This document shows, piece by piece, positions 1 through 64,000 of a stretch of 64,000 nt of DNA. The DNA is taken from positions 2,575,684 to 2,639,683 of the forward strand of contig OZ241345.1 in assembly GCA_965200175.1 (NCBI GenBank). The letters are read 5' to 3'. Numbering within the stretch: position 1 is the first letter of the stretch; every line of letters begins with the position of its first letter. The notes under the pieces were generated by a model. The model worked only from the letters and a program-made list of their open reading frames with translations. It had not been told where the DNA came from and did not search any database. The DNA is from Pseudomonadales bacterium (GTDB lineage Bacteria > Pseudomonadota > Gammaproteobacteria > Pseudomonadales > Azotimanducaceae). The translations under genes and the position numbers were made by a program.

Positions 1-111
1 CGCTACGTGCGCAAGATGCTTGAGATCGACCTCTATGACCTGTCGGTGCTGTCGTTCCAGGAACTCACCCAGGAGGTCACCGTGCAGCCGCTGGGCAAGA
101 TCGGCTTCTAG
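1..111 (+). CDS. sctV: T3SS export-gate protein SctV (FlhA/LcrD family), C-terminal tail only; gene starts upstream of the window
   Basis: Frame 1 reads from the window edge to TAG at 109-111. The tail [36 protein letters not shown] resembles the conserved C-terminal tail of FlhA/SctV proteins as I recall it. It lies directly upstream of sctN. Confidence 0.6.
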
Positions 112-170
112 GATCCGGCAAGGTTGGCGCCAATGGCTTTGACGGTTCCCGCAAACGAGGGCAGGCAAGC

Positions 171-1532
171 GTGCTGCAATTGAATCCAGAAGGCTCCGGC
201 GTGCGCAGCGACCCCGACGCCGCCCTGGACTGCTTGGCCGAGATCATCGGCGACACCCCTTTGGTGGAGACCCGCGGCCGGGTGTTCGGCGTCACCGGCG
301 CCCTGATACGCGCCACGGCGCCCAACGTGCGCATTGGCGATCTTTGCCTTCTGCAGCCACCGGGCAGGCACACCGAACAGGAGTCGTCCCTGGCCGAGGT
401 GGTGGGGTTCGAAAAACGCATCGTGCTGCTCTCCCCAATGGGCAACACGACGGGCATTGCATCCGACACCGAGGTGATCGCCACCGGCCGCACCCACGAG
501 GTGCCCGTGGGCCCGCAACTGCTCGGCAAGGTGCTCAACGGCTTGGGCCAGCCTTTGGACGGTCGGCACCTGCCGTGCCCGACCACCTATCCGGTGTTGG
601 CGGAACCGCCTGATCCGATGCGGCGCAAGGTGATCGACACGCCGTTGCAGATGGGCCTGCGGGTCTTCGACGGCTTCCTGACCATTGGCGAAGGTCAACG
701 GATGGGCATTTTCGCAGCCGCAGGCGGTGGCAAGAGCACGCTGCTGTCGATGCTGATCCGCAACTCCGCGGCGGACGTGAAGATTCTCGCGCTGATCGGC
801 GAGCGCGGTCGGGAGGTGCGTGAGTTCATTGAGCACGACATCGGCGAGGAGGGACTGAAGCAGTCGGTGATCGTGGTTGCCACGTCAGAACGGCCGGCCA
901 TGGAGCGGCTGAAGGCCGCCCACGTCGCGACCGCCATCGCGGAGTACTTTCGCGACCAAGGGCAACGTGTCCTGCTGATGATGGACTCCGTCACCCGTTT
1001 CGCCCGAGCGCAGCGCGAAATCGGCTTGGCGGCTGGCGAGCCGCCGACCCGGCGCGGCTTTCCGCCCTCCGTGTTCACCGCACTGCCGCAATTGATGGAG
1101 CGGGCGGGCCAGTCGGAGAAGGGCTCGATCACCGCGCTCTACACGGTGCTGGTCGAGGGCGACGACATGACCGAGCCCGTTGCCGACGAGACCCGCTCCA
1201 TACTCGACGGCCACATCATCCTGTCGAGAAAGCTGGCTCAAGCCACCCACTACCCCGCAGTGGACGTGCTGGGCAGCGTCAGCCGCGTGATGAACAACAT
1301 TGTGGACAAGGAGCACCTGCGCGTGGCCGGGCGCTTGCGGGAACTGCTCGCCAAGCATCAATCAGTCGAGCTGCTGCTCAAGATCGGTGAGTACAAGCAG
1401 GGTTCCGACGCCGACGCTGACGAGGCGGTTCGCAAGGTGGACCAGATCAATGCCGTGCTGAAGCAGGGCCTGCACGAATTCTCCTCATTCGAGGAGACGC
1501 TTGAACGCATGCGCGCCGTGGCGGACGGCTGA
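171..1532 (+). CDS. sctN: T3SS ATPase SctN (YscN/EscN/FliI family)
   Basis: 453-aa ORF with Walker [10 protein letters not shown] and Walker [14 protein letters not shown]1-type ATPase core throughout. GTG start. Confidence 0.95.
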
Positions 1533-1537
1533 CCGGC

Positions 1538-1999
1538 GTGCTTGAGGAACTGCTGACGGTCAAGCGCCGCCGCGAGGACGACGCCATCGCAGCGCTCGCC
1601 CAGGCACGGCAGGCACTGGAACGGCAGCAGTCCCTGATGGAAGCCAAACGACGCGAACTCGAGGAGTACAAGGTGTGGCGCCAGCAGGAGGCCGAACGGT
1701 TGTTCGAGGCGGTGCGCAAGCAGGAGGTGTCCCGCGCCAAACTGGAACGCTACCGGCAGGAAGTCGCCCTGCTCCAGCAGCGGGAGGTGCAGCTTGGGGA
1801 GGAGCTCATTGCCGCTGAGCGCGAAGTCGACGCCGCCAAATCCAACGTCGCCACGGCGGAGCGCCAACGCATGGATGCGCACAGGGACGTCGTGAAGTTC
1901 GAGGAGTACCAAAAGCAACTGCTTGAGGAGGAGGCCGCCGAAGCCAGCCGCAGGGAGGAGGCGGAACTGGAGGACGTGACTGCCGTCCGCCGCCGTTAG
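1538..1999 (+). CDS. sctO: T3SS stalk protein SctO (YscO/FliJ-like coiled coil)
   Basis: 153 aa, all-helical and rich in R/E/Q/A. Starts 5 nt after sctN, the conserved position of sctO. Confidence 0.7.
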   Translation: MLEELLTVKRRREDDAIAALAQARQALERQQSLMEAKRRELEEYKVWRQQEAERLFEAVRKQEVSRAKLERYRQEVALLQQREVQLGEELIAAEREVDAAKSNVATAERQRMDAHRDVVKFEEYQKQLLEEEAAEASRREEAELEDVTAVRRR

Positions 2000-3804
2000 G
2001 TTCCTCCGTCGGTTGCTTCGGTCGCCTCCTCGACCCCTTCCGGCACCACCCTCAATCCCACCCGGGATTCGATCGGCGCACCATCAAATCCGGGATCAAG
2101 CTCGTGGTGGATGGTGGCGGGGAGCACCCGAGGCGTGATCAGGAAGTAGCGGGCCACGGTCCTTTCCCGATCGTTCTTCGACGAAAACAGCCTGCCGACC
2201 CAGGGTATGCGCCCCACCACGGGAATGCGCTGATTGAAGCGCGCCTGCTCGCGCACGGTGTAGCCGCCCACCAGCAAGCTGTTGCCTTCGCGGACGACGG
2301 CTTGGGTCTGTATGACGTTCTGGGCCACCTCCGGCACCCCGGTGACGGCCAGCGCCGTTCCGCCCCGCGCCCCGTCCTCAAGATGCACGGCAAGCTGGAT
2401 GCTGCGGCTTGCGGAACCGTCCGACTGATAGATGACGTGCGGACGAATCCGCACCACCCAACCGTAGGATACGGGGGCCAGATCAACCGATTCCGAGCGC
2501 TCGCCGCCCAATCGAACGTAAAACGTGCGATTGTTCTGGAACGATGCCTCCTGGTTGTCGAGCGTGACGATCGACGGTTGCGTCAACAAGCGGCTGCGCC
2601 CGGATTCACGCAAGGCGCGCAGCCGCACGGCCACCCCGTCAATATCCAGCTGATTTCGGGAGTACACCAGATTGTCGCCGGATTCACCCGGGCTGTTGGT
2701 GAACAGGGCATCCTCCGTTTCCAAGCTGAAGCGCCACTCCTCGGCTTCGCTGGAATCAATGTCAAGCACCGAAACGGCAATTTCGATTTGATCCACCGGC
2801 ACGTCGAGCTCCGCAATGAGGCGCTCGTAGGTTGGCATGCGATGCTTAAGGTCGCGCACGATGACGGCGTTCAAGCGCGGGTCGCCAATGACGAACGCCT
2901 CCTGGCCGCTGGCGCGCAATCCAATGACGCCGGGGCCGGTCGCCGCCTCTCCCGCCTCCGGCTCCTCATCGCCGTCCTGAATGAGTCCCTCGCCCTTAAG
3001 CTTCGGAACCGTACCCGCGCCCCGCTGCGCCGGCCCAGCCCCGGAGGCATGGGAGACGTTCATCAGCTGGGCGACCATCTCGGCCAAGTTGACCACGGGC
3101 GCCTTGGCTCCGGCCGCATGGTTGGCGGCGCTGTCCACGTAACCGTACTCAATTCGGAAGATGCGTATGGCGAACTCCTGGTCAAGCGCGGCGACGGAGC
3201 GGTAAGCCGTCACTGGACCTCCCACTTCGAGCGGCCCCGCGACGAACCCCACATCCTCCAGGTTTCCGGTGATTTCCTTGACTAAGTCAACGTAGCGAGG
3301 CGGCCCCGAGACCTGAAGGAGGTTCGCCGCCGGCAGAAACGTCCACTGCAGCGGCCGACCGAGAACCCCGATGGCCTCCAAAGTGGCCGCAAAGGAATCG
3401 CGTTTCGTGAAGGGCAGCGGGATGGACTCCGTAGCCAATTCCTGCACGTCGTAGAAAAAGAGCGTCGTCCCGTCAAATACCCATATGACCTGAAATTCAG
3501 AGTTCAAATAGTCGAGGAACTCTCCCGCCGGGCGGATCGGCACCGAGCCGTCCACCACTAGGTTGATCTCGTCGCTGACGACGACGGGGACCTCAACGGC
3601 AACGCCGAAGCCGAACAGCAGCGAACGCAGGGACTCGTTGTTGGCGATGTAGCCGTAGCGCTCGGAAATCCACTCAGGCTGACCCGCCCCGCCACTGGAC
3701 GCGGCCAGATCGGAAGGCGTGGGGCCGCTTTCCTCCTGCGCCGACGAGGCGGAGGCGAACGCAACAAGGAGCAGCGCGGCAAGCGCGCGCGGCCGGGCGC
3801 TCAT
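1996..3804 (-). CDS. sctC: T3SS outer-membrane secretin SctC
   Basis: 602 aa. Signal peptide MSARPRALAALLLVAFASASSAQ. C-terminal secretin domain (LLTQPSIVTLDNQEASF ... IPVVGRIPWVGRLFSS ... YFLITPRVL). Confidence 0.9.
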   Translation of the reverse strand: MSARPRALAALLLVAFASASSAQEESGPTPSDLAASSGGAGQPEWISERYGYIANNESLRSLLFGFGVAVEVPVVVSDEINLVVDGSVPIRPAGEFLDYLNSEFQVIWVFDGTTLFFYDVQELATESIPLPFTKRDSFAATLEAIGVLGRPLQWTFLPAANLLQVSGPPRYVDLVKEITGNLEDVGFVAGPLEVGGPVTAYRSVAALDQEFAIRIFRIEYGYVDSAANHAAGAKAPVVNLAEMVAQLMNVSHASGAGPAQRGAGTVPKLKGEGLIQDGDEEPEAGEAATGPGVIGLRASGQEAFVIGDPRLNAVIVRDLKHRMPTYERLIAELDVPVDQIEIAVSVLDIDSSEAEEWRFSLETEDALFTNSPGESGDNLVYSRNQLDIDGVAVRLRALRESGRSRLLTQPSIVTLDNQEASFQNNRTFYVRLGGERSESVDLAPVSYGWVVRIRPHVIYQSDGSASRSIQLAVHLEDGARGGTALAVTGVPEVAQNVIQTQAVVREGNSLLVGGYTVREQARFNQRIPVVGRIPWVGRLFSSKNDRERTVARYFLITPRVLPATIHHELDPGFDGAPIESRVGLRVVPEGVEEATEATDGGT

Positions 3805-3811
3805 CCGCGGA

Positions 3812-4069
3812 TCACTTGTTGTTGTAGTAGTTCCAGAACCGCTCCAGAATCGTGTCCGCAGCGTCCAGACCCTGCTTGACGGCGTTCAAGCGATTGTATT
3901 CGTCCGGCGGCGCCCCTAGGCGCAGCTTCGCCTCAATCCGCATCCTATGTTCAGTGATCGACGACCGGACGGAGTCCCGAAGGGCGCCTTGGGCGTCGTC
4001 CTTAAGGCCCTTCTCGATGTCTGTCGTGAAGGCTTCCGAATCGTCTTGGTTGGTCTGGGGTTCAGCCAT
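3812..4069 (-). CDS. Small T3SS-associated helical protein, YscE/PscE-like (needle co-chaperone-like)
   Basis: ATG at 4069 preceded by AGGAAAG. 85 aa. The segment LRLGAPPDEYNRLNAVKQGLDAADTIL resembles, from memory, YscE (MMRGGDAKQYQVWQRESKALESAIAII) and PscE. Ends 7 nt upstream of sctC. Confidence 0.4.
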   Translation of the reverse strand: MAEPQTNQDDSEAFTTDIEKGLKDDAQGALRDSVRSSITEHRMRIEAKLRLGAPPDEYNRLNAVKQGLDAADTILERFWNYYNNK

Positions 4070-4246
4070 GATGTCTTTCCTCTTTCCAAGGGTTGTCAGG
4101 GGGTTCGCAGTCATCAGTGTCGCAGGCGTGGGGTGCCGCCAAGCACACGGGCTTGAGCGAGCGGGTGATTTGGCCTGGTTGAACGCCGACGCACGGGCGA
4201 CCTTGGGGACGCCTCCCAAATCGCTGCTGTTTCAAGGAGGGTCGGC

Positions 4247-4756
4247 CTAGACCCGCATGTTGCCGGCTGCCGGTGCGTCGCCGCCATCGCCGGACGGCTC
4301 GCTCGGTTCCGAATCGATGGTCTGGGCGGCCTTGGACAGGGAGCCTTCAGCCAAGCTCGCGATGAAGCCTTCCGCCACGTTCACGAAGTCCTCAATGAGC
4401 GCCTCGAACTGCGGCAGGCGCAAGGTCTCCAACGGCTCCTCGCGCATCAGAACGATGCCGCCCCCGGCCGGATCCAGGGCCAAGGTGGCGCCGGCGGTCT
4501 GGGCGAAGGCGTAGTTGGCCCTGAGCAACTCCGCATAGAGTGCGTTGGCGTTCTCCGCCGGCTCAGGGGCGAGCACGCTGTATATGTAAAGGCTGCCTTC
4601 GCCGCCGCTCATTTCCAAGCTGACCGGCACGTCGTCGAACATGAGGTTGCAGCGCTGCTGGTCGTCAAAGGTCATGTCCTCGAGACCGACGGCGGCGCCA
4701 AATTCCTTGATCAAGCTGTGCAACACTGAATCAGACACGATGATGGACTCCTTCAT
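4247..4756 (-). CDS. T3SS class I chaperone (CesT/SycE/Tir-chaperone-like)
   Basis: 169 aa and acidic. The pattern LGLEDMTFDDQQRCNLMFDDVPVSLEM...GSLYIYSVL...LLRANY is typical of the CesT/SycE fold. The ATG overlaps the upstream stop (ATGA). Confidence 0.7.
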   Translation of the reverse strand: MKESIIVSDSVLHSLIKEFGAAVGLEDMTFDDQQRCNLMFDDVPVSLEMSGGEGSLYIYSVLAPEPAENANALYAELLRANYAFAQTAGATLALDPAGGGIVLMREEPLETLRLPQFEALIEDFVNVAEGFIASLAEGSLSKAAQTIDSEPSEPSGDGGDAPAAGNMRV

Positions 4757-5367
4757 ACTCTTCTGCGCGTTCTGCGGACGCCGCGCGCGGCGCGCGGGTC
4801 CGCGTCAAAGCGCTTGGGGGATTCGACGTTCTCCGGCGCGTCGGCGGCCGGACGGGCCAAGGGGTTGGATTGGGGTTGGGCAAACTGCCGCTCCAGCTTG
4901 CCGATGCGCGCGAGGGCGTCGTCGTTGCCCTGCTTATGCTCCGTGGCCTCGCAGACCCCTTCCGCGGCATCAAGCGCCAAACGGGCGTTTTCGCGCTCGC
5001 CCAAGGCCAAGTAGCACTCGCAGGCGTGAATGGACGGCCAAGGGTTGGTGGCGTCCAACATGGCGGTCATGCCGAACGCCACTAGGGCCTTGCGGTGTTG
5101 TTCGGACATTTGCTGGGTGGCCGCCAAGCCCATCCAGAAGCGGTGCTCCGCATGGTCGTTCTCCACGAGAAACAGGAACAGCTGCTCGGCCTGCTCGTAT
5201 TTGCGCTGCCGATAGGCGTTGTGGGCCAAACCATAGACCGCCTCCAGCTCGTCGCTCGTGTATCCGCGCACCGAACCCAAGGAGGCGCCTTCCAGAAGGC
5301 ACTTTTTCGTCAACTCCTCCACAGTTTGGAGTTGCTCATCGGTAATGGTTTCAAACGGATCGGACAT
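4753..5367 (-). CDS. T3SS class II translocator chaperone (TPR; SycD/LcrH/CesD family), copy 2
   Basis: TPR repeats (YGLAHNAYRQRKYEQAEQLFLFLVENDHAEHRFWMGLAATQQ...). ATG at 5367 with GAGG upstream; an alternative TTG lies at 5385. Confidence 0.8.
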   Translation of the reverse strand: MSDPFETITDEQLQTVEELTKKCLLEGASLGSVRGYTSDELEAVYGLAHNAYRQRKYEQAEQLFLFLVENDHAEHRFWMGLAATQQMSEQHRKALVAFGMTAMLDATNPWPSIHACECYLALGERENARLALDAAEGVCEATEHKQGNDDALARIGKLERQFAQPQSNPLARPAADAPENVESPKRFDADPRAARGVRRTRRRV

Positions 5368-5416
5368 CGGCCTGGACCTCGGCAAAAACGAATGACGCCC
5401 ACCCTCCGGCCACGGC

Positions 5417-6418
5417 CTAACGGGTGCTGCTGATCACTTTTTCGATCTTGTCCTTGTTGGCGTTGATGATGGAATTGGCCGCCTCAATGGCGTTGTTGGC
5501 TTGGGACAGCACGTTCTTGGTCTTGGACATGTGCAGGCTGTTGTCATTGCCCATCTGCTCGATGAAGTGCTTCAGGTTCTCCTCAAGGCGCTCCGCGCTG
5601 TCCTTGTGTATCTTGCCCCCCTCCATCCAGACCTTAGTGTACCCACCGCTGTCCCGGGTGACCAATGCGCCGGTCTCGGTTTCCCCCCGTCCCCACAACG
5701 GGATGCCGCGCGTGTGATTGTGCTCCCCCAAGTCCGTGCCATTTGCCCTCGCCGGGGATTGAGCGCCGAACTCCGCACTCGACCAATCCGGATGCGACGG
5801 CCCCCACTGCGGCCAAGCATCGTTCCAGGAATACCTGTGCCCGTCACCGTTCTTGTCAGATCCGTCAATCTGCTTGGGGTCGTCCCAGCCCGGGGAGTTC
5901 TGCCCGGTGGAAAGGCTGGGGACGTGCCATTTTTCCGGGTAAAGGAAGTTGCCGTCCTGGTCGAACTGCAGCCCGGACGCTTGGACCAGCGCCTGCGGCA
6001 CATGGTCCAGCTCCGTGGCGCCGACGGTGAAGTTAACGGTTTCAACCGGGATGGACTCCTCGACCACATTCGTGAGAAATTCGGCTTGAGCCTTCGTGAA
6101 GGTGATTTGATCGCCGGGGCCGTAATCGACCCCGCCGCCCTTGATCAAGTCCTTTTGTTGGGTGACGGTCTGCAGGATCTCTCGCGCCTGGCGCATGTTG
6201 TCGACGAACTTCTGCGCCTCGTTGAGCCGGTCGAAACCCACCTCGTTGATCACCCCGGCGCGGGCGATGTTGGCAAACGCCAAGGCATCCGACGGGTTCA
6301 TGGCCACCCCGCCGACGGTGATGGTGCCGTTGGCCCGGTCGGCGTCGGTCATCCTGATGTCCTGCGAGAGCAGGAGGTGGTTCGGTTGGGCGGCGGGCGC
6401 ATTGGATATGCTGTTCAT
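5417..6418 (-). CDS. Hydrophilic T3SS secreted protein (tip or hydrophilic translocator candidate)
   Basis: 333 aa with no hydrophobic segment. Helical ends (C-terminus NVLSQANNAIEAANSIINANKDKIEKVISS) flank a central Trp/Gly/Pro/Asp-rich domain. Lies between the hydrophobic translocator and a class II chaperone. Confidence 0.5.
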   Translation of the reverse strand: MNSISNAPAAQPNHLLLSQDIRMTDADRANGTITVGGVAMNPSDALAFANIARAGVINEVGFDRLNEAQKFVDNMRQAREILQTVTQQKDLIKGGGVDYGPGDQITFTKAQAEFLTNVVEESIPVETVNFTVGATELDHVPQALVQASGLQFDQDGNFLYPEKWHVPSLSTGQNSPGWDDPKQIDGSDKNGDGHRYSWNDAWPQWGPSHPDWSSAEFGAQSPARANGTDLGEHNHTRGIPLWGRGETETGALVTRDSGGYTKVWMEGGKIHKDSAERLEENLKHFIEQMGNDNSLHMSKTKNVLSQANNAIEAANSIINANKDKIEKVISSTR

Positions 6419-6447
6419 GGCTTTGTCCCGGCGGGCTCCTCTTCTCC

Positions 6448-7731
6448 CTAGGCTGGCGTTGCGATCTTTGAGGCGGTTTGGTTCGAGTTGGAAATGATGT
6501 CATTGACCGCCGCCCTGGACTCCTGCATCTGCTGCAGCAGCTTCCTGATCCGGTGCAGCTCCTCCATGGTGATCTCCTGAATGCGCGCCAAGTCGGCCCG
6601 CGCCTCATCAGCGTCCGCTTGGGCGTTTGACGCTTGGTAGTTGTACGCCCCGGTTGCGGCTTGGGTGCCGGCACCGCCGGCCTGGCCCGCAGCTTGGGCG
6701 AGTTGCGCCACTATCCTGAGCTTGTTGGCGGTCTGAACCACCTTTGCGGACGTTGAGGCCGCCTGGCCTGCCGTCGTGGTCGCACTGGTGCTGGCCGTCG
6801 AAGCCGTCGAGGCCGCCGCGGTGGCCGCCGTGGTGCTGGCCGTCGAGGAGGCCGTGGCCGCCGTGGTGCTGGCCGTGCTGGTGGCCGCCGCCGTCGCGGT
6901 TGATGCGGTGCTGGTCGCCGCCGCCGCCGTGGTCGCGCCGCCGCTGGTGGCCGCCGAGGAGGTCTGGGCCGCCGTGCCGGCCACGCTGGCGCCTGCCGAC
7001 GCCACCCCGCCCGACGCCGCCCCGAAGCTCATGACCATCGCGATGAGGTTGACGACGAGCAGGGCGACGGCCATGGAGATCTGGAAGATCATGGCGTCCT
7101 TGCCGCTGAGGTTCATCGCCTCCATGGCTTTTTCGGTGGCGCCGGTCTCCTGGGCGATCATCATGGCGGTCATCGCCGTCGCGGCCACGGCCAGCGGCGC
7201 CGCCGCCGCTCCGCCCGATGCCACGGCGACGACGCCGACCGCCAGCCAAGCCAGGCCGACGCCGATCCAGCCGAATATCTTGCCGATCTTGCTGCTGTTC
7301 TTGGCCTTCTCCCGCGCCTTCTCCATCTCCTCGATCTTATTCAGCGTCTCCTCGTGCTTCTCCTCGCGCTCCAGCTTCTGCGACTCAATGCGGGCCTCCG
7401 ACTCCTTGACGGTCTCAAGCCCCATCTTGGACTGCATCGCATACAGGAGCAGAACCAGCTGCTCCGCGTTCATCTTCTTGGGCAAAGCCAGCGCCGGCGG
7501 CGGGGTGGCGCCGTCGTCGCCTTCAACAGCGAGGTTCACGAAGGCGGAATCCGGCGCATCCACGCGCAGCCCGCTGCCGGCGGCCCGCTGGGCCGGCCGG
7601 TTTTGAGCGGCCTGGGAAACACCCTGCGGATCGGCAACCCCCGGATCACGCCTTACCGCATTCTCCGCCTCCGCCTCCGTTGCAGCGGGAGGGAGGGGCG
7701 CGTGGGCAACGCCGCTGACGCCATCATTCAT
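6448..7731 (-). CDS. T3SS hydrophobic translocator (YopB/EspD/SseC-like pore former)
   Basis: Two long hydrophobic segments (IFGWIGVGLAWLAVGVVAVASGG..., AMIFQISMAVALLVVNLIAMVMSF). N-terminal coiled coil, Ala/Ser/Thr-rich tract, C-terminal helix. ATG at 7731 overlaps the chaperone stop. Confidence 0.7.
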   Translation of the reverse strand: MNDGVSGVAHAPLPPAATEAEAENAVRRDPGVADPQGVSQAAQNRPAQRAAGSGLRVDAPDSAFVNLAVEGDDGATPPPALALPKKMNAEQLVLLLYAMQSKMGLETVKESEARIESQKLEREEKHEETLNKIEEMEKAREKAKNSSKIGKIFGWIGVGLAWLAVGVVAVASGGAAAAPLAVAATAMTAMMIAQETGATEKAMEAMNLSGKDAMIFQISMAVALLVVNLIAMVMSFGAASGGVASAGASVAGTAAQTSSAATSGGATTAAAATSTASTATAAATSTASTTAATASSTASTTAATAAASTASTASTSATTTAGQAASTSAKVVQTANKLRIVAQLAQAAGQAGGAGTQAATGAYNYQASNAQADADEARADLARIQEITMEELHRIRKLLQQMQESRAAVNDIISNSNQTASKIATPA

Positions 7732-8326
7732 CTCCGCCTCCTTGCTTGCTCGCCAGCAAGTCATCCAAGGACATTCTCAGCAGCTTGAGCCGCCCCGCCG
7801 CTTTGGCCTTAAGGTCCGGGACATCGCGCAGCGCTGCTTCCGCAGCCTCCGGAGCCCCGGCCAAAATCATGCACTCAGCCACGTCCAGCAGCAGGTCCGG
7901 GTCCGGCGCAGCCGCACACTCCGCGGCCACTGACAGCGCCGAGCCGGCGGCGAAGTGATCCCGCATCATCTGCCGACATCGGCCGAGCGCCAACCAATAG
8001 TCGAAGTTCAGGTGGTCATAGAGGCAGAGCAGTTCAAAGCCCACCACGGCCTGCTCATAGCGCCCGGCCACGTAGTCGTTTCGGGCAGCGCCGTAAAGGC
8101 CCTCAAGCCCCTCCCGGCCGACCTCGAAGACCTCCGCCAAGGTGGAGGCCTTGCCTTCGCCTTGATGGGTCGGGTCAGCATCGGTCCGCCCAGCGCTTGC
8201 GCCACCGGGCCAACCCGCAGCCACGGCGTCCGCCGGCCTTGCTGCCTCAAAATCCCCTTCTGATGCCAATGCCGTCCCCAATTTGCCGGTTGCGCAGCCT
8301 TCTGCCGTTCGCCATGCGCTTGCCAA
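7724..8326 (-). CDS. T3SS class II translocator chaperone (TPR; SycD/LcrH family), copy 1
   Basis: TPR core LEGLYGAARNDYVAGRYEQAVVGFELLCLYDHLNFDYWLALGRCRQ. The start (TTG at 8326) is uncertain. Confidence 0.7.
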   Translation of the reverse strand: MASAWRTAEGCATGKLGTALASEGDFEAARPADAVAAGWPGGASAGRTDADPTHQGEGKASTLAEVFEVGREGLEGLYGAARNDYVAGRYEQAVVGFELLCLYDHLNFDYWLALGRCRQMMRDHFAAGSALSVAAECAAAPDPDLLLDVAECMILAGAPEAAEAALRDVPDLKAKAAGRLKLLRMSLDDLLASKQGGGDE

Positions 8327-8350
8327 GCCGCAAGCAGGCCGAGCGGCGGC

Positions 8351-8668
8351 TCATATGCGCGTCATGCGCCTCGGCGGCCTGCGACGAGCCTTCGGCGCCT
8401 GCGCCTTCGCGGTGTTGGCCACCAACGCCGCCTCGTCCTCCGCCAGTTCGCGATGCAACTGCGCGAGATCCTCATCGATCAGCTTTTGCAGGTCCGGCGA
8501 GCAGGCGCCATTGCGCACCAGCGCCAGCACGTCATCGGCGCTGCCGAGGCCGACGTTCTCGATCATCGCACCCATCTTGGCCTGCACCGCACGGGCCTCC
8601 TCAACCGAAGCCTCCGCCTCAGCAATCAGCTTGTCGATGCGCTCGTCGCGGGTGTTGCCTTCACTCAT
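8351..8668 (-). CDS. Small helical protein, LcrG/PcrG-like (tentative)
   Basis: 105 aa. The central MIENVGLGSADDVLALV and the basic tail KARRRPPRRMTRI recall LcrG/PcrG as I remember them. First gene of the translocon operon, as lcrG is in Ysc systems. Confidence 0.35.
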   Translation of the reverse strand: MSEGNTRDERIDKLIAEAEASVEEARAVQAKMGAMIENVGLGSADDVLALVRNGACSPDLQKLIDEDLAQLHRELAEDEAALVANTAKAQAPKARRRPPRRMTRI

Positions 8669-8725
8669 GGTCAGTGCCCGTCAGTTGAAGCGGCAACGCT
8701 ACACCATTGGCATATTGAAGGCAAT

Positions 8726-8848
8726 GCGCCTCTCGCCCGAAGGGCGAGAGGCGGTTGGAGTTTCGCTGGCGCGAAACTCCGCGCGCTCGTCGCGTGGGTC
8801 AGGTTCCGACCCGACGGTTCGGGCCGATGTCCTACGGCCTGTCGGGCC
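8726..8848. repeat. Family A composite palindromic (REP/MITE-like) element
   Basis: Hairpin CCTCTCGCCC-GAA-GGGCGAGAGG, then GGAGTTTCGC-TGGC-GCGAAACTCC, then a GGTCAGGTTCCGA module. Intergenic. Confidence 0.8.
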
Positions 8849-8893
8849 AAACGCCACTAGGCGCGGCTTGTGCAGGGCGATAGTCTTCGAGCC

Positions 8894-9526
8894 ATGAAGC
8901 CTCCGCCGCATCAGCACTCCGTGTGCGAAAGCCAAACCGCAGCCCAAGACCGCGCCCGGGTTGCGGCAATTCGCTGGGGCGGGGCTTCGCTGCTTGAATT
9001 GCTGGTGACCTTGGCCGTTGCCGGGGTGCTTATGGGCACTGCCCTGCCCGCCTTCGTCGAGCTTGGTGCCGACCAACGCGCCGCGGCGCGCATCAATGCC
9101 ATGCTCGGTGCGGTGCGCGCCACCCGACATCTGGCCATCACCCACAACGCCCCGGCTACCCTGTGCCCTGGCCAAGGTCCAAGATGCTTGGGCGCAAACC
9201 GTTGGCATGAGGGGGCCGTCGTGTTTCTGGACCACGATCGGGACCGACAGGTTGATGAGGGCGAGTTGGTGGGCCTGCGGCTGCCCCCCTTGGCGGAAGG
9301 CGAACGCATCCGTTGGCGTTCGTTCCGCAACCGCAGCTACCTGCTCATTCACGGATCCGGCTTGACGGACTGGCAGAACGGCAACTTCCAATACTGCCCT
9401 GCCGATGGCGATGCCCGATTCGCCCGTCAGATCATTCTGAACGCCCAAGGCCGGGCGCGCCGGGCCATCGACGCGGACGGTGACGGCATTCGGGAGGACG
9501 CAGCCGGAGAGCCGCTCGAATGCTAG
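8894..9526 (+). CDS. fimT: Type IV pilus minor pilin FimT/GspH family
   Basis: Prepilin-type N-terminus G/ASLLELLVTLAVAGVLMG followed by a GspH-like body. Start uncertain. Confidence 0.7.
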   Translation: MKPPPHQHSVCESQTAAQDRARVAAIRWGGASLLELLVTLAVAGVLMGTALPAFVELGADQRAAARINAMLGAVRATRHLAITHNAPATLCPGQGPRCLGANRWHEGAVVFLDHDRDRQVDEGELVGLRLPPLAEGERIRWRSFRNRSYLLIHGSGLTDWQNGNFQYCPADGDARFARQIILNAQGRARRAIDADGDGIREDAAGEPLEC

Positions 9527-11607
9527 TCCGACAACTCGCGCCAAGACAGCCGCCCGGCCAGCTGATGTGCGGACGGGCCGATGGCTTGGGTGCGGCGGTG
9601 GGAGCCGCCGGCCACAATCAACTGGCCTCCGTCGAAGCTCGGCAGCAAGCGGGGCGCCGTCAACGGACCGTTGAAGTCGCGCTCATCGAAGACCGTGCCG
9701 GGGGCGCGGTCCGCGGCAGCCACGGAAAGCAGGTCGCCCGCATTCACAAGTCCGTCGCCGTTCAGGTCGAGAACCGCGCGCCGGGGACTGCCGCCAGTGA
9801 CCCAGTTGATCGGCATGACGGCACCGACTGCGCCACCCGATCCCTTGGGGATCAGCGTGGTCACCAGCAGAAGGTCGCCCCAAGCCGTCAGGCGCGGGTG
9901 GAAGCGTTCGCCGGGATGCTGGGCGGCACCGGTTTCGCTGCCGGCGCGGGGGGCATCGAGATCGACGCGCCAGCCGCGCACAGCCGACCGGGAAGCGCCG
10001 GCGGGCCGGTAGTTCACCGGGCGATCGACAACGACCCGGTGCAGGTGCGCCGATCCGCTGACCGTAGCGTGGATGTTGCGCAGTCTCTGCGCAACCAGCG
10101 ATTCAGGGTTCGCCACGCCATCCGCCAATCCAACCGCATCCCAGATGCCGTACAGGGACTGAACGGCCACATCGCCCGGTTCGCCCGGACGCCAGGGAAA
10201 CCCGGTGGCGAACACAACCATGAAGCCGGGTTGGCTGGGATGCTTGAAAACCATGGGGCGAGCGGCGATGGGTTGCGGAACGCCCCGCCCGCTGCCATGC
10301 CGCGCCTGGAACAGGCGCGTTGCGCTCCAATTCGCCGGCTCCGAGCTCGACAAGTCGAACCGATGCAGGTTGCCGTCAACGTCCCCCGCATAGGCTCGGT
10401 CCACCGTGCCGTTCAGATCCAAGTCCACCAAAGCCGGTTCGCCCAGCCCGGAAGCGGCGCCAGCCGGCAGCTTGACGAAGTCGTCCGCCGCCCAGCCGTC
10501 AAGCCCGGCATCCACGAACAGCACGAACAGGACGGCGCGCCCGGCGGTGCTGCCCTCGCCGTTGCCGAGCACGGCCACCCACTTCCGCGCCCCGCCCGCA
10601 TCGCGCGCGTTGCTCATGGCCAGACGCGCCTGGCTGGTGGCAAAGCCCAGATCCTTGACCGGCGCTCCGTCTTCGTCCAAGTCGGCGACCGGCCGGCCGG
10701 CCGCATCGAGCGGCGGGACGTCGTCGGCATCGGTGAACTCCCAAAGCGGCATGCCCGCCGCCGCTTCGGCGCTGCCGGCGCTGGTTTCAGGATCCGTGAC
10801 GTCGAGCGCGAAGTAGCCCTTGCCGCGTTCGCCGAGACCGCCGATCAGCAGCGTCCGCCAAGCCTTGCGCCCAGTTGAGGACGCCAACCTCACAAAGGCG
10901 TCCTCCACCGTGGGCGAGGGGATTCGAAGGGAAGCCTGGCGTTGCGACCCCGAGGCCCGGCCATCAAGCCCCATGACCCGCCGCTGATCGCCGTCGATCA
11001 ACTGATTCGGCACATAGGCAAACGCCTCATGGCCATCATCCGCGTCAAAGGCGTGCAGCAATCCATTGTTCGAGCTGACGTAAACCATTGCCGGGCGGCG
11101 CGCCCAATCCGCCGCAAACTCGGAATAGGCTTCGCCGCGGGCGACGGGATAGGGCGCTTGTTCACGCCGCACGGCTTGGGGCGCTCCCACAACCACCGGC
11201 TCCGAGCCGACAATCGACCCCAGCCGCCGGACGTTGCCCTGGCCGCGCAGCCAGTTCGCCTCATCTTCACTCAACAGGGCTCTTTGGCTGGCGTTGAGGC
11301 GGCTGTGCTCGAATGGCAGGCCAGCCCCGGCGACTCGATCCAAGGTGATGATGACGCGCTGTTCCGGCGAAGCGCGCTCAAGCCGCTGCGCCGCCCGCCA
11401 CAGCACACGCAATCCAACCCCGTCGAAGCGGACGGCATGAAGGTCGCCGCCCGCCCCATTGAGATCGTGGAAAGCCCGATACTCAACGCTGCCTTCGCCG
11501 GCCCCGCCGAAGGCGACGGCGGCCAGCGCCTGGGCAGCGTCCGCCTCGGCCGGAATGGCAGCAGAGGCGAGACCGATCCCGACAACAAGGCCAAGCCAAG
11601 CGTTCAC
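9523..11607 (-). CDS. pilY1: Type IV pilus tip adhesin/assembly protein PilY1
   Basis: 694 aa with a signal peptide. PilY1/PilC-type propeller region. Lies downstream of pilX. Confidence 0.8.
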   Translation of the reverse strand: MNAWLGLVVGIGLASAAIPAEADAAQALAAVAFGGAGEGSVEYRAFHDLNGAGGDLHAVRFDGVGLRVLWRAAQRLERASPEQRVIITLDRVAGAGLPFEHSRLNASQRALLSEDEANWLRGQGNVRRLGSIVGSEPVVVGAPQAVRREQAPYPVARGEAYSEFAADWARRPAMVYVSSNNGLLHAFDADDGHEAFAYVPNQLIDGDQRRVMGLDGRASGSQRQASLRIPSPTVEDAFVRLASSTGRKAWRTLLIGGLGERGKGYFALDVTDPETSAGSAEAAAGMPLWEFTDADDVPPLDAAGRPVADLDEDGAPVKDLGFATSQARLAMSNARDAGGARKWVAVLGNGEGSTAGRAVLFVLFVDAGLDGWAADDFVKLPAGAASGLGEPALVDLDLNGTVDRAYAGDVDGNLHRFDLSSSEPANWSATRLFQARHGSGRGVPQPIAARPMVFKHPSQPGFMVVFATGFPWRPGEPGDVAVQSLYGIWDAVGLADGVANPESLVAQRLRNIHATVSGSAHLHRVVVDRPVNYRPAGASRSAVRGWRVDLDAPRAGSETGAAQHPGERFHPRLTAWGDLLLVTTLIPKGSGGAVGAVMPINWVTGGSPRRAVLDLNGDGLVNAGDLLSVAAADRAPGTVFDERDFNGPLTAPRLLPSFDGGQLIVAGGSHRRTQAIGPSAHQLAGRLSWRELSD

Positions 11608-12230
11608 GGACCGTTCCCCGGCGGCAAACGCACCGCGAAAGTGCTTTGCAGTTGCGCCCGGGCATGGCGCGTGGCGCCAAAGCCGCGGGCGGTGATTCGA
11701 AAAATGGCCGTTCGCGGCACGTCGGCCAAGGTGGACTGCTCAAGCAGGTGCGGATGGTCCGGCCCGGCCAAGGTGGTGAGCCATTCGATCAAGTAGCGCG
11801 GCGCGGCAATCGCGCCAGTGACCGGCGCAGCCTGGCGGCTGCCGCTGCTGCCGGCCACCCAGACAACCTCGGCCTGCCACACTGGATCTTCGCCGAAGCC
11901 CGCCGGGCGCCAGAGGCCATCGACGCCCGTCCGGGTGTAGCGGGCCGCATCGGGCCTTGAGGCCCGCAAAAAACGCTCGCCCTCCCGCAGCGCCCGCTCC
12001 GCCGCTTGCAAGGCTATTAGGTTGTCGTGGGCGTTGCGGGCCACGCGCGCCTGCAACTGAGTGGCCTGCATCGCCGCCACGCCGACGATGGCCAGCAGCA
12101 TCAGCAGGACCAAGCTGATGAACAGGGCGATGCCATGCTGCCCAGGAGCCCCGGCCTTCGGAGGTCGCGAAAGCGAAAATTCGGTGCCGCCGACCCTTTG
12201 GACGGGCGATTGAGGGGAATATCGGGCCAT
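11604..12230 (-). CDS. pilX: Type IV pilus minor pilin PilX
   Basis: N-terminus QHGIALFISLVLLMLLAIVGVAAMQATQLQARVARN is typical of the PilX N-terminal domain. Confidence 0.75.
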   Translation of the reverse strand: MARYSPQSPVQRVGGTEFSLSRPPKAGAPGQHGIALFISLVLLMLLAIVGVAAMQATQLQARVARNAHDNLIALQAAERALREGERFLRASRPDAARYTRTGVDGLWRPAGFGEDPVWQAEVVWVAGSSGSRQAAPVTGAIAAPRYLIEWLTTLAGPDHPHLLEQSTLADVPRTAIFRITARGFGATRHARAQLQSTFAVRLPPGNGP

Positions 12231-12320
12231 ATTTGACGAAATCGAACGCGCTAAAGGGTACGGCGGATGCGCCTTTGCAGCCGTGAACTTCGGAGGCGGA
12301 GGCTCCTGCCGCCCGGTCCG

Positions 12321-13526
12321 CTACCATGCATTTCTCAAACTCAAGACCTGCGCAAAGCGTTGGGTGGCATCCCCGCTGGCAGCAGTCACCGCCAGGGAAA
12401 CCGACCGCACCTCCTGATCGTCAGCCAAGGCGCTGAACGGCAGGTAGCGGTTGGGACCATCAAAGCCGTCGTGGCGGTCTTCATCGACCCCCGCCCACAC
12501 CTGCAGGTCAATGACGCCCGCCACCAACTCCTCGGGCCGCGAAACGCCCGAGCGCCGCCAAAGGCCCGCCTCCCGGCGACCTGCGCCATAGCCAACGAAG
12601 TAGATCTCAGTCACGACTTGGGCGACCTGCGCACCCTCAGCATGGGCAGCGCCGCCGTATCGCCGGCCGGACTCCGAAAGGGAGCGGCTACCGTCATTGT
12701 CATACGGCCCGCTGCCCGAGGCGCGCCTGATAACGGATTGGCCGGGGCCCGCGCCGGCGACGCCGGTGATGCGGAACATCGCCGCCTGCTCACAATCGCT
12801 GACCAGTGCCACGTCGCCCGCTCGAAAGCGGCCATGCGCCGAATCCCGGACAACCGGGTCGCCGTCCGGCGCCAATCCGGCCGCCAAGGCGACGGCCGGC
12901 TGCCGCAGGCGGCGAAAGACAATGATGTCCGCTCCCGGCGCCAAGCGCCCAAGGTGGATGCCCGTGCCCGGGGCCAAGGCGTTGACCGTGCCGCCACTGG
13001 CCCGCCGAGGCAAGGGCGCCAGGCTGGGCATCCAGTCATCAAGGGCCGTGGAGGTGCCATCGCCCTGATAGTCAAACCCCTGAACCGGACGGGAAAGGTT
13101 GAATTCAAACAGATCGTCCCAGCCGCCGTTCAGAGTGCTCACCAAGCGGACGGCACGGCCATTGCAGCCGAGATGGCCTGCCGCAGCCGCAGACCGCCGC
13201 AGGAAGGCCATGGCATAACGCCCGCTGTCCTGCGCATCAGCCTGCGCCATGAGGCTCGACGCCAAGGCCCGCCCTCCCGCGTACTGTTGCGCCAGACCCC
13301 AAACCACCACCAAGCCCAAGGCCAAGCCCAAAAGCAATTCGACCAACGACAGGCCTTGGCTCAGCGGGTGAGAGCCTTCAGCTAGGGAGCGCGAGGGGGA
13401 ACCCCTCGCATGAGAGGAGCCTTCGGCCGGGGAGCGCGAGGGGCTTACCCCTCGCATGAAAACAGGCTCAGCCGGGGAGCTTGAGGGGCTTGCCCCTCGC
13501 ATGAAAAACGGCCAACGGGCGGACAT
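12321..13526 (-). CDS. pilW: Type IV pilus minor pilin PilW; the 5' end is built from palindromic repeats and the true start is uncertain
   Basis: Prepilin motif SQG/LSLVELLLGLALGLVVV with a PilW-like body. No ATG, GTG or TTG codon lies in frame close upstream of the motif. The in-frame ATGs at 13457 and 13502 lie inside family B repeats. Confidence 0.75.
   Translation of the reverse strand: MSARWPFFMRGASPSSSPAEPVFMRGVSPSRSPAEGSSHARGSPSRSLAEGSHPLSQGLSLVELLLGLALGLVVVWGLAQQYAGGRALASSLMAQADAQDSGRYAMAFLRRSAAAAGHLGCNGRAVRLVSTLNGGWDDLFEFNLSRPVQGFDYQGDGTSTALDDWMPSLAPLPRRASGGTVNALAPGTGIHLGRLAPGADIIVFRRLRQPAVALAAGLAPDGDPVVRDSAHGRFRAGDVALVSDCEQAAMFRITGVAGAGPGQSVIRRASGSGPYDNDGSRSLSESGRRYGGAAHAEGAQVAQVVTEIYFVGYGAGRREAGLWRRSGVSRPEELVAGVIDLQVWAGVDEDRHDGFDGPNRYLPFSALADDQEVRSVSLAVTAASGDATQRFAQVLSLRNAW
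13384..13504. repeat. Family B palindromic repeat, 3 tandem copies (period about 45 bp)
   Basis: GGGGAGCGCGAGGGG-N4-CCCCTCGCATGA at 13384-13413, 13427-13459 and 13472-13504. Confidence 0.85.
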
Positions 13527-13532
13527 CGCGCG

Positions 13533-14021
13533 TCAGACCCCGCCGTCAACCGTCAATGTTCGGTCCTCGCCTTGGTCCTGCCATCGAATGGTGACGCGCA
13601 CCGAAGCGGCTGAGGCATCAGCGGCAACGGCTCCCGTGGCGCGGAGCGGCCCGCGGCAGCCCGGATCCGTCGTGGATGCGCCCAAGGCGCAACGCCACTG
13701 CGCCAGATCAAACGCCGCCATTTCCACCGCAGCGCATCGGTTGGCGCGGCAATCCGATGCCCCGCCGGCATCCCCGCTCAGCGCATAGCCTCCCGCTTGC
13801 AGGCCAGCGGGGTTGGCGCGCATGCGCTCAATGATGTCCTCCGCCAACCTAACCGCCTCGGCATGGGCCGCCGCTGACCGTCGATGCTGGGCGTTCAGGG
13901 CGGTCAGGCCGGCAGCGCCCAACACCCCAACGCTGGCGACCAGCAGGGCCACCAACAGCTCAAGCATCGAAAAGCCCCTCTGGCGGGACTCAGGACGCTT
14001 CGCCTCAATGGTCCCAGCCAT
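13533..14021 (-). CDS. pilV: Type IV pilus minor pilin PilV
   Basis: ATG at 14021. N-terminus QRGFSMLELLVALLVASVGVLGAAG and a PilV-like body. Confidence 0.8.
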   Translation of the reverse strand: MAGTIEAKRPESRQRGFSMLELLVALLVASVGVLGAAGLTALNAQHRRSAAAHAEAVRLAEDIIERMRANPAGLQAGGYALSGDAGGASDCRANRCAAVEMAAFDLAQWRCALGASTTDPGCRGPLRATGAVAADASAASVRVTIRWQDQGEDRTLTVDGGV

Positions 14022-14466
14022 CCTCTTCCGCAACCAGATCACCGTCGTCGTTGCGGTCCCACCCCCGGTTGCCCGCTTCGTCCAAGGTGATGAAGCCATC
14101 ACCAACCATCCGGCCGCCCGCTTCGGGATAAGCGGCCAGCGCAAAGCCCTCCGCCTTGGCGGCGACGTGGATCCGATAGCGGCCTTCAGCAACCGAGCGG
14201 GGCGCGCAGACCTCCGCGGCGATGGGGCCGTTGTCCCCGTCCCCCACCCCGTCGGCATCGGTGTCGGCGGTGCCTTGGTAGGTGAAGCGAACGCCCGCCC
14301 AATGCTCCAGGGCGAGCGCGCAGGCCACCAAATCCCCTTGGGCTTCGTTGCGGTAGGCTCGGTGCGAGTAGGCGTTCAGCGCCGGCAGGCCCAATCCCAC
14401 CAGCACGGCCAGAATCACCACGGCCACCAAAACCTCGATGAGCGTCAGACCGTTGCATCGCAACAT
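14005..14466 (-). CDS. Type IV pilin-like protein (PilE/FimU-type minor pilin)
   Basis: MLRCNG/LTLIEVLVAVVILAVLVGLGLPALNAYSHRAYRNEAQ is a prepilin cleavage/methylation motif. Confidence 0.8.
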   Translation of the reverse strand: MLRCNGLTLIEVLVAVVILAVLVGLGLPALNAYSHRAYRNEAQGDLVACALALEHWAGVRFTYQGTADTDADGVGDGDNGPIAAEVCAPRSVAEGRYRIHVAAKAEGFALAAYPEAGGRMVGDGFITLDEAGNRGWDRNDDGDLVAEEDGWDH

Positions 14467-14583
14467 CAGGCGCCTCTCCTGAACCGAGGCACCCTACCCT
14501 AGGCGAAGATTCAGCCCAGCTCAGCCCGTTTCCGACGAACGGCGCCAATGGGGCGACGAACGGGCGCATCGCCTTGCGGCGAT

Positions 14584-14822
14584 GCGTTCGAGTTGCTTCG
14601 CAACTCGGCGCTGGAGACACGGAGACCGTTCGTCGGCAGGTCTGGCGACGGTGCGTTTGGGGTGCTCCGCAACTGCGCGAGCAAGCTCGCGTTCGAGTTG
14701 CTTCGCAACTCGGCGCTGGAGACACGGAGACCGTTCGTCGGCAGGTCTGGCGACGGTGCGTTTTGGGGTGCTCCGCAACTGCGCGAGCAAGCTCGCGTTC
14801 GAGTTGCTTCGCAACTCGGCGC
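14584..14822. repeat. Tandem repeat, 105-106 bp unit, about 2.3 copies, hairpin-rich
   Basis: The unit starts GCGTTCGAGTTGCTTCGCAACTCGGCGC at 14584, 14689 and 14795. It contains GAGTTGC-TTC-GCAACTC and GCGAGC-AA-GCTCGC inverted repeats. Confidence 0.9.
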
Positions 14823-14908
14823 AGGTGGCCGTGCCGGCGGCGATGGCCAGGATCTCCGCTTTTACGCAGCCCGCGCCTGGTCAGGCGCCGCGCTGTCCAG
14901 TCGCTCGA

Positions 14909-15427
14909 TCACTTCGCCGAGGGCGAGGAAGCGCGGGCGTCGCGGATCATGCACGCAATCCAGAGCGCGGCGCCGCAGGTCAGCGCGGCATCGGCTAGGT
15001 TGAAGGCGGGGAAGTACCACGAGCCGTAGTGGAACAGGACGAAGTCCACAACGTAGCCGCTGGTCAGGCGGTCGATCATGTTGCCCAGCGCGCCGCCCAG
15101 GATCAGGCCGTAGGCCAGGCCTTGGAGCCAGTCGCCCGCCCTCAACCGGCGCAGTTCATAGACGATGAACACGGAGAAGCCGACCGCCAGAGCGACAAAG
15201 AACCAACGCTGCCAACCGCCAAGCCCGGACATGATCGAAAACGCGGCGCCGTCGTTGTGCCAAAGCACCCAACTGAAGAAGGGCAGCACGGAAACCCGCT
15301 CGCCCAGGGCGAGTTCGGCGCTCGCCAGCCACTTGGCGGCTTGGTCCAGCACCATCACCAAACCGGCGAGGGCCATCCACTTGAGGCCCTTCAGGCCTTG
15401 CCCATGCAAAGCGGACGCGCCAGGCAT
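14909..15427 (-). CDS. lspA: Lipoprotein signal peptidase II
   Basis: 172-aa membrane protein with the LspA pattern (VLWHNDGAAFS, GGALGNMIDR, VVDF...FPAFNLAD). Confidence 0.9.
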   Translation of the reverse strand: MPGASALHGQGLKGLKWMALAGLVMVLDQAAKWLASAELALGERVSVLPFFSWVLWHNDGAAFSIMSGLGGWQRWFFVALAVGFSVFIVYELRRLRAGDWLQGLAYGLILGGALGNMIDRLTSGYVVDFVLFHYGSWYFPAFNLADAALTCGAALWIACMIRDARASSPSAK

Positions 15428-16368
15428 CAGCGGCTGGCCGAGCGATCGTACCGAAACCAGGCGCGGGCGGCTTCAATGTCGTAACCGATTTGCGCCTTGA
15501 GCGCCTCAATGGATTCAAAAGCCCGCTCGTCGCGAATCCTGTGCTTGAAGGTCACGGTCAGCAGCCGTCCATATATGTCCTCATCGAAGTCGAAGACATG
15601 GACCTCCAGCAACGGCTCCTTGCCGTCCACGGTGGGGCGAATGCCGATGTTGGCAATGCCCTGACGGGGGCGGTCGAGGCCCGCATCCACGGTGACGGCG
15701 AAGACTCCCTCCAAGGCGGCACGGTAGCGATGCAGGGGGATGTTGGCGGTCGGCACGCCCAATTGGCGTCCGAGCTGGCGTCCGTACACCACCCGGCCCA
15801 TGATGAAGTAGGCGTGGCCGAGCAGCTTTTCCGCCAAGCGAATATCGCCCTCCGCCAGCGCTTGGCGGACCCGGCTGCTGGAGACCCGGTCATGCCCCAA
15901 GGTGAGGGTGCCGAGGTGGCTGACCTCGTAGCCGAACCTGTCGCCCGCCTCCTTGAGCATGGCGTAATCGCCGGTTCGGCCCTTGCCGAAGCGGAAGTCG
16001 TCGCCCACCACGACATAGGCGGCGCCCAGCAAGCCATGCAGGAAATCCTCCACCACCCACTCGGCGGGCGTGCTGCTGGTGCGGGCATTGAACGGCAGGC
16101 ACAGCACCCGGTCGAGCCCGGTGCGCTCAAGCAGGGTGATCTTCTCCCGAAAACGGGTCAGGCGGGCGGGCACTGCCGCCCTGAAGAACTCCCTGGGCGT
16201 CGGCTCGAAGGTCACCAGGGTGCTGGCCACGCCCAGTTCCCGGGCCTTGGCGCAGACGTGGGAGAGCAGCATCCGGTGGGCTTGGTGAACGCCGTCGAAA
16301 CTGCCGATCGTGACGACGCCGCCTCGATGGCGAGGCTTGAGGTTGTGCAGCCCGATGACGACTTCCAT
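15427..16368 (-). CDS. ribF: Bifunctional riboflavin kinase / FAD synthetase
   Basis: ATG at 16368. [13 protein letters not shown] nucleotidyltransferase motif and a C-terminal riboflavin kinase domain (GVPTANI...). Confidence 0.9.
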
Positions 16369-16390
16369 GGCGCAATGATAGCGGAATGAC

Positions 16391-16475
16391 GCGCGACCTG
16401 ACGGTCGCGGATGGCGTTTCGCTGCGCGAAACTCCGCGCTCGTCGCGCAGGTCAGGTTCCGAGATGCTTCTGAGC
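16391..16475. repeat. Family A palindromic element
   Basis: CGCGACC-TGAC-GGTCGCG, then G(G)CGTTTCGC-TGC-GCGAAACTCC, then GGTCAGGTTCCGAGATGCTTCTGAGC. Confidence 0.8.
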
Positions 16476-16589
16476 TGGCGCCGTCCCAGCCGGCGCCGTC
16501 CGGGCATGGGTATCCCGGTACGCCATCCGGTAAGATGGGGGCTTTCCGCAAGCCCGCCGGATCGGCGAATTCAGCAGACTAGGCCAGCC

Positions 16590-17705
16590 GTGCATTCGCT
16601 CGAAAGCAAACACATCATCGTCGGCATGTCCGGCGGCGTCGATTCGTCGGTGGCCGCGCTGCTGCTCAAGCGGCAGGGCCATCGCGTGTCCGGGCTGTTC
16701 ATGAAGAATTGGGACGAGGACGATGGCGAACCCTACTGCACCGCCCGGCAGGATCTGGAGGACGCATCCAGGGTGTGCGACCGGCTCGGCATCGACCTGC
16801 GCACGGCCAACTTCGCCGCCGAGTATTGGGACGATGTGTTCAGCGCCTTCCTGCGGGAGCACGAGGCCGGACGCACGCCCAACCCCGACGTGCTCTGCAA
16901 CCGGGAAATCAAGTTCAAGCAATTTGCCCGCTACGCCGAAGCGCTCGGCGCCGACCGGGTCGCCACCGGCCACTATGCCCGCCTCGCCAACCGGGACGGG
17001 CGCCTGCGGCTGCTTAAGGGCATCGACGCCGGCAAGGATCAAAGCTACTTTCTGCAAGCGCTCAACATCAATCAGCTGGCCGCTGCCGTCTTCCCCTTGG
17101 GTGGCTTGGAAAAGGCCGAGGTGCGTCGCATCGCCCATGAGCAGGGGTTCCACAATCACGGCAAGAAGGATTCCACCGGCATCTGCTTCATCGGCGAGCG
17201 GCGCTTCCGCGACTTCCTGCAGCGCTACCTGCCGCGCAATCCGGGGGCGATGGTGGATGAGGCGGGGGTGACGGTGGGCCAGCACATCGGCCTGCCCTAC
17301 TACACCCGTGGACAACGCCAAGGCTTGGCCGTGGGCGGCTTGGCCGGGCGCCGGGAAGCGCCTTGGTACGTGCTCGACAAGGACATGGCGGCCAACCGCC
17401 TGATCGTCACCCAGAATCCGGCGGCGCTTTGCAACGACGGACTGACCGCCGGCAGCCTCAATTGGCTCGGCGAGCCGCCGTCCCTGCCCCTGCGCTGCAC
17501 GGCCAAGGTGCGCTACCGCCAGCCCGACCAGGCCGCTTGGGTGAACGCCGAGCAGCCGGGAAAAGTGACGGTGCGCTTTGATGCGCCGCAACGAGCCATC
17601 ACGCCGGGCCAGTACGTCTGCTTCTACGACGGCGACATCTGCCTGGGCGGCGGCGTCATCGAGGCGTTCAGCAACCTCAAGGCCAAGGCCAGCGTCCATG
17701 ATTGA
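16590..17705 (+). CDS. mnmA: tRNA 2-thiouridine(34) synthase MnmA
   Basis: GTG at 16590. PP-loop [13 protein letters not shown] and an MnmA body. Confidence 0.9.
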
Positions 17706-18309
17706 CTTCGACTACCGCTCATTGGCGTTGGCGGCGCTGTTCGAGGCGCTGGCCGAGGTGCGGGACGCCGCCGAGGGGCGCAGCGGCGCCGGGGAATCCC
17801 TCGCGAACGTCAACCACCTGCTGGCGCCGCTGTTCGCCATCGACGCGGCCACCGTGGCGGATGTCTTTGCGCCGCCCACCCGCTACCTGAAGGGCGTCAA
17901 GACGGCCGGCAGCGCCCTGGCCGGTGAGCGCAATGCCATGCGCCTGCTGAACACCGCCTTCGCCGTTATGGAACTCGCCACGCTGCTCAAGCGCACGGAC
18001 CGAATTGCCGGGGAGCTGGGCCAACGGCTGAGCGCCTTGGCCGATGCGCCCCGGGATGGCGCCCTGCTGACGGCCTTGGACGAAACCTACCAGGAGACCA
18101 TCGGCCAGCTGGGCAAGCGCATTCAGGTGAGCGGCGACCCCGCAGCCCTGAAGCGGCCCGAGGTCGCGGCGCGCATCCGAGCGCTGCTGCTGGCTGCGGT
18201 GCGCTTCGCCTGGCTGTGGCAGCAGCTGGGCGGGCGCCGCTGGCAGCTGATCGTGGGACGCCGCAAGGCCTTGGCGGCCTTGGATGCGCTCGGAGGGCGT
18301 CTTCAGTGA
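17698..18309 (+). CDS. hflD: High-frequency-of-lysogenization protein HflD homolog
   Basis: About 203 aa and helical. Lies between mnmA and purB, the conserved gammaproteobacterial position. Confidence 0.7.
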
Positions 18310-19679
18310 ACGACGGCTTGAACCCGCTGACCGCCATCAGCGCCATCGACGGACGCTACCGCGCCAAGACCGAGGCGCTGGCCCCCATCTTCAGCGAATG
18401 CGCCTTGATTCGCTTCCGCGTTCAGGTCGAGTGCGAGTGGTTCGCCGCCTTGGCGGAACTGCCTGGGGTCGCGGAGCTGCCGCCGCTGGGCGCCGCGGCC
18501 GCCCAGGCCGTGCGGGCCGTGCATGCCGGCTTTTCGCTGGCGGATGCTGAGCGCGTCAAGGCCTTGGAGGCCACCACCAACCACGACGTCAAGGCGGTGG
18601 AGTACTTCGTCAAGGAGCGCATCGGCCGAATCGAGGGGCTGGCGCCGCACACGGAGTTCGTCCACTTCGCCTGCACCTCCGAAGACATCAACAACTTGGC
18701 CCATGCGCTCATGCTGAAGGCCGGACGCGAAGCGCTCGAACCGCAAATGGGAGGCCTGATCGGGGCCATCGACGGACTGGCGCGGCAAGCCGGCGATCTG
18801 CCGATGCTGGCCCGCACCCACGGCCAGCCCGCTTCGCCCACCACCTTGGGCAAGGAGCTGCGGGTGTTCAGCGCCCGGCTTTCCAAGTCGCTTACGGCGT
18901 TAAGCGCATTGCCGCTGACGGGCAAGCTGAACGGCGCGGTCGGCAACTTCAACGCCCACGTCGCCGCCTACCCGAGCATCGACTGGCCCGCCGTCAGCGA
19001 GCGTTTCGTCACCGGGCTGGACTTGGCCCACAATCCCCTGACCACCCAAATCGAGCCGCACGACGACTTGGCGGCGCTGTTCCACGCCTTCATGCGCTTC
19101 AACGCCGTGCTGCTGGACTTGGCCCGCGACCTCTGGGCCTACATCGCCATTGACTACTTTGGGCAACGCCAAGCGGCCAGCGAAACCGGCTCCTCGACCA
19201 TGCCGCACAAGGTCAATCCCATCGACTTCGAGAACGCCGAGGGCAATCTCGGCATCGCCAACGCCCTGTTCGGCCACATGGCGGAGAAGCTGCCGGTGTC
19301 CCGCTGGCAGCGCGACCTGTCCGATTCCACCGTGCTGCGCAACATGGGCGCGGCCTTGGCCCACAGCAGCGTCGCGTACCAGTCAGCGGCCAAGGGCTTG
19401 GCCAAGCTCTCCATCAACCGGGCGCGCATCGAGGCGGACTTGGCCGGCAGCTGGGAGGTGCTGGCCGAGGCCGTCCAAACCCTGATGCGCAAGCACGGCA
19501 TGGCGGAGCCCTATGAGCGGCTCAAGGCGGCCACGCGGGGACGGCGGCTTGACGCCGAGGGGTTCGCCGAGTTGCTGGACGCGCTCGACCTACCCGAGGA
19601 CGCGCGGCGGGCGCTGGCGCAACTGCAGCCGCGCACCTACCTCGGGCTGGCCGCCCAATTGGCCCAATGGCCCGACTGA
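18306..19679 (+). CDS. purB: Adenylosuccinate lyase
   Basis: LNPLTAISAIDGRYR N-terminus and the fumarate-lyase signature SSTMPHKVNP. Confidence 0.9.
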   Translation: MNDGLNPLTAISAIDGRYRAKTEALAPIFSECALIRFRVQVECEWFAALAELPGVAELPPLGAAAAQAVRAVHAGFSLADAERVKALEATTNHDVKAVEYFVKERIGRIEGLAPHTEFVHFACTSEDINNLAHALMLKAGREALEPQMGGLIGAIDGLARQAGDLPMLARTHGQPASPTTLGKELRVFSARLSKSLTALSALPLTGKLNGAVGNFNAHVAAYPSIDWPAVSERFVTGLDLAHNPLTTQIEPHDDLAALFHAFMRFNAVLLDLARDLWAYIAIDYFGQRQAASETGSSTMPHKVNPIDFENAEGNLGIANALFGHMAEKLPVSRWQRDLSDSTVLRNMGAALAHSSVAYQSAAKGLAKLSINRARIEADLAGSWEVLAEAVQTLMRKHGMAEPYERLKAATRGRRLDAEGFAELLDALDLPEDARRALAQLQPRTYLGLAAQLAQWPD

Positions 19680-19752
19680 ACGCGGCTGGCGCAGCTCAGC
19701 CGAAAATCTTTCCCGATCGGAAACTATTAGTATCCACCCATTCCATTTGTTT

Positions 19753-19761
19753 TGGTATAAT
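19753..19761 (+). promoter_or_regulatory. Candidate extended -10 promoter element (TGgTATAAT) for the isocitrate lyase gene
   Basis: TGGTATAAT lies in an AT-rich intergenic stretch about 70 nt upstream of the ATG at 19831. No convincing -35 element. Confidence 0.35.
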
Positions 19762-19830
19762 TTTACGCCCCCATGCCGTTCGGCGCCCCCGAGCCAACGC
19801 CCACTCAGCCGCAACCAACCAGGAGCCAAC

Positions 19831-21444
19831 ATGTCCGCGTATCTTTCCAGCTATCTGCAACAGGTCGAAGACGTCAAGAGGGAAATGATCGGCAAGCCGA
19901 GCTGGCGGGCCATCAATCCTGAGTACGTGGTCCGCATGCGGCTGCAGAACCGCTTCCGCACCGGCCTCGACATCGCCCGCCACACCGCCGCCATCATGCG
20001 GCGGGACATGGCCGAGTACGACAAGGATCCCGGCAGGTACACCCAATCCTTGGGCTGCTGGCACGGCTTCACCGCCCAACAGGTGATGATGTCGATCAAG
20101 AAGCACCGCCAAACCACGGACAAGTCCTACATCTACCTCAGTGGCTGGATGGTGGCGGCGCTGCGCTCGAAGTTCGGCCCGCTGCCCGACCAGAGCATGC
20201 ATGAGAAGACCACGGTGCCGGACTTGATCGAGGAGATCTACACCTTCCTGCGCCAAGCCGATGCCCGGGAGCTGCGGCATCTGTTCACGGCACTCGACGA
20301 GACCCGCGCCCAAGGCGGCAACGTGGCGGAGGCGCTGTCGCGCATCGACCGCTACGAGACCCACGTGGTGCCGATGATCGCCGACATCGACGCCGGCTTC
20401 GGCAACGAGGAGGCCACCTACCTGCTGGCCAAGCGCATGATCGAGGCGGGCGCCTGCGCCATCCAGATCGAAAACCAGGTCTCCGACGCCAAGCAGTGCG
20501 GCCATCAGGCCGGCAAGGTCACCGTGCCCCACGAGGACTTCGTCTCCAAGCTGAACGCGGTGCGCTACGCCTTCCTGGAGCTCGGCGTCGAGGACGGCAT
20601 CATCGTCGCCCGCACCGACTCCCTGGGCGCCGGACTGACGATGAAGATCCCGGTGTCCAAGGAGCCCGGCGACCTCGGCGATCAGTACTGCGGCTTCCTG
20701 GAGGCCACCGAGGTGCATGACCTTGAGGAACTGCGCGACGGCGACGTCACCATCCACCAAAACGGCAAGCTGTGCCGCCCGCTGCGCCTCGACAACGGCC
20801 TCTACGCCTTTCGCGAGGACACCGGCGCCGAACGAGCGGTGCTGGATTGCGTCACCAGCCTGGAGCATGGCGCCGACCTGCTTTGGATCGAAACCGAACG
20901 GCCCAACCTCAAGCAGATCAAGGGGCTGGTGGATGCGGTGCGGGAAAGGGCCCCGCAAGCCAAGCTGGTGTACAACAATTCGCCGTCATTCAACTGGACC
21001 CTGGCGTTCCGCGAGCAGGTCTATGCCGAGTGGCGGGAGGCGGGCAAGGACGTCTCGGCCTATCCCGACCCGGCGGCGGTCGAAAAGGGCCTGATGGCGG
21101 CCGAGCACGACGACACCCCCCTTGCGGCGGCGGCGGACGAGCTCATCGCCCGCTTCCAGCGGGACGCGGCCCGGCAGGCGGGCATCTTCCATCACCTGAT
21201 CACCTTGCCCACCTACCATGAAACCGCGCTGGGCACGGACATGCTGGCGGAGGGCTACTTCGGCGACGCGGGCATGCTGGCCTACGTCAAGGGCGTGCAA
21301 CGCCGTGAGATCCGTCGCGGATTGGCGGCGGTCAAGCATCAGGACTTGGCCGGCTCCAACATTGGCGACGACCACAAGGAGTACTTCCTGGGCGAGAAGG
21401 CCCTGCTGGCCGGCGGCGCGGCGAACACGATGAACCAGTTCTGA
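19831..21444 (+). CDS. aceA: Isocitrate lyase (long, Pseudomonas-type)
   Basis: ATG at 19831. About 537 aa with the catalytic motif KQCGHQAGK and ICL/PEP-mutase family features. Confidence 0.85.
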   Translation: MSAYLSSYLQQVEDVKREMIGKPSWRAINPEYVVRMRLQNRFRTGLDIARHTAAIMRRDMAEYDKDPGRYTQSLGCWHGFTAQQVMMSIKKHRQTTDKSYIYLSGWMVAALRSKFGPLPDQSMHEKTTVPDLIEEIYTFLRQADARELRHLFTALDETRAQGGNVAEALSRIDRYETHVVPMIADIDAGFGNEEATYLLAKRMIEAGACAIQIENQVSDAKQCGHQAGKVTVPHEDFVSKLNAVRYAFLELGVEDGIIVARTDSLGAGLTMKIPVSKEPGDLGDQYCGFLEATEVHDLEELRDGDVTIHQNGKLCRPLRLDNGLYAFREDTGAERAVLDCVTSLEHGADLLWIETERPNLKQIKGLVDAVRERAPQAKLVYNNSPSFNWTLAFREQVYAEWREAGKDVSAYPDPAAVEKGLMAAEHDDTPLAAAADELIARFQRDAARQAGIFHHLITLPTYHETALGTDMLAEGYFGDAGMLAYVKGVQRREIRRGLAAVKHQDLAGSNIGDDHKEYFLGEKALLAGGAANTMNQF

Positions 21445-21676
21445 CTTGGAGCAAACCTTGGCAACCATGGACCGGCGCCAAGGTGGGTCTTGGCCTGCTG
21501 AGCGGCTGACCCGAACAACTGGTTGAGCCATCAGGCGGGCCGATTTCCCACGGGGATTGGAGAGATTGCCCGTATCGCCCGATCTCGCTGGCCTGTAGCC
21601 TCCAACCTAAAGGAAGCGGCTGTGGGCGCCTCAGTCCCAACCGCGATGACGGGATTGGACGTGATAGGATGAGGAC

Positions 21677-22033
21677 ATGTCAAAGGACGCCTTGACCATC
21701 GGGGGAATGCTGCTCACTGGCATCATCGGGCTGGCCGGGCTGATGCTCCACCAGAGCGGGAACATATCCAAACTGCGCACCGAGATGCGCGAGGACATCG
21801 GCGAACTGCGCACCGAAGTGCGGAAGGACATCGAAGGGCTGCACACTGAAGTGAGCCAGGAGATCGGCGAACTGCGTTTGGAAATGCGGGCCGAGCTGGC
21901 GGAATTGCGCACCGAGAGCCGGGCTCAGTCAGGACAAATCAAGGAACTCCAGCAGCGGGTTGCGCGCGTCGAAGGCCTGCTGGAGGGACTTCGGCCCAAT
22001 CTGGCTTCCACCGCATCGCCCGAACAGCGGTGA
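21677..22033 (+). CDS. Small membrane-anchored protein with five or six 11-residue (hendecad) repeats
   Basis: N-terminal TM segment LTIGGMLLTGIIGLAGLMLH. Then ISKLRTEMRED/IGELRTEVRKD/IEGLHTEVSQE/IGELRLEMRAE/LAELRTESRAQ. Confidence 0.6.
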   Translation: MSKDALTIGGMLLTGIIGLAGLMLHQSGNISKLRTEMREDIGELRTEVRKDIEGLHTEVSQEIGELRLEMRAELAELRTESRAQSGQIKELQQRVARVEGLLEGLRPNLASTASPEQR

Positions 22034-23661
22034 CTGAGACCCACTCACAAACCGAACGCTTCTTCAACACATCCGGGCCGGTGGTGCCGGCGGACCACTA
22101 CTGCATCCCGCCGCTTGAGCGCCTTGAACTCGACGAGGTGCTGCGGCTGATCCGGCACAAGCGCTACTTCGTGCTGCACGCGCCGCGTCAGACCGGCAAG
22201 ACCTCGTCGCTGCTGGCGCTGCGTGACCTGCTCAACGAGGGCGGCGAACACCGCTGCCTGTATGCCAACGTGGAGACCGGGCAGGCCGCCCGCGGTGACG
22301 TGGCCAGCGGGATGCAGGCAATTCTCGCCGAACTGAGCATCCGCGCGCGCACCACCTTTCCCAACAGCGGCTTGGCGGACGCCTTGGAGGGCACGCTGGA
22401 GACCGCCGGGCCCTTGAGCGCCTTGCGCGAGACCTTGGTGCGCTGGTCCACTGCGGACGCCAAGCCGCTGGTGCTGCTGATCGACGAAATCGACGCGCTG
22501 GTGGGCGACACGCTGATCTCGGTGCTGCGCCAGCTGCGCGCAGGGTACGACATGCGTCCGGCCGCTTTCCCGCAGAGCGTCATCCTGTGCGGCATCCGGG
22601 ACGTGCGCGACTACCGCATCCATTCTGAGACGGGGGGCGACATCATCACTGGCGGCAGCGCCTTCAACATCAAGGCCGAGTCGCTAAGGTTGAGCGACTT
22701 GGAAGAGGCCAAGGTGCGCGCCTTGCTCCGCCAGCACACAGCACAGACCGGGCAAGCCTTCACGGAAGACGCCCTAGCGGCGGTGTGGGAACAGTCCCAG
22801 GGCCAGCCGTGGCTGGTCAACGCGCTGGCGAACCAAGTGTGCTTCGAGAACAAGGCCAACCGGGACCGCTCTCGGACGATCGACGCAGAGGCGGTCATGG
22901 AGGCGAGCGAGGCGCTGATCCTAGGCCGACAAACGCACCTGCACCAGTTGGCCGACAAACTCCGCGAGGAGCGGGTGCGGCGGGTGGTCGAGCCGGTGCT
23001 GAGCGGCAGCGCCAACGGGGAGGCCCACACGAGCCCCGACGACGTGGAGTACGTCCGCGACCTGGGCCTGCTGGCGCAGCGCGGCCCGCGCCGGATCGCC
23101 AACCCGATCTATCGGGAGGTCATTCCGCGGGAGCTCATGTACGCCAGCGCCGACCTGATCCTCCAAGAGACCGAGTGGTACGTGAAGGCGGACGGCGACC
23201 TCGACGTGGAGGGCCTGCTGGAGGCCTTCCAAGGATTCTTCCGGGAGCACTCGGAGCACTGGATCGAGCGCTTCCAATACAAGGAGGCGGGGCCGCAACT
23301 GCTGCTGCAGGCGTTCCTGCAGCGGGTGGTGAATGGCGGCGGGCGCATCAAGCGCGAATACGCCTTGGGCAGCCGGCGCACGGACCTGCTGATCCTGTGG
23401 CCACCCGGCCGCTTCGCCGGAAGGAGCGATCCGGGAACGCCAGCCCGGCGTTACGTGGTGGAGTGCAAGATCCTGCGCGGCAGCCTGGAGGCAACAGTCC
23501 GGGAGGGCCTGGAGCAAACCCTGGCCTACATGGACCGGTGCCAAGGCGAGTCCGGCCACTTGGTGATCTTCGACCGCGATGCAGCAAAGCCTTGGGAGGA
23601 GAAGCTCTACCAACGTGAGGAATCCCTCAATGGCAGGCCGGTGACCGTTTGGGGCGCTTGA
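22030..23661 (+). CDS. Predicted AAA-ATPase with a C-terminal PD-(D/E)XK nuclease-like domain
   Basis: N-terminus FFNTSGPVVPADHYCIPPLER, Walker A APRQTGKTS, Walker B LLIDEID. C-terminal RRTDLLI...YVVECKI motif. The GTG overlaps the upstream stop (GTGA). Confidence 0.7.
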   Translation: MTETHSQTERFFNTSGPVVPADHYCIPPLERLELDEVLRLIRHKRYFVLHAPRQTGKTSSLLALRDLLNEGGEHRCLYANVETGQAARGDVASGMQAILAELSIRARTTFPNSGLADALEGTLETAGPLSALRETLVRWSTADAKPLVLLIDEIDALVGDTLISVLRQLRAGYDMRPAAFPQSVILCGIRDVRDYRIHSETGGDIITGGSAFNIKAESLRLSDLEEAKVRALLRQHTAQTGQAFTEDALAAVWEQSQGQPWLVNALANQVCFENKANRDRSRTIDAEAVMEASEALILGRQTHLHQLADKLREERVRRVVEPVLSGSANGEAHTSPDDVEYVRDLGLLAQRGPRRIANPIYREVIPRELMYASADLILQETEWYVKADGDLDVEGLLEAFQGFFREHSEHWIERFQYKEAGPQLLLQAFLQRVVNGGGRIKREYALGSRRTDLLILWPPGRFAGRSDPGTPARRYVVECKILRGSLEATVREGLEQTLAYMDRCQGESGHLVIFDRDAAKPWEEKLYQREESLNGRPVTVWGA

Positions 23662-23739
23662 GAGGCTCTTTCAGCTTTCCTCCAGCGGCCTTTAAACGTA
23701 GTCTATCCGCCAAGCAGCGCTTGAAACGGAGCAACGCCA

Positions 23740-24216
23740 ATGGGACGAATCGAAAGTCGGCTTGACGAACTCGGCATCGTGCTACCCAAGCCCATGGACT
23801 TGGGTCCGCTGCCCTTTGAGCTGGTGCGCATCCACGGCCAGCGCGCCATCCTCTCCGGCCACTTGCCGTTGGACGCCGAGGGCGCCCTTGCCCAACCGCT
23901 CGGTAAGGTGGGCGCCGAGGTCAGCGCCGAGCAGGGCTACCAAGCGGCGCGGCTGGTCGGCTGCGCGCTGCTGGCCAGCCTCAAGCAGGCGCTCGGCGAC
24001 CTCGACCGGGTGGCCGGCTGGGTGCGGCTGTTCGGCATGGTCAACGCAGCGCCGGGCTTCAACCGGCTGCCGGCCGTCATCAACGGCTGCTCGGAACTGA
24101 TTCTCCAAGTCTTCGGCCCCGAGGCGGGCGCCCATGCCCGTTCGGCGGTCGGCTTGGCGGAACTGCCCTTCGGCGCCCCGGTGGAGCTGGAGGGCGAGGT
24201 GCTGATCCAACCATGA
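23740..24216 (+). CDS. RidA/YjgF/L-PSP family protein
   Basis: 158 aa with a YjgF-like pattern (GHLPLD...GKVG...ARLVG...VNAAPGF...ARSAVGLAELP). Confidence 0.7.
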   Translation: MGRIESRLDELGIVLPKPMDLGPLPFELVRIHGQRAILSGHLPLDAEGALAQPLGKVGAEVSAEQGYQAARLVGCALLASLKQALGDLDRVAGWVRLFGMVNAAPGFNRLPAVINGCSELILQVFGPEAGAHARSAVGLAELPFGAPVELEGEVLIQP

Positions 24217-25547
24217 GCGCAGTCGGCAACAGGCAACGCATCGTCAACGCCCGCATCGTCAACGAAGGCGCGGTCATCGAAGGCGACCTGCTGATGGAGG
24301 ACGGACGCATCGCCGCAATCGGCAGGGTGCCGGACGGGCCCGACGACGTCACGGACGCCCAAGGCGCTTGGCTGCTGCCGGGCATGATCGACGATCAAGT
24401 CCACTTCCGGGAGCCGGGCTTCACCCACAAGGGCAACATCGCCAGTGAGTCGGCGGCGGCGGTTGCCGGAGGCATCACCAGCTACATGGAGATGCCGAAC
24501 TGCAACCCGCTGACCATCGACCAAGCCCGCCTCAACGAAAAACGCGAGCGCGCCGCTGGCTGCTCCCATGCCAACTACGCCTTCTACCTCGGCGCGACGA
24601 ACGACAACCTGGAGCAAATCAAGTCCGTCGATCCCGCCAGCGCCTGCGGCGTCAAGGTCTTCATGGGGGCCAGCACCGGCGACATGCTGGTGGACGATCC
24701 GAAGACCTTGGAGGGCATCTTCGCCGCAACGCCGCTGCTGATCGCCACCCACTGCGAGGACACCCCCACCATTGTCGCCAACGAAGCCGCAGCCTTGGCC
24801 CGCTACGGCGAGGACATACCCATCGCGGAACATCCGCGCATCCGCTCCGAGGAGGCCTGCTACAGGTCATCGGAACTGGCCGTTCAACTGGCGAAGCGCC
24901 ACGGCTCCAAGCTGCACGTGCTGCACCTGACCACGGCGCGGGAACTGGCGCACTTCGCAACCGGCGACCTGGCCGGCAAGCGCATCACCGCCGAAGCCTG
25001 CGTACACCACCTGTTCTTCGACGAGAGCTGGTACGCCGAGAAAGGCAACGACATCAAGTGCAACCCGGCAATCAAGCGCGCCGAGGACCGGGAGGCGCTG
25101 CTGGCAGCGGTGAACGACGGGCGCATCGACGTGATCGCCACCGACCACGCGCCCCACACCCGGGAGGAGAAGTCGCGCCCCTACCGGCAAGCGCCCGCCG
25201 GGCTGCCGTTGGTCCAGCACGCGCTGTTGAGCCTGTTCGAGCATTGTCGCCGCGGCCTGCTCGATGCGACCACCATCGCCCGGAAGACCGCCCATGCGCC
25301 GGCCGAGCTGTTCGGCGTCCGCGAGCGCGGGTTCATCCGCGAGGGCTACCACGCCGACCTCGTGCTGGTCGCGGAAGGCCGCACCGACGGCGGCGCCAAC
25401 CTATTCGCTAAGTGCGGCTGGAGCCCCTTTGCCGGCATTGAGTTCGGCCACCGCATCGAGGCCACCTGGGTCAACGGCGTGCAGCGATTCGGCAACGGCC
25501 AGTTGTTGGACGGCCCGTTCGGCCAACCGCTTGAGTTCATCCGCTAA
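24213..25547 (+). CDS. Cyclic amidohydrolase, dihydroorotase-like
   Basis: LLPGMIDDQVHFREPG metal-binding motif, DHAPH motif and an amidohydrolase fold. Confidence 0.75.
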   Translation: MSAVGNRQRIVNARIVNEGAVIEGDLLMEDGRIAAIGRVPDGPDDVTDAQGAWLLPGMIDDQVHFREPGFTHKGNIASESAAAVAGGITSYMEMPNCNPLTIDQARLNEKRERAAGCSHANYAFYLGATNDNLEQIKSVDPASACGVKVFMGASTGDMLVDDPKTLEGIFAATPLLIATHCEDTPTIVANEAAALARYGEDIPIAEHPRIRSEEACYRSSELAVQLAKRHGSKLHVLHLTTARELAHFATGDLAGKRITAEACVHHLFFDESWYAEKGNDIKCNPAIKRAEDREALLAAVNDGRIDVIATDHAPHTREEKSRPYRQAPAGLPLVQHALLSLFEHCRRGLLDATTIARKTAHAPAELFGVRERGFIREGYHADLVLVAEGRTDGGANLFAKCGWSPFAGIEFGHRIEATWVNGVQRFGNGQLLDGPFGQPLEFIR

Positions 25548-25634
25548 TGCGCCATCCCAAAAGAAGACTCGGGATGCGCCGGCCCGCAACCTGCTGCGAC
25601 CAGACTGACTGAAGCGGGGCGAGGGACCATCCCA

Positions 25635-27158
25635 ATGGGCTGCTTTCCGCGTCTCGCCCCTGCCCGATTGGCGACCGCCGCAGCAGTGCTGTGGCTGCTT
25701 GCGGGCTGCGGGGAATCGGCGCGAAAGGCGCCGCCCCCGAGCGCCGATCCGTTGCCGGGCCTTGGCCACCTCCGCCTGATCACCGAGCCGCACACCGACG
25801 ACTTCGACGGCATGGCGCAGCGCCGGACCATCCGCGCCCTGGTGGTGCGCAGCAAGACCTTCTACTTCTTCGACGGCGCCGCCAAGCGGGGCCTTTCCTA
25901 CGAGCGGCTCAAGGCCTTTGAAGCCTACGTGAACGAGCGGCGCGAAACCGGTTCGCTCGGGATCAACGTGATCTTCCTGCCGGTCACCCGCGACCAGCTC
26001 ATCCCGGCGCTGCTCGCTGGCTACGGCGACTTGGCGGTGGCCAACCTGACCATCACTCCGGAGCGCCAGGCGCAAGTCGATTTCTCCATTCCGGTGCAGC
26101 GGGAGGTGCGTGAGATCCTGGTGACCGGCCCCGCCAGCGAACCCGTCGCCGCCATCGAGGACCTGTCCGGCCAGACCCTGCACACCCGTCGTTCAAGCAG
26201 CTACCACGAAAGCCTGATGGCGCTCAACGAGCGCTTTGCGGCCAGCGGACTGCCACCGGTGGACATCGTTCCCGTGGCGGAGCACCTGGAGGATGAGGAG
26301 CTGCTCGAAATGGTCAATGCCAGCCTGATCCCGCGCATCGTGATCGACTCGCACAAGGCGGCGTTCTGGATGCGGATATTCGATTCGATCGAAGTCCGTC
26401 CCGACATCGTGCTGCGCGACCAAGCTGACATCGCTTGGGCGTTCCGGCCTGCAAGCCCCCAGCTCAAGGCGATGGTCGATGGCTTTCTCATGAACGTGCG
26501 GGAGGGCTCGCTGACCGGCAACGTGCTTCTGCAGCGCTACCTCAAGGAGACGCGCTATGTGGAGAACGCCCTGAACTCCGCGGCCATGCGCAAGTTCGAC
26601 GAGACCGCCCACCTGTTTCAGGAATACGGAGACCGCTATGACTTCGACTGGCTGATGGTCCTGTCCCAAGCCTACCAGGAGTCCCGCCTCGACCAGAGCG
26701 CGCGCAGCCATGCCGGGGCCATCGGCGTGATGCAGGTGCTGCCGAGCACCGCAGCGGACAAGAACGTCAACGTCGGCGACATCACCGAACTGGACAACAA
26801 CATCCACGCAGGCAACAAGTACCTGCGCTTCCTCCGCGACCGCTACTTCGACTCCGAACCCATGGACGAACTCAACAAGACCCTGTTCGCCTTCGCCTCC
26901 TACAACGCCGGCCCGGCCCGCATCAGTCGGTTGCGCTCCGAGGCGGAGCAGCAGGGCCTCGACCCCAACCTGTGGTTCGACAACGTGGAGGCCGTGGCGG
27001 CGCAGCGCATCGGCCGCGAGACGGTGGACTACGTCAGCAACATCTACAAATACTGGATCGCCTACCGCCTAAACCGCGACCAACTCACCCAGAGGGCAGG
27101 TAGTCAGCCGCCAGCCGCCCGATTTCCTGAAAGAACTGATCGCGCACTTCGGCGATGA
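25635..27158 (+). CDS. mltF: Membrane-bound lytic murein transglycosylase F
   Basis: Lipobox LLAGC. N-terminal solute-binding-like domain and a C-terminal SLT domain (ESRLDQSARSHAGAIGVMQV...YNAGP). Confidence 0.85.
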   Translation: MGCFPRLAPARLATAAAVLWLLAGCGESARKAPPPSADPLPGLGHLRLITEPHTDDFDGMAQRRTIRALVVRSKTFYFFDGAAKRGLSYERLKAFEAYVNERRETGSLGINVIFLPVTRDQLIPALLAGYGDLAVANLTITPERQAQVDFSIPVQREVREILVTGPASEPVAAIEDLSGQTLHTRRSSSYHESLMALNERFAASGLPPVDIVPVAEHLEDEELLEMVNASLIPRIVIDSHKAAFWMRIFDSIEVRPDIVLRDQADIAWAFRPASPQLKAMVDGFLMNVREGSLTGNVLLQRYLKETRYVENALNSAAMRKFDETAHLFQEYGDRYDFDWLMVLSQAYQESRLDQSARSHAGAIGVMQVLPSTAADKNVNVGDITELDNNIHAGNKYLRFLRDRYFDSEPMDELNKTLFAFASYNAGPARISRLRSEAEQQGLDPNLWFDNVEAVAAQRIGRETVDYVSNIYKYWIAYRLNRDQLTQRAGSQPPAARFPERTDRALRR

Positions 27159-28062
27159 TCTCGGCGACCGGGCGGACGGCGTCTATGCGCCCGCAGACTT
27201 GTCCGCTCAGCGCGATGCTGGCTTCCATGTCGCCGCCGAAGTAGAGGTCCAGGGCGGTGCCGAACTCGGTCATGGCGTTGGTTTCGGTGTCGTACTCCAA
27301 GCGGCTGGTCTTCTCGGTGCGCAGGGCGCGCAAGGCCGGCGAGGCATGGCGGTTGAGGAAGACGGTGTCGGTTTCCTTGGCTTGGACCACGGCATTCTTC
27401 CAGTTCTCATGGACCGGCGACTCCGCCGCCGAGACCATGCGGGTGCCCATCTGCACCCCCTCCGCGCCCAAGGCGAAGGCGGCGGCCATGGAGCGGCCAT
27501 CGACAAAGCCGCCGGCGGCGATGATGGGCACATCCACTTGGGAGCGCACCAAGGGCAGCAGCACCATGCTGGCCACCTCCCGGGGGTTCTTGAAGCCGCC
27601 GCCCTCGCCGCCCTCCACCACCAAGCCATCGACGCCGCAGGCCACCGCCTTCTTGGCCGCGCCAAGGCTGGGCACCACATGGAAGACGGTCAGGCCTGCG
27701 CTCTTCAACTCCTCCGTGTAGCGCTCCGGGTTGCCGGCTGAGGTGGTGACGAACTGCACGCCCTGGTCGATGACGAAGCGGACGATGTTCGGATCGCGCA
27801 CGAAGGCTTGGGCGATGTTGACGCCAAAGGGCTTGTCGGTGAGTTGGCGCATCTTGCGTATTTCGCCGCGCACGGCATCGAGTTCCCCCGAAGAGGTCTC
27901 GATGATGCCGAGCGCCCCGGCGTTGGAGACCGCCGAGGCGAGCGCCGAACGGGCGATCCAGCCCATGGGCGCCTGCACGATGGGAATCTCCACGCCCAGC
28001 AGGCGGGTGACGCGATTGTCGAAGGCAGCGGCGTCGTGGGACGCGGAAGGAGCGCTTTGCAT
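27085..28062 (-). CDS. NAD(P)H-dependent flavin oxidoreductase / nitronate monooxygenase family
   Basis: IVQAPMGWIA, GGEGGGF and IIAAGGFVDGR motifs of the NMO/FabK-like TIM barrel. Confidence 0.85.
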   Translation of the reverse strand: MQSAPSASHDAAAFDNRVTRLLGVEIPIVQAPMGWIARSALASAVSNAGALGIIETSSGELDAVRGEIRKMRQLTDKPFGVNIAQAFVRDPNIVRFVIDQGVQFVTTSAGNPERYTEELKSAGLTVFHVVPSLGAAKKAVACGVDGLVVEGGEGGGFKNPREVASMVLLPLVRSQVDVPIIAAGGFVDGRSMAAAFALGAEGVQMGTRMVSAAESPVHENWKNAVVQAKETDTVFLNRHASPALRALRTEKTSRLEYDTETNAMTEFGTALDLYFGGDMEASIALSGQVCGRIDAVRPVAEIIAEVRDQFFQEIGRLAADYLPSG

Positions 28063-28096
28063 GGCCGAAGGGTCTCCAAGCGTTGGTGGCGAACTG

Positions 28097-28867
28097 CTAG
28101 CCCAACGGGACCGGCAATTCCAGATGGTCGTCGTAGATGCGCCGTTGATGGGCCCGCAGGCGCGGGGTCAGCGCGGCATTGATGTCCTCGTCGCGGCAGC
28201 TGTAGGCGTCGCGGATCATCGGCAGCGCCGGCAGCTCAGCCTCCGGCAACGGAGCGAAGAGATTGGCGAACGCCGCCCAATAGACATCGATGGCGGACAG
28301 CGCTGCGCCGCACAGCCACCGCCCCTGCCGCAGCCGCCCATCAAGCAGGCCGAGCACCTCCAGCACCCGCGGCTTGGCTTGGCGGGCGTGAACCGGGTTC
28401 AAGCCGTACTTGGCGGCAAGGTACTGCCCTACCCCCGGCGGGAACTTCCCTTCCGTCTCCTCGTGGGACAGGGCGCGTTGCGCCATGACCAGCCGGTAGG
28501 CCCAGCCAAGGCCCATCTGGCCGCAGATTTCGTGGGCCAGGCCGAAGCAGTCCGCCCGCTGCGAAGCGCTGCCGGGAATCAGCGCAGGCTCCGGCGCCAA
28601 CCGTTCCGCGAGGATGAGGATTTCGGCCCAACCGGTTCGCAACGGCTCGTTCTCGAAGGCCACCACCGGAACGGAGGAGTCCCCCGCCCAAGCGGCGACC
28701 GCGCCCTCCTCATCCCCCTCGCCCTGAACGCCGTACTGACAATCCAGCCCCTTGACGTGGAAGATGCCCTTGGCGGCTTCGGCCCAAGGCGTCGGCACGC
28801 CGCGCAGGCAGGCCATGCGCAGCCCCGGCGCCGTTCTGATCTCCGCAATGGTTGCAAATCGAGCCAA
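28097..28867 (-). CDS. Glutathione S-transferase-like protein
   Basis: GST-like N- and C-terminal domains. Proposed TTG start at 28867 with GGAG 9 nt upstream; an alternative ATG lies at 28816. Confidence 0.55.
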   Translation of the reverse strand: MARFATIAEIRTAPGLRMACLRGVPTPWAEAAKGIFHVKGLDCQYGVQGEGDEEGAVAAWAGDSSVPVVAFENEPLRTGWAEILILAERLAPEPALIPGSASQRADCFGLAHEICGQMGLGWAYRLVMAQRALSHEETEGKFPPGVGQYLAAKYGLNPVHARQAKPRVLEVLGLLDGRLRQGRWLCGAALSAIDVYWAAFANLFAPLPEAELPALPMIRDAYSCRDEDINAALTPRLRAHQRRIYDDHLELPVPLG

Positions 28868-29003
28868 GCCGGTTCTCCTAGGCCAACGAAAAGCGCTGCG
28901 CACAAGCAGGCCTCCAAGCTTAACCGCCGCAAGTCTGTGGCCGAGAGCCATCCCATCCAAGTTCCGCCTCCATTTTCACAAACACGCTACCGACTTGGCA
29001 ATT

Positions 29004-29094
29004 GCGCGACCTGACGGTCGCGGATGGAGTTTCGCCTACGCGAAACTCCGCACTCGTCTCGTCGCCCAGGCCAGGTTCCGATATGTTTCTGAGC
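29004..29094. repeat. Family A palindromic element
   Basis: CGCGACC-TGAC-GGTCGCG, then GGAGTTTCGC-CTAC-GCGAAACTCC, then CCAGGTTCCGATATGTTTCTGAGC. Confidence 0.85.
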
Positions 29095-29310
29095 GCTTGC
29101 AATAGGAATCCAGTGCATCCGGAACCACTTGCATCAAGGACATTGCGCTGCGGCGCCGCCCTGGCGGTGTTCCCTGTTCCGGGCGCGCGGATTTGACTCC
29201 CGCGCTTTAGTGCTCGACGCCAACAACCTGCGCATATCTGCTATAAGACGGAACATCTTTGGCGGTTTGCCGGGAGATGCAATCACCACAGCAATGGACA
29301 GGAGACCAGC

Positions 29311-30108
29311 ATGTCAGTCGTGAATTTCGAGCGGCACGGGCACATCGCCCAAATCACCCTCAATCGGCCGGAAGCGCTCAACGCCATCAGCCCGGAGCTG
29401 GCCGTGCGCCTGGACCGCATCTGGCACGAGGTGCGCGACGACGATGCCGTGCGAGTGGCGGTGGTCACCGGCACGGGCCGCTCATTCTGCGCCGGGGCTG
29501 ACCTCGGCCAGATGATTCCGCTGATGTCCGGCGCCCGCCAGCCGGAAAACGAGTGGGATGAGCAGCTGCTGAAGGATCCCGGGATCGGCGGGCGCGCCCT
29601 GCTGCGCAACTTCGACCCCGACAAGCCGATCATCGCCGCCCTCAACGGCCATGCCATCGCCGGCGGGATGGAACTGGTTCAGGGCACCGACATCCGCATC
29701 GCCGCGCCCGCCGCCAAGCTGGGCGTGCAGGAGGTCAAGTGGGCGCTGTTTCCGGCGGGCGGCTCCAGCGTGCGCCTGCCCAGCCAGCTGCCCTTCAGCA
29801 AGGCGATGGAACTGCTCCTGACCGGCGACCTGATCAGTGCTGAGGAGGCGCTGGCGCTCGGCTTCCTGAACGACGTGGACAACAAGCCGCTGGAGCGGGC
29901 CATGACGATCGCCGCAAAGATCGCCGCCAACGGCCCCTTGGCCGTGCGGGCGATACGGCGCTCCGCCCGAGCCTGCCTCGGCTTGCCGGAAGCCGAGGCG
30001 CTGAAGGTCGAGAGCCGGTTCTCGGCCCCGGTCTTTCAAACCGAGGATGCCCGGGAAGGCCCGCGCGCCTTCATGGAAAAACGCCAACCCAACTACCAAG
30101 GCCGCTAG
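29311..30108 (+). CDS. Enoyl-CoA hydratase/isomerase (crotonase) family
   Basis: FCAGADL and ALNGHAIAGGMEL crotonase motifs. Confidence 0.85.
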   Translation: MSVVNFERHGHIAQITLNRPEALNAISPELAVRLDRIWHEVRDDDAVRVAVVTGTGRSFCAGADLGQMIPLMSGARQPENEWDEQLLKDPGIGGRALLRNFDPDKPIIAALNGHAIAGGMELVQGTDIRIAAPAAKLGVQEVKWALFPAGGSSVRLPSQLPFSKAMELLLTGDLISAEEALALGFLNDVDNKPLERAMTIAAKIAANGPLAVRAIRRSARACLGLPEAEALKVESRFSAPVFQTEDAREGPRAFMEKRQPNYQGR

Positions 30109-30117
30109 AGGCCGGCC

Positions 30118-30750
30118 ATGATCAGCTTGCTGCTCGGCGGTCAGTACGTGGTCTTCGCGCTGCTGCTGATCGCACTGGTCGTGTCCCTGTCCTTCCACGA
30201 GTTCGGCCACGCGCTGGTGGCCAAGTGGCATGGCGACGACACGGCCGAGCGGGCTGGCCGGCTGACCGTCAATCCGCTGGCCCACATCGATCCGGTCGGA
30301 TTGCTGATGGTGGTGCTGGTGGGCTTCGGCTACGCCAAGCCGGTGCCCACCGATCCGCGCAACTTCCGTTCGGCAACGTCGGACCTTTGGATCGCCGCGG
30401 CCGGACCGGCCATGAACCTGCTGCTGGCCCTATGCACTTGGAACTTCTATCTGGCGCTTCGGGCCAACGGTTGGGAGAATGCGGGCGCGGCGGCGTTCTT
30501 CACCCTGCTGGCGCAAATCAACCTGCTGCTGATGGTCTTCAACCTGATTCCCTTGGGGCCTCTGGACGGGCACTACATCCTCCCCCACTTCCTGCCTGCC
30601 CGTTGGGCCATGCGGTACCGTCAGTTCAACCACCGCTACGGCACCGGGGTTTTCCTGACCCTGATCGTGCTGGGCATCGCCGGGCTGCCCTTGTTTCGAT
30701 TCCTAGCGGAGTTTTCATTCAGCCTGTTGGGCTGGATCACGCTGCTTTGA
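30118..30750 (+). CDS. Site-2 protease (peptidase M50) family membrane metalloprotease
   Basis: HEFGHALVAKWHG (HExxH) in TM1 and a later NLIPLGPLDG motif. Confidence 0.85.
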   Translation: MISLLLGGQYVVFALLLIALVVSLSFHEFGHALVAKWHGDDTAERAGRLTVNPLAHIDPVGLLMVVLVGFGYAKPVPTDPRNFRSATSDLWIAAAGPAMNLLLALCTWNFYLALRANGWENAGAAAFFTLLAQINLLLMVFNLIPLGPLDGHYILPHFLPARWAMRYRQFNHRYGTGVFLTLIVLGIAGLPLFRFLAEFSFSLLGWITLL

Positions 30751-30825
30751 GCGCCATCTGCGCAACTCGCAAGGACGATGGTTCGCCGGTCCGACGTTCG
30801 CTTGTCCGGCTTGCCCGGCGAGTAT

Positions 30826-31014
30826 GCGCGCGGGCTTGGAAGCATATCGAACTTGGTTCACGCAACCGGTGCGGAGTTTCGCATCAGCGAAACTCCAACG
30901 CACCCGCGAGGCGGGGGCGCGGGCTCGGAAGCATATCGAACTTGGCTCAGGCAACGGGCGCGGAGTTTCGCGCAGCGAAACTCCAACCGCCTCTCGCCCT
31001 CAGGCGAGAGGCGC
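30826..31014. repeat. Family A palindromic elements, two tandem copies in inverted orientation
   Basis: GGAAGCATATCGAACTTGG ... GGAGTTTCGC-N-GCGAAACTCC occurs twice. It ends with CCTCTCGCCC-TCA-GGCGAGAGG. Confidence 0.85.
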
Positions 31015-31084
31015 GTGTGGCAAAACATGGCAAAGAACACTAAGATACTGTCAATGCTAATGACTTCCTAAGGGGTGAGGCATA

Positions 31085-31651
31085 ATGTTCGACAAGTTTG
31101 ACAAGCGCAACCCGGCGGCGCCGCGCAGCCCAGCGGCGCAGCAAGCAGTCCCGGCGGCTGTTCCGGAAGCCCAGTCCGGGCAACCGCCTCCTGGGCCGCG
31201 AACGAATCCTCAGGCGGAAGCCTCCATCGGGCCTGGGCTCAAGGTGTCCGGCGAGGTGTCAGGCAAGGCGGACCTAAGAGTTGAAGGCACCATTGAGGGC
31301 AGCATCCACTTGCCCGGCAACAAGGTCACAATAGCTCAGTCCGGAAACGTCAAGGCCAACATCACCGCCGCCTCCGTAACCGTCAGCGGTCGGGTCGTGG
31401 GCGACATAGAGGGCCATGAGTCAGTGGTGCTCACCAAGACCTCGGTGATGCGCGGCAACATCAACGGACCGCAGGTGAGCCTCGAAGCCGGCAGCAAGTT
31501 CCAAGGCAGCATCGACAGCGCCCCCAGCAAGGATGAGGCCAAGCAACCTGCCGAACCTGTCGCTCCCATCTCCAAAAAGCCGGCCACCGTCAAGGACGCG
31601 CCGGCGCGGGCAGCGGCGCCCCAATCCAAGGAAAGCGCCGCAAGGCATTGA
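31085..31651 (+). CDS. Bactofilin (polymer-forming cytoskeletal protein)
   Basis: Central beta-helix repeat region (KVSGEVSGKADLRVEGTIEGSI...VSGRVVGDIEG...MRGNINGPQVSLEAGSKFQGSI) with disordered Pro/Ala-rich ends. Confidence 0.85.
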   Translation: MFDKFDKRNPAAPRSPAAQQAVPAAVPEAQSGQPPPGPRTNPQAEASIGPGLKVSGEVSGKADLRVEGTIEGSIHLPGNKVTIAQSGNVKANITAASVTVSGRVVGDIEGHESVVLTKTSVMRGNINGPQVSLEAGSKFQGSIDSAPSKDEAKQPAEPVAPISKKPATVKDAPARAAAPQSKESAARH

Positions 31652-31672
31652 TTCCGGGCGGATAGGCAAGTT

Positions 31673-32512
31673 GTGAGTTTCCAAGCGCAGACATACCCGC
31701 CGCAGCCGCCGACCCCTCCCTCCACCCTCATCGAGAGCGCCTTGATGGATTGGGTGTTGGACGATCTCGGCGCTCAGCGGCAGCTCAACGTGCTGGACAT
31801 CGGCCCGGCCATGCCGGAGACCGTCGAGCTTCTGCATGCCAAGGGCTGTCGCCTGGGCATTGCCGACCTGTTCGAGACCGGGATCATCGAGCAGCAGCGC
31901 CACTTAGACCATGACAGCTTGGCAGACCGCTTCAAGGAAGCGCTTTGGATGGTCAACGGACCGCTGCACGTCTGCCTGCTCTGGGACTTTCTCAACTATC
32001 TCTCCCCCCAGGCGCTAAGCGCCTTCAACCAAGCCCTCAAGCCCTGGATCACCCGGCGCACCCGGGCCCATGCATTCTGCGTCGCCAAGCGGTCCGCCCC
32101 CCTAATGCAACATCGCTATGGCGTGACCGGCAAGGGCCAAATCCTTCAGACCAGGGCGCCGGAGCAGCCACAGCCCAGCCCACCGGCCCCTTGGCGGCAC
32201 GTCATCCGCCAACTGAACCTGTTCGAGGCCGTCAGGGGCACCTTGCGAACCGGGGGAGTCGTCGAGCTCATCTTGCGAGGGGCGGAACCGCAATCCGCCG
32301 AGACCGCGGCGCAACAGCTTGGGGCCGACGCCGGCCGCGCTCAGGGCCAAGCACCAAAAACCGCAGCGCGACAACCGAGCCGCGCACGACCGGCAAATGC
32401 CGGCGCTCGTGCCAGCGAAGCGCCAAGCCTAGGCAGGGCTGGAGGCCACGGTGGCACTCCCCAGGAGGCCCCCGAAGCGAAGCCCCAAATCCGTCGGCGG
32501 GCCATCGGTTAG
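31673..32512 (+). CDS. Hypothetical protein (possible Rossmann/methyltransferase-like N-terminal half, disordered basic tail)
   Basis: 279-aa ORF starting 22 nt after the bactofilin gene. LNVLDIGPAMPETVELL resembles SAM-binding motif I only weakly. Confidence 0.4.
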   Translation: MSFQAQTYPPQPPTPPSTLIESALMDWVLDDLGAQRQLNVLDIGPAMPETVELLHAKGCRLGIADLFETGIIEQQRHLDHDSLADRFKEALWMVNGPLHVCLLWDFLNYLSPQALSAFNQALKPWITRRTRAHAFCVAKRSAPLMQHRYGVTGKGQILQTRAPEQPQPSPPAPWRHVIRQLNLFEAVRGTLRTGGVVELILRGAEPQSAETAAQQLGADAGRAQGQAPKTAARQPSRARPANAGARASEAPSLGRAGGHGGTPQEAPEAKPQIRRRAIG

Positions 32513-32749
32513 CGTCCCGCTTCGTCCAAGGATCACTAGATGTTCGTCGGCATCCACGGCAGCTACCACTGGGAACTGGACGCGGGCGAACTGCGCATCA
32601 GCAGCGCCGACCCCAACGTGGGGCTGCTGAAGTCCTACCCGGCCCCCGCGGCATTCAACAACGCCGAGCAAGCGCAGTGGTTCGTCCAGGGGCGGATCGA
32701 CATGAACGCCGAGGAGCTGGCCGCGGCGGCAAAGGCCAAGCCAATCCAT

Positions 32750-33646
32750 TCATAGTCCGGACCCACGCATCACCAGCCCGATTTCACTGGCGGTTTCAAA
32801 CTCCGATTCAACGACCAGCCCATGGCGCTTGGCGAACCGGCCAAGGGCCGCCCGCTCCCGGCGGCTGATGTCCCGACGCCGAGCCAGCGCTTGGCGCGAG
32901 CCGGTGAGGACCAGCCAGTCCGCCGGCGCATCCGCCAAGGTCGCCAGCAAGCGGGGCTGCTGGCGCGCCACCACCGGCACCAGCTTCAGCAGGAAGGCCG
33001 CGTCATAGCGCTTGATGCCGGTCTGGCTCTCCAAGGCCGCCCAGCCGTCGCCAATGTCCCAAACGCAGCCTTCCAACAGGCCCGGCGGCGTTTGCGGGCA
33101 GGCGTTCACGGCTTCAACGCAACGCGCATCGCGGTCGCAGGCCACGTAGCGCCGCAAAGCGCCGCCAACCCGGTCGAACGGAAACAGCAAGGGCATCAAG
33201 CCGCAGCCGACGTCCAGGAGGTTGGCGCATTCGCCCCAGACCGGCTGGGTGCGGTCGAGGAATTCAGCCAGGTCCGGCCACCGTTCGGCGGTGCTGGCGT
33301 GAGTTCGGGCCAGGGCCTCGCGCGCCGCTTGGCACGGCGCGCCCGAGACGGCGCCGCGCAAACGTTCAAGCGCCTCGGAAAACTCATCGGCATCCTGGCG
33401 ATAGCGCCGCAATCGATAGTAGATGTCCTTCCTGGCCTGCGACGCCGCCCGCCGATAGAGGCGGGTCCGGGCCAAGGCGCGGGCCGAGGGATTCCTCCGA
33501 GCCAACGCCCGCAACGCCTCATGGCCGCGCCACGCCCCTTCGATGCAGCCACGCGCCTGATCCGCGCCAATGCGGTAGCGCCGGGCCGCCGTCTCGGCCA
33601 ACCGCTCGGCCAATTGCGCCAAGGCCGGCTCCAAGGGGTCACTCAT
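32750..33646 (-). CDS. FmrO-family-like methyltransferase (16S rRNA m7G1405 methyltransferase-like, ArmA/RmtB/Sgm type)
   Basis: ATG at 33646. Blocks that match RmtB from memory: THASTAERWPDL (RmtB LHASTKERLAEL), LLDVGCGLMPLLF (VLDIACGLNPLAL), YVACDRD (GCDIH), DAAFLLKLVPVVARQQ (DLALIFKLLPLLEREQ). Confidence 0.6.
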   Translation of the reverse strand: MSDPLEPALAQLAERLAETAARRYRIGADQARGCIEGAWRGHEALRALARRNPSARALARTRLYRRAASQARKDIYYRLRRYRQDADEFSEALERLRGAVSGAPCQAAREALARTHASTAERWPDLAEFLDRTQPVWGECANLLDVGCGLMPLLFPFDRVGGALRRYVACDRDARCVEAVNACPQTPPGLLEGCVWDIGDGWAALESQTGIKRYDAAFLLKLVPVVARQQPRLLATLADAPADWLVLTGSRQALARRRDISRRERAALGRFAKRHGLVVESEFETASEIGLVMRGSGL

Positions 33647-34676
33647 GCAGCGCCTCCCAAGTGGGGCCGAGCCGACTCTCCGGAAACCAGCGCTGGTGGA
33701 CGTCGAGCAGCTCCGCCAAGCGGCCGTTGAGGTCACCGCCTCGCTCCAGCAGAGCGCGCAGCTCGCGAATGGTGTGACAGATGGTCCACAAGTTGTGCGC
33801 CTTGAGCGCCTCAAAATCCGCAAACACCGCCTCCGCCGTGGGCGCCGCAGCGCAGTGCGGGCAGGGGCAGCGGAACTCGCCCGCCAGCACCCGCCCCGGA
33901 TCGGACAAAGCGCCGTAGGGGGTCATGTACCAACCGCCGCGCGCGTAGTGGGCATAGGAGGAGGAGTCAAAGACATCCGCCCCCAGCGCCACCATGAAGG
34001 GCAGCTCCACCGGCTCGCCGGCGCCATAGACGTGCATCGGCACCCGCTCGCCAACCAACCGGCGCGCATCGCGCAGCACGGCGCCGGCGAAGGCTAGGCT
34101 GTGCGCCCGGTTGAAGAAGGGCACCAGGCTGCCGATGGCCAGGTACTCCACTTCAAGCTCGGCCATGTGGGCGGCGCTGTCGCGGCGGAGGTCCAGAAAG
34201 CGTCCGCCCTGCTGCACCCCGGCCACCAAGCCGCGCTCGGCGATGGCCAACGCCTGGCGCACCCGCTTGTGCGTGGTGCGCAGCTTGCCGAGCGCCACGG
34301 TCCGCGCATCCCCCGGGGGCGTGATGAGGTCCAGCGGCGAGATGATGTCGCTGCCGATGCGGTCCTGAAAGCGCACGATGTCCGCATTCTTCAGGTACAG
34401 CCGTCGGGTCAAGCCCTGAAAGGCCCCCGAGTCGGTGGCGATCAGGCCCGCAAAGCCCGCATGGGCCTTGAGTGACGAGGGGCCCGTAAGCCGTTCGCGC
34501 AAGTCGCGCTGCTTGTAGAGAAAGTAGGCGTTGACGATGCAGCCGTCGATGTCCTCGCGGGCCAGTTGGAACACCGGCTCCCGGGGTTGGTAAACCGGCA
34601 GGAACAGGGGCAGGGCGTGACGCGCCCCGTCCTTGGTCAACAAGGTTCGCCGGCTGCGGCTCGAATCGATGCTCAC
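33639..34676 (-). CDS. tRNA-guanine transglycosylase (TGT) superfamily protein, divergent (archaeosine-TGT/DpdA-like)
   Basis: GTG at 34676. ATDSGAFQ (compare DSGGFQ), YGAGEPVELPFMVALGADVFDSSSY (compare GVGxPxxL...G.DMFD), Zn motif CPCPHC plus a downstream HNLW. Confidence 0.7.
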   Translation of the reverse strand: MSIDSSRSRRTLLTKDGARHALPLFLPVYQPREPVFQLAREDIDGCIVNAYFLYKQRDLRERLTGPSSLKAHAGFAGLIATDSGAFQGLTRRLYLKNADIVRFQDRIGSDIISPLDLITPPGDARTVALGKLRTTHKRVRQALAIAERGLVAGVQQGGRFLDLRRDSAAHMAELEVEYLAIGSLVPFFNRAHSLAFAGAVLRDARRLVGERVPMHVYGAGEPVELPFMVALGADVFDSSSYAHYARGGWYMTPYGALSDPGRVLAGEFRCPCPHCAAAPTAEAVFADFEALKAHNLWTICHTIRELRALLERGGDLNGRLAELLDVHQRWFPESRLGPTWEALHE

Positions 34677-35935
34677 CGGGCGGACGCCCGCGCAGCGCCT
34701 GCCGGCGGCAGGCGCAATAGGCCCACTGCCACGATGGCCAGGCAAATCCCGACAATCACCGTCACGAACGCCGGCTGGTAGCTGCCGGTGGCGTCGAACA
34801 CCCGTGAAGCGAAGGGGAAGCCGAACAGCGTGAACGGCGTGGTCAGCGGCGTCATCAAACCCATCACCCGGGCAAAGTCCGCCCGGCCGAAGAGCGTGCC
34901 GATGAAGATCGTCCACATGGGCAGGCCCGCGCCATAGCCGAGCCCGTAGAACAACGCCGCAACCATCAGCCCGGCGGGGTTCGCCAACGTCAGGATCAGC
35001 GTCAGGCCGACGACTTGCGAAATCAGGGCGATGGCCATCAGCAGCCGCTGGTTCAACACATCAGCCAAGACGCCGAACAGCGGCTTGGCCAAGGCCGCCA
35101 TCAGCGTGGCCGCGGCCACCACTGAGGAGGCCTGGGCAGCGGACAGGCCCAGATCCGTGATGTGGGCGTGCAGGGCCAGCAGCACGGCGCCGACGCTGAA
35201 AAAGCTCGGCCCGACGATGGCCACGAGCAACCAGATGCGGCGGTCCCGCAGCGCCCGGGCGAAAGTCCATGTGGAGGCCGGCTCAACCGGCTCGGCAGCG
35301 CCATCCGCCAGCCGTTGCCCATCCGGCAGCAGGCCCTTCTCCTCCGGGCGGAAGACGGCCGCCTTCCACGCCAAGGGGATCAGCACCGCCCCCAAGCCCA
35401 GGCCCATCAAGGTCACCGCCCAACGCCAGCCCTGGGTTTCCACCAGCCAGGACACGATCGGCACCAGCACCGCGCCGGAGATGGAGATGCCGAGTTGGGA
35501 GATGCCCAAGGCCGTGCCCCGCCGCTTGACGAACCAGTTGGCGATCATCGCGTTGCTGGGCAACGGGCCGATCAGGGTGCTGGCCACGGCCAGCGCCAAG
35601 CCGAAGGTCAAGTAGAGATGCCACAGATGCCGGACCTGCCCGAACGCGACAAAGCCCAGCGTCAGCGCCGCGATGCCGATGGCCAGCAGCTTGCGGATGG
35701 GCGTGCGCAGGATCAGCTTGCCCACCCAAGGGCTTAGCGCAGCCACCACAAAGGTTTGCAGGGAGAAGGCCAAGGACACCGCGAAGCGGTCCGCATCCAA
35801 GGCTTCGCTCAAGGGCTTCTGCAGCACGCCATAGGTGTAGAACATGCCCCCGACGGTGAACTGGGTCATGAAAGTGAAGCCGACGATGGGCCAGCCAAAG
35901 AAGAGCGTTCGCGGCGTACCCGAGGGCGTGCTCAA
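34673..35935 (-). CDS. MFS transporter (12 TM; oxalate/formate antiporter-like subfamily)
   Basis: 420 aa and hydrophobic throughout. Typical MFS loop motif NWFVKRRGTALGI. Confidence 0.85.
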   Translation of the reverse strand: MSTPSGTPRTLFFGWPIVGFTFMTQFTVGGMFYTYGVLQKPLSEALDADRFAVSLAFSLQTFVVAALSPWVGKLILRTPIRKLLAIGIAALTLGFVAFGQVRHLWHLYLTFGLALAVASTLIGPLPSNAMIANWFVKRRGTALGISQLGISISGAVLVPIVSWLVETQGWRWAVTLMGLGLGAVLIPLAWKAAVFRPEEKGLLPDGQRLADGAAEPVEPASTWTFARALRDRRIWLLVAIVGPSFFSVGAVLLALHAHITDLGLSAAQASSVVAAATLMAALAKPLFGVLADVLNQRLLMAIALISQVVGLTLILTLANPAGLMVAALFYGLGYGAGLPMWTIFIGTLFGRADFARVMGLMTPLTTPFTLFGFPFASRVFDATGSYQPAFVTVIVGICLAIVAVGLLRLPPAGAARASAR

Positions 35936-35992
35936 GAGTCATCCCTTTCGATTCGAGCTGATCATTCTATAGACTTGCCCGGTTCCGCCAAA

Positions 35993-36108
35993 GCGCACCC
36001 GCTTCGCGGGTGCGTTGGAGTTTCGCTGCGCGAAACTCTGCGCACGTTGCGCAAGTCAGATTCCGAGATGTTTCTGAGCCCGCACAAAGCGCGACCTGAC
36101 GGTCGCGC
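35993..36108. repeat. Family A palindromic element
   Basis: GCGCACCC-GCTTC-GCGGGTGCG, GGAGTTTCGC-TGC-GCGAAACTC, GTCAGATTCCGAGATGTTTCTGAGC, CGCGACC-TGAC-GGTCGCG. Confidence 0.85.
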
Positions 36109-36207
36109 CTCCGCTGCGTGTCGGTTCGTCATGCCCTCGCTCCGGGGGTCGTGGCCCGAAACAAGCGAACTCCCGGAGCGAGAATGCGAACGCCCATCAG
36201 GGCGGCT

Positions 36208-36576
36208 TCAATTCCCGTCATCAGCCGGCTCGTCAAAGTCCAGCCACCCCACTTGGTAGCCGGGCGGCAGTGGTTCATTGCGCTCAAGGCGTCCGGCGAA
36301 GGACTTCAGATCCTCAATGATCATGAGCAGGTAGGGGTCGCTGGCGGGCCGGACGATGTCGGTGAGCAGCAGCAACTGCTCGACGCACCACCAGAACACG
36401 TCTTCGCCCGGCAGCACCGGCCGGCGCGGCGGCATGACCTCGACTTGCTCCTCGTCATCAAGAACCCGGCTCAGGAACTCCATGACTTCGGCATTGCCCT
36501 GCACGGCGGGCGAGGCGTTCCTGAGGGTCTCGATCAGCTGCGGCTTGTGCCGCTCCATTAGTTCCTGGGCTTCCAT
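36208..36576 (-). CDS. Hypothetical acidic protein
   Basis: ORF with ATG at 36576 (MEAQELMERH...). No recognisable motif. Confidence 0.4.
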   Translation of the reverse strand: MEAQELMERHKPQLIETLRNASPAVQGNAEVMEFLSRVLDDEEQVEVMPPRRPVLPGEDVFWWCVEQLLLLTDIVRPASDPYLLMIIEDLKSFAGRLERNEPLPPGYQVGWLDFDEPADDGN

Positions 36577-36752
36577 GCGGGGCTCTCCATTGGCTGGTTG
36601 GAACCTCAATTATCGAAGGAAACAGGAGCAGGGGAAGTCGATTTCGCTGCACGCCTTGTGCGACTTTCGCCATTCCTGCGCCATTTCTGCACCGATGCGC
36701 GCCCATACCCGTTACAGTAGCGGCAAACCGCTGCAACCAAAGGAGAACCGCC

Positions 36753-37592
36753 ATGGCTTACGCCTACGATCGGCTGGCCGTTGGGATTTCGGGGCGAATC
36801 GCCACCGTCACCATCAACAATCCGCCCATCAACCTAATGAACCAAGCCCTGTACGTTGAGTTGATGAAGCTGTCCGCGGAACTGAAGGCGGACCCAACCT
36901 TGTCGGTGGTGGTGCTCAGGAGCGCCGACCCCGACTTCTTCATCGCCCACTTCGACGTCGAGGCCATTCTCGGCTTTCCCGTCGAGGGCGCGGCGCAGCG
37001 GGACTCGGAACTCAACCCCTTCCACCAGATGTGCGAGCGCTTCAGGACCATGGACAAGGTGGTCATCGCCCAAATTGAAGGCCGGGTGGGCGGCGGCGGC
37101 AGCGAGTTGGCGGCCAGCTGTGACCTGCGCTACGGCGTGTACGGCAAGACCGTCATCAACCAGATGGAAGTGCCCATCGGCATCCTGCCGGGCGGCACCG
37201 GCACCCAGCGCCTGCCGCGCCTGGTGGGCCGCGGACGGGCCTTGGAAATCATCCTCGGCGGCGGCGACCTTGATGCGGAAACGGCCGAACGCTGGGGATA
37301 TCTCAACCGCATCTTCGCCGCCGACGGCATTGGGCCCTTCGTCGATGAGCTGGCGGCGCGAATCGCCTCCTTCCCGATCGAAGCCGTGCGCTTGGCCAAG
37401 GAGGCCGTCAACGGCGCGGAGCAGCCGCTGGCCGAGGGCCTGCTCGACGAGGCCTACTTGTTCCAACGGCTGCTGCGCACCGACGGCGCGCAAAGCGCCA
37501 TGCGCCGGTTCCTGGAAGTTGGCGGGCAGACCCGGGAGGGGGAACTGCGGGTGGCGGAGCTCAGCCGGCAGGTTGCGGACGGGTTGGACTAG
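36753..37592 (+). CDS. Enoyl-CoA hydratase/isomerase family protein
   Basis: Crotonase fold motifs (ADPDFFIAHFD, AQIEGRVGGGGSELA). Confidence 0.8.
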   Translation: MAYAYDRLAVGISGRIATVTINNPPINLMNQALYVELMKLSAELKADPTLSVVVLRSADPDFFIAHFDVEAILGFPVEGAAQRDSELNPFHQMCERFRTMDKVVIAQIEGRVGGGGSELAASCDLRYGVYGKTVINQMEVPIGILPGGTGTQRLPRLVGRGRALEIILGGGDLDAETAERWGYLNRIFAADGIGPFVDELAARIASFPIEAVRLAKEAVNGAEQPLAEGLLDEAYLFQRLLRTDGAQSAMRRFLEVGGQTREGELRVAELSRQVADGLD

Positions 37593-39406
37593 GGCGCCTC
37601 CGCGCTGCGCCGCAAAACCATGTACTCCGCAAGACGCTCCTTTTCCTCGGCGGGATCCGCGCGCATCCGCTCCAAAAGCTGGGAGCGGCGACCGCGCTCG
37701 GCCAACGCCCGCAACCGCTCCAGCCCCTCCCGAAACTCGACCGCCAAGCCGTCCGCGTCAAGCATTGACGGGCGCTGATGGAGCCGCAGCATCTCGGCAT
37801 GGCCCTCCTGGCCTGACCAGCGGCCCAGGATTTGGGCGGCATCAGCCTCGGCGTGCGCGGCGGCGTAGCGGACCACCTCGGCAAACAGCGGGCTCTCCTG
37901 CCCATCCGCCAGCAGGTCAACATCGGCTGGAGTGAGTTCGGCGGCCAAGCCGGGCGATTTCAAAAGCAGCGACAGCAGCTGCACCGGCAGCCCATCGCGG
38001 CGCTGCCCTTGACGCCGTCTCCGGTGCGGGGCAAACCCCTCGCGCTCCCCGGCTGAAGGCTGCTCCATGCGAGGGGCAAACCCCTCGCGCTCCCCGGCTG
38101 AAGGCTCCAGTCGGGCCAGGGCTTGAACGGAGCCCGCATCCGCCCCGCCAACGCCGGTGAGCTCCTGCAGCCGGGCGCCCATCATCTGCCGCAACGGGCT
38201 GCCGGACGGCGCCCGCTGCACATAGGGGGCGGCTAGGTCGGCGAGCCGGGCGCGGTCGTCCAGGGCGCTCAGGTCGAGCCCCCGGGCCAATTCGGCAAAC
38301 AGATACTCAATGGCGGGGGTCGCCTTGCCGATGCGGCGGCGGAAGTCGTCCGCGCCCTGCCCGCGCACCAAGGTGTCCGGGTCTTCGCCGTCGGGCAGGA
38401 ACATGAACTTCAGCCGCCGTCCCCCATCCAAATGACCGAGCGCACCTTCCAACGCCTTCCAAGCGGCACGGCGCCCGGCGGCGTCGCCGTCAAAGCAGCA
38501 GATCACCTCGTCGGCATAGCGGTAGAGCTTGCGGTAGTGCTCCTCGCCCGTGGCGGTGCCCAAGGTGGCGACGACGTTGCGGATGCCGACCTGGGCCAAG
38601 GCGATGACGTCCAGATAGCCTTCCACCACAATCAGCGAATCGAGCTGACGCGAGAACTTGCGCGCTTCAAAGAGCCCGTAAAGCTCAAGGCTTTTGCGGA
38701 ACAGGGGCGTTTCCGGCGAGTTCAGGTACTTCGGCCCCTGGCCGTCGCCCAGCAGGCGGCCACCGAAGGCGATGACCCGGCCGCGCCCATCGCGCACCGG
38801 GAACATGATGCGCCCCCGAAAGCGGTCGTACTCGCGGCCGCGCTCGTTCCTGCCGATCAACCCGGCTTCAAGCAGCACCTTGGACGGTAGGGGACGGACG
38901 CCGCCGGCAAGCGCCTCGAGCAGCCCGTCCCAAGCATCCGGCGCAAAGCCAAGCTTGAACTCCGCGGCGATCTGGCCGGTCAGGCCGCGCCCCTTGAGAT
39001 AGTCGATCGCTTGCGGGGAGGTCTTGAGCTGCGCCTTGTAGAAGCCCTCCGCTGCGCTCATGGCCTCGAACAGCGGCGCCAGGTCGCGGGCCGGCGACTT
39101 AGACTGCGCGCGCGGCACCTCCATGCCCACGGAAGCCGCCAAGGACTCCACCGCCTCGGTGAACGAAAGCCCCTCGAACTCCTCAAGGAACTTGATGGCG
39201 TCGCCGCCCGCCCCGCAGCCGAAGCAGTAGTACATGTTCTTGGCTGGGCTGACGGTGAACGAAGGGGTCTTTTCGTCGTGGAAGGGGCACAGCCCTTGCA
39301 AGTCCTTCCCGCCCTTTTTGAGCGCCACGCGGCTGCCGATGACCGCCGCGATATCGACCCGATCCTGAAGCTCGTTGATGAAGGTCTTGGGAATCGAGTT
39401 GGCCAT
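37589..39406 (-). CDS. dnaG: DNA primase
   Basis: Zn-ribbon CPFHDEKTPSFTVSPAKNMYYCFGCGAGGD, a TOPRIM domain (VVEGYLDVIAL) and a C-terminal helicase-interaction region. Confidence 0.95.
   Translation of the reverse strand: MANSIPKTFINELQDRVDIAAVIGSRVALKKGGKDLQGLCPFHDEKTPSFTVSPAKNMYYCFGCGAGGDAIKFLEEFEGLSFTEAVESLAASVGMEVPRAQSKSPARDLAPLFEAMSAAEGFYKAQLKTSPQAIDYLKGRGLTGQIAAEFKLGFAPDAWDGLLEALAGGVRPLPSKVLLEAGLIGRNERGREYDRFRGRIMFPVRDGRGRVIAFGGRLLGDGQGPKYLNSPETPLFRKSLELYGLFEARKFSRQLDSLIVVEGYLDVIALAQVGIRNVVATLGTATGEEHYRKLYRYADEVICCFDGDAAGRRAAWKALEGALGHLDGGRRLKFMFLPDGEDPDTLVRGQGADDFRRRIGKATPAIEYLFAELARGLDLSALDDRARLADLAAPYVQRAPSGSPLRQMMGARLQELTGVGGADAGSVQALARLEPSAGEREGFAPRMEQPSAGEREGFAPHRRRRQGQRRDGLPVQLLSLLLKSPGLAAELTPADVDLLADGQESPLFAEVVRYAAAHAEADAAQILGRWSGQEGHAEMLRLHQRPSMLDADGLAVEFREGLERLRALAERGRRSQLLERMRADPAEEKERLAEYMVLRRSAEAP
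38033..38115. repeat. Family B palindromic repeat, 2 tandem copies (45-bp period) inside the dnaG coding sequence
   Basis: The minus strand reads CAGCCGGGGAGCGCGAGGGGTTTGCCCCTCGCATGGA twice. It translates in frame as PSAGEREGFAPRMEQ / PSAGEREGFAPHRRR. Confidence 0.85.
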
Positions 39407-39437
39407 GGCCCAAAGGTTAGCACCGATTCAGACGGCC

Positions 39438-39525
39438 CGCGCGACCTGTCGGTCGCGTTTGTGGTTTCGCCAACGCGAAACTAGGCACCGGTTGCGCGAG
39501 TCAGATTCCGAAATGTCTCCTCAGC
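39438..39525. repeat. Family A palindromic element (diverged)
   Basis: CGCGACC-TGTC-GGTCGCG, TGGTTTCGC-CAAC-GCGAAACTA, GTCAGATTCCGAAATGTCTCCTCAGC. Confidence 0.75.
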
Positions 39526-39547
39526 CCGCACAGGCGCCCACTCGCGG

Positions 39548-40560
39548 CTACGAGTCGAGCAGCCAAGCGAGCAGGGCGGTCGGCACCGCAGCGACTTCAG
39601 GGTCGGATAGGTCTGATTCAGACCGAGTGGCCACCACGCCCTGCCAGCGGGACGCCTTCAGGGTCAGGGCCTCGCGCCGCCAGCCGCCATCGACGTACTT
39701 GGACTCAAAGGCGGCGCCGCCGAACTGCGGGCCGACGAAGTCGATCTCCTTGCGCGATGCGGTGCGGTGATGCAGCACCTGGTCGTGTCCCACCAGCGTC
39801 CCCGGCGCGTCGCGCTCGATCGCACGGAGCAGCGCCAAGCCAAGCTGCTGTTGCGAAAGCCGCGAGAAATCGAGGTGCGTCCTAGGCGCAACGCGCTCGG
39901 AATCCAGGGTCAGATTGGCGTAGATGGGATCCATGAAGTAGAGCTTCGGTTGTGCGCCAAGTTTCGGTCTCAGGTTGTCCTCACGGTAGCAGGGCCAAAC
40001 GACGAATGCCTCACGCAGTTCGTCAAGGCGCCGCTTCAGAGTCGCTTGAGCAACGCCGGTGTCGTTGGCAAGGGATGCGATGTTGAGGGGCGAACAGACA
40101 TTCGCGGACAGTCGCCGCAGCAGGTCCGTGCTTTGCGTTTGGGACCAGTCCGCGCGACGGAAGGCGTCGCCGTGGATGACATCCACCAGACTCCGGCGCA
40201 GCGCCGACGGTTCCGAACGGGTGGCGACGTGTTGCGCGACCGCAGCAGGGAACCCACCGCAGCCGAGATAAGTCTCCCATGCACGGATCAACAGATCCTG
40301 CCATGGCGCAAGCTCGGGCAGGACTTGCCTGAGTTCGCCGTGCGTGAGATCCGCAACGCGATAAGGCTTGAGCGCAGGATGTAGAGCCCCCCTGGAATGA
40401 GATCGGCAAGCACATCGGCTTGATATCGGAACGGTGCGCGTTCCATTTCCCGCAGGTCCGGATCCCTTGCGGTCCAGCCTTCGGGGTCGCGCCACCAACG
40501 GTTGATCGCCGCCAGCGTCTGCTGTGCCTCTCCGCGCTTCATGGCTGTGACACTGCCCAA
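39548..40560 (-). pseudogene. Decayed COG1373-type ATPase gene (AAA plus DUF4143-like); P-loop region deleted and frameshifted
   Basis: The N-terminal piece (INRWWRDPEGW...LIPGGLYILR) stops where GPRRVGK would normally follow. The C-terminal piece (LKPYRVADLTHGEL...KLYFMDPIY...) continues in another frame. The combined length is about 70 codons too short. Confidence 0.6.
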
Positions 40561-40837
40561 AAGAGGAACACTTTACGCCAAGTGTGGTGGAAAATGCATA
40601 CCTAATCCGCCAGATGTTGAGGATTTTGCATGATTTGGAAGTAGGAGGCGCTACGGATGCGTCGGGCCGCAAACGGAAGGATCGAACCCCACCCATCAAA
40701 GGGGCCAATCCCGAGCCTTGGACTGCGTCGCGGTTGCCCATCGACAGCTTGATGGCCAGCGTGGCTTGGACCCGCGAGCGATCCCAAGCATGGTAGATTA
40801 GGCCGCATCGTCAACGGCGTTCGCAACGGGAGGCGCA

Positions 40838-41431
40838 GTGTCAAGCCAAGACCACGAACAGGTGTCCATCTATCCCTTCTCCGAGGCGCAGCGCGAGGAG
40901 CTGCTCAGCAAGGCGAGGGAGTGCGTCTTCAACTGGACCACCAAGGACGGCTGGGCGGTCGGCGTGGTGCATGCCTTCGTATGGCACCAGGGCCGGGCCT
41001 GGATCACCTGCGGCGTCCACCGCCACCGGGTTTCCGCCATCCGCCGCGACCCGCGCTGCTCCGTGGTGGTCAGCGGCATCGCCGCCCCGGACGGCCCGAA
41101 CGGGGCCATCACCATCAAGGGGCGGGCCATCATCCACGACGATGCGCAGACCAAGCAGTGGTTCTACCCGGCGCTTGCCCGCGGCCCCTACGGGCGTCTC
41201 GGCGGCACGTTGAGCGCCGAGGAGGAGGCGCAAGCCGAGGCCTTTGCAAGGCGCTTGGACTCACCGCTGCGCGTGATCCTCGAAATCGTGCCGGAAAAGT
41301 GGATCACCTTGGACAGCGACAAGATGGCCAAGGACACCGCGGGGCAGCTCACTGACGAGGAGCGGGGGCCGCCGCTTGAAGCCGATTCGGTGCGCATGCC
41401 TGCGGAGCTCAAGCGCCGGGGCCTCGAGTAG
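40838..41431 (+). CDS. Pyridoxamine 5'-phosphate oxidase (PPOX) family flavin/deazaflavin-binding protein
   Basis: Split-barrel pattern (ARECVFNWTTKDGWAVGVVHAF...RVSAIRRDPRCSVVV...ITIKGRA). Confidence 0.6.
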   Translation: MSSQDHEQVSIYPFSEAQREELLSKARECVFNWTTKDGWAVGVVHAFVWHQGRAWITCGVHRHRVSAIRRDPRCSVVVSGIAAPDGPNGAITIKGRAIIHDDAQTKQWFYPALARGPYGRLGGTLSAEEEAQAEAFARRLDSPLRVILEIVPEKWITLDSDKMAKDTAGQLTDEERGPPLEADSVRMPAELKRRGLE

Positions 41432-41469
41432 CCGCCGGGGGCCGGAAACCGCGCCAGGCAGCGCATTCC

Positions 41470-42393
41470 ATGACCAACCGCATCCTGCTCACCGGCGCCA
41501 ACGGGCACCTCGGGCGATTGGTGATCCGTGCCGTGGCCGACGATGCCGACGCCCTCCCGGTTCGGGCCGTCGTCCGCTCCGAGAACGCCGCCCGAAGCCT
41601 CGACGACCTGCCGTCGCCGGAACGGCGCGAGGTCCGCATCATCGACTACCGGGACCGCACCGGCTTGGAGGCGGCGGCCCAAGGATGCGACGCCGCCATC
41701 CACCTCGTGGGCATCCTTAAAGCAACCCGGGCCAACCGCTACGAGAGTGCCCACGAGCAGCCGGCCGAGGCGCTCTCGGCGGCCTGCTCGGCGGCTGGGG
41801 TGGGGCGCATCGTCCACACCAGCATCCACGGCGCCGATCCCGCCTCCGGCAACGGCTGCCTGGCGTCGCGCGGACGCACCGACGACATTCTCCTGGCGTC
41901 GCCCGTGCCAGCGGTGATCCTACGCGTGCCGATGGTGCTGGGGCCAAGCGACATCGCCGCCGAAGCGTTGCGGCGCCAAGCCACGTCGGGTCGCGCGCGG
42001 CTGGTGCGTGGCGGCGCGGCCCTGCAGCAGCCCATCGCCGCCGCCGACGTGGTGGCGGCGCTGCTGGCCGCATGCCGTCCCGGCGCTCCCGCCGATGTCG
42101 TGTTGGAGCTGGCCGGCCCGGAGTCCCTGACCCACCGGGCGCTGGTCGAGCGCACCGCCCGCGTTCTCGGTCGCGAGGTCGCCTTCGCCAGCACCCCGAT
42201 GTTCGCCGCGCACGCCTTCGCTTGGCTCGCCGAGACGCTGTCCGCTGATCCGCCGCTCACCCGCGACATGCTCGAAGTGCTGGAGCAGGACGACGCGGTC
42301 GATCCCGAACCGGCAAGGCGGGCGCTTGGCATCGAACTCACTCCGCTGGACCGCGCTCTGCGCACCGCCTTCAACACGGAAGCCGCCCCATGA
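41470..42393 (+). CDS. NAD(P)-binding atypical SDR / NmrA-like protein
   Basis: N-terminal ILLTGANGHLG Rossmann motif. Confidence 0.75.
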   Translation: MTNRILLTGANGHLGRLVIRAVADDADALPVRAVVRSENAARSLDDLPSPERREVRIIDYRDRTGLEAAAQGCDAAIHLVGILKATRANRYESAHEQPAEALSAACSAAGVGRIVHTSIHGADPASGNGCLASRGRTDDILLASPVPAVILRVPMVLGPSDIAAEALRRQATSGRARLVRGGAALQQPIAAADVVAALLAACRPGAPADVVLELAGPESLTHRALVERTARVLGREVAFASTPMFAAHAFAWLAETLSADPPLTRDMLEVLEQDDAVDPEPARRALGIELTPLDRALRTAFNTEAAP

Positions 42394-43349
42394 CCGCCAC
42401 GACTCCCAACGACCGGCCCGCACCGCCCATTTGGCAGCGGGCGCTGCCTTGGCTGATCACGCTGGCCTGCTTCGCATGGCTCTACACCCGCATCGAGGGC
42501 GCCGCCGCCCGCCAAGGCCTGACGGCGGCGAGCTACCTGCTTGAGGTCTTCGCCAGCGTCTCCTGGGGAAGCTGGCTGGCGCTGATGATCCCCTACTCCG
42601 CCTTCTTCTTCCTGATCGACTCCACCGTGGTGTGGCGGGTGGTGTCCTGGTTCAACGCCCGGGTGCCCTGGACCGGCATCCTGCCCATTCGCGCCAGCGC
42701 CTACATCATCTCCATCGTCAACGAGCAGGTGGGCAAGGGCGCGATGGCGCTCTACCTGAACCGCCGGGACGGCGTTCCCGGCTGGGAGGTGGGCTCATCA
42801 ATGCTCTTCATCATGTTCTGCGAGCTGCTCTACCTCACCTTCTGGGCCAACGTCGGCTACGCGATGGCCGCCGACACCCTGCCCGCCCAGTTTGCCCTGG
42901 TGCCTTGGATCGGGGCCGGCGTGCTTGCGCTCTTCCTGCTCTGGGTGGCCTTCTTCCGGGGCCTCATCCCGGTGGGCGCAGCGCTGCGCGAACGGGCCAT
43001 CCTCAAGGCGTTCCGCGAAGCCTCGCCGCTGCGCTACCTCATCATCGGCGCCATCCGCTCCCCGGCCCTGCTCGGCGCGGTGGTGGTTTACACCTTGGCG
43101 CTGCGCCTGTTCGGCGTGGAAGCCTCGTTCCTGGACATGCTGGGCGTGCTGCCGGTGATCTTCTTCGCCGCGGCCATCCCCACCCCCATGCGCGCCGCCG
43201 CCATCACCATCTGGGTGGTGCTGTTCCCCGACAACGAAGCCCAGCTCTCGGCCTTCGGCCTGGTGATGCACAACTTCTTCATCTTCTTCAACGCGGCCAT
43301 CGGCCTGCTGTTCCTGCGGCGGGCGAATCGGGAGTTGGGGTTGGCGTAA
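42390..43349 (+). CDS. Flippase-like (UPF0104 / lysyl-PG synthase TM-region-like) membrane protein
   Basis: 319 aa with about 8 TM segments. The start overlaps the upstream stop (ATGA). Confidence 0.65.
   Translation: MTATTPNDRPAPPIWQRALPWLITLACFAWLYTRIEGAAARQGLTAASYLLEVFASVSWGSWLALMIPYSAFFFLIDSTVVWRVVSWFNARVPWTGILPIRASAYIISIVNEQVGKGAMALYLNRRDGVPGWEVGSSMLFIMFCELLYLTFWANVGYAMAADTLPAQFALVPWIGAGVLALFLLWVAFFRGLIPVGAALRERAILKAFREASPLRYLIIGAIRSPALLGAVVVYTLALRLFGVEASFLDMLGVLPVIFFAAAIPTPMRAAAITIWVVLFPDNEAQLSAFGLVMHNFFIFFNAAIGLLFLRRANRELGLA
43278..43349 (+). repeat. Direct repeat, left copy (the functional 3' end of the flippase-like gene)
   Basis: TTCATCTTCTTCAACGCGGCCATCGGCCTGCTGTTCCTGCGGCGGGCGAATCGGGAGTTGGGGTTGGCGTAA. 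By eye it differs from the copy at 46129-46200 only at a minority of positions. Confidence 0.85.
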
Positions 43350-43387
43350 AGGCGACCCCGGCAGTCTGTATGAACTGAGCCACCCCA

Positions 43388-43471
43388 GCCAGAGTCACAG
43401 CCAGAGTCGCAGCCAGAATCGCAGCCAGAGTCGCGGCCAGAGATGCGGCCAGAGATGCGGCCAGAGTCGCT
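43388..43471. repeat. 12-bp tandem repeat, 7 copies
   Basis: GCCAGAGTCACA GCCAGAGTCGCA GCCAGAATCGCA GCCAGAGTCGCG GCCAGAGATGCG GCCAGAGATGCG GCCAGAGTCGCT. Confidence 0.9.
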
Positions 43472-43491
43472 GGCGACCAGATCGTTCCGGT

Positions 43492-43821
43492 ATGACACTT
43501 ACGCTTGTGATCTCAAGCACGCATATTGGACGAACGATCACGACGGACTTCAGAAAGTTGAAATCCCGTTTGAGCGAGTACATCCGAATGGTGCGCGAAG
43601 GAACCAAATCGAAGGTCACATTTAATGGCGAGACCGGGGCGGAGAATCGCCCTCCTACGCTTCTAGCAGACCATCACATTGATCACGAGTTGAAGCTTCA
43701 GACGCAAGCTGGGAAAGTGCGTCTTGGTGCATGGAATCAACCGGAGGTGTACACCATCACCTCCGTGCAACTACCAGAAGGCGCCGCACCAACTCTGCTC
43801 AGTGAATCCAGGGGCGAGTGA
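43492..43821 (+). CDS. Phd/YefM/VapB-type antitoxin-like protein with no cognate toxin gene
   Basis: ITTDFRKLKSRLSEYIRMVREG...KVTFNGE resembles a Phd/YefM N-terminus. The C-terminal QAGKVRLG...LPEGAAPTLLSESRGE resembles the VapC-binding tail. The downstream space is taken by the convergent ImmA gene. Confidence 0.45.
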   Translation: MTLTLVISSTHIGRTITTDFRKLKSRLSEYIRMVREGTKSKVTFNGETGAENRPPTLLADHHIDHELKLQTQAGKVRLGAWNQPEVYTITSVQLPEGAAPTLLSESRGE

Positions 43822-44589
43822 CTAGGCTTCTAGGGCTATTCGCCGTTGTGCCTCTATTTGCTGCTGGTCGACATCGTCGATCAAGGCCAAGTTCCTCAAG
43901 TGCCGAAGGGTGGCCTCAAAGCCGGTATGTAATCGGCGCGCCACACGGTCCACTCCTTCTTCGGTTGCCAGAGAGCAATCCAACTCCACAACGCTTTGTT
44001 GAATAAGCGGTTCGGGCATAAGAAGCATCGCCGCAAAGGCATTCGCGCGCCTCTCGATACCGGCTGGCGCCCAAGGTCCACTGGCGATGGCCAAACGGCG
44101 GCCAACTTCACGGTCGTAAAGGACATGGCAGAGTTCATGCGCCAGGGTGAATCGACGCCCTTGCGAAGTCCCATTGAATAGATTGCCGCGATTCCACGCA
44201 ATTCCCGGTCTGTGCCCGGGTCCCGCAATTGCAACGCCCCTAACACTGGCGTCAGTCAACCACACTTCTTTGACTTCTATGCCCAATCGTTCAAGGAGGC
44301 CATCCACATCAACATACCTGCCGGTCAGGAAACGACCATCGAGTTGGTCATGAAGACGGTCAGCAAGATCGTATCCCTGTGACCAAGGAGCCAATGTCGC
44401 GATCATCGGCTCCGGGCGATCGTCTATCGTAGCCAACTCTGCGCTTGAACGATCCCCAGTCAGGCCGACAATAAGATTACAGAGCGTCACGATATCCTCG
44501 CTGGTCACCCGGGGAGCCAAGGAGCCAAACATCAGGGCCGCATGGCAGGAACCCTCAACGACCAGACTCGGATCGCCTTCATGGGCCAA
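43822..44589 (-). CDS. ImmA/IrrE family zinc metallopeptidase (COG2856-like)
   Basis: HEXXH motif FTLAHELCHVLYD plus the downstream ERRANAFAAMLLMP. The start is only a TTG, and the N-terminus may be truncated. Confidence 0.75.
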   Translation of the reverse strand: MAHEGDPSLVVEGSCHAALMFGSLAPRVTSEDIVTLCNLIVGLTGDRSSAELATIDDRPEPMIATLAPWSQGYDLADRLHDQLDGRFLTGRYVDVDGLLERLGIEVKEVWLTDASVRGVAIAGPGHRPGIAWNRGNLFNGTSQGRRFTLAHELCHVLYDREVGRRLAIASGPWAPAGIERRANAFAAMLLMPEPLIQQSVVELDCSLATEEGVDRVARRLHTGFEATLRHLRNLALIDDVDQQQIEAQRRIALEA

Positions 44590-44691
44590 CAGCTCTTCCT
44601 GCTACTCCATCGACAAGTTGCTTGAGATGCACTTGCGAACTCGCCGCCACCCGCCTCGGACGGTTTGGACATCAACGCCCAGCCGCGCCAG

Positions 44692-45387
44692 TCACATGTG
44701 CAGTTCGTGATTTCGCGGCCTGCGCAATCGGCCAATCGCCTGCGAGAGTTTGCGTATTCGACCGGAATCTGGCGCAACGGAAGTAAGATACTCAGAAGCC
44801 CCTTGAAGTATCTGATAGAGGGGCTCTGCAACAACCCGCGGACTTAGGGTTTCTGAGCTTGGTTGAGAAATATCGAAAACAACATGGTCCGGCGCACCGG
44901 CCACTTGCCCAGGACCCCACGACACTTCAATGGCATCACGAAGCCGACGAAACACAATATCCGGAAACACACCACCCTCGCGGGCAGCGCATAGAGCGTG
45001 GCGCGACCACCAATGCTGCCACGCGGCTTCTCGGCCATCCTCCTCTGACTCATCAATCGCGAACGGCGGAACAGGGTCGTTACGAAGTGCGCGCCAACCC
45101 GTGTCCTCTAGGCTGCGGCAAGGCAGGCGCTCCTCATGCAATAGGGGATCCCAATTCTGGGTAAACCACTCCAACAAGGGAAGCAGATACCAGTAAACGT
45201 GATCAACCCGCTCCGATTGCTCAAGGTGTGCGCAGAGGTTGACGCCACGAACCCAGATCTGAAAGCCGCCCCAAGAAATGGACTGCTCTGAGTCCGCGGC
45301 CTCACCACCATCGGGATCATCCAGAAACGCTATCCTTACTGCGAAACGGCTAGTGTCCCCAGCAAGACGTTCCCAACGAATCGCCAT
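44692..45387 (-). CDS. Hypothetical Trp-rich protein, unknown family
   Basis: ATG at 45387, 231 aa (MAIRWERLAGDTSRF...WYLLPLLEWFTQNWDPLL...). Starts 11 nt after the upstream small ORF. Confidence 0.55.
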   Translation of the reverse strand: MAIRWERLAGDTSRFAVRIAFLDDPDGGEAADSEQSISWGGFQIWVRGVNLCAHLEQSERVDHVYWYLLPLLEWFTQNWDPLLHEERLPCRSLEDTGWRALRNDPVPPFAIDESEEDGREAAWQHWWSRHALCAAREGGVFPDIVFRRLRDAIEVSWGPGQVAGAPDHVVFDISQPSSETLSPRVVAEPLYQILQGASEYLTSVAPDSGRIRKLSQAIGRLRRPRNHELHM

Positions 45388-45397
45388 CGAAAAACCC

Positions 45398-45694
45398 TCA
45401 GTGCCAATAGCGTCTGACGTTACGCCGCGACACAGTTCGGTCGGCCTTCCACTGCTGGACAACTGAAGTGGGAACCTCTTTCCAAGCCACCGGATAGCCG
45501 TGCCAAAGGTCACCCTCGGATCGCTGCGCGCAATACGCCCGCCCATCGTGGGTCGCGTATCGCTTGTTGTCGTGCAAAGCGCTCCCCCGCAGGAGTTCGT
45601 CGGCGAATGGCCGCACCTCCGGCGGGCAAAGACTGCCTCGCCGACCACGTTGCCACGGCTCGGAGTGCTTGGGGTTGCTCCTGTACTCCATCAT
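45398..45694 (-). CDS. Small basic protein with a WHGYP motif, unknown family
   Basis: 98 aa: MMEYRSNPKHSEPWQRGRRGSLCP...GRAYCAQRSEGDLWHGYPVAWKEVP... Confidence 0.5.
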   Translation of the reverse strand: MMEYRSNPKHSEPWQRGRRGSLCPPEVRPFADELLRGSALHDNKRYATHDGRAYCAQRSEGDLWHGYPVAWKEVPTSVVQQWKADRTVSRRNVRRYWH

Positions 45695-46128
45695 TGCACC
45701 GTCAAGGTGAGCGGGAATAGTCAGTAATGCTCTCACGACAGTCAAGAGACTGCGCACCCGCTTTGCGGGAGCGGTTGACGAGCTGATCGAATCACCGTCA
45801 AAGCCGTCGCCAACGATAGGACTTACCGCCTACCGCCGAAGTCTCTGCACCGATTGCGGGCCACGCCATGGGGAGCGCTGCGAGCCGGTTGCTATGCCGG
45901 GGTCGCCACCAAGAAGCCCATCGGAGGCGGTGTGCGGCGATACTGGAATACCTGCTAGCCACGCGGCGGATGCTACGCTGTGGTTCAACTTCATTCGCTA
46001 ACACTGCCTGAGCCTGCACGGCTTAGCCTCAACGCCAAGGTGAGGTGGAGTAGATGGTCTCCAAGCCGAGGTGTCCGCCCTCAAAGCCACACAGATGAGA
46101 TAATGACCCTTGGCGATTGCGCAACTGT

Positions 46129-46200
46129 TTCATATTCTTCGATCACGCCATCGGCCTGCCGTTCCTGCGGCGGGCCGATCGGGAGTTGGGGTTGGCTTGA
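46129..46200 (+). repeat. Direct repeat, right copy (orphan diverged copy of the flippase-like gene 3' end)
   Basis: TTCATATTCTTCGATCACGCCATCGGCCTGCCGTTCCTGCGGCGGGCCGATCGGGAGTTGGGGTTGGCTTGA. Confidence 0.85.
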
Positions 46201-46209
46201 GGTCGGGAC

Positions 46210-47910
46210 ATGAAGAGCACCGCCTACTACGACCAGAACGCTGATGCGCTAGTTGATCAGTATGGCGCGCTGAATGCCGATGCCGTGCATCAGGCTTGGG
46301 CTCGCAAACATCTTCCGAAGGAACCGGGCTTCGCCTGTGACATTGGTGCAGGGACCGGGCGCGACGCCAACTGGTTGGCGCAGCAGGGTTGGGAAGTGGT
46401 CGCCGTCGAACCCAGCGCGATGCGCGACAAAGCTGCCTCAACGACCCACCCAAGGGTGACTTGGCTTAATGACGCCTTGCCCGGCTTGACTGCCCTCCGG
46501 GCGCTCGGTCGAAGATTCGACCTGATTCTGCTAAGCGCAGTTTGGATGCATGTCGCGCCCAAGGAGCGGGAAAGAGCGTTCCGCATCCTGTCCGAACTGC
46601 TCAATCCATCGGGTCTGTTGGTGATCACCCTGCGCAAGGGCGGGGACGAACGTGAAAGCGAGGATCGCGGCTTTCATCCCACTTCCGCTGACGAATTGAC
46701 TGGCTACGCGAATCGGCGGGCCGTCGCGTACAAGGGCCGTAGCGAAGCTGACGATCTTGTGCGCGGCCATGTGCGTTGGCAAACGCTGGTGTTTGAAATG
46801 CCGGATGACGGCACCGGCAGCCTGCCCTTGCTGCGCCACGTCATCGTCAACGACAACAAGTCGTCCACCTACAAACTGGGCTTGTTGCGGGTGCTGGTGC
46901 GAATAGCGGAAAGCGCTCCGGGCATCGTCGTTGCGCGCACCGATGACTATGTGGACATTCCCTTCGGCGTGGTCGGCCTGTACTGGATCAATCAGTACCG
47001 GCGCTTGGTGGCTCGGAACGTTCCCCAACTGCCAGGCCACAGGACGGGCTATGGTTGGGCCAAGGGCGCGTTTTATCAGCTAATGAAGGAAATCTCCCCT
47101 TCGGACCTGCGGCTCGGCACACGCTTCAACGCCGATCGGGGGGAAGTGGTAACCCGCGCCATTGCCGACGCATGCCACAACATCAAGGCAATGCCGGCCA
47201 AGCACATCACTTACCCCGGATCGCCCGACCAACCGGTCTTCGAGTGCGACTTGAAACCGGTTCGCGGACCAAGGAAGCACGTTGTCCTGTCGAAGGAGTT
47301 TCTGACCCAGTTCGGCCGGTTTCGGATACGGGGCCCGCTTTGGCAGACGCTCGGGCAATACGCCTGCTGGCTGGATCCGGTAATCGTTAGGGAATGGTCT
47401 CAGATGATGACGGGTTGGGGTGTATCGGACGTGGGAAACCAGGAACGCTTGGCCCTGGACTGGCAGGAAGGCACCCGCGACACCAAGGTGGCTATCGAAC
47501 GCGCAGAGGCATTGCGGCATGAAGGATTCGACCTAACCTGCGTTTGGTCAGCCTCCCGGATCAGGTCGTCCTTCCAAATCGATCACTGCTTTCCTTGGGC
47601 AAGGTGGTGCAACAATGACTTGTGGAATCTGCTCCCGACCAAGGTGGACATCAACCGCCGAAAGCTCGACAAGCTGCCTTCCTCGTTAGCCATGTCCGAC
47701 GCTCGCACGCGCATCATCGATTGGTGGAGCGAGGCTTGGGAACGCTCGGCGCAGTCCGAGCGGTTCTTCATGGAGGCGGGATACTCCCTGCCCGGTCTTT
47801 CCAGCGACCGTCCATCATTGGATGAAATCTACCAAGCGACATTGCACCAACGGGCACGGCTCAAGCAGGATCAACAGCTTGTGGAGTGGTCCCTATCGGG
47901 ACTTGGATAG
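46210..47910 (+). CDS. Fusion protein: class I SAM-dependent methyltransferase, winged-helix-like middle region, C-terminal HNH endonuclease
   Basis: Motif I CDIGAGTGRDANWLAQQGWEVVAVEP with post-I/II blocks (DLILLSAVWMH, LLNPSGLLVI). Middle STYKLGLLRVLVRIAE. C-terminal QIDHCFPWARWCNNDLWNLLPTKVDINRRKLDKLP (HNH/HNN). Confidence 0.7.
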   Translation: MKSTAYYDQNADALVDQYGALNADAVHQAWARKHLPKEPGFACDIGAGTGRDANWLAQQGWEVVAVEPSAMRDKAASTTHPRVTWLNDALPGLTALRALGRRFDLILLSAVWMHVAPKERERAFRILSELLNPSGLLVITLRKGGDERESEDRGFHPTSADELTGYANRRAVAYKGRSEADDLVRGHVRWQTLVFEMPDDGTGSLPLLRHVIVNDNKSSTYKLGLLRVLVRIAESAPGIVVARTDDYVDIPFGVVGLYWINQYRRLVARNVPQLPGHRTGYGWAKGAFYQLMKEISPSDLRLGTRFNADRGEVVTRAIADACHNIKAMPAKHITYPGSPDQPVFECDLKPVRGPRKHVVLSKEFLTQFGRFRIRGPLWQTLGQYACWLDPVIVREWSQMMTGWGVSDVGNQERLALDWQEGTRDTKVAIERAEALRHEGFDLTCVWSASRIRSSFQIDHCFPWARWCNNDLWNLLPTKVDINRRKLDKLPSSLAMSDARTRIIDWWSEAWERSAQSERFFMEAGYSLPGLSSDRPSLDEIYQATLHQRARLKQDQQLVEWSLSGLG

Positions 47911-47942
47911 CCGCTTGCCCGCGCAACCTTGGCTCACTCCCC

Positions 47943-48707
47943 CTACCAACCCCGATGCCCCACCGGCGGCGGATCCTCCGGAGGTCCCGCGAAGCACTGG
48001 GCAATGGCCATCCAGGACCTGGCGGCGTCGCCGACGACGGTGAGGCTGGTCTCGGCGATGTTGCGCCCTTGGGTGACCACATGGGCGAACTCGACGGCGG
48101 AGCCGCGCACGCAATCGGCGTCGGAGGGCTCGTTCCACTCCCACACCGCGCCAGAGGGTGATTCGAGCCGCACGTAGGGTGCCGGCGACGGGGCCTCGAG
48201 GCCGCGGTTAACGAACGTCCAGCCGAAGGTGCGCACGCCGATGTGGCACACGTTGCGGATGCGGTCGCTGTTGCGGCGCTGCGCGCGCAGCAGGTCGTAG
48301 ATATCCTGGCCGTGCGCCCAGGTCTCCATTTGCCGTGCGGTGGCCATCATGGCGATGCCCATGTCCGGCCCGAACCAAGGGGCGCGCAGCGCTGGGTCCG
48401 CTGCATCAAGGGCGTCGCAGAGTTGGGTAAAGTATGAACGCCAGCGATCCAGCAGCGGTCGGCCTTCCAGCGGCTCGGGGTTGGCCGGAATCCCGGCACC
48501 CAGGCCGTCCCGCCATTCCCGGAAGCCGTCCGGATCGATCACCGAGTGCACCGCCCAGCGGTCAGCGTCGTGCAGGTGCTGCACCACCCAGTTGACCGTG
48601 CGGCCCTTGAAGGGCGTCTTAAGCGACCACTGATCGTCGCTTAAGGTGTCTAGGAACGAGAAAAGCTCCGCGCCTTCCTCGCGCAGGTCGTTAACTTGTT
48701 GGTTCAT
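47943..48707 (-). CDS. DinB/maleylpyruvate-isomerase-N-terminal-like metal-binding protein (TIGR03084-like)
   Basis: 254 aa with an N-terminal four-helix DinB-like pattern (EGAELFSFLDTLSDDQWSLKTPFKGRTVNWVVQHLH). Confidence 0.55.
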   Translation of the reverse strand: MNQQVNDLREEGAELFSFLDTLSDDQWSLKTPFKGRTVNWVVQHLHDADRWAVHSVIDPDGFREWRDGLGAGIPANPEPLEGRPLLDRWRSYFTQLCDALDAADPALRAPWFGPDMGIAMMATARQMETWAHGQDIYDLLRAQRRNSDRIRNVCHIGVRTFGWTFVNRGLEAPSPAPYVRLESPSGAVWEWNEPSDADCVRGSAVEFAHVVTQGRNIAETSLTVVGDAARSWMAIAQCFAGPPEDPPPVGHRGW

Positions 48708-48926
48708 GCTCGTCGTTTTCCTAGGAAGGGTGTTGGGCGCCTACCTGCCCGATGCCGAGCCAAACGCGCCTCCTTCTCGGCCAGCGCTGGGGCGGACGTT
48801 GCGGGGTGGCTCATGGGTGCGTTCTCCCAGCCTTGCGGGCGAGCCGACACCGTAGCATGGCCTGGCACGGGCCGCACATTCCTAAACAATGAGCTGCGGG
48901 CCGAAGGGCCAGCAACGGGCATCGGA

Positions 48927-49613
48927 TCAAAACGGCACCTCCACCGCCGCGCACAGAAAGGCCATCAGCGGCCGGGCCTTGGCGAAGGCATCGGCCGCCT
49001 CATCGACGAAGCCCGCCGACGCCGCGTTGGCGACCGGGAAGTTGCAGGCGGCGATGAAGTCCTTGCGCTTGATGTCCTCAATGTGGGGCACATCCTCCGA
49101 ATAGCCCCTTGGCGGGCGTTTGAGGCGGGTGCCGCCGAACTCGAAGGCGCCGTTGAAGGTCCGCGACGCCTTGACCCGCCGCCAAGCGTCCGGGTGGTCG
49201 AAGATGCGCTCGCGGATGCGCTTCAGCGCGCCCGGTTCCGGGCGCCACATGCCGGCGGCGAGGAAGCAGCCGGCGGTTTCGATGTGCAGGTAGTAGCCCG
49301 GCGCATGGACGTCCTTGCCCAGCTCGTGGCGGAACTGAATGCCGATGTTGGTCTTGTAGGGCGCGCCGCGATGGAAGCGGGTGTCGCGGTAAACGCGCAT
49401 CAGGGAGCCACCCTGCCGCTTGGGGATGGCCGTGAAGTGCGGCGACACCGCCTCCAGGCGAGACCCCATCGCGGCGATGAAGTCCAACGCCGGCTCCAGC
49501 ACGCACGCCTCGTAGCGGTGCTTGTTCTCCTTGAACCAATCGCGGTTGTTGTTCGCCTCCAGTTCGGCGAGAAAGCCGATGGCGTCGTCCCCAAAGCCGG
49601 TGAAGTCAGGCAT
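48927..49613 (-). CDS. DUF2461 (TIGR02453) family protein
   Basis: FLAELEANNNRDWFKENKHRY...SLMRVYRDTRF matches the family signature as I recall it. Confidence 0.7.
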   Translation of the reverse strand: MPDFTGFGDDAIGFLAELEANNNRDWFKENKHRYEACVLEPALDFIAAMGSRLEAVSPHFTAIPKRQGGSLMRVYRDTRFHRGAPYKTNIGIQFRHELGKDVHAPGYYLHIETAGCFLAAGMWRPEPGALKRIRERIFDHPDAWRRVKASRTFNGAFEFGGTRLKRPPRGYSEDVPHIEDIKRKDFIAACNFPVANAASAGFVDEAADAFAKARPLMAFLCAAVEVPF

Positions 49614-49637
49614 CCCAAGCCCCTCGCCGCAGGCTGC

Positions 49638-50153
49638 TCACGTCAGGGCCTGCACAAGTTGATCAATAACGGCCTCCGCCTTGGCGCGCATCTCCGCATC
49701 GGTGGCGTCCTGGATGGGATGCGCCACGAACACGCAGCGGGCGTCCTTCATGCCCAGCGCCGCTGCTTGGGTGGCGGCGGCATCGACAAACTCCGTCGAG
49801 GCGATGGAAACCGACGGCTTGCCCTGAATCTCGAACCATACCGTGTCATGCAAACTGCACGTGGTACAGGAGCCTCAGTCGGCCAGCGCCTCGACCACGA
49901 AGTCGTTGTCGCGGGCGATTTGGGCGCGCAGGTCGGCGGGCGCCGGCTTGGCGAAGGTCGGCTTCGCGTAGCGGTTGACGCGAATGCCGGGCACCTCGGC
50001 CTTGAGCAGCGCCTCCAGCCGGTCGAGCAGCACGTTGCCCTTGGGCTTGGAGATGTCGAGAAAGGCGACGTTGCCGGCAATTCGGCCGCTGCGCGGGGTC
50101 ACCCGCCGCTCCACTGGCACCCGTTCGTCGGTGGGATCAAGAATGGTGGTCAT
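49638..50153 (-). CDS. UGSC-family selenoprotein candidate; in-frame TGA (Sec) at 49875-49877
   Basis: ORFs 49875..50153 and 49638..49853 share one frame. The read-through gives ...VVEALAD-U-GSCTTCSLHDTVWFEIQGKP..., about 171 aa. A hairpin starts 9 nt after the UGA. Confidence 0.6.
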
Positions 50154-50201
50154 GGCTCCTGCCTCCTGTTGTTGGCCTTGCGTTCATTCGTTTCAAGCCG
50201 T

Positions 50202-51782
50202 TCAGGCTTCCTCAATGATCTTCGAGACCGGCATCGAACCGGTCTCGCCAGTCACCCAGCCGTGGAAGGCGCCGGAGAACTTGCCGGCCTCCGCACCCGC
50301 CACGACGATGTGAATGTCCTCATCGCGGCGGAACTTGGGCAGCTTGCGGCCCCGCGCCTGCTCATCCATCGCTTCGACCACGGCGGGCTTGAAGCCCACT
50401 GCGGAGACCTCATCCGCGGCCAGCTCCTCAACGGACCGCGCCGTCACTGCCTGGATGCGGGCGCGAATCTCGGCCTTGCCGTAGCCGTCGCGGGCGAAGG
50501 TGTCCACATGCTCCGGGGCGACGACCAGCAGCGCTTCCGTGGCAAAGTGGGCTCGCGGGTGGAAAATGCTGTCTAGGCACAGCCCGAAGCTGCCCGCCAG
50601 GTGGTCACCGGTGCGGGCATCCTGATCGACGATCAGGGTGGGGCCGCTGCTCATGGCGAAGGCTGTCACCACGGAGTCCCCGGCGGCGAACCCCCGCTCC
50701 ACGTGCAGCGGCGTCCAGGGATTGCGCTCCTCCCATTCCGGGAAGCACATCGTGAACTTCATCGGATTGCCCAAGGTGGAGCGCTCCGTGCCGCCGGGCC
50801 GCGCGCCGCCGATGTTGCGGATGGCCAGGCGCAGCGCCCGGCCGATGGTGGCGTTGGCGCGGCTCCCTTGGCCGAGCGCCCCGAGCTTCATGTTCAGCCC
50901 TAAGCGCTCGCGCACCGGGCCGTTGACGACGATCACCGGGCTGGCCCCCATGGTGGTGGCCATGACGCCGTGAATGTTGAATTCGTCCGTGCAGACCGCC
51001 TCCAGGCAGGCGATGACCACCGGCAAGTGTTCCGGCCGGCAACCGGCCATGACCGCATTGATGGCGAGCTTCTCCACCGTCGCCTCACCCATGTTGGGCG
51101 GCACCGTGGCCACCGCCTCCTGGGCGTCGCGCCCGGTGCCTGCGAGCATGCGCAGCACCCGCTCGGGGGTGGGCGGCACCAAGGGCAGGCCGTCGCTGAA
51201 GCCGAGATCGAACATCAGTTCAACCTCGTCGTCGCCCGCCCCCACCTCAATGCGGCGGGCGCGCAGGGGACTGTTCTCGGACTCCGCCCGCAGCCGGTCG
51301 GCAATCAGCGGGTCGGCGGAGCGGGAGCCGCAGCCGGGCCGCCACTCGGGATAGGTCCCCCAATCCAAGCCCAAGGGGGTAAGTTTCAGGGCTTCCGCGA
51401 AGGCCTCGGCCCCTTCCTGCCATTCATCGCGGGCGAAACCCACCAGCTTGGCGGTTGACTGCCCCTTCGCATCCACCAGGTGCAGGGTCGGCACGATCTC
51501 CACGTCGTAGGCGAAGGAGACCTTGAGGGATTCATCATCGAGCAGCGGCACAGTCAGGCCATGCCGCTGCGTGAGGACGCGATTGCCTTCCGCGGTCTGG
51601 CCGACGACGAAGAAATCCACAGCAGCGCCCAGCTCTCGGTACAGCGCCTCGACGAGCGGCATGACGTCGTTGCAGGTGGGGCAGTCCTCCTTGACGAAGC
51701 AAATCAACGCCGACCGTGCGCCCGGAAAGCTGTGCTCCCCGCCCCCTTCGTCCTCCAACAGAAATGCGGGCAACGCAGACAT
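50202..51782 (-). CDS. Thioredoxin-fold (CPTC) domain fused to a large uncharacterised C-terminal domain
   Basis: N-terminus ALICFVKEDCPTCNDVMPLVEAL is redoxin-like. I do not recognise the following roughly 380 aa. Confidence 0.6.
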   Translation of the reverse strand: MSALPAFLLEDEGGGEHSFPGARSALICFVKEDCPTCNDVMPLVEALYRELGAAVDFFVVGQTAEGNRVLTQRHGLTVPLLDDESLKVSFAYDVEIVPTLHLVDAKGQSTAKLVGFARDEWQEGAEAFAEALKLTPLGLDWGTYPEWRPGCGSRSADPLIADRLRAESENSPLRARRIEVGAGDDEVELMFDLGFSDGLPLVPPTPERVLRMLAGTGRDAQEAVATVPPNMGEATVEKLAINAVMAGCRPEHLPVVIACLEAVCTDEFNIHGVMATTMGASPVIVVNGPVRERLGLNMKLGALGQGSRANATIGRALRLAIRNIGGARPGGTERSTLGNPMKFTMCFPEWEERNPWTPLHVERGFAAGDSVVTAFAMSSGPTLIVDQDARTGDHLAGSFGLCLDSIFHPRAHFATEALLVVAPEHVDTFARDGYGKAEIRARIQAVTARSVEELAADEVSAVGFKPAVVEAMDEQARGRKLPKFRRDEDIHIVVAGAEAGKFSGAFHGWVTGETGSMPVSKIIEEA

Positions 51783-51828
51783 GATTTGACGTTACTGCAA
51801 AACCTTGGGGAAAAAAAGCCGCTTGTCG

Positions 51829-51882
51829 GTTCGGTCAGGTTCCGAAATATTTTTTTAGCCTGCACAGCCGAAAGCTGTGTCA
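51829..51882. repeat. Partial family A element plus hairpin
   Basis: GGTCAGGTTCCGAAATATTTTTTTAGCC followed by CACAGC-CGAA-AGCTGTG. Confidence 0.5.
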
Positions 51883-52105
51883 AGCAGCGAATGTCCCACA
51901 AGCCGACGGGCGGATTTCGCTAACGATCAGGCTGACTTCCGTGAATGCTATGCGGCACATGCCAACTGGAGGCCCGTTGTGGTACGTTCTGAACATGCGA
52001 TTGAGAAGCTCAAGCCCTGCCGCGGCACGTCGGCGGCGCGTTCCGCAGACGTCACCCGCCGCGCCGCGCCCGCCGCTGTCGGTCATCCACGCCAAGGCGC
52101 TGCAC

Positions 52106-52768
52106 ATGCCGGTGCCCCCGGTCGGCTATGACGACGACGGCTACCCCTACGAGGACTCGTCCGTGACCGAGGGCATGTTCCAGTCCGAGACCCAAGTGTA
52201 TCTCTTCAACGTGATGCGAGCCCGCTACGGCGACCAGGAGGATGCCTTGGTTTGCAACGACCAAGCCCTGTTCTTTGAACCAGGCACCCGACACGCGCTG
52301 GTGGTGCCGGACTCAGCGGTGGCTTTCGAGGTGCGCGGCAGAGACGACGGCAACCTCCTGTCCTACAAGGTCTGGGAACAGGGCAAGCCGCCGGACTTCG
52401 TGCTGGAGATCCTGTCGAGGAAGACTTGGCGCAACGACGTCCACCGCAAGCCGGCGCTCTATGCGGACCTGAACGTAAGGGAGTACTGGCTGTTCGATCC
52501 AGATGGCGTCAGCGGCGGACCGGTGCTTCGGGGTGGCCAACTGGACGCACAGGGAGCCTACCAGCCGTTGCCGCCGCTGCCCGACGGCAGCATCCGCAGC
52601 CCGCTGCTGGGCTTGGACTTTCTGCACGAGGGCCCGATGCTGCACTGCCGAGATCCGGAGACCGGCGAGATCATTCCCCGCTACGAGGAGGTCGCGCGGA
52701 TGCGCCAAGCGGCAGAGGCACGGGTGGCGGAGCTGGAGGCTTTGCTGCAGCAATCCGGAAGTTGCTAA
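52106..52768 (+). CDS. Uma2 family (DUF820) putative endonuclease
   Basis: ATG at 52106. Motifs ALVVPDSAVAF, PDFVLEILS and REYWLFDP are typical of Uma2 PD-(D/E)XK proteins. Confidence 0.75.
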   Translation: MPVPPVGYDDDGYPYEDSSVTEGMFQSETQVYLFNVMRARYGDQEDALVCNDQALFFEPGTRHALVVPDSAVAFEVRGRDDGNLLSYKVWEQGKPPDFVLEILSRKTWRNDVHRKPALYADLNVREYWLFDPDGVSGGPVLRGGQLDAQGAYQPLPPLPDGSIRSPLLGLDFLHEGPMLHCRDPETGEIIPRYEEVARMRQAAEARVAELEALLQQSGSC

Positions 52769-52866
52769 CCGCCACCCAAAAGGGGGCGGTGCGCCAGCCC
52801 CTCAGCGAGGCGCTCTCACTCCTTCGACTGCGCCTAGCCGCCCCGTCCCCGCTAAGGCGGGGGAGG

Positions 52867-53436
52867 CTACCCCAAGGGGCGCAGCGGCTCGCTGCCTTTC
52901 CAACCCTGGGCCGCCGCCTCGACCATCGAGTAAAAGCGGCGCAGGCCGGGCTCGTCCTCGTAGATCTCAAAGTAGTGGCCGAGGCTGGGGTTGGCGTCGG
53001 CGAAGGCAAACTTCACCCGGCCCGCCCGCGCCCTCATGCGGGTGGGAAAGCCCCGGGCTTCGAGGCGGGCGAGTTCGGCGTCCAGCTTGGGCGTGAAGTA
53101 AGCGGCGTGGTGCAGGCCCCAAGGGCGGTCGGAGAACACCGATGGATCGTCCCCGTTTTGCTGCACCAACTCGACCATGATGTGCCCCCACCAGCCATAG
53201 GCGGAACTGTGGTCGAGAGCCGCAGGCGCGCCATCCAGCCGCACAGCATCAAGGGGAATGTGCTCCGCGACAAAGAACGGCCCCGCACCCAGGTGCTCTG
53301 CCCAACGCAGCGCGGCCTGCTTGATGTCCGGCACGAAGTAGGCAAGCTGCACGATCTCCGGCCCGTCCGCTGGCTGCACGGCGACTGCCCTAACTCGGAA
53401 ACGAAGTGCCGCCAAGGAACCCCTTGGCGGCGTCAT
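52867..53436 (-). CDS. VOC (glyoxalase/bleomycin-resistance/dioxygenase) family protein
   Basis: IVQLAYFVPDIKQAALRWAEHLGAGPFF resembles a VOC N-terminal module. Start uncertain (ATG at 53436 or 53448). Confidence 0.6.
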   Translation of the reverse strand: MTPPRGSLAALRFRVRAVAVQPADGPEIVQLAYFVPDIKQAALRWAEHLGAGPFFVAEHIPLDAVRLDGAPAALDHSSAYGWWGHIMVELVQQNGDDPSVFSDRPWGLHHAAYFTPKLDAELARLEARGFPTRMRARAGRVKFAFADANPSLGHYFEIYEDEPGLRRFYSMVEAAAQGWKGSEPLRPLG

Positions 53437-53599
53437 AATGAGGCGCATGTGGCGGACATGGCGGGAACCCCCCGGGCGGTGGGTCTGACAAACCCACAAA
53501 ACGCCGTTCGGATCAGGATTTCCGTTGGAGGGAGATAAAGCCCTCCCGCCTCACTGCGCGTATCATAGGCGAATCCGGCAATTCAAGGAAACGCATTTG

Positions 53600-55738
<2,139 letters not shown>

Positions 55739-55778
55739 CCCAGCCAACCCAAACCCAATCGATCAAAAGGAGCCCATC

Positions 55779-56213
55779 GTGATCGGACGATTGAATCACA
55801 TTGCCATCGTGGTGCCGGACTTGGCGGCGGCCGCCGCCTTGTACAGGAATCAACTCGGCGCCGAGGTCTCCGACCCGGTGCCGTTGCCGGACCATGGGGT
55901 CACCACGGTGTTCGTGGAATTGCCCAACAGCAAAGTCGAGCTGCTGCACCCCTTGGGGGAGGGCTCTCCGGTGGCGAACTTCCTATCCAACAATCCGGCC
56001 GGCGGCATGCACCACATCTGTTATGAAGTGGAGGACATCCAGGCTGCCATAGAACATCTCAGCAACGAGGGCGCCCGCGTGCTCGGCGACGGCAAGCCAA
56101 GGCTCGGCGCGCACAATCTGCCGGTGGTGTTCCTGCATCCCAAGGACTTCTGCGGCACCTTGATTGAATTGGAGGAGGTGCGGCCCAGCGACCGCGCCCC
56201 GCAGGCGGCCTGA
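55779..56213 (+). CDS. Methylmalonyl-CoA epimerase
   Basis: GTG at 55779. LNHIAIVVPDL...VELLHPLGEGSPVANFL...GMHHICYEV is the VOC-type epimerase pattern. Confidence 0.85.
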   Translation: MIGRLNHIAIVVPDLAAAAALYRNQLGAEVSDPVPLPDHGVTTVFVELPNSKVELLHPLGEGSPVANFLSNNPAGGMHHICYEVEDIQAAIEHLSNEGARVLGDGKPRLGAHNLPVVFLHPKDFCGTLIELEEVRPSDRAPQAA

Positions 56214-56397
56214 TTCAACATCAACCCCCGAGCCGTCCAAGTTAAGAAGCGCATCGGAATCCAACACAAGCAAGGAGCGCAGTTCAGCGTCAGCGAAGCC
56301 CCAATGTGAATCAAAGGTTCGCGCAGCACCTTTAACACTCCCGCAATAAGCGATAAGATGCGACCTTGCGCCAGCAAAACCAACGCGGCGTTGTCTC

Positions 56398-56422
56398 TTT
56401 GCAAAGTTTGCAAGGTTTGCAA
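56398..56422 (+). promoter_or_regulatory. Three TTTGCAA repeats with 9-bp phasing (candidate operator) upstream of the orphan gene
   Basis: TTTGCAAagTTTGCAAggTTTGCAA lies 43 nt upstream of the ATG at 56465. Confidence 0.3.
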
Positions 56423-56464
56423 AGGAAACAGGTTCCAACGAAAAACTTGACCAGGAGCTTTCAC

Positions 56465-57076
56465 ATGGCCATTTTCAACAAGGTTCTGCCATCACTCGCC
56501 AAGGCGGATGAGCGCTTGGCAGCGCTGATGACCGAGTCGGTGACCAAGCGCGAATACTCGCATCTCGGCGAGTTGGCATCGGTGTCAGAAAAGGTGCGCG
56601 CCGCAATTGCCGAAATCGAACGCATCGAACCACCGGCGGCGGCACCGGAGCCTGCCGCGCCGAAGCGCGCCGCCGCACCCAAGGCCGAAGCGCCCAAGAG
56701 GCGCCGCCGGTCGCCACCTAAGCGAGGCTATCCAAGATACTCAAGACGCGGCGACAGCCTCGTCAGAACGGAGTGGTCGAACAGCAAGAACGTTGAACAG
56801 ACCCATGCCGTGCCCTACCCAACCATCGCGCAAATCGCCACCACCATCGTCGGCGACGGCGGTGCGATGTTTCGCAAGAACATCCTGACCGAGCTGACCA
56901 CCCCGGAAGGCAAGCAACTGCCCATCCATCAGGTGTACCTCGTTTTGGGCTGGCTGCTGGCCAGCAAGGCGATCCGCAAGAAGGGGCGCGGGGACTACAT
57001 CCCCAACTACGCCAAGTTGACCGCCGAGGCATTGCGCGGCAGCTTCAATGAGTTGAGCGAGGCCGACGGCAAGTAG
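56465..57076 (+). CDS. Hypothetical protein (helical N-terminus, Pro/Ala/Lys/Arg linker, possible winged-helix C-terminus)
   Basis: 203-aa ORF, AT-richer than its neighbours. Inserted between the epimerase and pccA. Confidence 0.5.
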   Translation: MAIFNKVLPSLAKADERLAALMTESVTKREYSHLGELASVSEKVRAAIAEIERIEPPAAAPEPAAPKRAAAPKAEAPKRRRRSPPKRGYPRYSRRGDSLVRTEWSNSKNVEQTHAVPYPTIAQIATTIVGDGGAMFRKNILTELTTPEGKQLPIHQVYLVLGWLLASKAIRKKGRGDYIPNYAKLTAEALRGSFNELSEADGK

Positions 57077-57140
57077 ATCGGCGCACCAACCCGCCCGCGC
57101 CGCAAGGCGCCGGGCGGGTTGGCGATTTGCGATGCGCCGG

Positions 57141-59147
57141 TCATTCGAACTCCAGGATCGGCTGGTCCACTTCCAAGCTGTCGCCCGCCGACGCAAGCAC
57201 CGCCTTCACGACGCCATCGTTGGCGGCGCGCAGGCTGTTCTCCATTTTCATGGCCTCCACGACGGCCAGCTCCTCGCCAGCCCCGACTTTGTCCCCTGCC
57301 TGAACGCGCAGCCGCACCAGCAGCCCTGACATCGGCGAGAGCAGGAAGCGGCTGAGGTCCGGCGGCGCTTGTTCGATCATGTGCTCGACGAGTTCGGCTC
57401 CCCGCGCCGTCAAGACCAGGGCCGAGACCTCCGCCCCCCGGTGAAACAGCCTGTAGCCCGTGCCTTCAACGTCCACCTGCGCCAACACCGGCACGCCGTC
57501 AATCCGCGCCCGGAACAGGGGCTCGCCCGGCCGCCACGCCGTGGCCACTTGACGGTCGGCATCGCCCAAGCGAACGGTGAAGCCATTGTCGATGGCCGTC
57601 ACGCGAACGGGATGCGGCACCTTGTTGATGACCACCGTCCAATCGGTATTGGCGGACCGCGCGAAACGCCGCGTTTGACCGCTGATTTCGGCAGCGCGGG
57701 CGGTTCGCGTCTGATGAACCGCCGCCGCGGCAATCACCGGAACATCCGTTGATCCGGCGGGCAGCGCATCCGCTTGGAATCCGTCCGGAAACTCCTCGTC
57801 AATGAAGTGGGTGGTCAAGCGTCCGGCGCGGAATCGTTCATGGGCGATGACGGCGCCCAGAAAGCTGATGTTGTGATTGACGCCGCGGATGTAGTAGGCA
57901 TCCAGCGCTTCGCCCATCGTCTCGATGGCCGCTTCCCGGCTCTCACCCCAAGTCGCCAGCTTGGCGATCATGGGGTCGTAGAACATGGAAACCTCGCTGC
58001 CCTCCTCGATGCCCGTATCCACCCGCACCCGCGCGCTCTCAGCCGGCGGCTGGTAGCGAACCAGCCGTCCGATGGCGGGCAGGAAGTTGCGCGACGGATC
58101 CTCGGCATAAACCCGGGACTCCACCGCCCACCCGTTCTGCCGGACATCGTCCTGGGTCAACGGCAGCGGTTCGCCGACGGCCACCCGGATCATCAACTCC
58201 ACCAAGTCCTGCCCGGTGACCATCTCAGTGATCGGATGCTCCACCTGCAGACGGGTATTCATTTCCAGGAAGTAGAAGTTCCTGTTGCCGTCAACGATGA
58301 ACTCAACGGTGCCCGCCGAGGCGTAGTCCACGGCCCGGGCCAAGGCGATGGCCTGCTCACCCATGGCCTGGCGGGTGGCGGGGTCTATGAAGGGTGACGG
58401 CGACTCCTCAATGACCTTTTGGTGGCGGCGCTGGATGGAGCATTCCCGCTCGCCGAGGTGGACGACGTTGCCGTGGCGGTCGGCGATGATCTGAATCTCA
58501 ATGTGGCGCGGCTGCTCGATGAACTTCTCGGCGAACACCCGGTCGTCGCCAAAGCTCGACCGGGCCTCGTTGGCCGCCCGCTCGAAGCCCGCCCGGCACT
58601 CCTCGTCGTCGCGCACCACGCGCATGCCCTTGCCGCCGCCCCCGGCGCTGGCCTTAAGCATGACCGGATAGCCGACCTTGCGGGCGATCGCCACCGCGTG
58701 GTCCGGCCCCTCGATGACGTCCTCATAGCCGGGAATGGTGTTGACGCCCGCCGCCGCCGCGATGCGCTTGGAGGTGATCTTGTCGCCCATGCTGGTGATG
58801 GCGTGGGCGCCGGGGCCGATGAAGGCAATGCCGCGCTCGGCCAAGGCTTCGGCGAACTCGGTGTTTTCGGAGAGAAAGCCGTAACCCGGATGCACCGCTT
58901 CGGCGCCGGTCGCCGCCACGGCCTCAAGCAGCCGATCGATGCGCAGGTAGCTGTCGCTTGAGGCCGCCCCGCCGATCCGCACGCGTTCATCGGCCATGCG
59001 CGCGTGGAGGGCGCCGGCATCCGCATCCGAATGCACCGCAACCGTCGCGATGCCCATCCGGCGGGCCGTCCTGATGACCCGGCAGGCAATTTCCCCGCGG
59101 TTGGCGATGAGGATCTTCTTGAACATTGAATCGGACATGGCGAGCAC
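57141..59147 (-). CDS. pccA: Propionyl/acetyl-CoA carboxylase alpha subunit (biotin carboxylase plus BCCP)
   Basis: KILIANRGEIA N-terminus, an ATP-grasp domain and the C-terminal biotinylation motif EAMKMEN. Confidence 0.9.
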   Translation of the reverse strand: MLAMSDSMFKKILIANRGEIACRVIRTARRMGIATVAVHSDADAGALHARMADERVRIGGAASSDSYLRIDRLLEAVAATGAEAVHPGYGFLSENTEFAEALAERGIAFIGPGAHAITSMGDKITSKRIAAAAGVNTIPGYEDVIEGPDHAVAIARKVGYPVMLKASAGGGGKGMRVVRDDEECRAGFERAANEARSSFGDDRVFAEKFIEQPRHIEIQIIADRHGNVVHLGERECSIQRRHQKVIEESPSPFIDPATRQAMGEQAIALARAVDYASAGTVEFIVDGNRNFYFLEMNTRLQVEHPITEMVTGQDLVELMIRVAVGEPLPLTQDDVRQNGWAVESRVYAEDPSRNFLPAIGRLVRYQPPAESARVRVDTGIEEGSEVSMFYDPMIAKLATWGESREAAIETMGEALDAYYIRGVNHNISFLGAVIAHERFRAGRLTTHFIDEEFPDGFQADALPAGSTDVPVIAAAAVHQTRTARAAEISGQTRRFARSANTDWTVVINKVPHPVRVTAIDNGFTVRLGDADRQVATAWRPGEPLFRARIDGVPVLAQVDVEGTGYRLFHRGAEVSALVLTARGAELVEHMIEQAPPDLSRFLLSPMSGLLVRLRVQAGDKVGAGEELAVVEAMKMENSLRAANDGVVKAVLASAGDSLEVDQPILEFE

Positions 59148-59197
59148 CGAGTGGGAAAACCGGGGGTTGGCTGCAAACGTGGGCTACAAGGGAGGGG

Positions 59198-60757
59198 CTA
59201 CAAGGGGATGTTGCCGTGCTTGCGCCAAGGGTTCTCAAGCTGCTTGTCGCGCAGCATGGCAAACGACTTGCAGACCCGCTCCCGGGTCTCTGGGGGCCGG
59301 ATGACGTCATCCACAAAGCCACGGCTGGCGGCGATGAAGGGGTTGGCGAACTTGGCCTGGTATTCCTCGGTGCGCGCCTGAATCAGGGCCTCGTCGCCCT
59401 TGTCCTGGCGGAAGATGATCTCAACCGCGCCCTTGGCGCCCATCACGGCGATCTCCGCGCTCGGCCAAGCGAAGTTCACGTCGCCGCGCAGATGCTTGGA
59501 CGCCATCACGTCGTAGGCGCCGCCGTAGGCCTTGCGCGTGATCAACGTCACCTTGGGCACCGTGCATTCGGCATAGGCGTAGAGCAGCTTGGCGCCGTTC
59601 TTGATGATGCCGCCATACTCCTGGACGGTGCCGGGCATGAAGCCGGGCACGTCCACCAGCGTGAAAATGGGGATGTTGAAGGCGTCGCAGAAGCGCACGA
59701 AACGAGCGCCCTTCTTGGACGAGTCGATGTCCAGGCAGCCGGCCAGCACCATGGGCTGATTGGCGACCACGCCGACCGTCGCCCCCTGCAGGCGGATGAA
59801 GCCGATGACGATGTTCTGCGCGTAGCCCGGCTGCAGCTCGAAGAACTCCCCTTCGTCGGCCACCTTGACGATGGCCTCCTTGATGTCGTAGGGCTTGGCG
59901 GGATCCGCCGGCACGAGGCTGGCAAGCGACGGCGCGCGGCGGCTGGCAGGATCGCTGGTCGGCCAGCGGGGCGGCTGCTCGCGATTGTTCGGCGGCAGGT
60001 AGTCGAAGAAGCGGCGCGTCAGCAGCAGCGCCTCCACGTCATTGGCGATGGCGAGATCGGCCACGCCGGACTTGCGGCTGTGGACGCTGGCGCCGCCGAG
60101 CTCCTCCGGCGTGACCACCTCGTGGGTGACCGTTTTCACCACGTCCGGCCCGGTGACGAACATGTAGGAGGAGTCCTCCACCATGAAGATGAAGTCGGTG
60201 ATGGCGGGCGAGTAAACCGCGCCGCCCGCGCAGGGCCCCATGATGAGGGACAGCTGCGGCACCACCCCGGAGGCGAGGACGTTGCGCTGAAAGATCTCGG
60301 CGTAGCCGCCCAGCGAGGCAACGCCCTCCTGGATGCGGGCGCCTCCGGAGTCGTTCAGGCCGATCAGCGGCGCACCGACCTTGATGGCTTGGTCCATCAC
60401 CTTGCAGATCTTCTCCGCATGGGCCTCCGACAGGGCGCCCCCGAACACCGTGAAGTCCTGGCTGAACACGAACACCAAGCGGCCGTTGATGCTGCCGTAG
60501 CCGGTGACGACCCCATCGCCGGGGACTTTCCGATCGGCCATGCCGAAGTCGCTGCTGCGGTGCTCAACGAACTTGTCCCACTCCTCGAAGCTGCCTTCAT
60601 CAAGCAGCAGGCCCAGGCGCTCCCGAGCGGTCAGCTTGCCCTTGGCGTGCTGCTGCTCAATGCGGCGCTGGCCGCCGCCGAGCAGGGCTGCCGCCGCCTT
60701 GGCGGCCAACGGATCGGCTGCCGCATCCGGCTGACTGTGGGCGCGGATTTCGCTCAT
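59198..60757 (-). CDS. pccB: Propionyl-CoA carboxylase beta subunit (carboxyltransferase)
   Basis: 519 aa with carboxyltransferase motifs ([30 protein letters not shown]). Confidence 0.9.
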
Positions 60758-60891
60758 CGGTTCACTTCCATCGTTTCAAGCCCTCCAAAGCGGCGCCTGC
60801 CACCCGTCGATTCACTGCCATGCCGCCATCCCCCCAACGCGCCGAGGCTGACGCCAGCCCAACTCCGACCCGAACCGACATGCGCCCCAAC

Positions 60892-60960
60892 GCGCGGAGT
60901 TTGGCGTCAGCCAAACTCCAATGCGAGCCGAAGCGCACCTTCGGTGCGCTTCGGCTCGCA
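60892..60960. repeat. Family A-related palindromic element
   Basis: GGAGTTTGGC-GTCA-GCCAAACTCC followed by GCGAGCCGAAGCGCACC-TTC-GGTGCGCTTCGGCTCGC. Confidence 0.7.
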
Positions 60961-60962
60961 CA

Positions 60963-62423
<1,461 letters not shown>

Positions 62424-62430
62424 AGGCTCC

Positions 62431-64000
62431 TCAGCCCGCCGCGATCATCGATTTGCGCTGCATGAGCACCCGCTTGTAGTCCACGGGCATCACCTTCACG
62501 AACTCGCCCAAGGCCTGCTTCCAGCGGGCCAGCAGGCGCTGCGCCACGGCGGAGTCCGTATGGCGCCGGTGGGCCTCGACCATGCGCCGCAATTCGCTGA
62601 CATCCTCCGGATCGGCAAGCGGCTCAAGCTCCACCATTTCCGGGTTGCACAAGGCGCTGAAGGCGCCCTCGGGGTTCCAAACATAGGCGATGCCGCCGCT
62701 CATGCCGGCAGCGAAGTTGCGCCCGGTGGGGCCGAGCACGGCCACCCGCCCGCCGGTCATGTACTCGCAGCCGTGGTCGCCGACCCCCTCCACCACCGCC
62801 AGGGCGCCGCTGTTGCGCACACCGAACCGCTCCGCCGCCACGCCGCGGAAGTAGCACTCGCCGCTGGTGGCGCCGTACAGCGCCACGTTGCCGATCAGGA
62901 TGTTGTCCTCGGCGGCGAACTTGGAGGCCTTGGGCGGGTAGATGATGATCCGTCCTCCGGACAGGCCCTTGCCCACGTAGTCGTTGGCGTCCCCCTCCAC
63001 CTCCAAGGTCACGCCCTTGGCCAGCCAGCAGCCCAGGCTCTGGCCGGCGCTGCCCTTGAACTTGAAGTGGATGGCGCCGTCCTGGAGCATCTTCGGGCCG
63101 ACGGTGCGGATGATGTGGTGGGAGAGCATCGCGCCCACCACCCGGTTGGTGTTGACGATGGGCAGCTCGCGGCGCACCCGCTTGCCGCTGCGGCCGCCAT
63201 CGACCAAAGCCGGCCCGGCCAGCTCGATCAGCCGATTGTCCAGCGCCCGGTCCAGCTCATGGTCCTGGCTGTGGCGGGCGTAGGCGCCGAGAAACCCGGC
63301 CGGCTCCTGGGCCGGCGTGAGCAATTCGCTTAAGTTCACGCCCTTGCTCTTCCAGTGGCTGGCCGCCGCCTCGGCATCGAGCGCATCCACTCTGCCGACC
63401 ATCTCGTTGACGGTGCGAAAGCCCAACTCCGCCATGATCCGGCGCAGTTCCTTGGCCACCATGAAGAAGTAGTTGATGGCGTGTTCGGGCTGGCCCTGGA
63501 ACTTCCGCCGCAGCGCCGGATCCTGGGTGGCGATGCCCACCGGGCAGGTGTTCAGATGGCATTTGCGCATCATGATGCAGCCGAGCGTCACCAAGGGGGC
63601 GGTGGCAAAGCCGAACTCCTCCGCGCCCAGCAGGCAGGCGATGGCGACGTCCCGCCCGGTCTTAAGCTGGCCGTCGGTCTGCAGCACCACCCGGGAGCGC
63701 AGGTTGTTGACCACCAGGGTCTGGTGGGTCTCGGCGATGCCCAGCTCCCAGGGCAGCCCGGCATGCTTGATGGAGGTCAGGGGCGATGCGCCGGTGCCGC
63801 CGGAATCACCGGCGATGACCAGGTGGTCCGCCCGCGCCTTGGTGACCCCGGCGGCCACCGCGCCGACGCCGATTTCGGCGCCCAGCTTGACGCTGATGCG
63901 CGCGTTCGGGTTGCCGTTCTTGAGGTCATGGATGAGTTGGGCGATGTCCTCGATGGAATAGATGTCGTGGTGCGGCGGCGGGCTGATCAGGCCCACCCCC
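62431..64000 (-). CDS. gltB: Glutamate synthase large subunit, C-terminal part (gene continues beyond the window)
   Basis: FMN/synthase domain ([10 protein letters not shown]) and a C-terminal GXGXG beta-helix domain. The ORF is open at the window edge. Confidence 0.95.

Follow-up and report, generated by a model that had tools for sequence, protein, structure and literature searches.

A bacterial gene pair encoding an archaeosine-TGT-like transglycosylase and an FmrO-family methyltransferase as a putative guanine-modification module

The conserved unit of the operon analyzed here is a pair of genes, encoding an archaeosine-TGT-like transglycosylase (hereafter the TGT-like enzyme) and an FmrO-family SAM-dependent methyltransferase (MT), and not the triad that these genes form with an MFS transporter. 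No description of this TGT-MT pair was found in the literature, to which it is apparently new. We propose, with moderate confidence, that the module replaces one particular guanine, probably within RNA, by a 7-deazaguanine of the preQ0 type and methylates the same substrate, with the transporter as an add-on that possibly imports the base. To our knowledge, 7-deazaguanine systems comprise three cases, acting on tRNA (Q, archaeosine), on DNA (Dpd, phage DpdA) and, as recognized recently, on protein (Cap10). A widespread bacterial ArcTGT-like enzyme joined to a homologue of m7G methylases would add a further branch, and the pair could lead to a modified nucleoside or an RNA target that is new, or to a new means of directing a transglycosylase to its site. 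It points to a new pathway of guanine-7 nucleic-acid modification rather than to an ordinary resistance cassette.

In the window, by which we mean the whole 64-kb stretch of DNA analyzed, the pair lies in a minus-strand operon whose first gene encodes the MFS transporter (420 aa, positions 34673-35935, TTG start), followed by the catalytic-domain-only TGT-like enzyme (345 aa, 33639-34676, GTG start) and the MT (298 aa, 32750-33646, ATG start). An earlier sequence-only reading had described three minus-strand genes joined by overlapping stop and start codons, and direct reading of the sequence finds the open reading frames and both junctions exactly as claimed: the transporter's TGA and the GTG of the TGT-like gene share GTGA at 34676-34673, and the TGA of the TGT-like gene overlaps the ATG of the MT gene in ATGAGTGA at 33646-33639, with a Shine-Dalgarno-like GGGAGG 7 nt upstream. 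Gene callers chose the same starts in related genomes, for proteins of 345 aa (P0001) and 420 aa (P0154) with 100% identity. A consensus match, TTGGCG-16-TAGAAT (35964..35991, minus strand), lies about 30 nt ahead of the MFS start codon and is the probable operon promoter; it is the sole sigma-70-like match in 32300-36700, where shuffled sequences give an expectation of 0.4. No riboswitch and no other Rfam family was found upstream of the operon. From this one promoter all three genes would be transcribed, with translational coupling between them. Stop/start overlaps are commonplace in GC-rich operons, and those seen here are therefore unremarkable by themselves; what exceeds chance is the recurrence of the TGT-MT junction across phyla.

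The MT is present at 61 of about 66 assessable loci, in more than 10 phyla, with representatives in Actinomycetota, Alpha-, Gamma- and 'Delta'-proteobacteria, Planctomycetota (Brocadiaceae), Acidobacteriota, Bacteroidota, Sumerlaeota, Omnitrophota, Lentisphaerota, Chloroflexota and Bacillota. The TGT-like gene precedes the MT gene at 52 of 58 loci, mostly with an overlap of a few bases, and 49 of the 58 combine this order with an overlap or gap of -26 to +36 nt. The two proteins co-evolve, as their pairwise identities are correlated (r=0.86). Natural TGT-MT fusions occur twice, independently, in proteins of 617 aa (P0396) and 686 aa (P0405), both encoded by one uninterrupted ORF on the respective contig. 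MnmC offers an analogy, since its two activities are likewise found either in neighboring genes or joined in a single protein, whose two domains act successively on one tRNA base. Although the folds and chemistry of MnmC are unrelated to those of TGT-MT, so that the likeness is one of arrangement only, a two-activity unit that can be either separate or fused suggests consecutive action on one substrate. The pair is nevertheless rare and patchy, occurring in about 70 of 185,579 species genomes, as would be expected of an accessory trait, for example resistance, more than of core RNA maturation.

The transporter has a different history. It is a clear MFS protein (Pfam MFS_1, 3.8e-34, 118.6 bits versus 33.4), and it falls far short of the cut-offs of its nearest NCBIfam models, which are of L-lactate (SfMCT) and oxalate/formate type; none of the substrate-specific NCBIfam models attains its cut-off, and drug-efflux models match weakly. 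It stands beside TGT-MT solely in eight loci of the 'Candidatus Azophilus' clade, while relatives of 58-63% identity in other genomes (L077, L078) adjoin neither gene. Hence the triad that the sequence-only reading took as the unit does not recur outside one genus-level clade, whereas the TGT-MT pair does, and the transporter is a lineage-specific add-on.

For the TGT-like enzyme, that reading had recognized the hallmarks of the TGT superfamily and a large distance from bacterial queuine TGT, and both observations hold. The protein scores well above the gathering threshold of Pfam TGT (PF01702; 2.6e-38, 132.5 bits versus 26.3), reaches 201.9 bits with NCBIfam TgtA (TIGR00432), under the equivalog cut-off of 350, and only 59.5 bits with bacterial Tgt (TIGR00430), under 306.75. 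In a PDB sequence search the best match is archaeosine TGT (ArcTGT; 1iq8, 1.2e-39), with bacterial and eukaryotic TGTs only at about 1e-8, and the AF2 model (pLDDT 86, pTM 0.88) matches ArcTGT and bacterial TGTs, with ArcTGT structures (1iq8/1j2b) at the top in Foldseek (TMq 0.80-0.82). The ArcTGT of P. horikoshii is thus the nearest relative by both sequence and structure. The motifs TDSGAFQ (residues 81-87), YGAGEP...GADVFDSSSY (217-241) and CPCPHC (270-275) with H294 are all present; D82, D116, Q156, D237, C270, C272, C275 and H294 are invariant among 25 homologues. The first four of these align with Asp95, Asp130, Gln169 and Asp249 of ArcTGT, and the zinc site aligns too, so that the catalytic Asp pair, the Asp/Gln base recognition and the Cys3His zinc site are common to both enzymes. 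The IGxxVP pocket motif is similar as well. Judged by its residues, the enzyme looks catalytically competent. ArcTGT uses preQ0, which it inserts at position 15 of tRNA, and genes for preQ0 synthesis adjoin the TGT-like family at about 16 loci. However, ArcTGT is archaeal and has 582 aa, whereas the bacterial protein lacks the C-terminal RNA-binding domains, including PUA, and consists of the catalytic TIM barrel and the zinc subdomain; the 582-aa 1iq8 chain is aligned over residues 24-327 only, and the NCBIfam model over positions 20-336 of 441. The bacterial protein has a conserved C-terminal helical tail of its own (H327, W330-F331-P332, S334). Unlike ArcTGT, the TGT-like gene is nearly always paired with or fused to the FmrO-like MT. 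The names that such genes now bear in annotations, 'tRNA-guanine transglycosylase' or '7-cyano-7-deazaguanine tRNA-ribosyltransferase', have no evidence behind them.

A short TGT homologue without a PUA domain, often near preQ0 genes, is equally a description of DpdA-type enzymes (PMC5699537), and phage DNA can contain methylated deazaguanines (PMC10516641). It could thus be imagined that DNA receives preQ0 from the TGT-like enzyme and is then further modified by the MT. We regard this as highly improbable. The TGT-like protein retains the full Cys3His zinc site, unlike phage DpdAs (PMC5699537), and its partner belongs to an rRNA-methylase family. No specific similarity to DpdA models is detectable, and the 53 matches of the PDB sequence search include no DpdA, with ArcTGT at 1e-39. 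PADLOC returned no defence system and no match to a Dpd model, its single weak match being to a TGT model (2.6e-05), and searches of PHROG, viral contigs and plasmids returned no relatives of the pair. The top 40 neighbor clusters contain no recurrent nuclease, helicase, ATPase, ParB-type gene or DpdB, and TGT-MT has among them none of the DpdB and restriction components of Dpd systems. By these searches, the pair is not a mobile-element or defence system.

The assignment of the third protein to the FmrO family, made in the earlier reading, is borne out, albeit by a marginal pass of Pfam FmrO (PF07091; 6.7e-08, 32.7 bits versus a cut-off of 27). With a family profile, PDB matches include Sgm (1.6e-23), RmtF (2.4e-19) and RmtC (4.1e-19), as well as ArmA and RmtB, and the top 15 Foldseek matches of the AF2 model (pLDDT 89.9) are all m7G1405 methylases. 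The MT shares with these enzymes (FmrO/Arm/Rmt/Sgm) the fold, a basic helical N-terminal domain ahead of the Rossmann domain, and the motifs HxSTxER, DxGCGxxP and LKxxP; its invariant residues are H116, S118, E121, R122, D145, G147, G149, P152, K221 and R228. By manual mapping, Ser107, Asp160, Lys204, Arg211 and Tyr60 of RmtC, among which Lys204 contacts N7 of G1405 (PMC10288597), correspond to S118, D171, K221, R228 and Y82. S118, K221 and R228 are invariant, and D171 and Y82 are each conserved in at least 90%. The MT thus conserves the residues with which m7G1405 methylases bind SAM and contact N7, and it looks catalytically competent by its residues. For 30S/h44 recognition RmtC also has basic residues in N1/N2, and R23, Y24 and R72 in the basic N-terminal region of the MT may match RmtC residues by alignment and manual mapping. 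In contrast, profile alignment and manual mapping place an invariant Tyr76 at the position of RmtC His54, and a different, Arg-rich loop, SRxAxxRRxxIxRRE, appears to stand where RmtC has its h44-prying loop (residues 237-246, with Met245). With this rRNA-contacting loop and His54 apparently replaced, the target of the MT need not be h44 or G1405.

These features bear on whether the locus is a cassette for self-resistance, in which the MT would produce m7G1405 or a nearby 16S methylation against aminoglycoside-type drugs, the transporter would provide efflux and the TGT-like enzyme would be a passenger or a second protector. The sequence-only reading had offered such a cassette as one option. 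Membership of the FmrO family with the equivalents of Lys204, Tyr60, Ser107 and Asp160, the rare, patchy and HGT-like distribution of the pair, the ABC-F-like protein and ABC exporters near it in actinomycetes, and the aminosugar-type genes at one locus (L003; DegT, aminotransferase, glycosyltransferase) would all agree with it. However, the MT reaches only 61.6 bits with the general NCBIfam Rmt model (NF000466), far under the equivalog cut-off of 250, and apparently conserves neither His54 nor the 'pincer' loop by which RmtC engages h44. Unlike m7G1405 methylases, it is accompanied by the TGT-like gene wherever it occurs among the surveyed loci, and it is fused to that gene twice. The transporter, for its part, is missing outside one clade and has no strong match to drug-efflux models, and frequent linkage to QueC/E/D/F is unaccounted for by resistance. 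The cassette is thus weakened to the point where we consider it quite improbable. The MT belongs to a distinct FmrO subfamily that travels with the TGT-like gene. Such proteins match the FmrO/aminoglycoside-resistance family, and metagenome annotation could mistake their genes for resistance determinants.

Genes for 7-deazaguanine (preQ0) synthesis neighbor the pair in many bacterial phyla. Within 10 kb of it, QueC occurs at 16 loci, QueE at 12 and QueD at at least 7; QueF lies directly upstream of the pair at three (L049, L069, L039), another locus (L081) has an overlapping operon of QueC-FmrO-TGT, and in Actinokineospora a divergent QueC/QueE/QueD set adjoins the pair. Nevertheless, preQ0 genes are near the pair in only about a quarter of loci, which counts against our reading, and the 64-kb window holds no preQ0 synthesis gene. 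As a guanine-7 modification module, the earlier proposal is supported for the two enzymes, which are conserved, co-evolving, sometimes fused and preQ0-linked, but not for the transporter as a part of it.

In the mechanism that we favor, the TGT-like enzyme would use standard TGT chemistry, in which an Asp nucleophile attacks C1' to give a covalent ribosyl-enzyme intermediate, together with a zinc subdomain, to exchange one specific guanine of a macromolecule for a preQ0-type base. The target would most probably be RNA (rRNA or tRNA), given the ancestry of both the TGT and the FmrO families. The base would come from neighboring QueC/QueD/QueE (and QueF at three loci) in some lineages, and elsewhere would presumably be made distantly or salvaged; the transporter may import it. 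The MT, with its m7G-type active site, would act on the same substrate molecule, presumably in a complex with the TGT-like enzyme and either before or after the exchange. Since the TGT-like enzyme lacks RNA-binding domains, the basic helical N-terminal domain of the MT would probably also serve to recognize the target. However, insertion of preQ0 leaves no N7 for methylation, and the two chemistries are not obviously combinable on one base. Another possibility, 'mark and swap', which we think rather unlikely, begins with N7 methylation of one specific guanosine by the MT, possibly on 16S rRNA; the TGT-like enzyme would then recognize this m7G and replace it irreversibly with preQ0. Methylation at N7 would yield a cationic base, which is an excellent leaving group, and would mark the site, and an N7 methyl might plausibly fit the 7-substituent pocket, which is built for the 7-cyano group of preQ0. 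If true, no base exchange activated by methylation would precede this one, and, were the target ribosomal, it would place the first 7-deazaguanine in rRNA.

Several pair loci adjoin PKS/NRPS or sugar-metabolism genes, an arrangement that would also fit secondary metabolism. The TGT-like enzyme might build or tailor a 7-deazapurine nucleoside or base natural product that the FmrO-like protein methylates and the transporter exports. The pairs of Actinokineospora and Nocardia adjoin PKS-NRPS genes, an ACP-like gene, an acyl-CoA dehydrogenase, a 2OG oxygenase, an ATP-grasp gene and ABC exporters, and in Magnetococcales an NRPS is adjacent. NTP-transferase, GH65 and HAD genes (by Pfam) flank the pair at two loci (L003, L080), and homologous GH65 and HAD clusters do so at three (L020, L035, L037). 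Moreover, secondary metabolites are known to be made from preQ0 (PMC5699537), and the TGT family can use substrates other than nucleic acids, as Cap10 does. Still, these 'biosynthetic' flanking genes vary by lineage while the pair is constant, and characterized 7-deazapurine clusters lack enzymes of nucleic-acid incorporation, TGT-type enzymes included, according to a 2026 genome-mining preprint. The mean identity of 54% among TGT-like proteins across phyla suggests a universal macromolecular substrate, and the MT retains an RNA-methylase N-terminal domain and a base-flipping-type active site. On balance, we find a small-molecule pathway doubtful. Many loci have no biosynthetic neighbors, among them those of Brocadiaceae, L082, L083 and the present window, and some contexts are housekeeping or RNA-related: the Brocadiaceae gene order is ThiL-TsaE-TGT-MT, and one TGT-MT fusion gene sits between the 3' end of 16S rRNA and tRNA-Ile/tRNA-Ala.

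The constant element of the operon is the pairing of an archaeosine-TGT-like transglycosylase (TGT-like) with an FmrO-family methyltransferase (MT), which behaves as one functional unit: the two genes are neighbours with coupled translation, their proteins co-evolve, and in some cases the two are fused. In the window, ORF reading and Pfam matches place three genes on the minus strand: an MFS transporter (34673-35935, 420 aa, TTG start; Pfam MFS_1, 3.8e-34), the TGT-like gene (33639-34676, 345 aa, GTG start) and the MT gene (32750-33646, 298 aa, ATG start). A sequence-only reading had proposed a translationally coupled triad, and the junctions that it reported, GTGA between MFS and TGT-like (34676-34673, minus strand) and ATGAGTGA between TGT-like and MT (33646-33639, minus strand), were identical when the sequence was reread. 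A GGGAGG motif resembling a Shine-Dalgarno sequence also lies 5′ of the MT start.

A scan with a single genome for each species gave 71 loci, and the flanks, where available (about 66 loci), were surveyed by ORF calling and HMMs. The nearest loci, with 88-95% identity, belong to 'Candidatus Azophilus' and related Pseudomonadales MAGs, which identifies this as the lineage from which the window comes. An FmrO-like gene was found in 61 of the approximately 66 loci with flanks. The TGT-like gene precedes the MT gene in 52 of 58 loci, and in 49 of 58 the junction falls between a 26-nt overlap and a 36-nt gap; the remaining loci have the MT gene on the upstream side, in divergent orientation or at a distance of up to 9 kb. 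Pairwise identities of the two proteins are correlated (r=0.86), with mean values of 54% for TGT-like and 36% for MT. Moreover, when the MT family profile was searched exhaustively, two natural fusions emerged, the homologous proteins P0396 (617 aa) and P0405 (686 aa; its linker is rich in Gly/Ala). Both are encoded on their contigs by a single ORF, with the TGT domain N-terminal and the MT domain C-terminal. A third candidate, P0395 (622 aa), was set aside as a gene-calling artefact, its N-terminal half being Arg-rich and lacking a Pfam match.

The triad did not hold up as a conserved unit. The gene-neighbourhood survey favours the pair, since the MFS gene is joined to it only in eight loci of the genus-level Azophilus clade, and MFS relatives in other genomes (58-63% identity) have unrelated neighbours. 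At one locus, L077, the MFS gene lies close to a Peptidase_M50 gene, as it does in the window, which suggests that the MFS gene was already resident and that the pair came to be inserted behind it. The window MFS is a lineage-specific addition, and it is plausible that it serves as a putative base importer.

Directly 5′ of the MFS gene is a sigma-70-like site, TTGGCG-16-TAGAAT (35991-35964, minus strand), the sole such match in the 4.4 kb scanned. Riboswitch control was considered and rejected: no Rfam family reached threshold anywhere in the 64-kb window, leader included, nothing credible was seen 5′ of the MFS gene, and no preQ1 riboswitch was found in 27 related loci. A possible fourth operon gene, a 106-aa ORF (32429-32749, minus strand) that begins directly behind the MT stop (TGAATG), is probably not a gene and was treated as non-coding; it partially overlaps the 3′ end of a convergent gene (31673-32512), and neighbour clustering gave no conserved cluster for it among the Azophilus loci. 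The genes flanking the operon, at 31673-32512 (plus strand, 279 aa) and 36208-36609 (minus strand, 133 aa), have no Pfam match, and the former is present in all eight Azophilus-clade loci.

Profile searches and structural models bear out the family assignments of both enzymes made in the sequence-only reading. TGT-like falls inside the TGT superfamily (Pfam TGT, 2.6e-38), with 201.9 bits to the NCBIfam TgtA model versus 59.5 bits to Tgt, both under the equivalog cut-offs. Against the PDB its best match is 1iq8 (1.2e-39), with bacterial and eukaryotic TGTs at about 1e-8; judged by these profile scores, it is much nearer to archaeal archaeosine TGT (ArcTGT) than to bacterial TGT. The match ends with the catalytic and zinc domains, and the C-terminal domains that ArcTGT has, including PUA, are missing. 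Across 25 aligned homologues (A1), the equivalents of the ArcTGT Asp95 and of the Asp249 nucleophile (D82 and D237), the base-recognition residues D116 and Q156, and the zinc ligands C270, C272, C275 and H294 are all invariant. The AlphaFold model is confident (pLDDT 86, pTM 0.88) and superposes best on ArcTGT (TMq 0.80-0.82), with bacterial TGTs next. Because of these invariant residues and the ArcTGT-like model, TGT-like is predicted to be catalytically active in guanine/7-deazaguanine base exchange. Homologues that are about 340-360 aa long, with 55-65% identity, occur by the hundreds in very different bacteria.

As a single sequence, MT lies barely above the cut-off of the Pfam FmrO model (32.7 versus 27 bits) and far under that of the NCBIfam Rmt model (61.6 versus 250 bits). 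A profile built from 41 orthologues (A2) retrieved only m7G1405 methylases from the PDB, led by Sgm (1.6e-23), RmtF (2.4e-19) and RmtC (4.1e-19), then ArmA and RmtB, and the 15 top Foldseek matches of the AlphaFold model (pLDDT 89.9) are likewise all m7G1405 methylases. Residue equivalents were obtained by alignment, mapped onto the published RmtC-30S structure (PMC10288597). In RmtC, Ser107 binds the SAM carboxylate and Asp160 the SAM ribose, Lys204 contacts N7 of G1405, Tyr60 stacks on the base, and Arg211 makes a contact with the A1408 phosphate backbone that is important for activity (PMC10288597); the MT counterparts are S118, K221 and R228, which are invariant, and D171 and Y82, which are at least 90% conserved. 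RmtC His54, which is essential for activity and stabilises the rRNA distortion that gives access to G1405 (PMC10288597), is replaced by an invariant tyrosine, Y76. In contrast to RmtC, whose 'pincer' loop at h44 spans residues 237-246 and includes Met245, MT has a different, Arg-rich loop. These alignments identify MT as a genuine FmrO-family methyltransferase with a predicted m7G-type active site, and place it in a separate subfamily whose putative RNA-docking elements differ. The kinship with m7G1405 methylases speaks for, and the altered docking elements against, a reading of the operon as an aminoglycoside-type resistance cassette, which we regard as quite unlikely.

At a subset of loci the pair lies near genes of 7-deazaguanine synthesis. 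QueC is encoded no more than 10 kb away in 16 loci, from actinomycetes, Solirubrobacteraceae, Bacteroidia/Chitinophagales and one deltaproteobacterium, QueE likewise in 12, and QueD in at least seven. In L081, QueC, FmrO-like and TGT-like genes overlap in one operon, and in L049, L069 and L039 the gene immediately 5′ of TGT-like encodes QueF (Pfam 5.8e-22). In Nocardia panacis, a Vut_1 (YhhQ-family) gene with a weak Pfam match lies about 6 kb from the pair, and Que genes are absent from the flank; none were found in the 64-kb window.

The most economical model, to which we give about even chances, is a general one in which the transglycosylase and MT modify the same macromolecule, with MT also involved in targeting. 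In this model, the transglycosylase would exchange one specific guanine of the macromolecule for a preQ0-type base, and MT would act on the same substrate. MT might provide targeting as well, because the transglycosylase has shed the domains with which its archaeal relatives bind RNA. Any specific target or order of reactions deserves much less confidence than the general model. RNA is the favoured target because structured RNA is the substrate of both parent families, because TGT-like is very conserved across phyla, and because no partners from DNA systems recur. A DNA modification resembling that of DpdA, against which this last point also speaks, is very improbable. A difficulty for the general model is that preQ0 lacks the N7 that would be methylated. 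It is possible that the methyl group is placed elsewhere, for example on the preQ1 amine where QueF is present, or that two neighbouring nucleotides are modified. Alternatively, methylation could come first, so that m7G would serve as an activated leaving group ('mark and swap'), which we consider unlikely.

Other genomic contexts of the pair are diverse. In the anammox family Brocadiaceae (L053, L057, L059 and L062-L065) the gene order, as read from representative sequences, is glycerate kinase, ThiL, TsaE, TGT-like and MT with HisF downstream, a neighbourhood of housekeeping type. In Actinokineospora and Nocardia (L001, 1-14505; L079, 1-18584) the pair is inside a conserved cluster with PKS-NRPS, 3-hydroxyacyl-CoA dehydrogenase, acyl-CoA dehydrogenase, 2OG oxygenase, ATP-grasp and ABC proteins, an ACP-like ORF of about 80 aa and a 401-aa protein without a Pfam match. 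GH65 and HAD/beta-phosphoglucomutase-like genes adjoin the TGT-like or FmrO-like genes in Alphaproteobacteria, Acidobacteriota and Actinomycetota (L003, 9999-14124; L080, 992-5509; L020, L035 and L037), accompanied in L003 and L080 by an NTP-transferase, sometimes fused to HAD. These neighbours may serve in sugar decoration of a product or may be an unrelated co-travelling operon. The biosynthetic neighbourhoods speak for, and those of housekeeping type against, the proposal that the pair belongs to a 7-deazapurine small-molecule pathway, which seems unlikely.

The P0396 fusion gene (339-2192 in L082, 1-6463) lies between the 16S rRNA 3′ end (1-157) and tRNA-Ile(GAU)/tRNA-Ala(UGC) (2245-2677), with the 23S start 4 kb further on. 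This position in an rRNA operon is a weak hint; co-transcription with rRNA is unsupported, because the fusion gene is separated from the 16S gene by a strong hairpin resembling a terminator and by a TATAAT that resembles a promoter element. A defence or phage origin of the pair was rejected, as no PADLOC system or PHROGs matched and both the viral-contig scan and plasmid tblastn were empty.

A full-text literature search found no description of the TGT-like/FmrO-like pairing, and a 2026 preprint that mined genomes for 7-deazapurine clusters uses TGT matches only as a nucleic-acid-modification filter and leaves FmrO unmentioned. The enzyme families and the preQ0 precursor are known; their combination appears to be new, and it is widespread.

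Elsewhere in the window, a type III secretion ATPase (171-1532, plus strand; ATP-synt_ab and T3SS_ATPase_C, 1.5e-89) and a CesT-family T3SS chaperone (4247-4756, minus strand; 4e-25) lie near the start, from which this MAG lineage seems to carry a T3SS. Finally, a stretch of low GC (43800-48000; 0.587-0.605 versus about 0.66) encodes an IrrE/Peptidase_M78 protein together with a 566-aa protein in which a methyltransferase is fused to an HNH endonuclease, and it resembles a small island of the mobile or defence kind.

Follow-up and report, generated by a model that had tools for sequence, protein, structure and literature searches.

The locus at 43822-45694 of the window (the whole stretch of 64,000 nucleotides from contig OZ241345.1 of a Pseudomonadales bacterium that was analysed, to which all coordinates refer) is probably one copy of a widespread two-gene conflict module, an RNase toxin paired with an immunity-M78 fusion, whose second gene is broken here. 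ImmA/IrrE-peptidase 'antitoxins' (RosmerTA, NetFlax D25 hub) are common in defence islands. In the present family the architecture is readable, with an RNase warhead common to CdiA, PT-HINT and Menshen effectors, an immunity-like N-domain and an attached, conserved and active-looking protease. It leads to a testable hypothesis, namely neutralisation of the toxin by the immunity domain, made conditional by the protease.

45398..45694 (minus strand): small toxin gene, 98 aa, pI 9.9, predicted BECR-Tox2-like RNase-type domain; intact, stop codon TGA
44695..45387 (minus strand): codons 1-231 of the large gene, immunity-like N-domain, acidic (pI 5.2), Trp-rich; the '231-aa protein' of an earlier sequence-only reading
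44692..44694 (minus strand): first in-frame stop, TGA, at codon 232 of the large gene; a Trp at least 90% conserved in the family, TGG in the closest relatives
44602..44604 (minus strand): second in-frame stop, TAG, at codon 262 of the large gene; CAG or CAA (Gln) in the closest relatives
43822..44601 (minus strand): codons 263-521 and stop of the large gene, helical middle region and M78 (ImmA/IrrE) metallopeptidase domain (PF06114)
44125-44139 (minus strand): HELCH motif of the peptidase segment
44029-44055 (minus strand): ERRANAFAA motif of the peptidase segment
43492..43821 (plus strand): orphan Phd/YefM-like ORF, 109 aa, convergent with the large gene, whose stop codon it adjoins; cassette cargo
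43261..43345 (plus strand): left copy of a ~87-bp direct repeat, the 3' end of a flippase-like gene (42390-43349); 85% identity with 46111-46196 (self-blastn)
46111..46196 (plus strand): right copy of the direct repeat, at the opposite cassette edge, consisting of a duplicated gene-end fragment (self-blastn)

The AT-richer cassette with three co-oriented ORFs described by the sequence-only reading was recovered, with GC of 0.54-0.63 across 43500-48000 vs. 0.65-0.73 in the flanks and all three minus-strand ORFs present (45398-45694, 44692-45387 and 43822-44589). The spacer between gene 1 and ORF2, which had been given as 11 nt, was counted as 10 nt (GGGTTTTTCG), and the sole start of the supposed 'ImmA gene' (43822-44589) was a TTG at 44589.

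ORF2 (231 aa) and ORF3 (255 aa) lie in the same frame, with only the TGA (44692-44694) and the TAG (44602-44604) between them. The search for homologues of the large protein returned 1,328 sequences, in which the junction is read through as one protein of ~515-525 aa; the best 120 of the 1,328 were 494-568 aa long, all with PF06114. In the syntenic relatives, L011 at 89% aa identity and L012 at 79%, the gene was unbroken and read TGG at codon 232 and CAG or CAA at 262; the closest relative carried TGG and CAG at the two stop positions, and W232 was at least 90% conserved in the family. Judged from frame and alignment, ORF2 and ORF3 belong to one gene of ~521 aa that TGG>TGA (codon 232) and CAG>TAG (codon 262) have interrupted. 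Since the frame is shared, the homologues are continuous and the stops stand at Trp and Gln codons, the true unit is two genes, the second interrupted, and not the three genes counted earlier. In an annotation, the ORFs of 231 and 255 aa are best entered as fragments of a single pseudogene rather than as two genes; ORF2 had also been called on its own (P0001) by the gene caller of the protein database. Recoding of TGA was ruled out because the small gene also uses TGA as its stop codon, and the large gene has TAG as its second stop.

Against the closest relative, dN/dS was 0.21-0.31 over the large-gene segments (0.21 for the peptidase segment). Substitutions were polarised, and the window branch showed a non-significant excess (post-stop 42 v 23, N-domain 6 v 8; Fisher p = 0.15), which leaves three options: a very recent break, a fragment that is still in use, or stops that come from assembly errors. 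A single copy of each module gene was found in the genome, and thus no second antitoxin in trans. Natural clustering of truncations at the domain boundary was dropped as evidence, as the first search admitted lengths of 0.55-1.75x of 231 aa and so picks out such fragments.

In the phylum sample, the small gene lay directly upstream of the large gene, at -3 to +34 nt, in all full-length loci. Across 80 loci picked by similarity to the large protein, it was directly upstream in 73, from Acidobacteriota, Pseudomonadota, Actinomycetota, Spirochaetota, Cyanobacteriota and other phyla, and the module as a whole was present in at least 10 phyla. Small-protein homologues thus almost always adjoin a peptidase gene, the co-occurrence with COG2856 genes that the sequence-only reading had proposed checking, and its idea of a toxin-antitoxin or defence-type module around such a peptidase is supported by the conserved two-gene synteny and the predicted identity of the toxin domain. 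Distant paralogues (<30% identity) retained an ORF with KH...(W/Y)HG(Y/F)P overlapping the large-gene start, and a search with the small-protein profile recovered the same genomes. The toxin was partial or absent with the large gene intact in 20/80 loci. The near-universal intactness of the large gene in these 80 loci was rejected as evidence, because sampling ranked by similarity to that gene biases it. The large protein had no match among plasmids (tblastn, E <= 1e-20) or phages (tblastn, E <= 1e-10) in the collections searched.

The small protein was confirmed as a basic 98-aa protein (pI 9.9) carrying WHGYP, with K9-H10, R45 and H65 (within WHGYP) as its key residues. K9 and H10 were invariant in 36 homologous sequences, and H65 was at least 90% conserved. 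The AF2 model (pLDDT 80) comprised one helix (H28-36) and a four-stranded sheet (E39-41, E44-49, E52-58, E63-69) behind a disordered N-terminal extension; residues 1-27 were almost devoid of secondary structure, residues 11-20 had pLDDT <50, and H65, in strand E63-69, is the second His at the start of beta4. The AlphaFold and Foldseek check suggested for this protein gave a BECR-like model whose top match was chains E-H of 5T87 (prob 1.0, TM 0.52/0.65), which are CdiA-CT (PMC9111745); weak RelE/ParE/HigB matches ranked below it. The PADLOC NsnC C-terminus matched the small protein at E 8e-8, with intermediate sequences reaching 3e-27. A homologous toxin domain follows PT-HINT in P0450 (32.4 bits vs. 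a cut-off of 27.7), and another is the tip of a CdiA-like TPS/Fil_haemagg protein of 2,418 aa (E 2.4e-11), whose last 584 aa gave no domain in a Pfam search, TPS and Fil_haemagg being seen only in the full 2,418 aa. No match to the small protein was found in Pfam, NCBIfam or PHROGs, no HTH was detected in it, and a profile search of PDB sequences gave no meaningful match. Its gene had a dN/dS of 0.10-0.19.

BECR-Tox2-like toxins are defined by an unstructured N-terminal extension with a KH motif and a second His near the N-terminus of beta4; the member assayed, from Vibrio neptunius only, was toxic in E. coli and neutralised by its own immunity protein (bioRxiv 10.64898/2026.08.28.747851). Fold, KH extension, beta4 His and occurrence in NsnC and polymorphic toxins were all found for the small protein, which, as predicted from fold and family, is a BECR-Tox2-like RNase-type toxin domain, placed in that group as a whole, spanning BECR-Tox2 proper and PB-BECR1. 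By its predicted BECR fold and its Foldseek, PADLOC, PT-HINT and CdiA-like matches, this agrees with the earlier suggestion that an upstream ORF is the toxic part. By the same model and sequence comparisons, the protein is not a wholly new effector family, since it fits the group described in that preprint, and the proposal of such a family for both upstream ORFs fails also for ORF2, which is the N-domain of the peptidase protein.

ORF2 was Trp-rich as described (4.8% Trp) and matched no family in Pfam, NCBIfam, PHROG or PADLOC, in keeping with the lack of a recognisable motif. The N-domain is acidic (pI 5.2 vs. 9.9 for the toxin) and was predicted by AF2 to consist of two beta-beta-beta-beta-alpha repeats. 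The ORFs directly after CdiA-like toxin tips (P0459, P0460) matched by profile the N-domain of a 470-aa M78 protein (L136) at E 1.1e-6, and this M78 protein is itself paired with a small KH...HGYP ORF. By hhalign, the N-domains of the paralogues (A5) aligned with the immunity ORFs (A4; 92.7%, E 4e-7) and with the window-family N-domain (A3; 94.7%, E 6e-8), and the direct alignment of A3 with A4 was weak (8.9%, E 0.004). The domain is termed immunity-like: its profile-level homology to CdiI-type immunity proteins is transitive, via the paralogues, and two sequences of a single genome went into the immunity profile. Nothing meaningful was matched when PDB sequences were searched with profiles of the N-domain, of the paralogue N-domains or of the immunity ORFs, and Foldseek with the full-length model did not recover a CdiI structure for the N-domain. 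PUR/Whirly-like (PURA/MRP) matches were weak (prob 0.82 and 0.15, rmsd 7-10 Å) and so were not relied on. Orphan genes with the N-domain only recur without toxin or peptidase, and the domain is, by the dN/dS of 0.13 in one orphan pair with a common truncation, also kept alone under purifying selection. Rather than a second effector, as had been proposed, ORF2 appears to be the immunity-like N-terminal domain of the peptidase protein, cut off by two nonsense codons.

The assignment of the third ORF to the ImmA/IrrE peptidases (COG2856) was upheld by HELCH, ERRANAFAA and a Peptidase_M78 match (PF06114, E 3e-12, 46.8-48.6 bits vs. a cut-off of 22). PADLOC CapP was the best match of the peptidase part (2e-16), followed by RmrA (up to 2e-10), in both cases in the peptidase region only. 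Foldseek with the full-length model confidently recovered only the IrrE-like part (3dti/3dte/8slm, prob 1.0, E 9e-4 to 1e-2, ~170 aligned columns), and BFVD matches were phage IrrE-like proteins only. H417, E418, H421 and E445 were invariant in 31 homologues; these residues and the IrrE/PprI fold were counted as support for a peptidase that is predicted to be functional in the family. No HTH family reached threshold when P0187, P0188 and the G002 homologue were searched against Pfam, even with a limit of E <= 5, and an XRE-like HTH spanning the TGA likewise found no support there.

Among known systems, RosmerTA (RmrT/RmrA) and the NetFlax 'D25 ImmA' hub (PMC10440598) share two genes, the toxin gene first, and a partner with an ImmA/IrrE M78 domain; toxins of these systems are hypervariable, and the modules lie in defence or mobile islands. 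Conserved synteny and the RmrA HMM place a toxin gene next to an M78-peptidase antitoxin gene here too, with PADLOC RmrA models matching the M78 domain of the large protein. Unlike RosmerTA, the large protein is without a detectable XRE-type HTH and has a ~230-aa CdiI-type-related domain and a helical middle region instead, RmrA models cover the peptidase part only (from about model position 154 onwards), and the toxin is predicted to be a BECR-Tox2-like RNase domain. As no HTH was detectable in the peptidase protein, the classical RmrA architecture is not present, and of the RosmerTA-type system proposed earlier the toxin gene adjoining an M78-peptidase gene stands, whereas the HTH fusion does not (none found at E <= 5).

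With BECR-Tox2-like toxins (bioRxiv 10.64898/2026.08.28.747851) the small protein shares the unstructured extension with an invariant KH and the second His at the beta4 start (H65 here), and with the C-terminal BECR effector domains of Menshen NsnC (PMC12065111) similarity at HMM level. It differs from both in that it stands alone as a 98-aa protein and has an M78-peptidase fusion as its partner; the terms ImmA, M78 and peptidase have 0 occurrences in the text of the preprint. CdiA-CT/CdiI of Cupriavidus taiwanensis (PDB 5T87) supplies the best structural match of the small protein, although profile searches of PDB sequences found no sequence-level match to the 5T87 chains. A CdiA-like exoprotein from a genome of the same class has a homologous domain as its end, the immunity ORF behind it matches the N-domain family by profile, and the gene order is again toxin before immunity; in contrast to the CDI pair, the toxin here is not exported and the immunity moiety is fused to a protease. 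CapP/CapH, ImmA/ImmR and IrrE/DdrO have an M78 peptidase with HEXXH...E, CapP being the best PADLOC match and IrrE/PprI the best PDB folds, and suggest the logic of a signal-activated protease. Here, however, there is no adjacent HTH repressor (no CapH-type HTH gene), CBASS operon or ICE/prophage regulatory context at the locus, and the partner is a predicted toxin domain, not a repressor.

Because of the profile link to immunity proteins and the orphan N-domain genes, we read the large protein as a fusion of an immunity domain with an M78 protease, which would act as a conditional antitoxin, RosmerTA-like but lacking an HTH. Gene 1 would encode a free-standing BECR-Tox2-like RNase toxin, and gene 2, normally ~521 aa, a CdiI-type-like immunity N-domain, a helical linker or middle region and an ImmA/IrrE (M78) zinc peptidase with intact motifs. 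The immunity domain would bind and silence the toxin, and the peptidase would make this protection conditional, such that a stress or phage cue leads to cleavage of the linker, the immunity domain or a partner; the freed RNase would then arrest the cell, with a RosmerTA-like abortive-infection or addiction logic. In the window, gene 2 appears to have been hit recently by two nonsense substitutions directly past the immunity domain. The probable products are the toxin and a stand-alone 231-aa immunity fragment, with the peptidase part presumably untranslated or weakly re-initiated, and on that account the module looks 'disarmed' here rather than lethal.

A further step, which we regard as possible rather than probable, is that the large protein is a 'protease-gated immunity protein', in which a CdiI-type domain captured from contact-dependent-inhibition pairs was fused to an ImmA/IrrE sensor protease, and a cue would cause destruction or release of the immunity domain in cis, unleashing the RNase. 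If so, the nonsense truncation and the orphan N-domain genes that keep recurring would represent adaptive 'disarming' or anti-addiction, HTH-less Rosmer-like systems would gain a concrete mechanism, and the family would link interbacterial toxins with intracellular defence modules in evolution.

It is unlikely that the gene is intact in the organism, with both stops as base-calling or assembly errors in a normal two-gene module. Both stop changes are transitions, purifying selection is seen in all segments against the closest relative (dN/dS 0.21-0.31), the catalytic motifs are all intact, and at the loci examined it is less usual for an intact toxin to stand beside a broken protector; but the two substitutions are independent and lie 90 nt apart, the genome is finished as a single contig, indels are the commoner kind of assembly error, and comparable natural decay occurs at other loci (internal deletions, toxin nonsense or frameshift mutations). 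A functional split, in this lineage, into toxin, free immunity protein and a peptidase fragment started from TTG 44589, behind the Shine-Dalgarno-like string GGAAGAG, is judged quite improbable. No other locus examined has a conserved split at the same point with both halves kept, the peptidase part is lost at orphan N-domain loci, and two stops rather than one suggest decay over design; the TTG with its purine-rich string does exist, yet this start-like context is inherited coding sequence, and the low dN/dS of the peptidase segment (0.21) and the viability of free N-domain genes elsewhere are what remains in favour of a split.

The small basic protein could instead be a non-toxin, a nucleic-acid-binding regulator or peptidase substrate like ImmR, CapH or DdrO, in line with its size and charge, its position beside an ImmA/IrrE-type peptidase gene and the rank of CapP among PADLOC matches. 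This is very improbable given the undetected HTH, the BECR fold with a conserved KH/His constellation (AF2 model), the use of the same domain as C-terminal warhead of PT-HINT, CdiA-like and NsnC proteins, and its frequent decay while the partner stays intact. The original model of three genes, with both upstream proteins as effectors under a stand-alone ImmA-type peptidase, is hardly credible any longer: three ORFs can be drawn and ORF2 was called separately by the database's gene caller (P0001), but homologue architecture contradicts it (one reading frame in >1,300 homologues), the stops stand in for Trp and Gln codons, and the N-domain groups with immunity proteins, not toxins.

The broken two-gene module thus remains the preferred reading, and its surroundings are those of an inserted cassette. 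Neither a sigma-70 promoter consensus nor a terminator consensus was found at the locus, where a lone terminator-like site falls below chance expectation. The neighbouring ORFs are the Phd-like ORF, an MTase-HNH fusion and the flippase-like gene, with no HTH or CBASS genes among them (Pfam, PADLOC). A Pfam search with the Phd/YefM-like ORF (43492..43821) gave no match, and its homologue in L012 had a weak PF02604 match. The direct repeat copies (43261..43345 and 46111..46196) flank the cassette on both sides, and the gene-end fragment of the right repeat was also present in the syntenic locus L011.

Three minus-strand ORFs were confirmed in the window, in a setting of lower G+C content (0.54-0.63 across 43500-48000 vs. 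0.65-0.73 on both flanks). The module and a Phd/YefM-like orphan ORF make up a ~2.8-kb lower-GC cassette, within which no integrase was found and which adjoins an MTase-HNH fusion.

Features of the cassette (window coordinates)
45398-45694, minus: small ORF, 98 aa
44692-45387, minus: ORF2, 231 aa
43822-44589, minus: ORF3, 255 aa, with TTG as sole start
43492-43821, plus: orphan 109-aa ORF, its stop abutting the stop of the peptidase gene
43261-43345 and 46111-46196: direct repeat (87 bp, 85% identity) of the 3' end of the flippase-like gene, bracketing the cassette

The sequence-only description of the three products was borne out: the small protein, which contains WHGYP, is basic (pI 9.9), ORF2 is Trp-rich (4.8% Trp; product acidic, pI 5.2), and ORF3 is of ImmA/IrrE type, with HELCH, ERRANAFAA and a Peptidase_M78 match over the curated cut-off (E 3e-12). 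The first two ORFs lie 10 nt apart, not 11. ORF2 and ORF3 had been taken for separate genes, which did not hold, as they share one frame and are separated only by TGA (44692-44694) and TAG (44602-44604). Homologues of ORF2 extend over the junction, reading '...MWLAGLGVD...LVVEGSCHAALMFG...'. A search found 1,328 relatives of the read-through protein (P0187); the best 120 were all 494-568 aa and all had PF06114, the few named ones being 'ImmA/IrrE family metallo-endopeptidase'. The large gene was intact in two metagenomic contigs of the same chromosomal neighbourhood (89% and 79% amino-acid identity), which share with the window a flippase-like gene, an NmrA-like gene, dnaG, UGSC, DUF2461 and the MTase-HNH fusion. 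In the codon alignment, codon 232 was changed from TGG to TGA and codon 262 from CAG to TAG, and Trp occupied codon 232 in at least 90% of 31 aligned family members. In this genome TGA works as a normal stop, since the small gene itself ends in TGA. What had been read as a '231-aa Trp-rich protein' and an 'ImmA peptidase' is thus, by the shared frame, the read-through homologues, the intact syntenic copies and the Trp and Gln codons, a single gene of ~521 aa in pieces.

When 401 genomes were sampled evenly across the phylum, the small gene lay immediately upstream of every full-length large gene, and a small-protein profile search recovered the same genomes as the large-gene search. The window's genome holds one copy of each; a same-genus genome holds only one full-length homologue (36% identity, 529-aa open frame), overlapped on its upstream side by a 135-aa ORF carrying the small-protein motifs. 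Across 80 loci from GTDB species representatives, the small gene was recognisable upstream on the same strand in 73, mostly with a gap of -3 to +34 nt. These loci span Acidobacteriota, Gamma- and Alphaproteobacteria, Actinomycetota, Spirochaetia, Binatia, Cyanobacteriota, Chloroflexota, Planctomycetota, Myxococcota, Desulfobacterota and Hydrogenedentota. In distant paralogues the large protein is ~450-520 aa long and recognisable mainly via the peptidase half, and an upstream ORF (KH...G.CP...Y.A...(W/Y)HG(Y/F)P) is retained, overlapping the large-gene start. Both genes evolve as coding sequence (dN/dS 0.10-0.19, small gene; 0.17-0.28, large gene), and the conserved unit is two genes. Plasmid and phage collections gave no match to the large protein. 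At one locus (L059, Pseudomonadales MAG OY762070.1, ~2190-4045) the small toxin ORF runs without a stop, in frame, into the large ORF, and the predicted product is a single-chain toxin-immunity-protease fusion.

Among 36 homologues of the small protein, Y4, K9, H10, G17, G20, C23 and R45 were invariant, and C55 and W64-H65-G-Y-P near-invariant. [quoted passage not shown] The model's top PDB match was 5T87 chains E-H (prob 1.0, TM 0.52/0.65), the CdiA-CT toxin of Cupriavidus taiwanensis (PMC9111745), with weak RelE/ParE/HigB matches ranked after it. PADLOC NsnC models matched the small protein across their C-terminal ~80 residues (E 8e-8, and up to 3e-27 for intermediate family members); in the Menshen defence system, NsnC C-termini are interchangeable effector domains, mostly of BECR fold (PMC12065111). 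The 'BECR-Tox2-like' group is defined by a canonical BECR core, an unstructured N-terminal extension with a KH motif and a second His starting beta4, and one member was toxic in E. coli and neutralised by its own immunity protein (bioRxiv 10.64898/2026.08.28.747851). All three structural features were found in the window's small protein, which we assign, on sequence and predicted structure, to this group as a toxin domain. An exhaustive profile search gave 304 cluster representatives, most of them free-standing proteins of 90-140 aa; in one (P0450) the domain directly follows a PT-HINT pretoxin domain, and in a same-class genome it forms the final ~80 residues of a CdiA-like exoprotein. The terms ImmA, M78 and peptidase are absent from the text of the preprint (bioRxiv 10.64898/2026.08.28.747851), and pairing with an ImmA/IrrE-peptidase protein is a further genomic context for BECR-Tox2-like toxins.

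The large protein was modelled by AlphaFold2 (pLDDT 78) in three parts.

Parts of the large protein (AlphaFold2)
Residues 1-~225: N-domain, two beta-beta-beta-beta-alpha units
Residues 224-237 and 272-281: low-confidence linker inside the helical middle region
C-terminal: IrrE-like peptidase

Foldseek matched the model to IrrE/PprI (prob 1.0), no HTH families were detected in the protein, and PADLOC RmrA and CapP models aligned solely with the peptidase part. The metal-binding residues are invariant throughout the family, which suggests that proteolysis belongs to the protein's function.

The genome with the CdiA-like exoprotein also provided candidate relatives of the N-domain.

Toxin-tip and immunity ORFs in this genome
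L135 (G404:C107) 1349-8605, minus: CdiA-like exoprotein, 2,418 aa, TPS and Fil_haemagg, ending in the BECR-Tox2-like domain
L135 834-1352, minus: 172-aa immunity ORF (P0459) overlapping the end of the toxin tip
L131 1004-2271, minus: second, orphan toxin-tip/immunity pair

P0459 is 37% identical to P0460 (158 aa), the ORF after the second toxin tip, and the motifs W..L..W.....L..E..P and RH.L....G..(I/F)P were seen by eye in both and in the N-domain. A P0459 and P0460 profile run over 400 genomes of the class gave a single match (E 1.1e-6), at residues ~46-146 of a 470-aa HEXXH protein that itself follows a KH...FHGYP ORF. In profile-profile comparisons, in which the immunity side comprised few sequences (P0459, P0460), paralogue N-domains matched the immunity ORFs at 92.7% (E 4e-7) and the window-family N-domain at 94.7% (E 6e-8); the direct comparison of the window-family N-domain with the immunity ORFs reached only 8.9% (E 0.004), though in unchanged register. 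As the strong links run only via the paralogues, the homology is transitive, and that of the N-domain to immunity proteins of this toxin family is probable, not proven. Genes encoding only the N-domain (226-242 aa) turned up repeatedly in other genomes; these loci have lost the peptidase part by deletion, and their toxin is missing or truncated. Among the genes nearby are large SNF2/DEAD-type helicases, SIR2, a BrnT toxin, and AAA_15/AAA_21 or DUF4143 ATPases. Two such loci with an identical deletion junction gave a dN/dS of 0.13. These genes behave as would be expected of orphan immunity genes, which lends the immunity reading independent support.

Such genes lie at L037 3001-3702, L039 3001-3708 and L036 4001-4708, in a recurrent neighbourhood of very large helicases (SNF2/DEAD/ResIII with NOV_C or SACS-like regions), an SLFN/AlbA_2-HATPase gene, DUF1156 and a BrnT toxin. 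DUF4143/AAA_14 genes adjoin orphan loci L034 and L040; a DUF4143 ORF in the window (39548-40741, minus) apparently lacks the usual N-terminal AAA_14 ATPase part.

Toxins in the 80 loci were seemingly full-length in 60, partial or frameshifted in 13 (two interrupted at the KH motif) and undetectable in 7, and the large gene was open in 78; the ranking of these loci by similarity to the large protein leaves the frequency of toxin decay as the one informative figure. In the unbiased phylum sample, of ten loci, both genes were intact in about half and several had a broken toxin, with the partner broken or not; the window was the sole locus where the partner was interrupted beside an intact toxin. 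The break sits just after the immunity-like domain, and if this domain alone neutralises the toxin, a viable cell would be expected despite the broken partner. The peptidase segment had a dN/dS of 0.21 vs. the nearest relative. With substitutions polarised by two outgroups, the window branch carried 42 changes after the first stop and the relative's branch 23, and in the N-domain the two branches carried 6 and 8; this excess was not significant (p = 0.15). The low dN/dS and the non-significant excess suggest a recent break, a peptidase fragment that remains in use, or erroneous stops; this last reading, by which both substitutions would stem from assembly and the large gene would really be intact, agrees with these figures and is improbable. 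At L073 (Vicinamibacterales MAG, just upstream of 2501) and L075 (Caldilineaceae MAG, just upstream of 1565), toxin ORFs are broken exactly at the catalytic KH motif with the large gene intact, which looks like natural disarming through toxin loss.

In function, the described systems nearest to this one are RosmerTA and the NetFlax D25 ImmA hub, which share with the window module a toxin encoded first and an ImmA-protease antitoxin (PMC10440598). The suggested RosmerTA-type module was partly borne out. In the large protein, the N-terminal HTH that defines RmrA is replaced by the immunity-like domain, and the toxin falls in a BECR group described only recently. New here are the diagnosis of ORF2/ORF3 as one putative pseudogene, the placing of the toxin in the BECR-Tox2-like group, its connection with CdiA and PT-HINT toxin tips, the reading of the N-domain as a probable immunity domain, and the orphan-immunity pattern.

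No partner toxin for the 109-aa ORF was visible in the window. Its homologue in the syntenic contig L012 had a weak PhdYeFM_antitox match, and two diverged copies flank the toxin/peptidase module there (7139-7454 and 9712-10029). The duplicated flippase-like gene-end fragment is also present in the other syntenic contig, L011. In the same-genus genome, the intact module has beside it a large ORF (L002 1-924, minus) that runs off the end of the locus and begins MATTNHERVGKAMELLRSGLAPF...; it may resemble HEPN-ATPase defence proteins.

What the first reader, a model, noticed from the sequence alone, without database searches (positions are those of the whole stretch)
46210..47910. Single-polypeptide fusion of a small-molecule-type SAM methyltransferase, a winged-helix-like module and an HNH nuclease
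Seen:
- A 566-aa ORF in the AT-richer patch.
- The N-terminal ~150 aa carry class I methyltransferase motifs (DIGAGTGRD, DLILLSAVWMH).
- No DPPY/NPPY motif and no C5-MTase motifs are present.
- The middle region contains STYKLGLLRVLVRIAE, like the DNA-binding helices seen in modification-dependent restriction enzymes.
- The C-terminus has a clear HNH/HNN motif (DHCFPW...NDLWNLLP...N..K).

Inference:
- A nuclease fused to a non-canonical methyltransferase in an accessory locus suggests a one-protein defence or self/non-self module.
- I cannot assign it to a named restriction or defence family.
- Its ATG lies 10 nt after the orphan gene-end copy at 46129-46200, so it travelled with, or sat next to, that junction.
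Basis: partly seen in the sequence, partly recalled or inferred. Interest (0 to 1): 0.65.

Follow-up and report, generated by a model that had tools for sequence, protein, structure and literature searches.

The report
Methyltransferase fused to HNH nuclease unit
This is a real, horizontally acquired gene for an unstudied but widespread three-part protein (a small-molecule-type SAM methyltransferase, a domain of unknown fold and a Cas9-type HNH nuclease) that usually sits among anti-phage genes, so it is a good candidate for a new one-protein defence nuclease controlled by a metabolite-binding domain.

Summary
ORF 46210..47910 (+, 566 aa) encodes a class I SAM methyltransferase (aa 1-197), a confidently modelled domain (aa 198-440) with no Pfam, PDB or viral fold match, and a Cas9-type HNH nuclease (aa 441-495) followed by helices. 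No DNA-methyltransferase motifs are present.

It belongs to a large unnamed family: more than 1,500 clusters and at least 562 species genomes, also on plasmids, not in phages. SAM-binding, pocket and HNH catalytic residues are conserved in 84-100% of a non-redundant set.

Two new points:
- Middle + HNH is an autonomous unit. It exists alone as a ~385-aa, mostly cyanobacterial family (hhalign 99.9%).
- The methyltransferase is a recruited copy of a small free-standing family that is also found fused to a GNAT. It is not a DNA methyltransferase.

There is no conserved partner gene. Flanks are hypervariable and enriched in restriction, toxin-antitoxin, CBASS, Zorya-like and IS genes. The gene has foreign GC3, sits at a variable junction and is a pseudogene in a relative.

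Best reading: a stand-alone defence nuclease licensed by a SAM/ligand-binding methyltransferase domain. Function and mechanism are inferred, not shown. The "winged-helix" label is unverified.

The parts
46210..47910 (+). Complete gene for the 566-aa methyltransferase / unknown-fold domain / HNH fusion protein (stop codon 47908-47910)
   Evidence: ORF listing; more than 1,500 full-length homologues; one intact ORF in 79 of 80 species-representative loci
46210..46800 (+). aa 1-197: class I SAM-dependent methyltransferase domain of the TehB/NodS-like small-molecule type. Motif I is D44-x-G46-x-G48-x-G50-R51-D52; other conserved positions are E67, D88, D104 and the 'AVWMH' segment 110-114
   Evidence: Pfam; Foldseek top hits NodS, TehB, RdmB, UbiG; PDB profile search; 39-42% identity, with the same pocket residues, to a free-standing 197-aa methyltransferase and to a methyltransferase-GNAT fusion; per-site conservation
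46801..47529 (+). aa 198-440: family-specific alpha/beta domain of unknown fold. It begins with the most conserved segment of the protein, PDDGTGxLPxLRxxIxNDxKSxTYKLxLLR (R209, D215, K217, Y221 and K222 are near-invariant)
   Evidence: AF2 model with pLDDT 93.6 and pTM 0.92; no Pfam hit even at E<=10; no PDB or BFVD Foldseek hit; no PDB sequence or profile hit; conservation; homologous to the N-terminal part of the stand-alone ~385-aa HNH family
47530..47694 (+). aa 441-495: Cas9-type HNH (HNH_4) nuclease core with D458-H459 ... N473 ... N482 ... K485
   Evidence: Pfam HNH_4 at 27.9-30.7 bits, cut-off 22; Foldseek matches to isolated Cas9 HNH domains, probability 0.97-0.99; D458 47/49, H459 45/49, N473 46/49, N482 46/49 in the non-redundant set
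47695..47907 (+). aa 496-566: C-terminal helical extension of the nuclease unit (W505-W506, F519, 'HQRARLKQDQQ')
   Evidence: AF2 helices; alignments A1 and A2; aligned only as far as about aa 506 with the sister family
46199..46202 (+). GAGG, a Shine-Dalgarno-like motif 7 nt upstream of the ATG
   Evidence: Read directly from the sequence. No sigma-70-like promoter was found at 45600-48200
46118..46205 (+). Displaced ('orphan') copy of the 3' end of the membrane-protein gene, ending 4 nt before the ATG. It marks the right border of a 2.85-kb insertion
   Evidence: Direct repeat D5, 82% identity over 88 nt; reading frame and stop retained; also recognisable upstream of the homologue in L007
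43267..43354 (+). The matching repeat copy: the functional 3' end of membrane-protein gene 42390..43349, forming the left border of the insertion
   Evidence: syntenic with L001 up to window position 43347
43355..46117 (.). Inserted islet with lower GC between the two repeat copies. It is not part of the fusion gene but defines the variable junction. It carries an M78/CapP-like peptidase gene (43822..44589, -), an unknown ORF (44692..45648, -) and a 119-aa NsnC-C-terminus-like ORF (45398..45757, -)
   Evidence: GC3 0.54-0.57; absent from the syntenic locus L001, which has a different 1.2-kb segment there

Best explanation
The gene encodes a self-contained, horizontally mobile nuclease enzyme built from two pre-existing units.

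1. An autonomous nuclease unit (aa ~198-566). It consists of a family-specific alpha/beta domain that starts with the K-x-x-[ST]-Y-K-L-x-L-L-R helix, then a Cas9-type HNH active site. This unit also exists on its own as a ~385-aa protein family.
2. An N-terminal copy (aa 1-197) of a small, free-standing, TehB/NodS-like SAM-dependent methyltransferase.

Most likely it is a one-protein defence module against phages or mobile elements. The HNH domain is the effector that cuts nucleic acid, and the family-specific domain positions it on the substrate. The methyltransferase domain binds SAM (and probably a small ligand in its conserved pocket) and licenses or restrains the nuclease through the extremely conserved inter-domain junction. 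The logic is therefore 'metabolite or SAM-gated nuclease', not classical methyl-marking of host DNA.

**Shown here:** domain identities; conservation of the SAM-binding, pocket and HNH catalytic residues; autonomy of the nuclease unit; origin of the methyltransferase domain; absence of a partner gene; foreign composition, patchy distribution and recurrent decay; frequent defence or mobile-element neighbours.

**Inferred:** that the substrate is DNA; that the role is defence; that SAM or a ligand controls the nuclease.
For: **Architecture.** Pfam methyltransferase and HNH_4. The AF2 model of aa 200-566 has pLDDT 93.6. Foldseek matches Cas9 HNH domains with probability 0.97-0.99.

**Catalytic competence.**
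- HNH: D458 47/49, H459 45/49, N473 46/49, N482 46/49.
- SAM contacts: G46 49/49, E/D67 49/49, D88 46/49.
- Pocket: D104 45, W112 46, H114 45, Y7 43 (all of 49).

**Autonomous nuclease unit.** hhalign against the ~385-aa family gives probability 99.9%, E 5e-33, with aa 207-506 aligned.

**Methyltransferase is a recruited small-molecule enzyme.**
- It is 39-42% identical, with the same pocket residues, to a free-standing 197-aa Azospirillum methyltransferase in a housekeeping context and to a Streptomyces methyltransferase-GNAT fusion.
- Structural and profile neighbours are NodS, TehB, UbiG, glycine and phosphoethanolamine methyltransferases.
- There is no DPPY, PCQ or ENV motif.

**Coupling.** The junction aa 198-218 is the most conserved segment (0.57 mean pairwise identity, against 0.24-0.45 elsewhere). 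The middle domain is not hypervariable.

**Single-gene unit.** No flanking family occurs in more than 12 of 80 loci. The 148 nearest neighbours fall into 119 clusters.

**Defence or mobile-element context.**
- TIR, NOV_C and transposases.
- Toxin-antitoxin pairs, SBD-HNH and DUF4143.
- Zorya-like genes, SbcCD-like genes, DUF3427 helicase and Mrr.
- CBASS, M78-HTH and ScoMcrA_N-HNH.
- C5 methyltransferase and FRG.
- McrBC-like genes, VapBC, HNH, UvrD and IS21 on a 40-kb plasmid.
- The recurrent neighbour families are HNH_2, type IV restriction enzymes, C5 methyltransferases, SLFN helicase and BrxL.

**Mobility and turnover.**
- GC3 0.716 against 0.83-0.93 for the flanks.
- About 60% identity between Gammaproteobacteria, Gemmatimonadota and Latescibacterota.
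- Plasmid copies exist.
- A pseudogene in L002, and methyltransferase-only or N-terminally decayed remnants elsewhere.
Against: - No experiment or paper covers this family. The defence role rests on guilt by association, and I could not compute a genome-wide defence score.
- Some homologues lie among ordinary metabolic genes (L007). Many nearest neighbours are housekeeping genes such as PhyH, an antiporter, GSDH and EAL.
- Conservation of the methyltransferase pocket suggests real catalysis on some substrate, which a pure 'SAM sensor' would not need.
- Nothing shows that the two halves communicate. The full-length AF2 model is poor at the junction and gives no reliable inter-domain geometry (pTM 0.47).
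- The nucleic-acid substrate (DNA or RNA) and any sequence or modification specificity are unknown.
- No phage trigger or counter-defence is known.
Confidence: 0.5

Rival explanations
1. It is a true single-chain restriction-modification enzyme (type IIG/IIC-like). The methyltransferase domain puts a non-canonical methyl mark on host nucleic acid at sites chosen by the middle domain, and the HNH domain cuts unmarked incoming DNA.
For: - A methyltransferase, a putative targeting domain and a nuclease share one chain, with no partner needed.
- The context is a defence island.
- Decay products that keep only the methyltransferase half recur, as with orphan methylases after loss of a restriction gene (P0275 and P0283 end at the domain junction; L002).
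- The methyltransferase pocket residues are under purifying selection, which suggests catalysis.
Against: - There is no (D/N/S)PP(Y/F/W) motif and no PCQ or ENV motif.
- The nearest relatives are small-molecule methyltransferases. These include a 197-aa free-standing enzyme and a GNAT fusion with the same pocket, and neither has any DNA-binding part.
- The putative target-recognition domain is as conserved as the catalytic domains and almost gap-free, unlike the hypervariable recognition domains of R-M enzymes.
- The nuclease unit exists widely without any methyltransferase, and no methyltransferase is adjacent in the contexts seen.
- N-terminal fragments are what any truncating mutation would leave behind, so the remnant pattern is weak evidence.
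Confidence: 0.17
2. It is a guard against phage SAM-degrading counter-defence, which is a specific form of the gated-nuclease idea. The SAM-bound methyltransferase domain keeps the HNH off. When a phage SAM lyase or hydrolase depletes SAM, the apo protein becomes an indiscriminate nuclease, giving abortive infection.
For: - The SAM-contact residues are the most conserved positions of the methyltransferase domain: G46 49/49, E/D67 49/49, D52 47/49, D88 46/49.
- The inter-domain junction is the most conserved segment.
- The gene is self-contained and has no self/non-self marker.
- Phage SAM lyases are an established anti-RM and anti-BREX strategy (own knowledge; also discussed in PMC11842806, listed).
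Against: - This is purely inferential. No known defence system senses SAM loss, and none turned up in the literature searches.
- The non-SAM pocket residues (Y7, Y18, H27, W112, H114, R153) are conserved too, and are shared with free-standing enzymes. That points to a second ligand or to true catalysis.
Confidence: 0.15
3. It is a selfish element and not a host defence. It would be a free-standing homing-type HNH endonuclease or an addiction module that promotes its own spread or retention, with the methyltransferase protecting the carrier.
For: - Distribution is patchy and cross-phylum identity is very high.
- The gene sits at a junction with a duplicated gene end, and the ~80 nt upstream travels with the gene into a different context in L007.
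- Copies lie on plasmids and next to IS elements.
- Decay is frequent.
Against: - There is no common insertion target. The 148 nearest neighbours form 119 clusters and no upstream sequence is conserved beyond close relatives.
- The gene is absent from 50,697 phage genomes, where free-standing HNH homing genes abound.
- It is syntenic and apparently vertically kept between the window and L001.
- At 566 aa, with a conserved metabolite-type methyltransferase, it is atypical for homing endonucleases.
Confidence: 0.08
4. It is a nucleic-acid processing or repair enzyme with a cellular role, for example RNA or tRNA cleavage plus methylation. It would not be an immune or selfish element.
For: - There is weak similarity of the methyltransferase domain to tRNA methyltransferases (PHROG 4752, E 3e-7; CmoM among fold and profile hits).
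- Some loci are surrounded by metabolic genes.
- Sequence conservation is very strong.
Against: - It is present in only about 0.3% of species-representative genomes (at least 562 of 185,579, a lower bound) with no phylogenetic coherence.
- Flanks are hypervariable and codon composition is foreign.
- It is a pseudogene in a close relative that keeps both flanking genes.
- No curated family hit reaches threshold.
Confidence: 0.07

Closest known systems
Type IIG / IIC single-chain restriction-modification enzymes (e.g. the MmeI and Eco57I class)
   Same: One polypeptide carries a SAM-binding methyltransferase fold, a nuclease and a putative targeting domain. It needs no partner gene. SAM is bound and, in those enzymes, often needed for cleavage (own knowledge). 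It occurs among defence genes.
   Different: - Their methyltransferase is a DNA amino-methyltransferase with an NPPY-type motif and a hypervariable target-recognition domain. Here the motif is absent.
- Here the domain is a recruited small-molecule methyltransferase.
- The middle domain is conserved, not hypervariable.
- The nuclease here is a Cas9-type HNH at the C-terminus, not an N-terminal PD-(D/E)XK.
Type IV modification-dependent HNH restriction enzymes (McrA, ScoMcrA SBD/SRA-HNH, EVE-HNH, wH-HNH)
   Same: An N-terminal non-catalytic domain is followed by an HNH nuclease. They are single-gene and live in defence islands. ScoMcrA-like genes are among the most recurrent neighbours of this family.
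   Different: - No known reader domain (SBD, SRA, EVE/PUA, DpnI-type wH) is detectable. Pfam finds none, hhalign against an SBD-HNH neighbour gives probability 0.3%, and Foldseek finds none.
- The HNH is of the HNH_4 (Cas9) type, not HNH_2.
- These enzymes carry no methyltransferase.
Unnamed ~385-aa 'HNH endonuclease domain-containing protein' family (e.g. Nostoc sp. C052 WP_256875451.1)
   Same: It is truly homologous over aa ~207-506 (hhalign 99.9%, E 5e-33). It has the same signature helix and the same HNH_4 core, and its context is also plasmid-borne and defence-like.
   Different: It lacks the methyltransferase domain entirely, shares only about 21-23% identity, is mostly cyanobacterial, and is equally uncharacterised.
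Shedu (SduA) and similar single-protein immune nucleases with variable N-terminal sensor domains
   Same: The design principle is shared: an autonomous nuclease core whose activity is proposed to be controlled by an N-terminal accessory domain, encoded by a single gene (concept from bioRxiv 10.1101/2023.08.10.552793, listed).
   Different: There is no homology. Shedu has a PD-(D/E)XK/DUF4263 core, whereas this protein has an HNH core, and PADLOC gave no Shedu hit. This is an analogy only.
TehB / NodS-like small class I methyltransferases
   Same: The fold, the size (~197 aa) and the SAM motifs match. They are the best structural matches, and close free-standing relatives exist at 39% identity.
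   Different: The scores are far below the equivalog cut-offs (TehB 23.8 bits against 218). The substrate is unknown. Here the domain is covalently joined to a nuclease unit.
MADS mad2 (the PADLOC hit)
   Same: The PADLOC mad2 model matches aa 22-146 (E 2.3e-13).
   Different: The match covers only the generic Rossmann core. The MADS profiles were built from HHpred/PDB alignments, and MAD2 is flagged as prone to cross-hits. MADS is an 8-gene operon, and no such neighbours occur here.

Membership tests
Pfam HNH_4 (Cas9-type HNH nucleases) | Profile score above the gathering threshold | tested here: met
   27.9 bits on the full protein and 30.7 bits on the C-terminal fragment, against a cut-off of 22
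Pfam HNH_4 (Cas9-type HNH nucleases) | beta-beta-alpha-metal fold with D-H ... N ... N catalytic residues | tested here: met
   Foldseek matches isolated Geo and Nme Cas9 HNH domains with probability 0.97-0.99. D458, H459, N473 and N482 are conserved in 45-47 of 49 non-redundant sequences
Class I SAM-dependent methyltransferases (small-molecule type) | Rossmann fold with motif I (D/E)xGxGxG, an acidic residue at the end of beta2 and motif III/IV acids | tested here: met
   Pfam Methyltransf_23/12/25/11 above cut-offs. D44, G46, G48, G50, E67, D88 and D104 are conserved. Fold matches are NodS, TehB and UbiG
TehB (tellurite methyltransferase) equivalog | NCBIfam or Pfam score above the curated cut-off | tested here: not met
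   NF008405 scores 23.8 bits against 218. Pfam TehB scores 18.4 bits against 20.4
DNA amino-methyltransferases (m6A/m4C) of R-M systems | Catalytic motif IV (D/N/S)PP(Y/F/W) | tested here: not met
   The regex search finds none, and there is no 'PP' anywhere in the protein
DNA C5-cytosine methyltransferases | PCQ and ENV motifs; a PF00145 match | tested here: not met
   No motif and no PF00145 hit
Type IIG/IIC single-chain R-M enzymes | Hypervariable target-recognition domain | tested here: not met
   The middle domain has mean pairwise identity 0.33-0.41 with 2% gaps, comparable to the methyltransferase domain (0.38) and the HNH (0.45)
Type IIG/IIC single-chain R-M enzymes | Methylation of host DNA that blocks the enzyme's own cleavage | not testable with these tools
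   This needs methylome sequencing or biochemistry
Type IV modification-dependent HNH enzymes (McrA/ScoMcrA class) | A recognised modification-reader domain (SBD, SRA, EVE/PUA, DpnI-type wH) N-terminal to the HNH | tested here: not met
   No Pfam hit at E<=10. hhalign against a ScoMcrA-SBD protein gives probability 0.3%. Foldseek against PDB and BFVD matches only the HNH part
MADS (mad1-8) | Multi-gene operon in which MAD6-8 are mandatory | tested here: not met
   Only a partial mad2 hit over the generic methyltransferase core. There are no conserved neighbours.
Known defence systems in PADLOC-DB v2.0.0 | Full-length match to any system protein | tested here: not met
   Only the mad2 partial hit and sub-threshold Cas9 HNH hits
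Unnamed middle+HNH nuclease-unit superfamily (this family plus the ~385-aa cyanobacterial family) | Signature N-terminal helix (D/H)-x-K-x-x-[ST]-Y-K-[LI]-x-L-L-R, followed by an alpha/beta domain and an HNH_4 core, alignable end to end | tested here: met
   hhalign probability 99.9%, E 5e-33, 294 columns. The motif is present in 80 of 80 loci
Defence-island-associated gene (operational criterion) | Statistical enrichment next to known defence genes across genomes | tested here: inconclusive
   7 of 8 annotated contexts are defence or mobile-element rich (and the window itself, against L007). The recurrent neighbour families are defence-type. No background-corrected statistic could be computed

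The most novel reading that the evidence does not exclude
This is a new class of one-protein immune nuclease. A recruited small-molecule methyltransferase acts as a metabolic sensor or licensing domain, reading SAM or a methyl-acceptor metabolite. For example, it could detect phage SAM-degrading counter-defence, or methylate a phage-derived small molecule. It would switch an autonomous HNH nuclease unit whose targeting domain has a previously undescribed fold. This would link cellular methyl-donor status directly to nucleic-acid destruction.
Probability: 0.2. Interest if true: 0.85.

Novelty: new variant of a known kind. Interest (0 to 1): 0.6.

Why it matters
If the family is a defence system, it would add a compact single-gene module of about 1.7 kb with an unusual control principle: a metabolite-type SAM methyltransferase wired to a Cas9-type HNH nuclease.

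It would also give a function to two large 'hypothetical' families:
- this fusion, found in at least 562 species genomes and more than 1,500 protein clusters;
- its ~385-aa relatives that lack the methyltransferase.

The ~240-aa middle domain is modelled with very high confidence, yet it matches nothing in the PDB or in viral structure predictions, so it is a candidate new nucleic-acid-binding fold.

The system is directly testable. Homologues exist in cultured strains (Haliea salexigens DSM 19537, Marinobacter spp., Roseomonas, Azospirillum, S. fredii NGR234), and clear point mutants are available for each module.

The annotation 'class I SAM-dependent methyltransferase' currently hides the nuclease half of these proteins in public databases.

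Tried and rejected
- **MADS membership.** The PADLOC mad2 hit covers only the generic methyltransferase core. The MADS HMMs were built from PDB/HHpred alignments and MAD2 is a known cross-hitter. Rejected.
- **Sulfur-binding (phosphorothioate reader) identity of the middle domain.** I considered this because ScoMcrA-like genes recur as neighbours. hhalign gives probability 0.3%. Rejected as homology; the neighbour recurrence remains unexplained.
- **Winged-helix or known reader fold for the middle domain.** Nothing came from Pfam at E<=10, PDB phmmer or profile search, or Foldseek against PDB and BFVD. Only the top 50 Foldseek rows are visible and I could not submit the domain alone, so a weak wH-like sub-structure cannot be excluded.
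- **Alternative architectures without the methyltransferase inside this family.** Most short hits are truncated gene calls or decayed copies. P0135 in L013 has homology upstream of its start, interrupted by stops.
- **A conserved partner gene or operon.** None was found.
- **A conserved upstream regulatory sequence or RNA across 80 loci.** None was found beyond the close relative. No promoter-like site was found either.
- **Phage-borne copies.** None.
- **Literature.** Six full-text searches and five papers read turned up no description of this fusion.
- **First full-length AF2 model.** Its junction and HNH region were poor (pLDDT below 50), so it was not used for inter-domain inference.


Full report
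**1.

The ORF 46210..47910 (+) of 566 aa exists. It lies in a patch of lower G+C: 0.57-0.60 at 43-48 kb against about 0.67 around it. The protein has no (D/N/S)PP(Y/F/W), PCQ or ENV motif.

Pfam places a class I SAM methyltransferase at aa 21-142 (Methyltransf_23/12/25/11, E 4e-13 to 2e-10). It places an HNH_4 domain at aa 452-490 (27.9 bits, cut-off 22) and nothing in between, even at E<=10. The gene is real and not a chance ORF: more than 1,500 protein clusters match it end to end at 58-93% identity.

**2. Anatomy**

A first full-length AlphaFold model was good only for the methyltransferase domain. Its Foldseek neighbours are small-molecule methyltransferases (NodS, TehB, RdmB, UbiG), not DNA methyltransferases.

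A second model of aa 200-566, built on a 61-sequence alignment spanning 26-94% identity, is excellent: pLDDT 93.6, pTM 0.92. Its only structural matches in the PDB and in the viral BFVD library are HNH domains, best of all the isolated HNH domains of Cas9 (probability 0.97-0.99).

The ~240 residues between the methyltransferase and the HNH core (aa 198-440) match nothing:
- nothing by Foldseek;
- nothing by PDB sequence or profile search;
- nothing by Pfam;
- nothing against a ScoMcrA sulfur-binding-domain protein (hhalign probability 0.3%).

The quoted helix is instead the signature of this domain.

**3. Conservation**

I used a non-redundant set of 49 sequences, each less than 60% identical to the others. 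All three modules are under purifying selection.

| Module | Positions (conserved out of 49) |
|---|---|
| SAM contacts | G46 49, E/D67 49, D52 47, D88 46 |
| Methyltransferase pocket | D104 45, W112 46, H114 45, Y7 43, Y18 41 |
| Signature helix | R209 48, D215 47, K217 48, Y221 48, K222 49 |
| HNH core | D458 47, H459 45, N473 46, N482 46, K485 45 |

The best-conserved stretch of the whole protein is the junction between the methyltransferase and the next domain: aa 198-218 at 0.57 mean pairwise identity, against 0.24-0.45 elsewhere. The middle domain is as conserved as the catalytic domains and nearly gap-free, so it is not a hypervariable target-recognition domain. Of the 80 best species-representative loci, 79 carry one intact ORF with the motifs.

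**4. Two findings that change the picture**

*First, the 'middle + HNH' part is an autonomous evolutionary unit.* A distant plasmid hit in Nostoc (H13) led to a family of at least 1,013 clusters. These proteins are ~380-395 aa, mostly cyanobacterial, and annotated only as 'HNH endonuclease domain-containing protein'. They start with the same helix (ILKHDxKVTSYKIALLRAIND) and align with aa ~207-506 of our protein at hhalign probability 99.9%, E 5e-33. They also sit among defence-like genes: NERD-UvrD, PRTase, DUF429, SNase, HsdM, DUF262 and HNH. Apparent forms lacking the methyltransferase inside our own family are truncated calls or decayed copies.

*Second, the methyltransferase domain is a recruited copy of a small free-standing enzyme family.* It is 39% identical to a 197-aa Azospirillum brasilense methyltransferase that lies between clpB and a cytochrome oxidase assembly gene. 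It is 42% identical to the N-terminal half of a Streptomyces methyltransferase-GNAT fusion. All the conserved pocket residues are retained in both (Y7, Y18, H27, R51-D52, E67, W85, D88, D104, 'AVWMH', R142, R153). An enzyme that works alone at 197 aa, or fused to an acetyltransferase, is a small-molecule modifier and not a sequence-specific DNA methyltransferase.

**5. Distribution, mobility and context**

Most are marine Gammaproteobacteria (Halieaceae, Marinobacter, Pseudohongiella, Alcanivorax, Ectothiorhodospiraceae). Gemmatimonadota, Latescibacterota and Bacteroidota are also represented, at about 60% identity across phyla. Nine full-length copies lie on plasmids of Roseomonas, Sphingobium, Azospirillum, Pseudoalteromonas and S. 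fredii NGR234. None lies in 50,697 phage genomes. Public names are only 'class I SAM-dependent methyltransferase'.

There is no conserved partner gene. No flanking ORF family occurs in more than 12 of 80 loci, and the 148 nearest neighbours form 119 clusters at 50% identity.

The annotated contexts are mostly defence or mobile-element islands:
- TIR, NOV_C and transposases;
- toxin-antitoxin pairs, an overlapping ScoMcrA-type SBD-HNH gene and DUF4143;
- Zorya-like genes, SbcCD-like genes, NUDIX, a DUF3427 helicase and Mrr;
- CBASS, HTH-M78 and ScoMcrA_N-HNH;
- a C5 methyltransferase and FRG;
- McrBC-like genes, VapBC, HNH, UvrD and IS21 on a 40-kb plasmid.

One context is purely metabolic. Among the 119 neighbour clusters the recurrent families are HNH_2, PLD-helicase-DUF3427 type IV enzymes, C5 methylases, SLFN helicases, Macro, NUDIX, BrxL and HipA, alongside ordinary metabolic genes. 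This is enrichment, but I could not compute a background-corrected statistic.

**6. The local junction**

The 88-nt repeat 43267-43354 / 46118-46205 (82% identity) brackets a 2.85-kb islet. The islet has GC3 of 0.54-0.57 and carries an M78/CapP-like peptidase and two unknown ORFs. The left copy is the working 3' end of membrane-protein gene 42390..43349. The right copy is a displaced end that keeps the frame and the stop codon, and the fusion gene's ATG follows 9 nt after that stop.

Three related loci clarify the history:
- The close relative L001 is syntenic on both sides but has a different 1.2-kb filler.
- L002 has two copies of the gene end and only a pseudogene of the fusion, with an early stop, frameshifts and an 832-nt internal deletion.
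- In L007, whose flanks are unrelated, the ~80 nt upstream of the ATG still aligns with the orphan copy.

So the gene did 'sit next to, and partly travel with' that junction. Its own GC3 (0.716 against 0.83-0.93 for the flanks) marks it as an older acquisition than the islet.

**7. Interpretation**

The evidence best fits a stand-alone nuclease enzyme assembled from an autonomous HNH unit and a small-molecule-type SAM methyltransferase, maintained and exchanged like a defence gene.

I favour a 'licensed nuclease' mechanism. The HNH is the effector and the family-specific domain engages the nucleic acid. The methyltransferase domain, with SAM and probably a small ligand, controls the nuclease through the ultra-conserved junction.

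A classical single-chain R-M reading is weakened by four observations:
- the DNA-methyltransferase motifs are missing;
- the domain originates from a small-molecule enzyme family;
- the middle domain is conserved and not hypervariable;
- the nuclease unit exists widely with no methyltransferase.

It is not excluded, because the pocket looks catalytically competent and methyltransferase-only remnants recur. A SAM-depletion guard, a selfish element and a cellular RNA/DNA-processing role are further rivals. None of the mechanistic steps is demonstrated.

**8. Novelty**

Neither the defence-profile library (PADLOC 2.0.0), NCBIfam, PHROGs nor the literature searches describe this fusion. The PADLOC mad2 hit is a generic-fold cross-match.

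The parts are of known kinds (a class I methyltransferase and a Cas9-type HNH), and single-gene nuclease defences are known. What is new is the combination with a metabolite-type methyltransferase and a domain of unrecognised fold. I therefore rate it a new variant of a known kind, of solid but not exceptional interest until function is shown.

Noticed in passing
window 43355-46117: A 2.85-kb islet with lower GC (GC3 0.54-0.57) is bracketed by the duplicated gene end. It carries an M78/IrrE-type peptidase (43822..44589, -; PADLOC CapP E 2e-16 and RmrA hits), an unknown ORF (44692..45648, -; no hits anywhere) and a 119-aa ORF (45398..45757, -) that matches the C-terminus of Menshen NsnC (E 9e-8). 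No integrase is present. It looks like a decayed defence or prophage remnant.
   Followed up: partly
window 39548-40741 (-): The ORF has a DUF4143 domain and PADLOC PDC-S01 hits (E 1e-10), but no AAA_14 ATPase part was detected. It is possibly an N-terminally degenerate copy of the AAA_14/DUF4143 candidate defence ATPase. An intact AAA_14+DUF4143 gene also lies near the homologue in L009.
   Followed up: no
window 8751-8785, 16391-16475, 29004-29094, 30828-30990, 35993-36079, 39439-39519, 60891-60921: A dispersed family of REP-like palindromic repeats built around GGAGTTTCGC...GCGAAACTCC occurs as direct and inverted copies in intergenic positions (D2, D3, D8-D10, I2-I4, I8, I13, I15).
   Followed up: no
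window 13400-13512 and 38028-38124: A second palindromic repeat family (GGGGCTTACCCCTCGC... / ...GCGAGGGGCAAACCCC) is present as 45-nt tandem pairs at two sites 24.6 kb apart, in inverted orientation (D12, D13, I1, I7, I10).
   Followed up: no
window 14584-14825: Near-perfect (98-99%) tandem duplication with a ~105-nt period (D6, D7). There is also a 33-nt-period repeat of 5 units at 21740-21922, probably a coding heptad-like repeat (D1).
   Followed up: no
L002 (Ca. Azophilus lithoversatilis JAQAJJ010000043) 1-4936: The same chromosomal junction carries two copies of the membrane-gene 3' end (1-205 and 2041-2458) and a pseudogenised fusion gene. The site downstream of this membrane-protein gene is therefore a recurrent insertion hotspot in this lineage.
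   Followed up: partly
L095 6019-7200 (Nostoc sp. C052 plasmid pC052_G); P0287-P0406: A large, uncharacterised ~385-aa family consists of the unknown-fold domain plus HNH_4 without a methyltransferase. It is mostly cyanobacterial and often plasmid-borne. In Nostoc it overlaps the stop of a 79-aa ORF and lies beside HNH and DUF262 genes.
   Followed up: partly
L102 4965-6095 (Streptomyces sp. NBC_00984 plasmid) and L101 4983-5576 (Azospirillum brasilense p2): The same methyltransferase clade occurs free-standing (197 aa, housekeeping context) and fused to a GNAT acetyltransferase (376 aa). Its substrate is unknown.
   Followed up: partly
L009/L015 9683-10654, L011 11267-11890, and 4 of 119 neighbour clusters: ScoMcrA-type (phosphorothioate-sensing SBD or ScoMcrA_N) HNH_2 nucleases are among the most recurrent immediate neighbours of the fusion gene. 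In one case the neighbour overlaps the fusion gene's stop codon. It is unclear whether this is coincidence within defence islands or a functional link.
   Followed up: partly
L010, L049, L073, L074, L083 and others (12 of 80 loci): A ~1,030-1,090-aa PLD + SF2 helicase + DUF3427 protein (PADLOC type IV mREase) lies directly next to the fusion gene in Halieaceae and Marinobacter genomes, on either side of it.
   Followed up: no
protein cluster of P0019 (P0275, P0276, P0279-P0285): Many 217-222-aa methyltransferase-only remnants end exactly at the EMP|DDGTG domain junction, on contigs up to 3.5 Mb. Two different endings exist (…EMPKVGFRT and …LVLSKVI), which suggests at least two independent losses of the nuclease half.
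   Followed up: partly

Follow-up and report, generated by a model that had tools for sequence, protein, structure and literature searches.

The 64,000-nt stretch of DNA analysed here (the window) very probably contains a single 171-aa selenoprotein gene of the UGSC family where standard ORF calling reports two fragments. The evidence as a whole is best explained if an in-frame UGA is decoded as selenocysteine (Sec), and the encoded protein would have a redox function. The original prediction had put forward one selenoprotein of about this length on the basis of the letters of the window, and this part of it is supported by the length of the joined product and by family models that span the TGA codon. 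All of the checks that it had suggested gave a favourable outcome, and its base-pairing register is the sole point to be corrected. In addition, comparative analysis of the locus revealed a tightly linked upstream partner gene and a predicted protein fold that bear on the possible role of the family.

Reading of the minus strand together with the ORF listing places ORFs 49875-50153 and 49638-49853 in the same frame, with the TGA at 49875-49877 as the sole interruption between them, exactly as had been claimed. The upstream ORF encodes 92 aa and starts with an ATG at 50153 that is preceded by AGGAGG, and the downstream ORF encodes 71 aa and has TTG as its only start. Translation through the TGA, taken as U, gives a product of 171 aa, ...DFVVEALAD-U-GSCTTCSLHDTVWFEIQGKPSV... 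The gene's own stop is also TGA, and therefore the sequence context must decide which UGA specifies Sec. Coordinates of the features discussed below are collected in Table 1.

Table 1. Features of the UGSC locus (window coordinates) and genes of the Sec machinery found in the same contig
Feature	Position	Strand	Remarks
UGSC-family selenoprotein CDS	49641..50153	(-)	171 codons; ATG at 50153-50151; Sec = codon 93 (proposed)
In-frame UGA (U93)	49875..49877	(-)	within invariant motif D-U-G-S-C-T-x-C-x-x-H-D
True stop of the UGSC gene (TGA)	49638..49640	(-)	no hairpin behind it; from strand reading and translation
Core SECIS hairpin (predicted)	49847..49861	(-)	6-bp stem CGUGCA/UGCAUG, GUU loop; MFE fold
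Extended SECIS region (predicted)	49836..49869	(-)	lower 7-bp helix, partly conserved; over synonymous trough codons +2 to +13
Partner gene	50202..51782	(-)	526 aa; 48 nt upstream of UGSC start, same strand
DUF2461/TIGR02453 gene	48927-49613	(-)	starts 24 nt downstream of UGSC stop
selA			502 bits vs cutoff 268
selB			401 bits vs cutoff 242
selD			250 bits vs cutoff 125
tRNA-Sec			73 bits vs cutoff 47; anticodon TCA (ARAGORN)

The family assignment made in the original prediction is borne out by profile searches. With Cys in place of U, the joined translation reaches 163.1 bits against the equivalog model NF041046 of NCBIfam, "UGSC family (seleno)protein" (curated cutoff 125), and it matches the Pfam model PF24696 (UGSC) end to end with 160 bits, residues 3-171 covering model positions 1-171 of 172 across the TGA. 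A six-frame search of the genome with the UGSC model recovers the gene at 155.6 bits with one TGA inside the match. No other Pfam family matches the protein at E <= 10, and a PDB sequence search with it gave no match.

The "UGSC-containing protein" was reported in 2007 as a selenoprotein of unknown function, with Hyphomonas neptunium among its carriers (PMC1976440). In the Global Ocean Sampling data it was found in 2008 to be among the most abundant selenoprotein families, with 255 Sec forms against 21 Cys forms and a higher frequency in non-marine samples, and was described as a protein with a "likely" thioredoxin-like fold that is sometimes fused to an "Unknown_1" domain (PMC2398784). The literature places it with the UxxC selenoproteins and gives no function for it (PMC2398784, PMC13188914), and reviews of 2022 and 2026 still list it among the uncharacterised selenoproteins, now tied to NF041046. 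The family has thus been known since 2007-2008, and the recoding itself is not new. The window gene is an ordinary member of this curated and published family: it exceeds the curated cutoffs over its full length, shares the U-G-S-C motif and the Sec/Cys dimorphism in which Sec forms predominate, and likewise belongs to an aquatic/environmental proteobacterium. Nothing essential distinguishes it from the published description, to which our analysis adds as refinements a flavodoxin-like predicted fold and the tightly linked partner gene.

Conservation of the UGA codon and of the protein encoded downstream provides the first line of evidence for recoding. A scan of genome contigs for UGSC relatives returned 539 related stretches, the best 80 of which were taken as orthologous loci. 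These belong to Candidatus Azophilus, Azotimanducaceae and other Pseudomonadales MAGs and are 68-96% identical to the window protein in alignments over residues 1-171. TGA occupies the aligned codon in each of these best 80 loci, and the peptide that follows it, GSCTTCSLHDTVWFEIQG, is almost invariant among them; orthologues do not end at this codon. TGA is also kept at the distant Sec-type loci, five of which were found via truncated gene calls of ~95 aa, and in all seven distant Sec-type gene copies (7/7). Among 151 sampled genomes of the order, a match was obtained in 13, and every one of the 14 matches that span the motif (14/14) holds exactly one TGA. The alignment with Cys at the U position, which had been suggested as a check, was obtained for 37 full-length Cys-type homologues (36-47% identity), and all of them have Cys in this column. 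Across a 51-sequence alignment the motif D-[U/C]-G-S-C-T-x-C-x-x-H-D is invariant, corresponding to D92, U93, G94, S95, C96, T97, C99, H102 and D103 of the window protein.

These observations bear directly on the alternative that the TGA is a genuine stop, whether from a nonsense mutation, through pseudogenisation or through an assembly error, and that the downstream frame is a decaying remnant. Such a stop would agree with the splitting of the gene by standard ORF calling and with the many truncated entries of ~94 aa in public catalogues, but TGA is conserved at exactly this codon in 80/80 orthologous loci and in seven distant copies, and the downstream protein stays near-invariant. Moreover, synonymous sites of the downstream half are free to vary outside the hairpin, the pattern expected of a translated region under purifying selection, and both family models, NF041046 and PF24696, run across the TGA. 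We therefore consider a genuine stop at this position extremely improbable.

The second line of evidence is an RNA hairpin located immediately 3' of the in-frame UGA. The RNA segment quoted in the original prediction is indeed located nine nt after the UGA, at 49865-49835, and the minimum free energy (MFE) fold shows a hairpin in this place; however, another register is better supported than the one proposed (ACCA/UGGU, CGUG/CACG and CA/UG around a 7-nt loop). When the proposed register was tried on the 26 Sec-type sequences its A:U pair failed in 10/26 cells and its outer helix was just 75% paired, and it was rejected as inferior to the MFE register. In the MFE fold of 66 nt around the UGA, an apical hairpin CGUGCA-GUU-UGCAUG stands above a 7-bp lower helix. 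The apical stem begins 13 nt after the UGA. Counting from the U of UGA, the G and U of the loop fall at nt 23 and 24, positions that we take to be those of the SelB-contacting G23 and U24 of E. coli fdhF. Like the fdhF-type SECIS of E. coli, the UGSC hairpin is part of the coding sequence and closely follows the UGA, and its apical stem UGCA/UGCA is presumably similar to the upper stem of fdhF; the clustering of selA, selB and selC in the genome adds to the likeness. The differences from the fdhF element are a loop of 3 nt (GUU or GUG) instead of 4 nt, and an unpaired A before the stem where fdhF has the bulged U17. Another difference from the fdhF-type SECIS is that no Rfam model matches the UGSC hairpin: at E <= 10, scanning 49600-50200 yielded nothing beyond chance matches and no SECIS family.

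Comparison of 26 distinct Sec-type sequences, distant lineages included, confirmed that the hairpin is conserved. In the apical stem 100% of the cells are paired. A single pair varies there, with G•U in 14 sequences, G-C in 10 and A-U in 2; all changes in this stem are one-sided changes that preserve pairing, with no fully compensatory double change. In the lower helix 82% of the cells are paired, with double changes at three of its pairs. The hairpin lies over a trough in synonymous variation: in 81 sequences codons +2 to +13 have a normalised synonymous entropy of 0.18, compared with 0.81 elsewhere (Mann-Whitney p = 4e-8), and the 11-column window with the lowest synonymous entropy in the whole UGSC gene is formed by codons +2 to +12. 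Several codons in this zone are fixed or nearly so, namely TGC and AGT (81/81 each), TTG (78/81) and GTA (77/81). The folding energy of the same 19 nt ranges from -5.6 to -10.9 kcal/mol in Sec-type genes versus 0 to -3.0 in Cys-type genes, and the latter have neither the hairpin nor the GU loop. Part of the conservation of the apical stem could be due to the invariant C-S-[LV]-H-D peptide. In a genome as rich in GC as this one, the single sequence folds no more stably than shuffled sequence (z = -0.65), and the case for the hairpin therefore rests on the comparative evidence.

The genome also has the machinery required for Sec insertion. The window is part of a single 3.93-Mb contig, estimated to be 98% complete, in which selA, selB, selC and selD, named as a check in the original prediction, are all found above their cutoffs (Table 1). 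Genes selA and selB and the tRNA-Sec gene are adjacent in one compact cluster at contig positions 1,440,542-1,443,910 (-). The selD gene, at 1545346-1547811 of the contig, encodes a fusion with an NADH-dehydrogenase-like flavoprotein at the N-terminus, and its active-site motif is CGGC, with no Sec. An "Ndh-SelD fusion" is common in marine metagenomes (PMC2398784), and the selD of our host is of the same type.

The machinery helps to weigh another alternative, namely that the UGA specifies Trp, Cys, Gly or the like, and not Sec, through an altered code or near-cognate suppression. The catalogue entries P0002 and P0003, which have G and W at the Sec position, would agree with it, though the simplest explanation for them is that the gene callers used codes 25 and 4. 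Against an ordinary amino acid, TGA is used as a stop in this genome, including at the end of the UGSC gene and of its upstream neighbour, a dedicated tRNA-Sec (TCA) is encoded beside selA and selB in a genome that also has selD, and the hairpin is specific to Sec-type genes and located at the canonical distance. We regard this alternative as very improbable.

Sec insertion at codon 93 and binding of SelB, which we infer from the conserved UGA, the Sec-specific hairpin, the machinery and the Cys homologues, would proceed as follows. The hairpin in the coding sequence would recruit SelB carrying Sec-tRNA(Sec), and this complex would outcompete release factor 2 at the UGA at 49875-49877. At the terminal UGA, which has no hairpin, translation would end.

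The structure of the UGSC protein was modelled by AlphaFold2 from the 51-sequence alignment, giving a model of five beta-alpha units with a pLDDT of 92.4 and a pTM of 0.86. In this model U93 is placed at the N-terminus of helix 94-109, straight after strand 85-91. Flavodoxins, FMN reductases, WrbA and lumazine synthase are among the 50 Foldseek matches listed, with TM scores of about 0.5, and none of these 50 is a thioredoxin-fold protein. The predicted fold is thus tentatively a flavodoxin-like five-stranded alpha/beta sandwich rather than a thioredoxin-like one, the assignment being tentative because TM scores are only about 0.5. The suggestion of a thioredoxin fold (PMC2398784) differs from the model, which lacks the beta-alpha-beta-alpha-beta-beta-alpha core of thioredoxin-fold oxidoreductases. 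The protein does share with them a (C/U)xxC motif at a helix N-terminus, U93-C96, a likeness that supports a similar way of working but not membership. Other invariant residues, F122, Q129, H145, P146 and Q148, come after strands 4 and 5; judging by the topology of the model, they are expected to form a cluster with the Sec along the sheet's C-terminal edge.

Analysis of the gene neighbourhood identified a single conserved partner. A homologue of the gene upstream of UGSC lies upstream in the same orientation at 86 of 86 loci, being directly adjacent in 84 of them, and it is the sole neighbour conserved across all 86. At each of the 80 orthologous loci (the best 80 of 539) it is the gene immediately preceding UGSC, with the same orientation. 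At the two remaining loci, L106 and L107, another gene lies between the partner and UGSC; for the first UGSC copy of L106, it is an opposite-strand gene with a metallo-beta-lactamase fold, located between UGSC and a 553-aa partner. At locus L109 (2365-4004) the partner is split into calls of 434 aa and 119 aa with overlapping ends, an apparent frameshift that is possibly a long-read assembly error. None of the other neighbours sought (trxB, transporters, DUF2461) is general. A transporter-like ORF occurs in 22/80 loci, trxB is not found adjacent to UGSC at the window's own locus, and the DUF2461 gene follows UGSC in just 11/80 orthologous loci and hence is probably not part of the UGSC module.

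The partner protein combines a recognizable redox domain with a large region that has no family match. Its N-terminal ~130 aa form a TlpA/ResA-like thioredoxin domain with a CPTC motif as its CxxC, residues 1-130 of the model superposing on ResA with a TM to target of ~0.8 (E = 2e-9). However, TlpA and ResA are membrane-anchored periplasmic proteins of ~140-180 aa, whereas the partner's domain is fused to a ~390-aa extension without a family match and its NCBIfam score is far under the family cutoff (28 bits vs 170). The domain is followed by a poorly predicted linker that holds an invariant PGCGS, and by a C-terminal domain of ~336 aa with many invariant residues, including two Cys, C248 and C346. 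This C-terminal domain has no match in Pfam and NCBIfam, even at E <= 10, or among PDB sequences, where the thioredoxin domain alone was matched; likewise, all 50 Foldseek matches listed for the full partner model are to the thioredoxin domain. The partner has more than 7,800 relatives among database proteins, and these are named only after the thioredoxin part ("TlpA family", "redoxin", "peroxiredoxin").

Two of the loci are informative about the composition of the module. In the Cys-type locus L102 (2576-5522) the genes follow the order trxB, partner, UGSC(Cys), with overlapping stop and start codons. The partner there has 491 aa and is 38% identical to that of the window over the full length (E = 3e-112), and the gene overlapping its start is a genuine trxB (TIGR01292, 384 bits vs a cutoff of 343). 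The flanks of this operon hold TctC/TctA tricarboxylate-type transporter genes and a GntR/FCD regulator; this setting may hint at an organic acid as the substrate. At locus L106 (6730-8288) the second UGSC (Sec) copy is located behind a 364-aa variant of the partner that lacks both the thioredoxin domain and PGCGS. This variant indicates that the C-terminal domain is the core of the partner and that a thioredoxin relay is not obligatory.

The linkage with the partner and the trxB gene of L102 suggest a thioredoxin-driven reductase module. As judged from gene neighbourhood, motifs and predicted fold, U93 and C96 of the UGSC protein probably alternate between the selenol/thiol form and a selenenylsulfide. 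UGSC would then be the small, redox-active subunit of a module whose other gene is the upstream partner. Electrons would pass from NADPH via thioredoxin reductase, where trxB is present, to the CPTC domain of the partner and from there to the Sec/Cys centre of UGSC, which would in turn reduce a substrate or a disulfide on the C-terminal domain of the partner, the one with the two invariant Cys.

A different function is conceivable for a protein that is recoded in the same way, namely binding of a metal, a metalloid or a cluster (e.g. Fe-S, Cu, Hg or As) through U93, C96, C99 and H102. The pattern U/C-x-x-C-x-x-C-x-x-H-D, which could hold a metal equally well, is invariant in Sec- and Cys-type members alike, the three Cys/Sec residues and the His are arranged on one helix face like a ligand set, and the predicted fold is flavodoxin-like and not thioredoxin-like, all of which would suit a binding protein. 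On the other hand, the universally linked partner has a domain of the thiol-disulfide oxidoreductase type and one locus includes trxB in the operon, and for this reason disulfide/selenenylsulfide chemistry fits better than metal binding; nor are metal-resistance or cluster-assembly genes conserved near the UGSC loci. We rate metal binding as unlikely, though well short of negligible.

The proposed redox module invites comparison with the glycine and D-proline reductases (GrdA/GrdB, PrdB, with trxB-trxA as part of the operon). There, too, a small redox selenoprotein is encoded beside a larger protein, and a thioredoxin reductase gene is found beside the module, as in some UGSC loci, but the likeness is one of analogy only. 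The UGSC protein has no sequence similarity to GrdA (PF04723) or to GrdB/PrdB (PF07355) in Pfam at E <= 10, and kinship with GrdA, GrdB or PrdB was accordingly rejected at the sequence level; chains of these reductases are also absent from the 50 structure matches listed for UGSC. The hosts differ as well, being aerobic bacteria of the Pseudomonadales type for UGSC and Stickland fermenters for the two reductases. It is possible, although somewhat doubtful, that UGSC and its partner form an undescribed reductase driven by thioredoxin (by thioredoxin reductase at some loci), in which UGSC would be the shuttle and the ~336-aa domain a new catalytic fold, and which would represent an aerobic aquatic counterpart of the glycine and proline reductases.

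The same genome has a second gene of the UGSC family with an in-frame TGA (L111, contig positions 1219973-1220398, (-)). Its motif, H-U-G-S-C-T-T-G-T, lacks the third Cys and the H-D pair, and it scores 142 bits with the Pfam UGSC model and 94.8 bits, under the cutoff of 125, with the NCBIfam model. No partner gene is located upstream of this copy, and the RNA after its TGA folds differently.

In public metagenome catalogues the family is represented mostly by truncated N-terminal stubs (about 100 of ~94 aa). A few entries do cover the full length and show Gly or Trp in place of Sec, apparently as a result of gene callers changing to codes 25 or 4. In the annotation of the window, the two ORFs should be joined as a single CDS in which codon 93 is marked as a Sec exception.

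The recoding event described here is a textbook one and is already covered by a curated NCBI model. What is new is the tight link of UGSC to a thioredoxin-fused protein with an unannotated domain, accompanied by trxB in at least one operon, and the prediction of a flavodoxin-like instead of a thioredoxin-like fold for UGSC. The residual interest of the locus lies in the unannotated domain of the partner and in a possible thioredoxin-driven reductase module. UGSC ranks among the most abundant selenoprotein families of aquatic metagenomes and is listed without a function (PMC2398784, PMC13188914); the link to the partner and the predicted fold make the question of this function more tractable.
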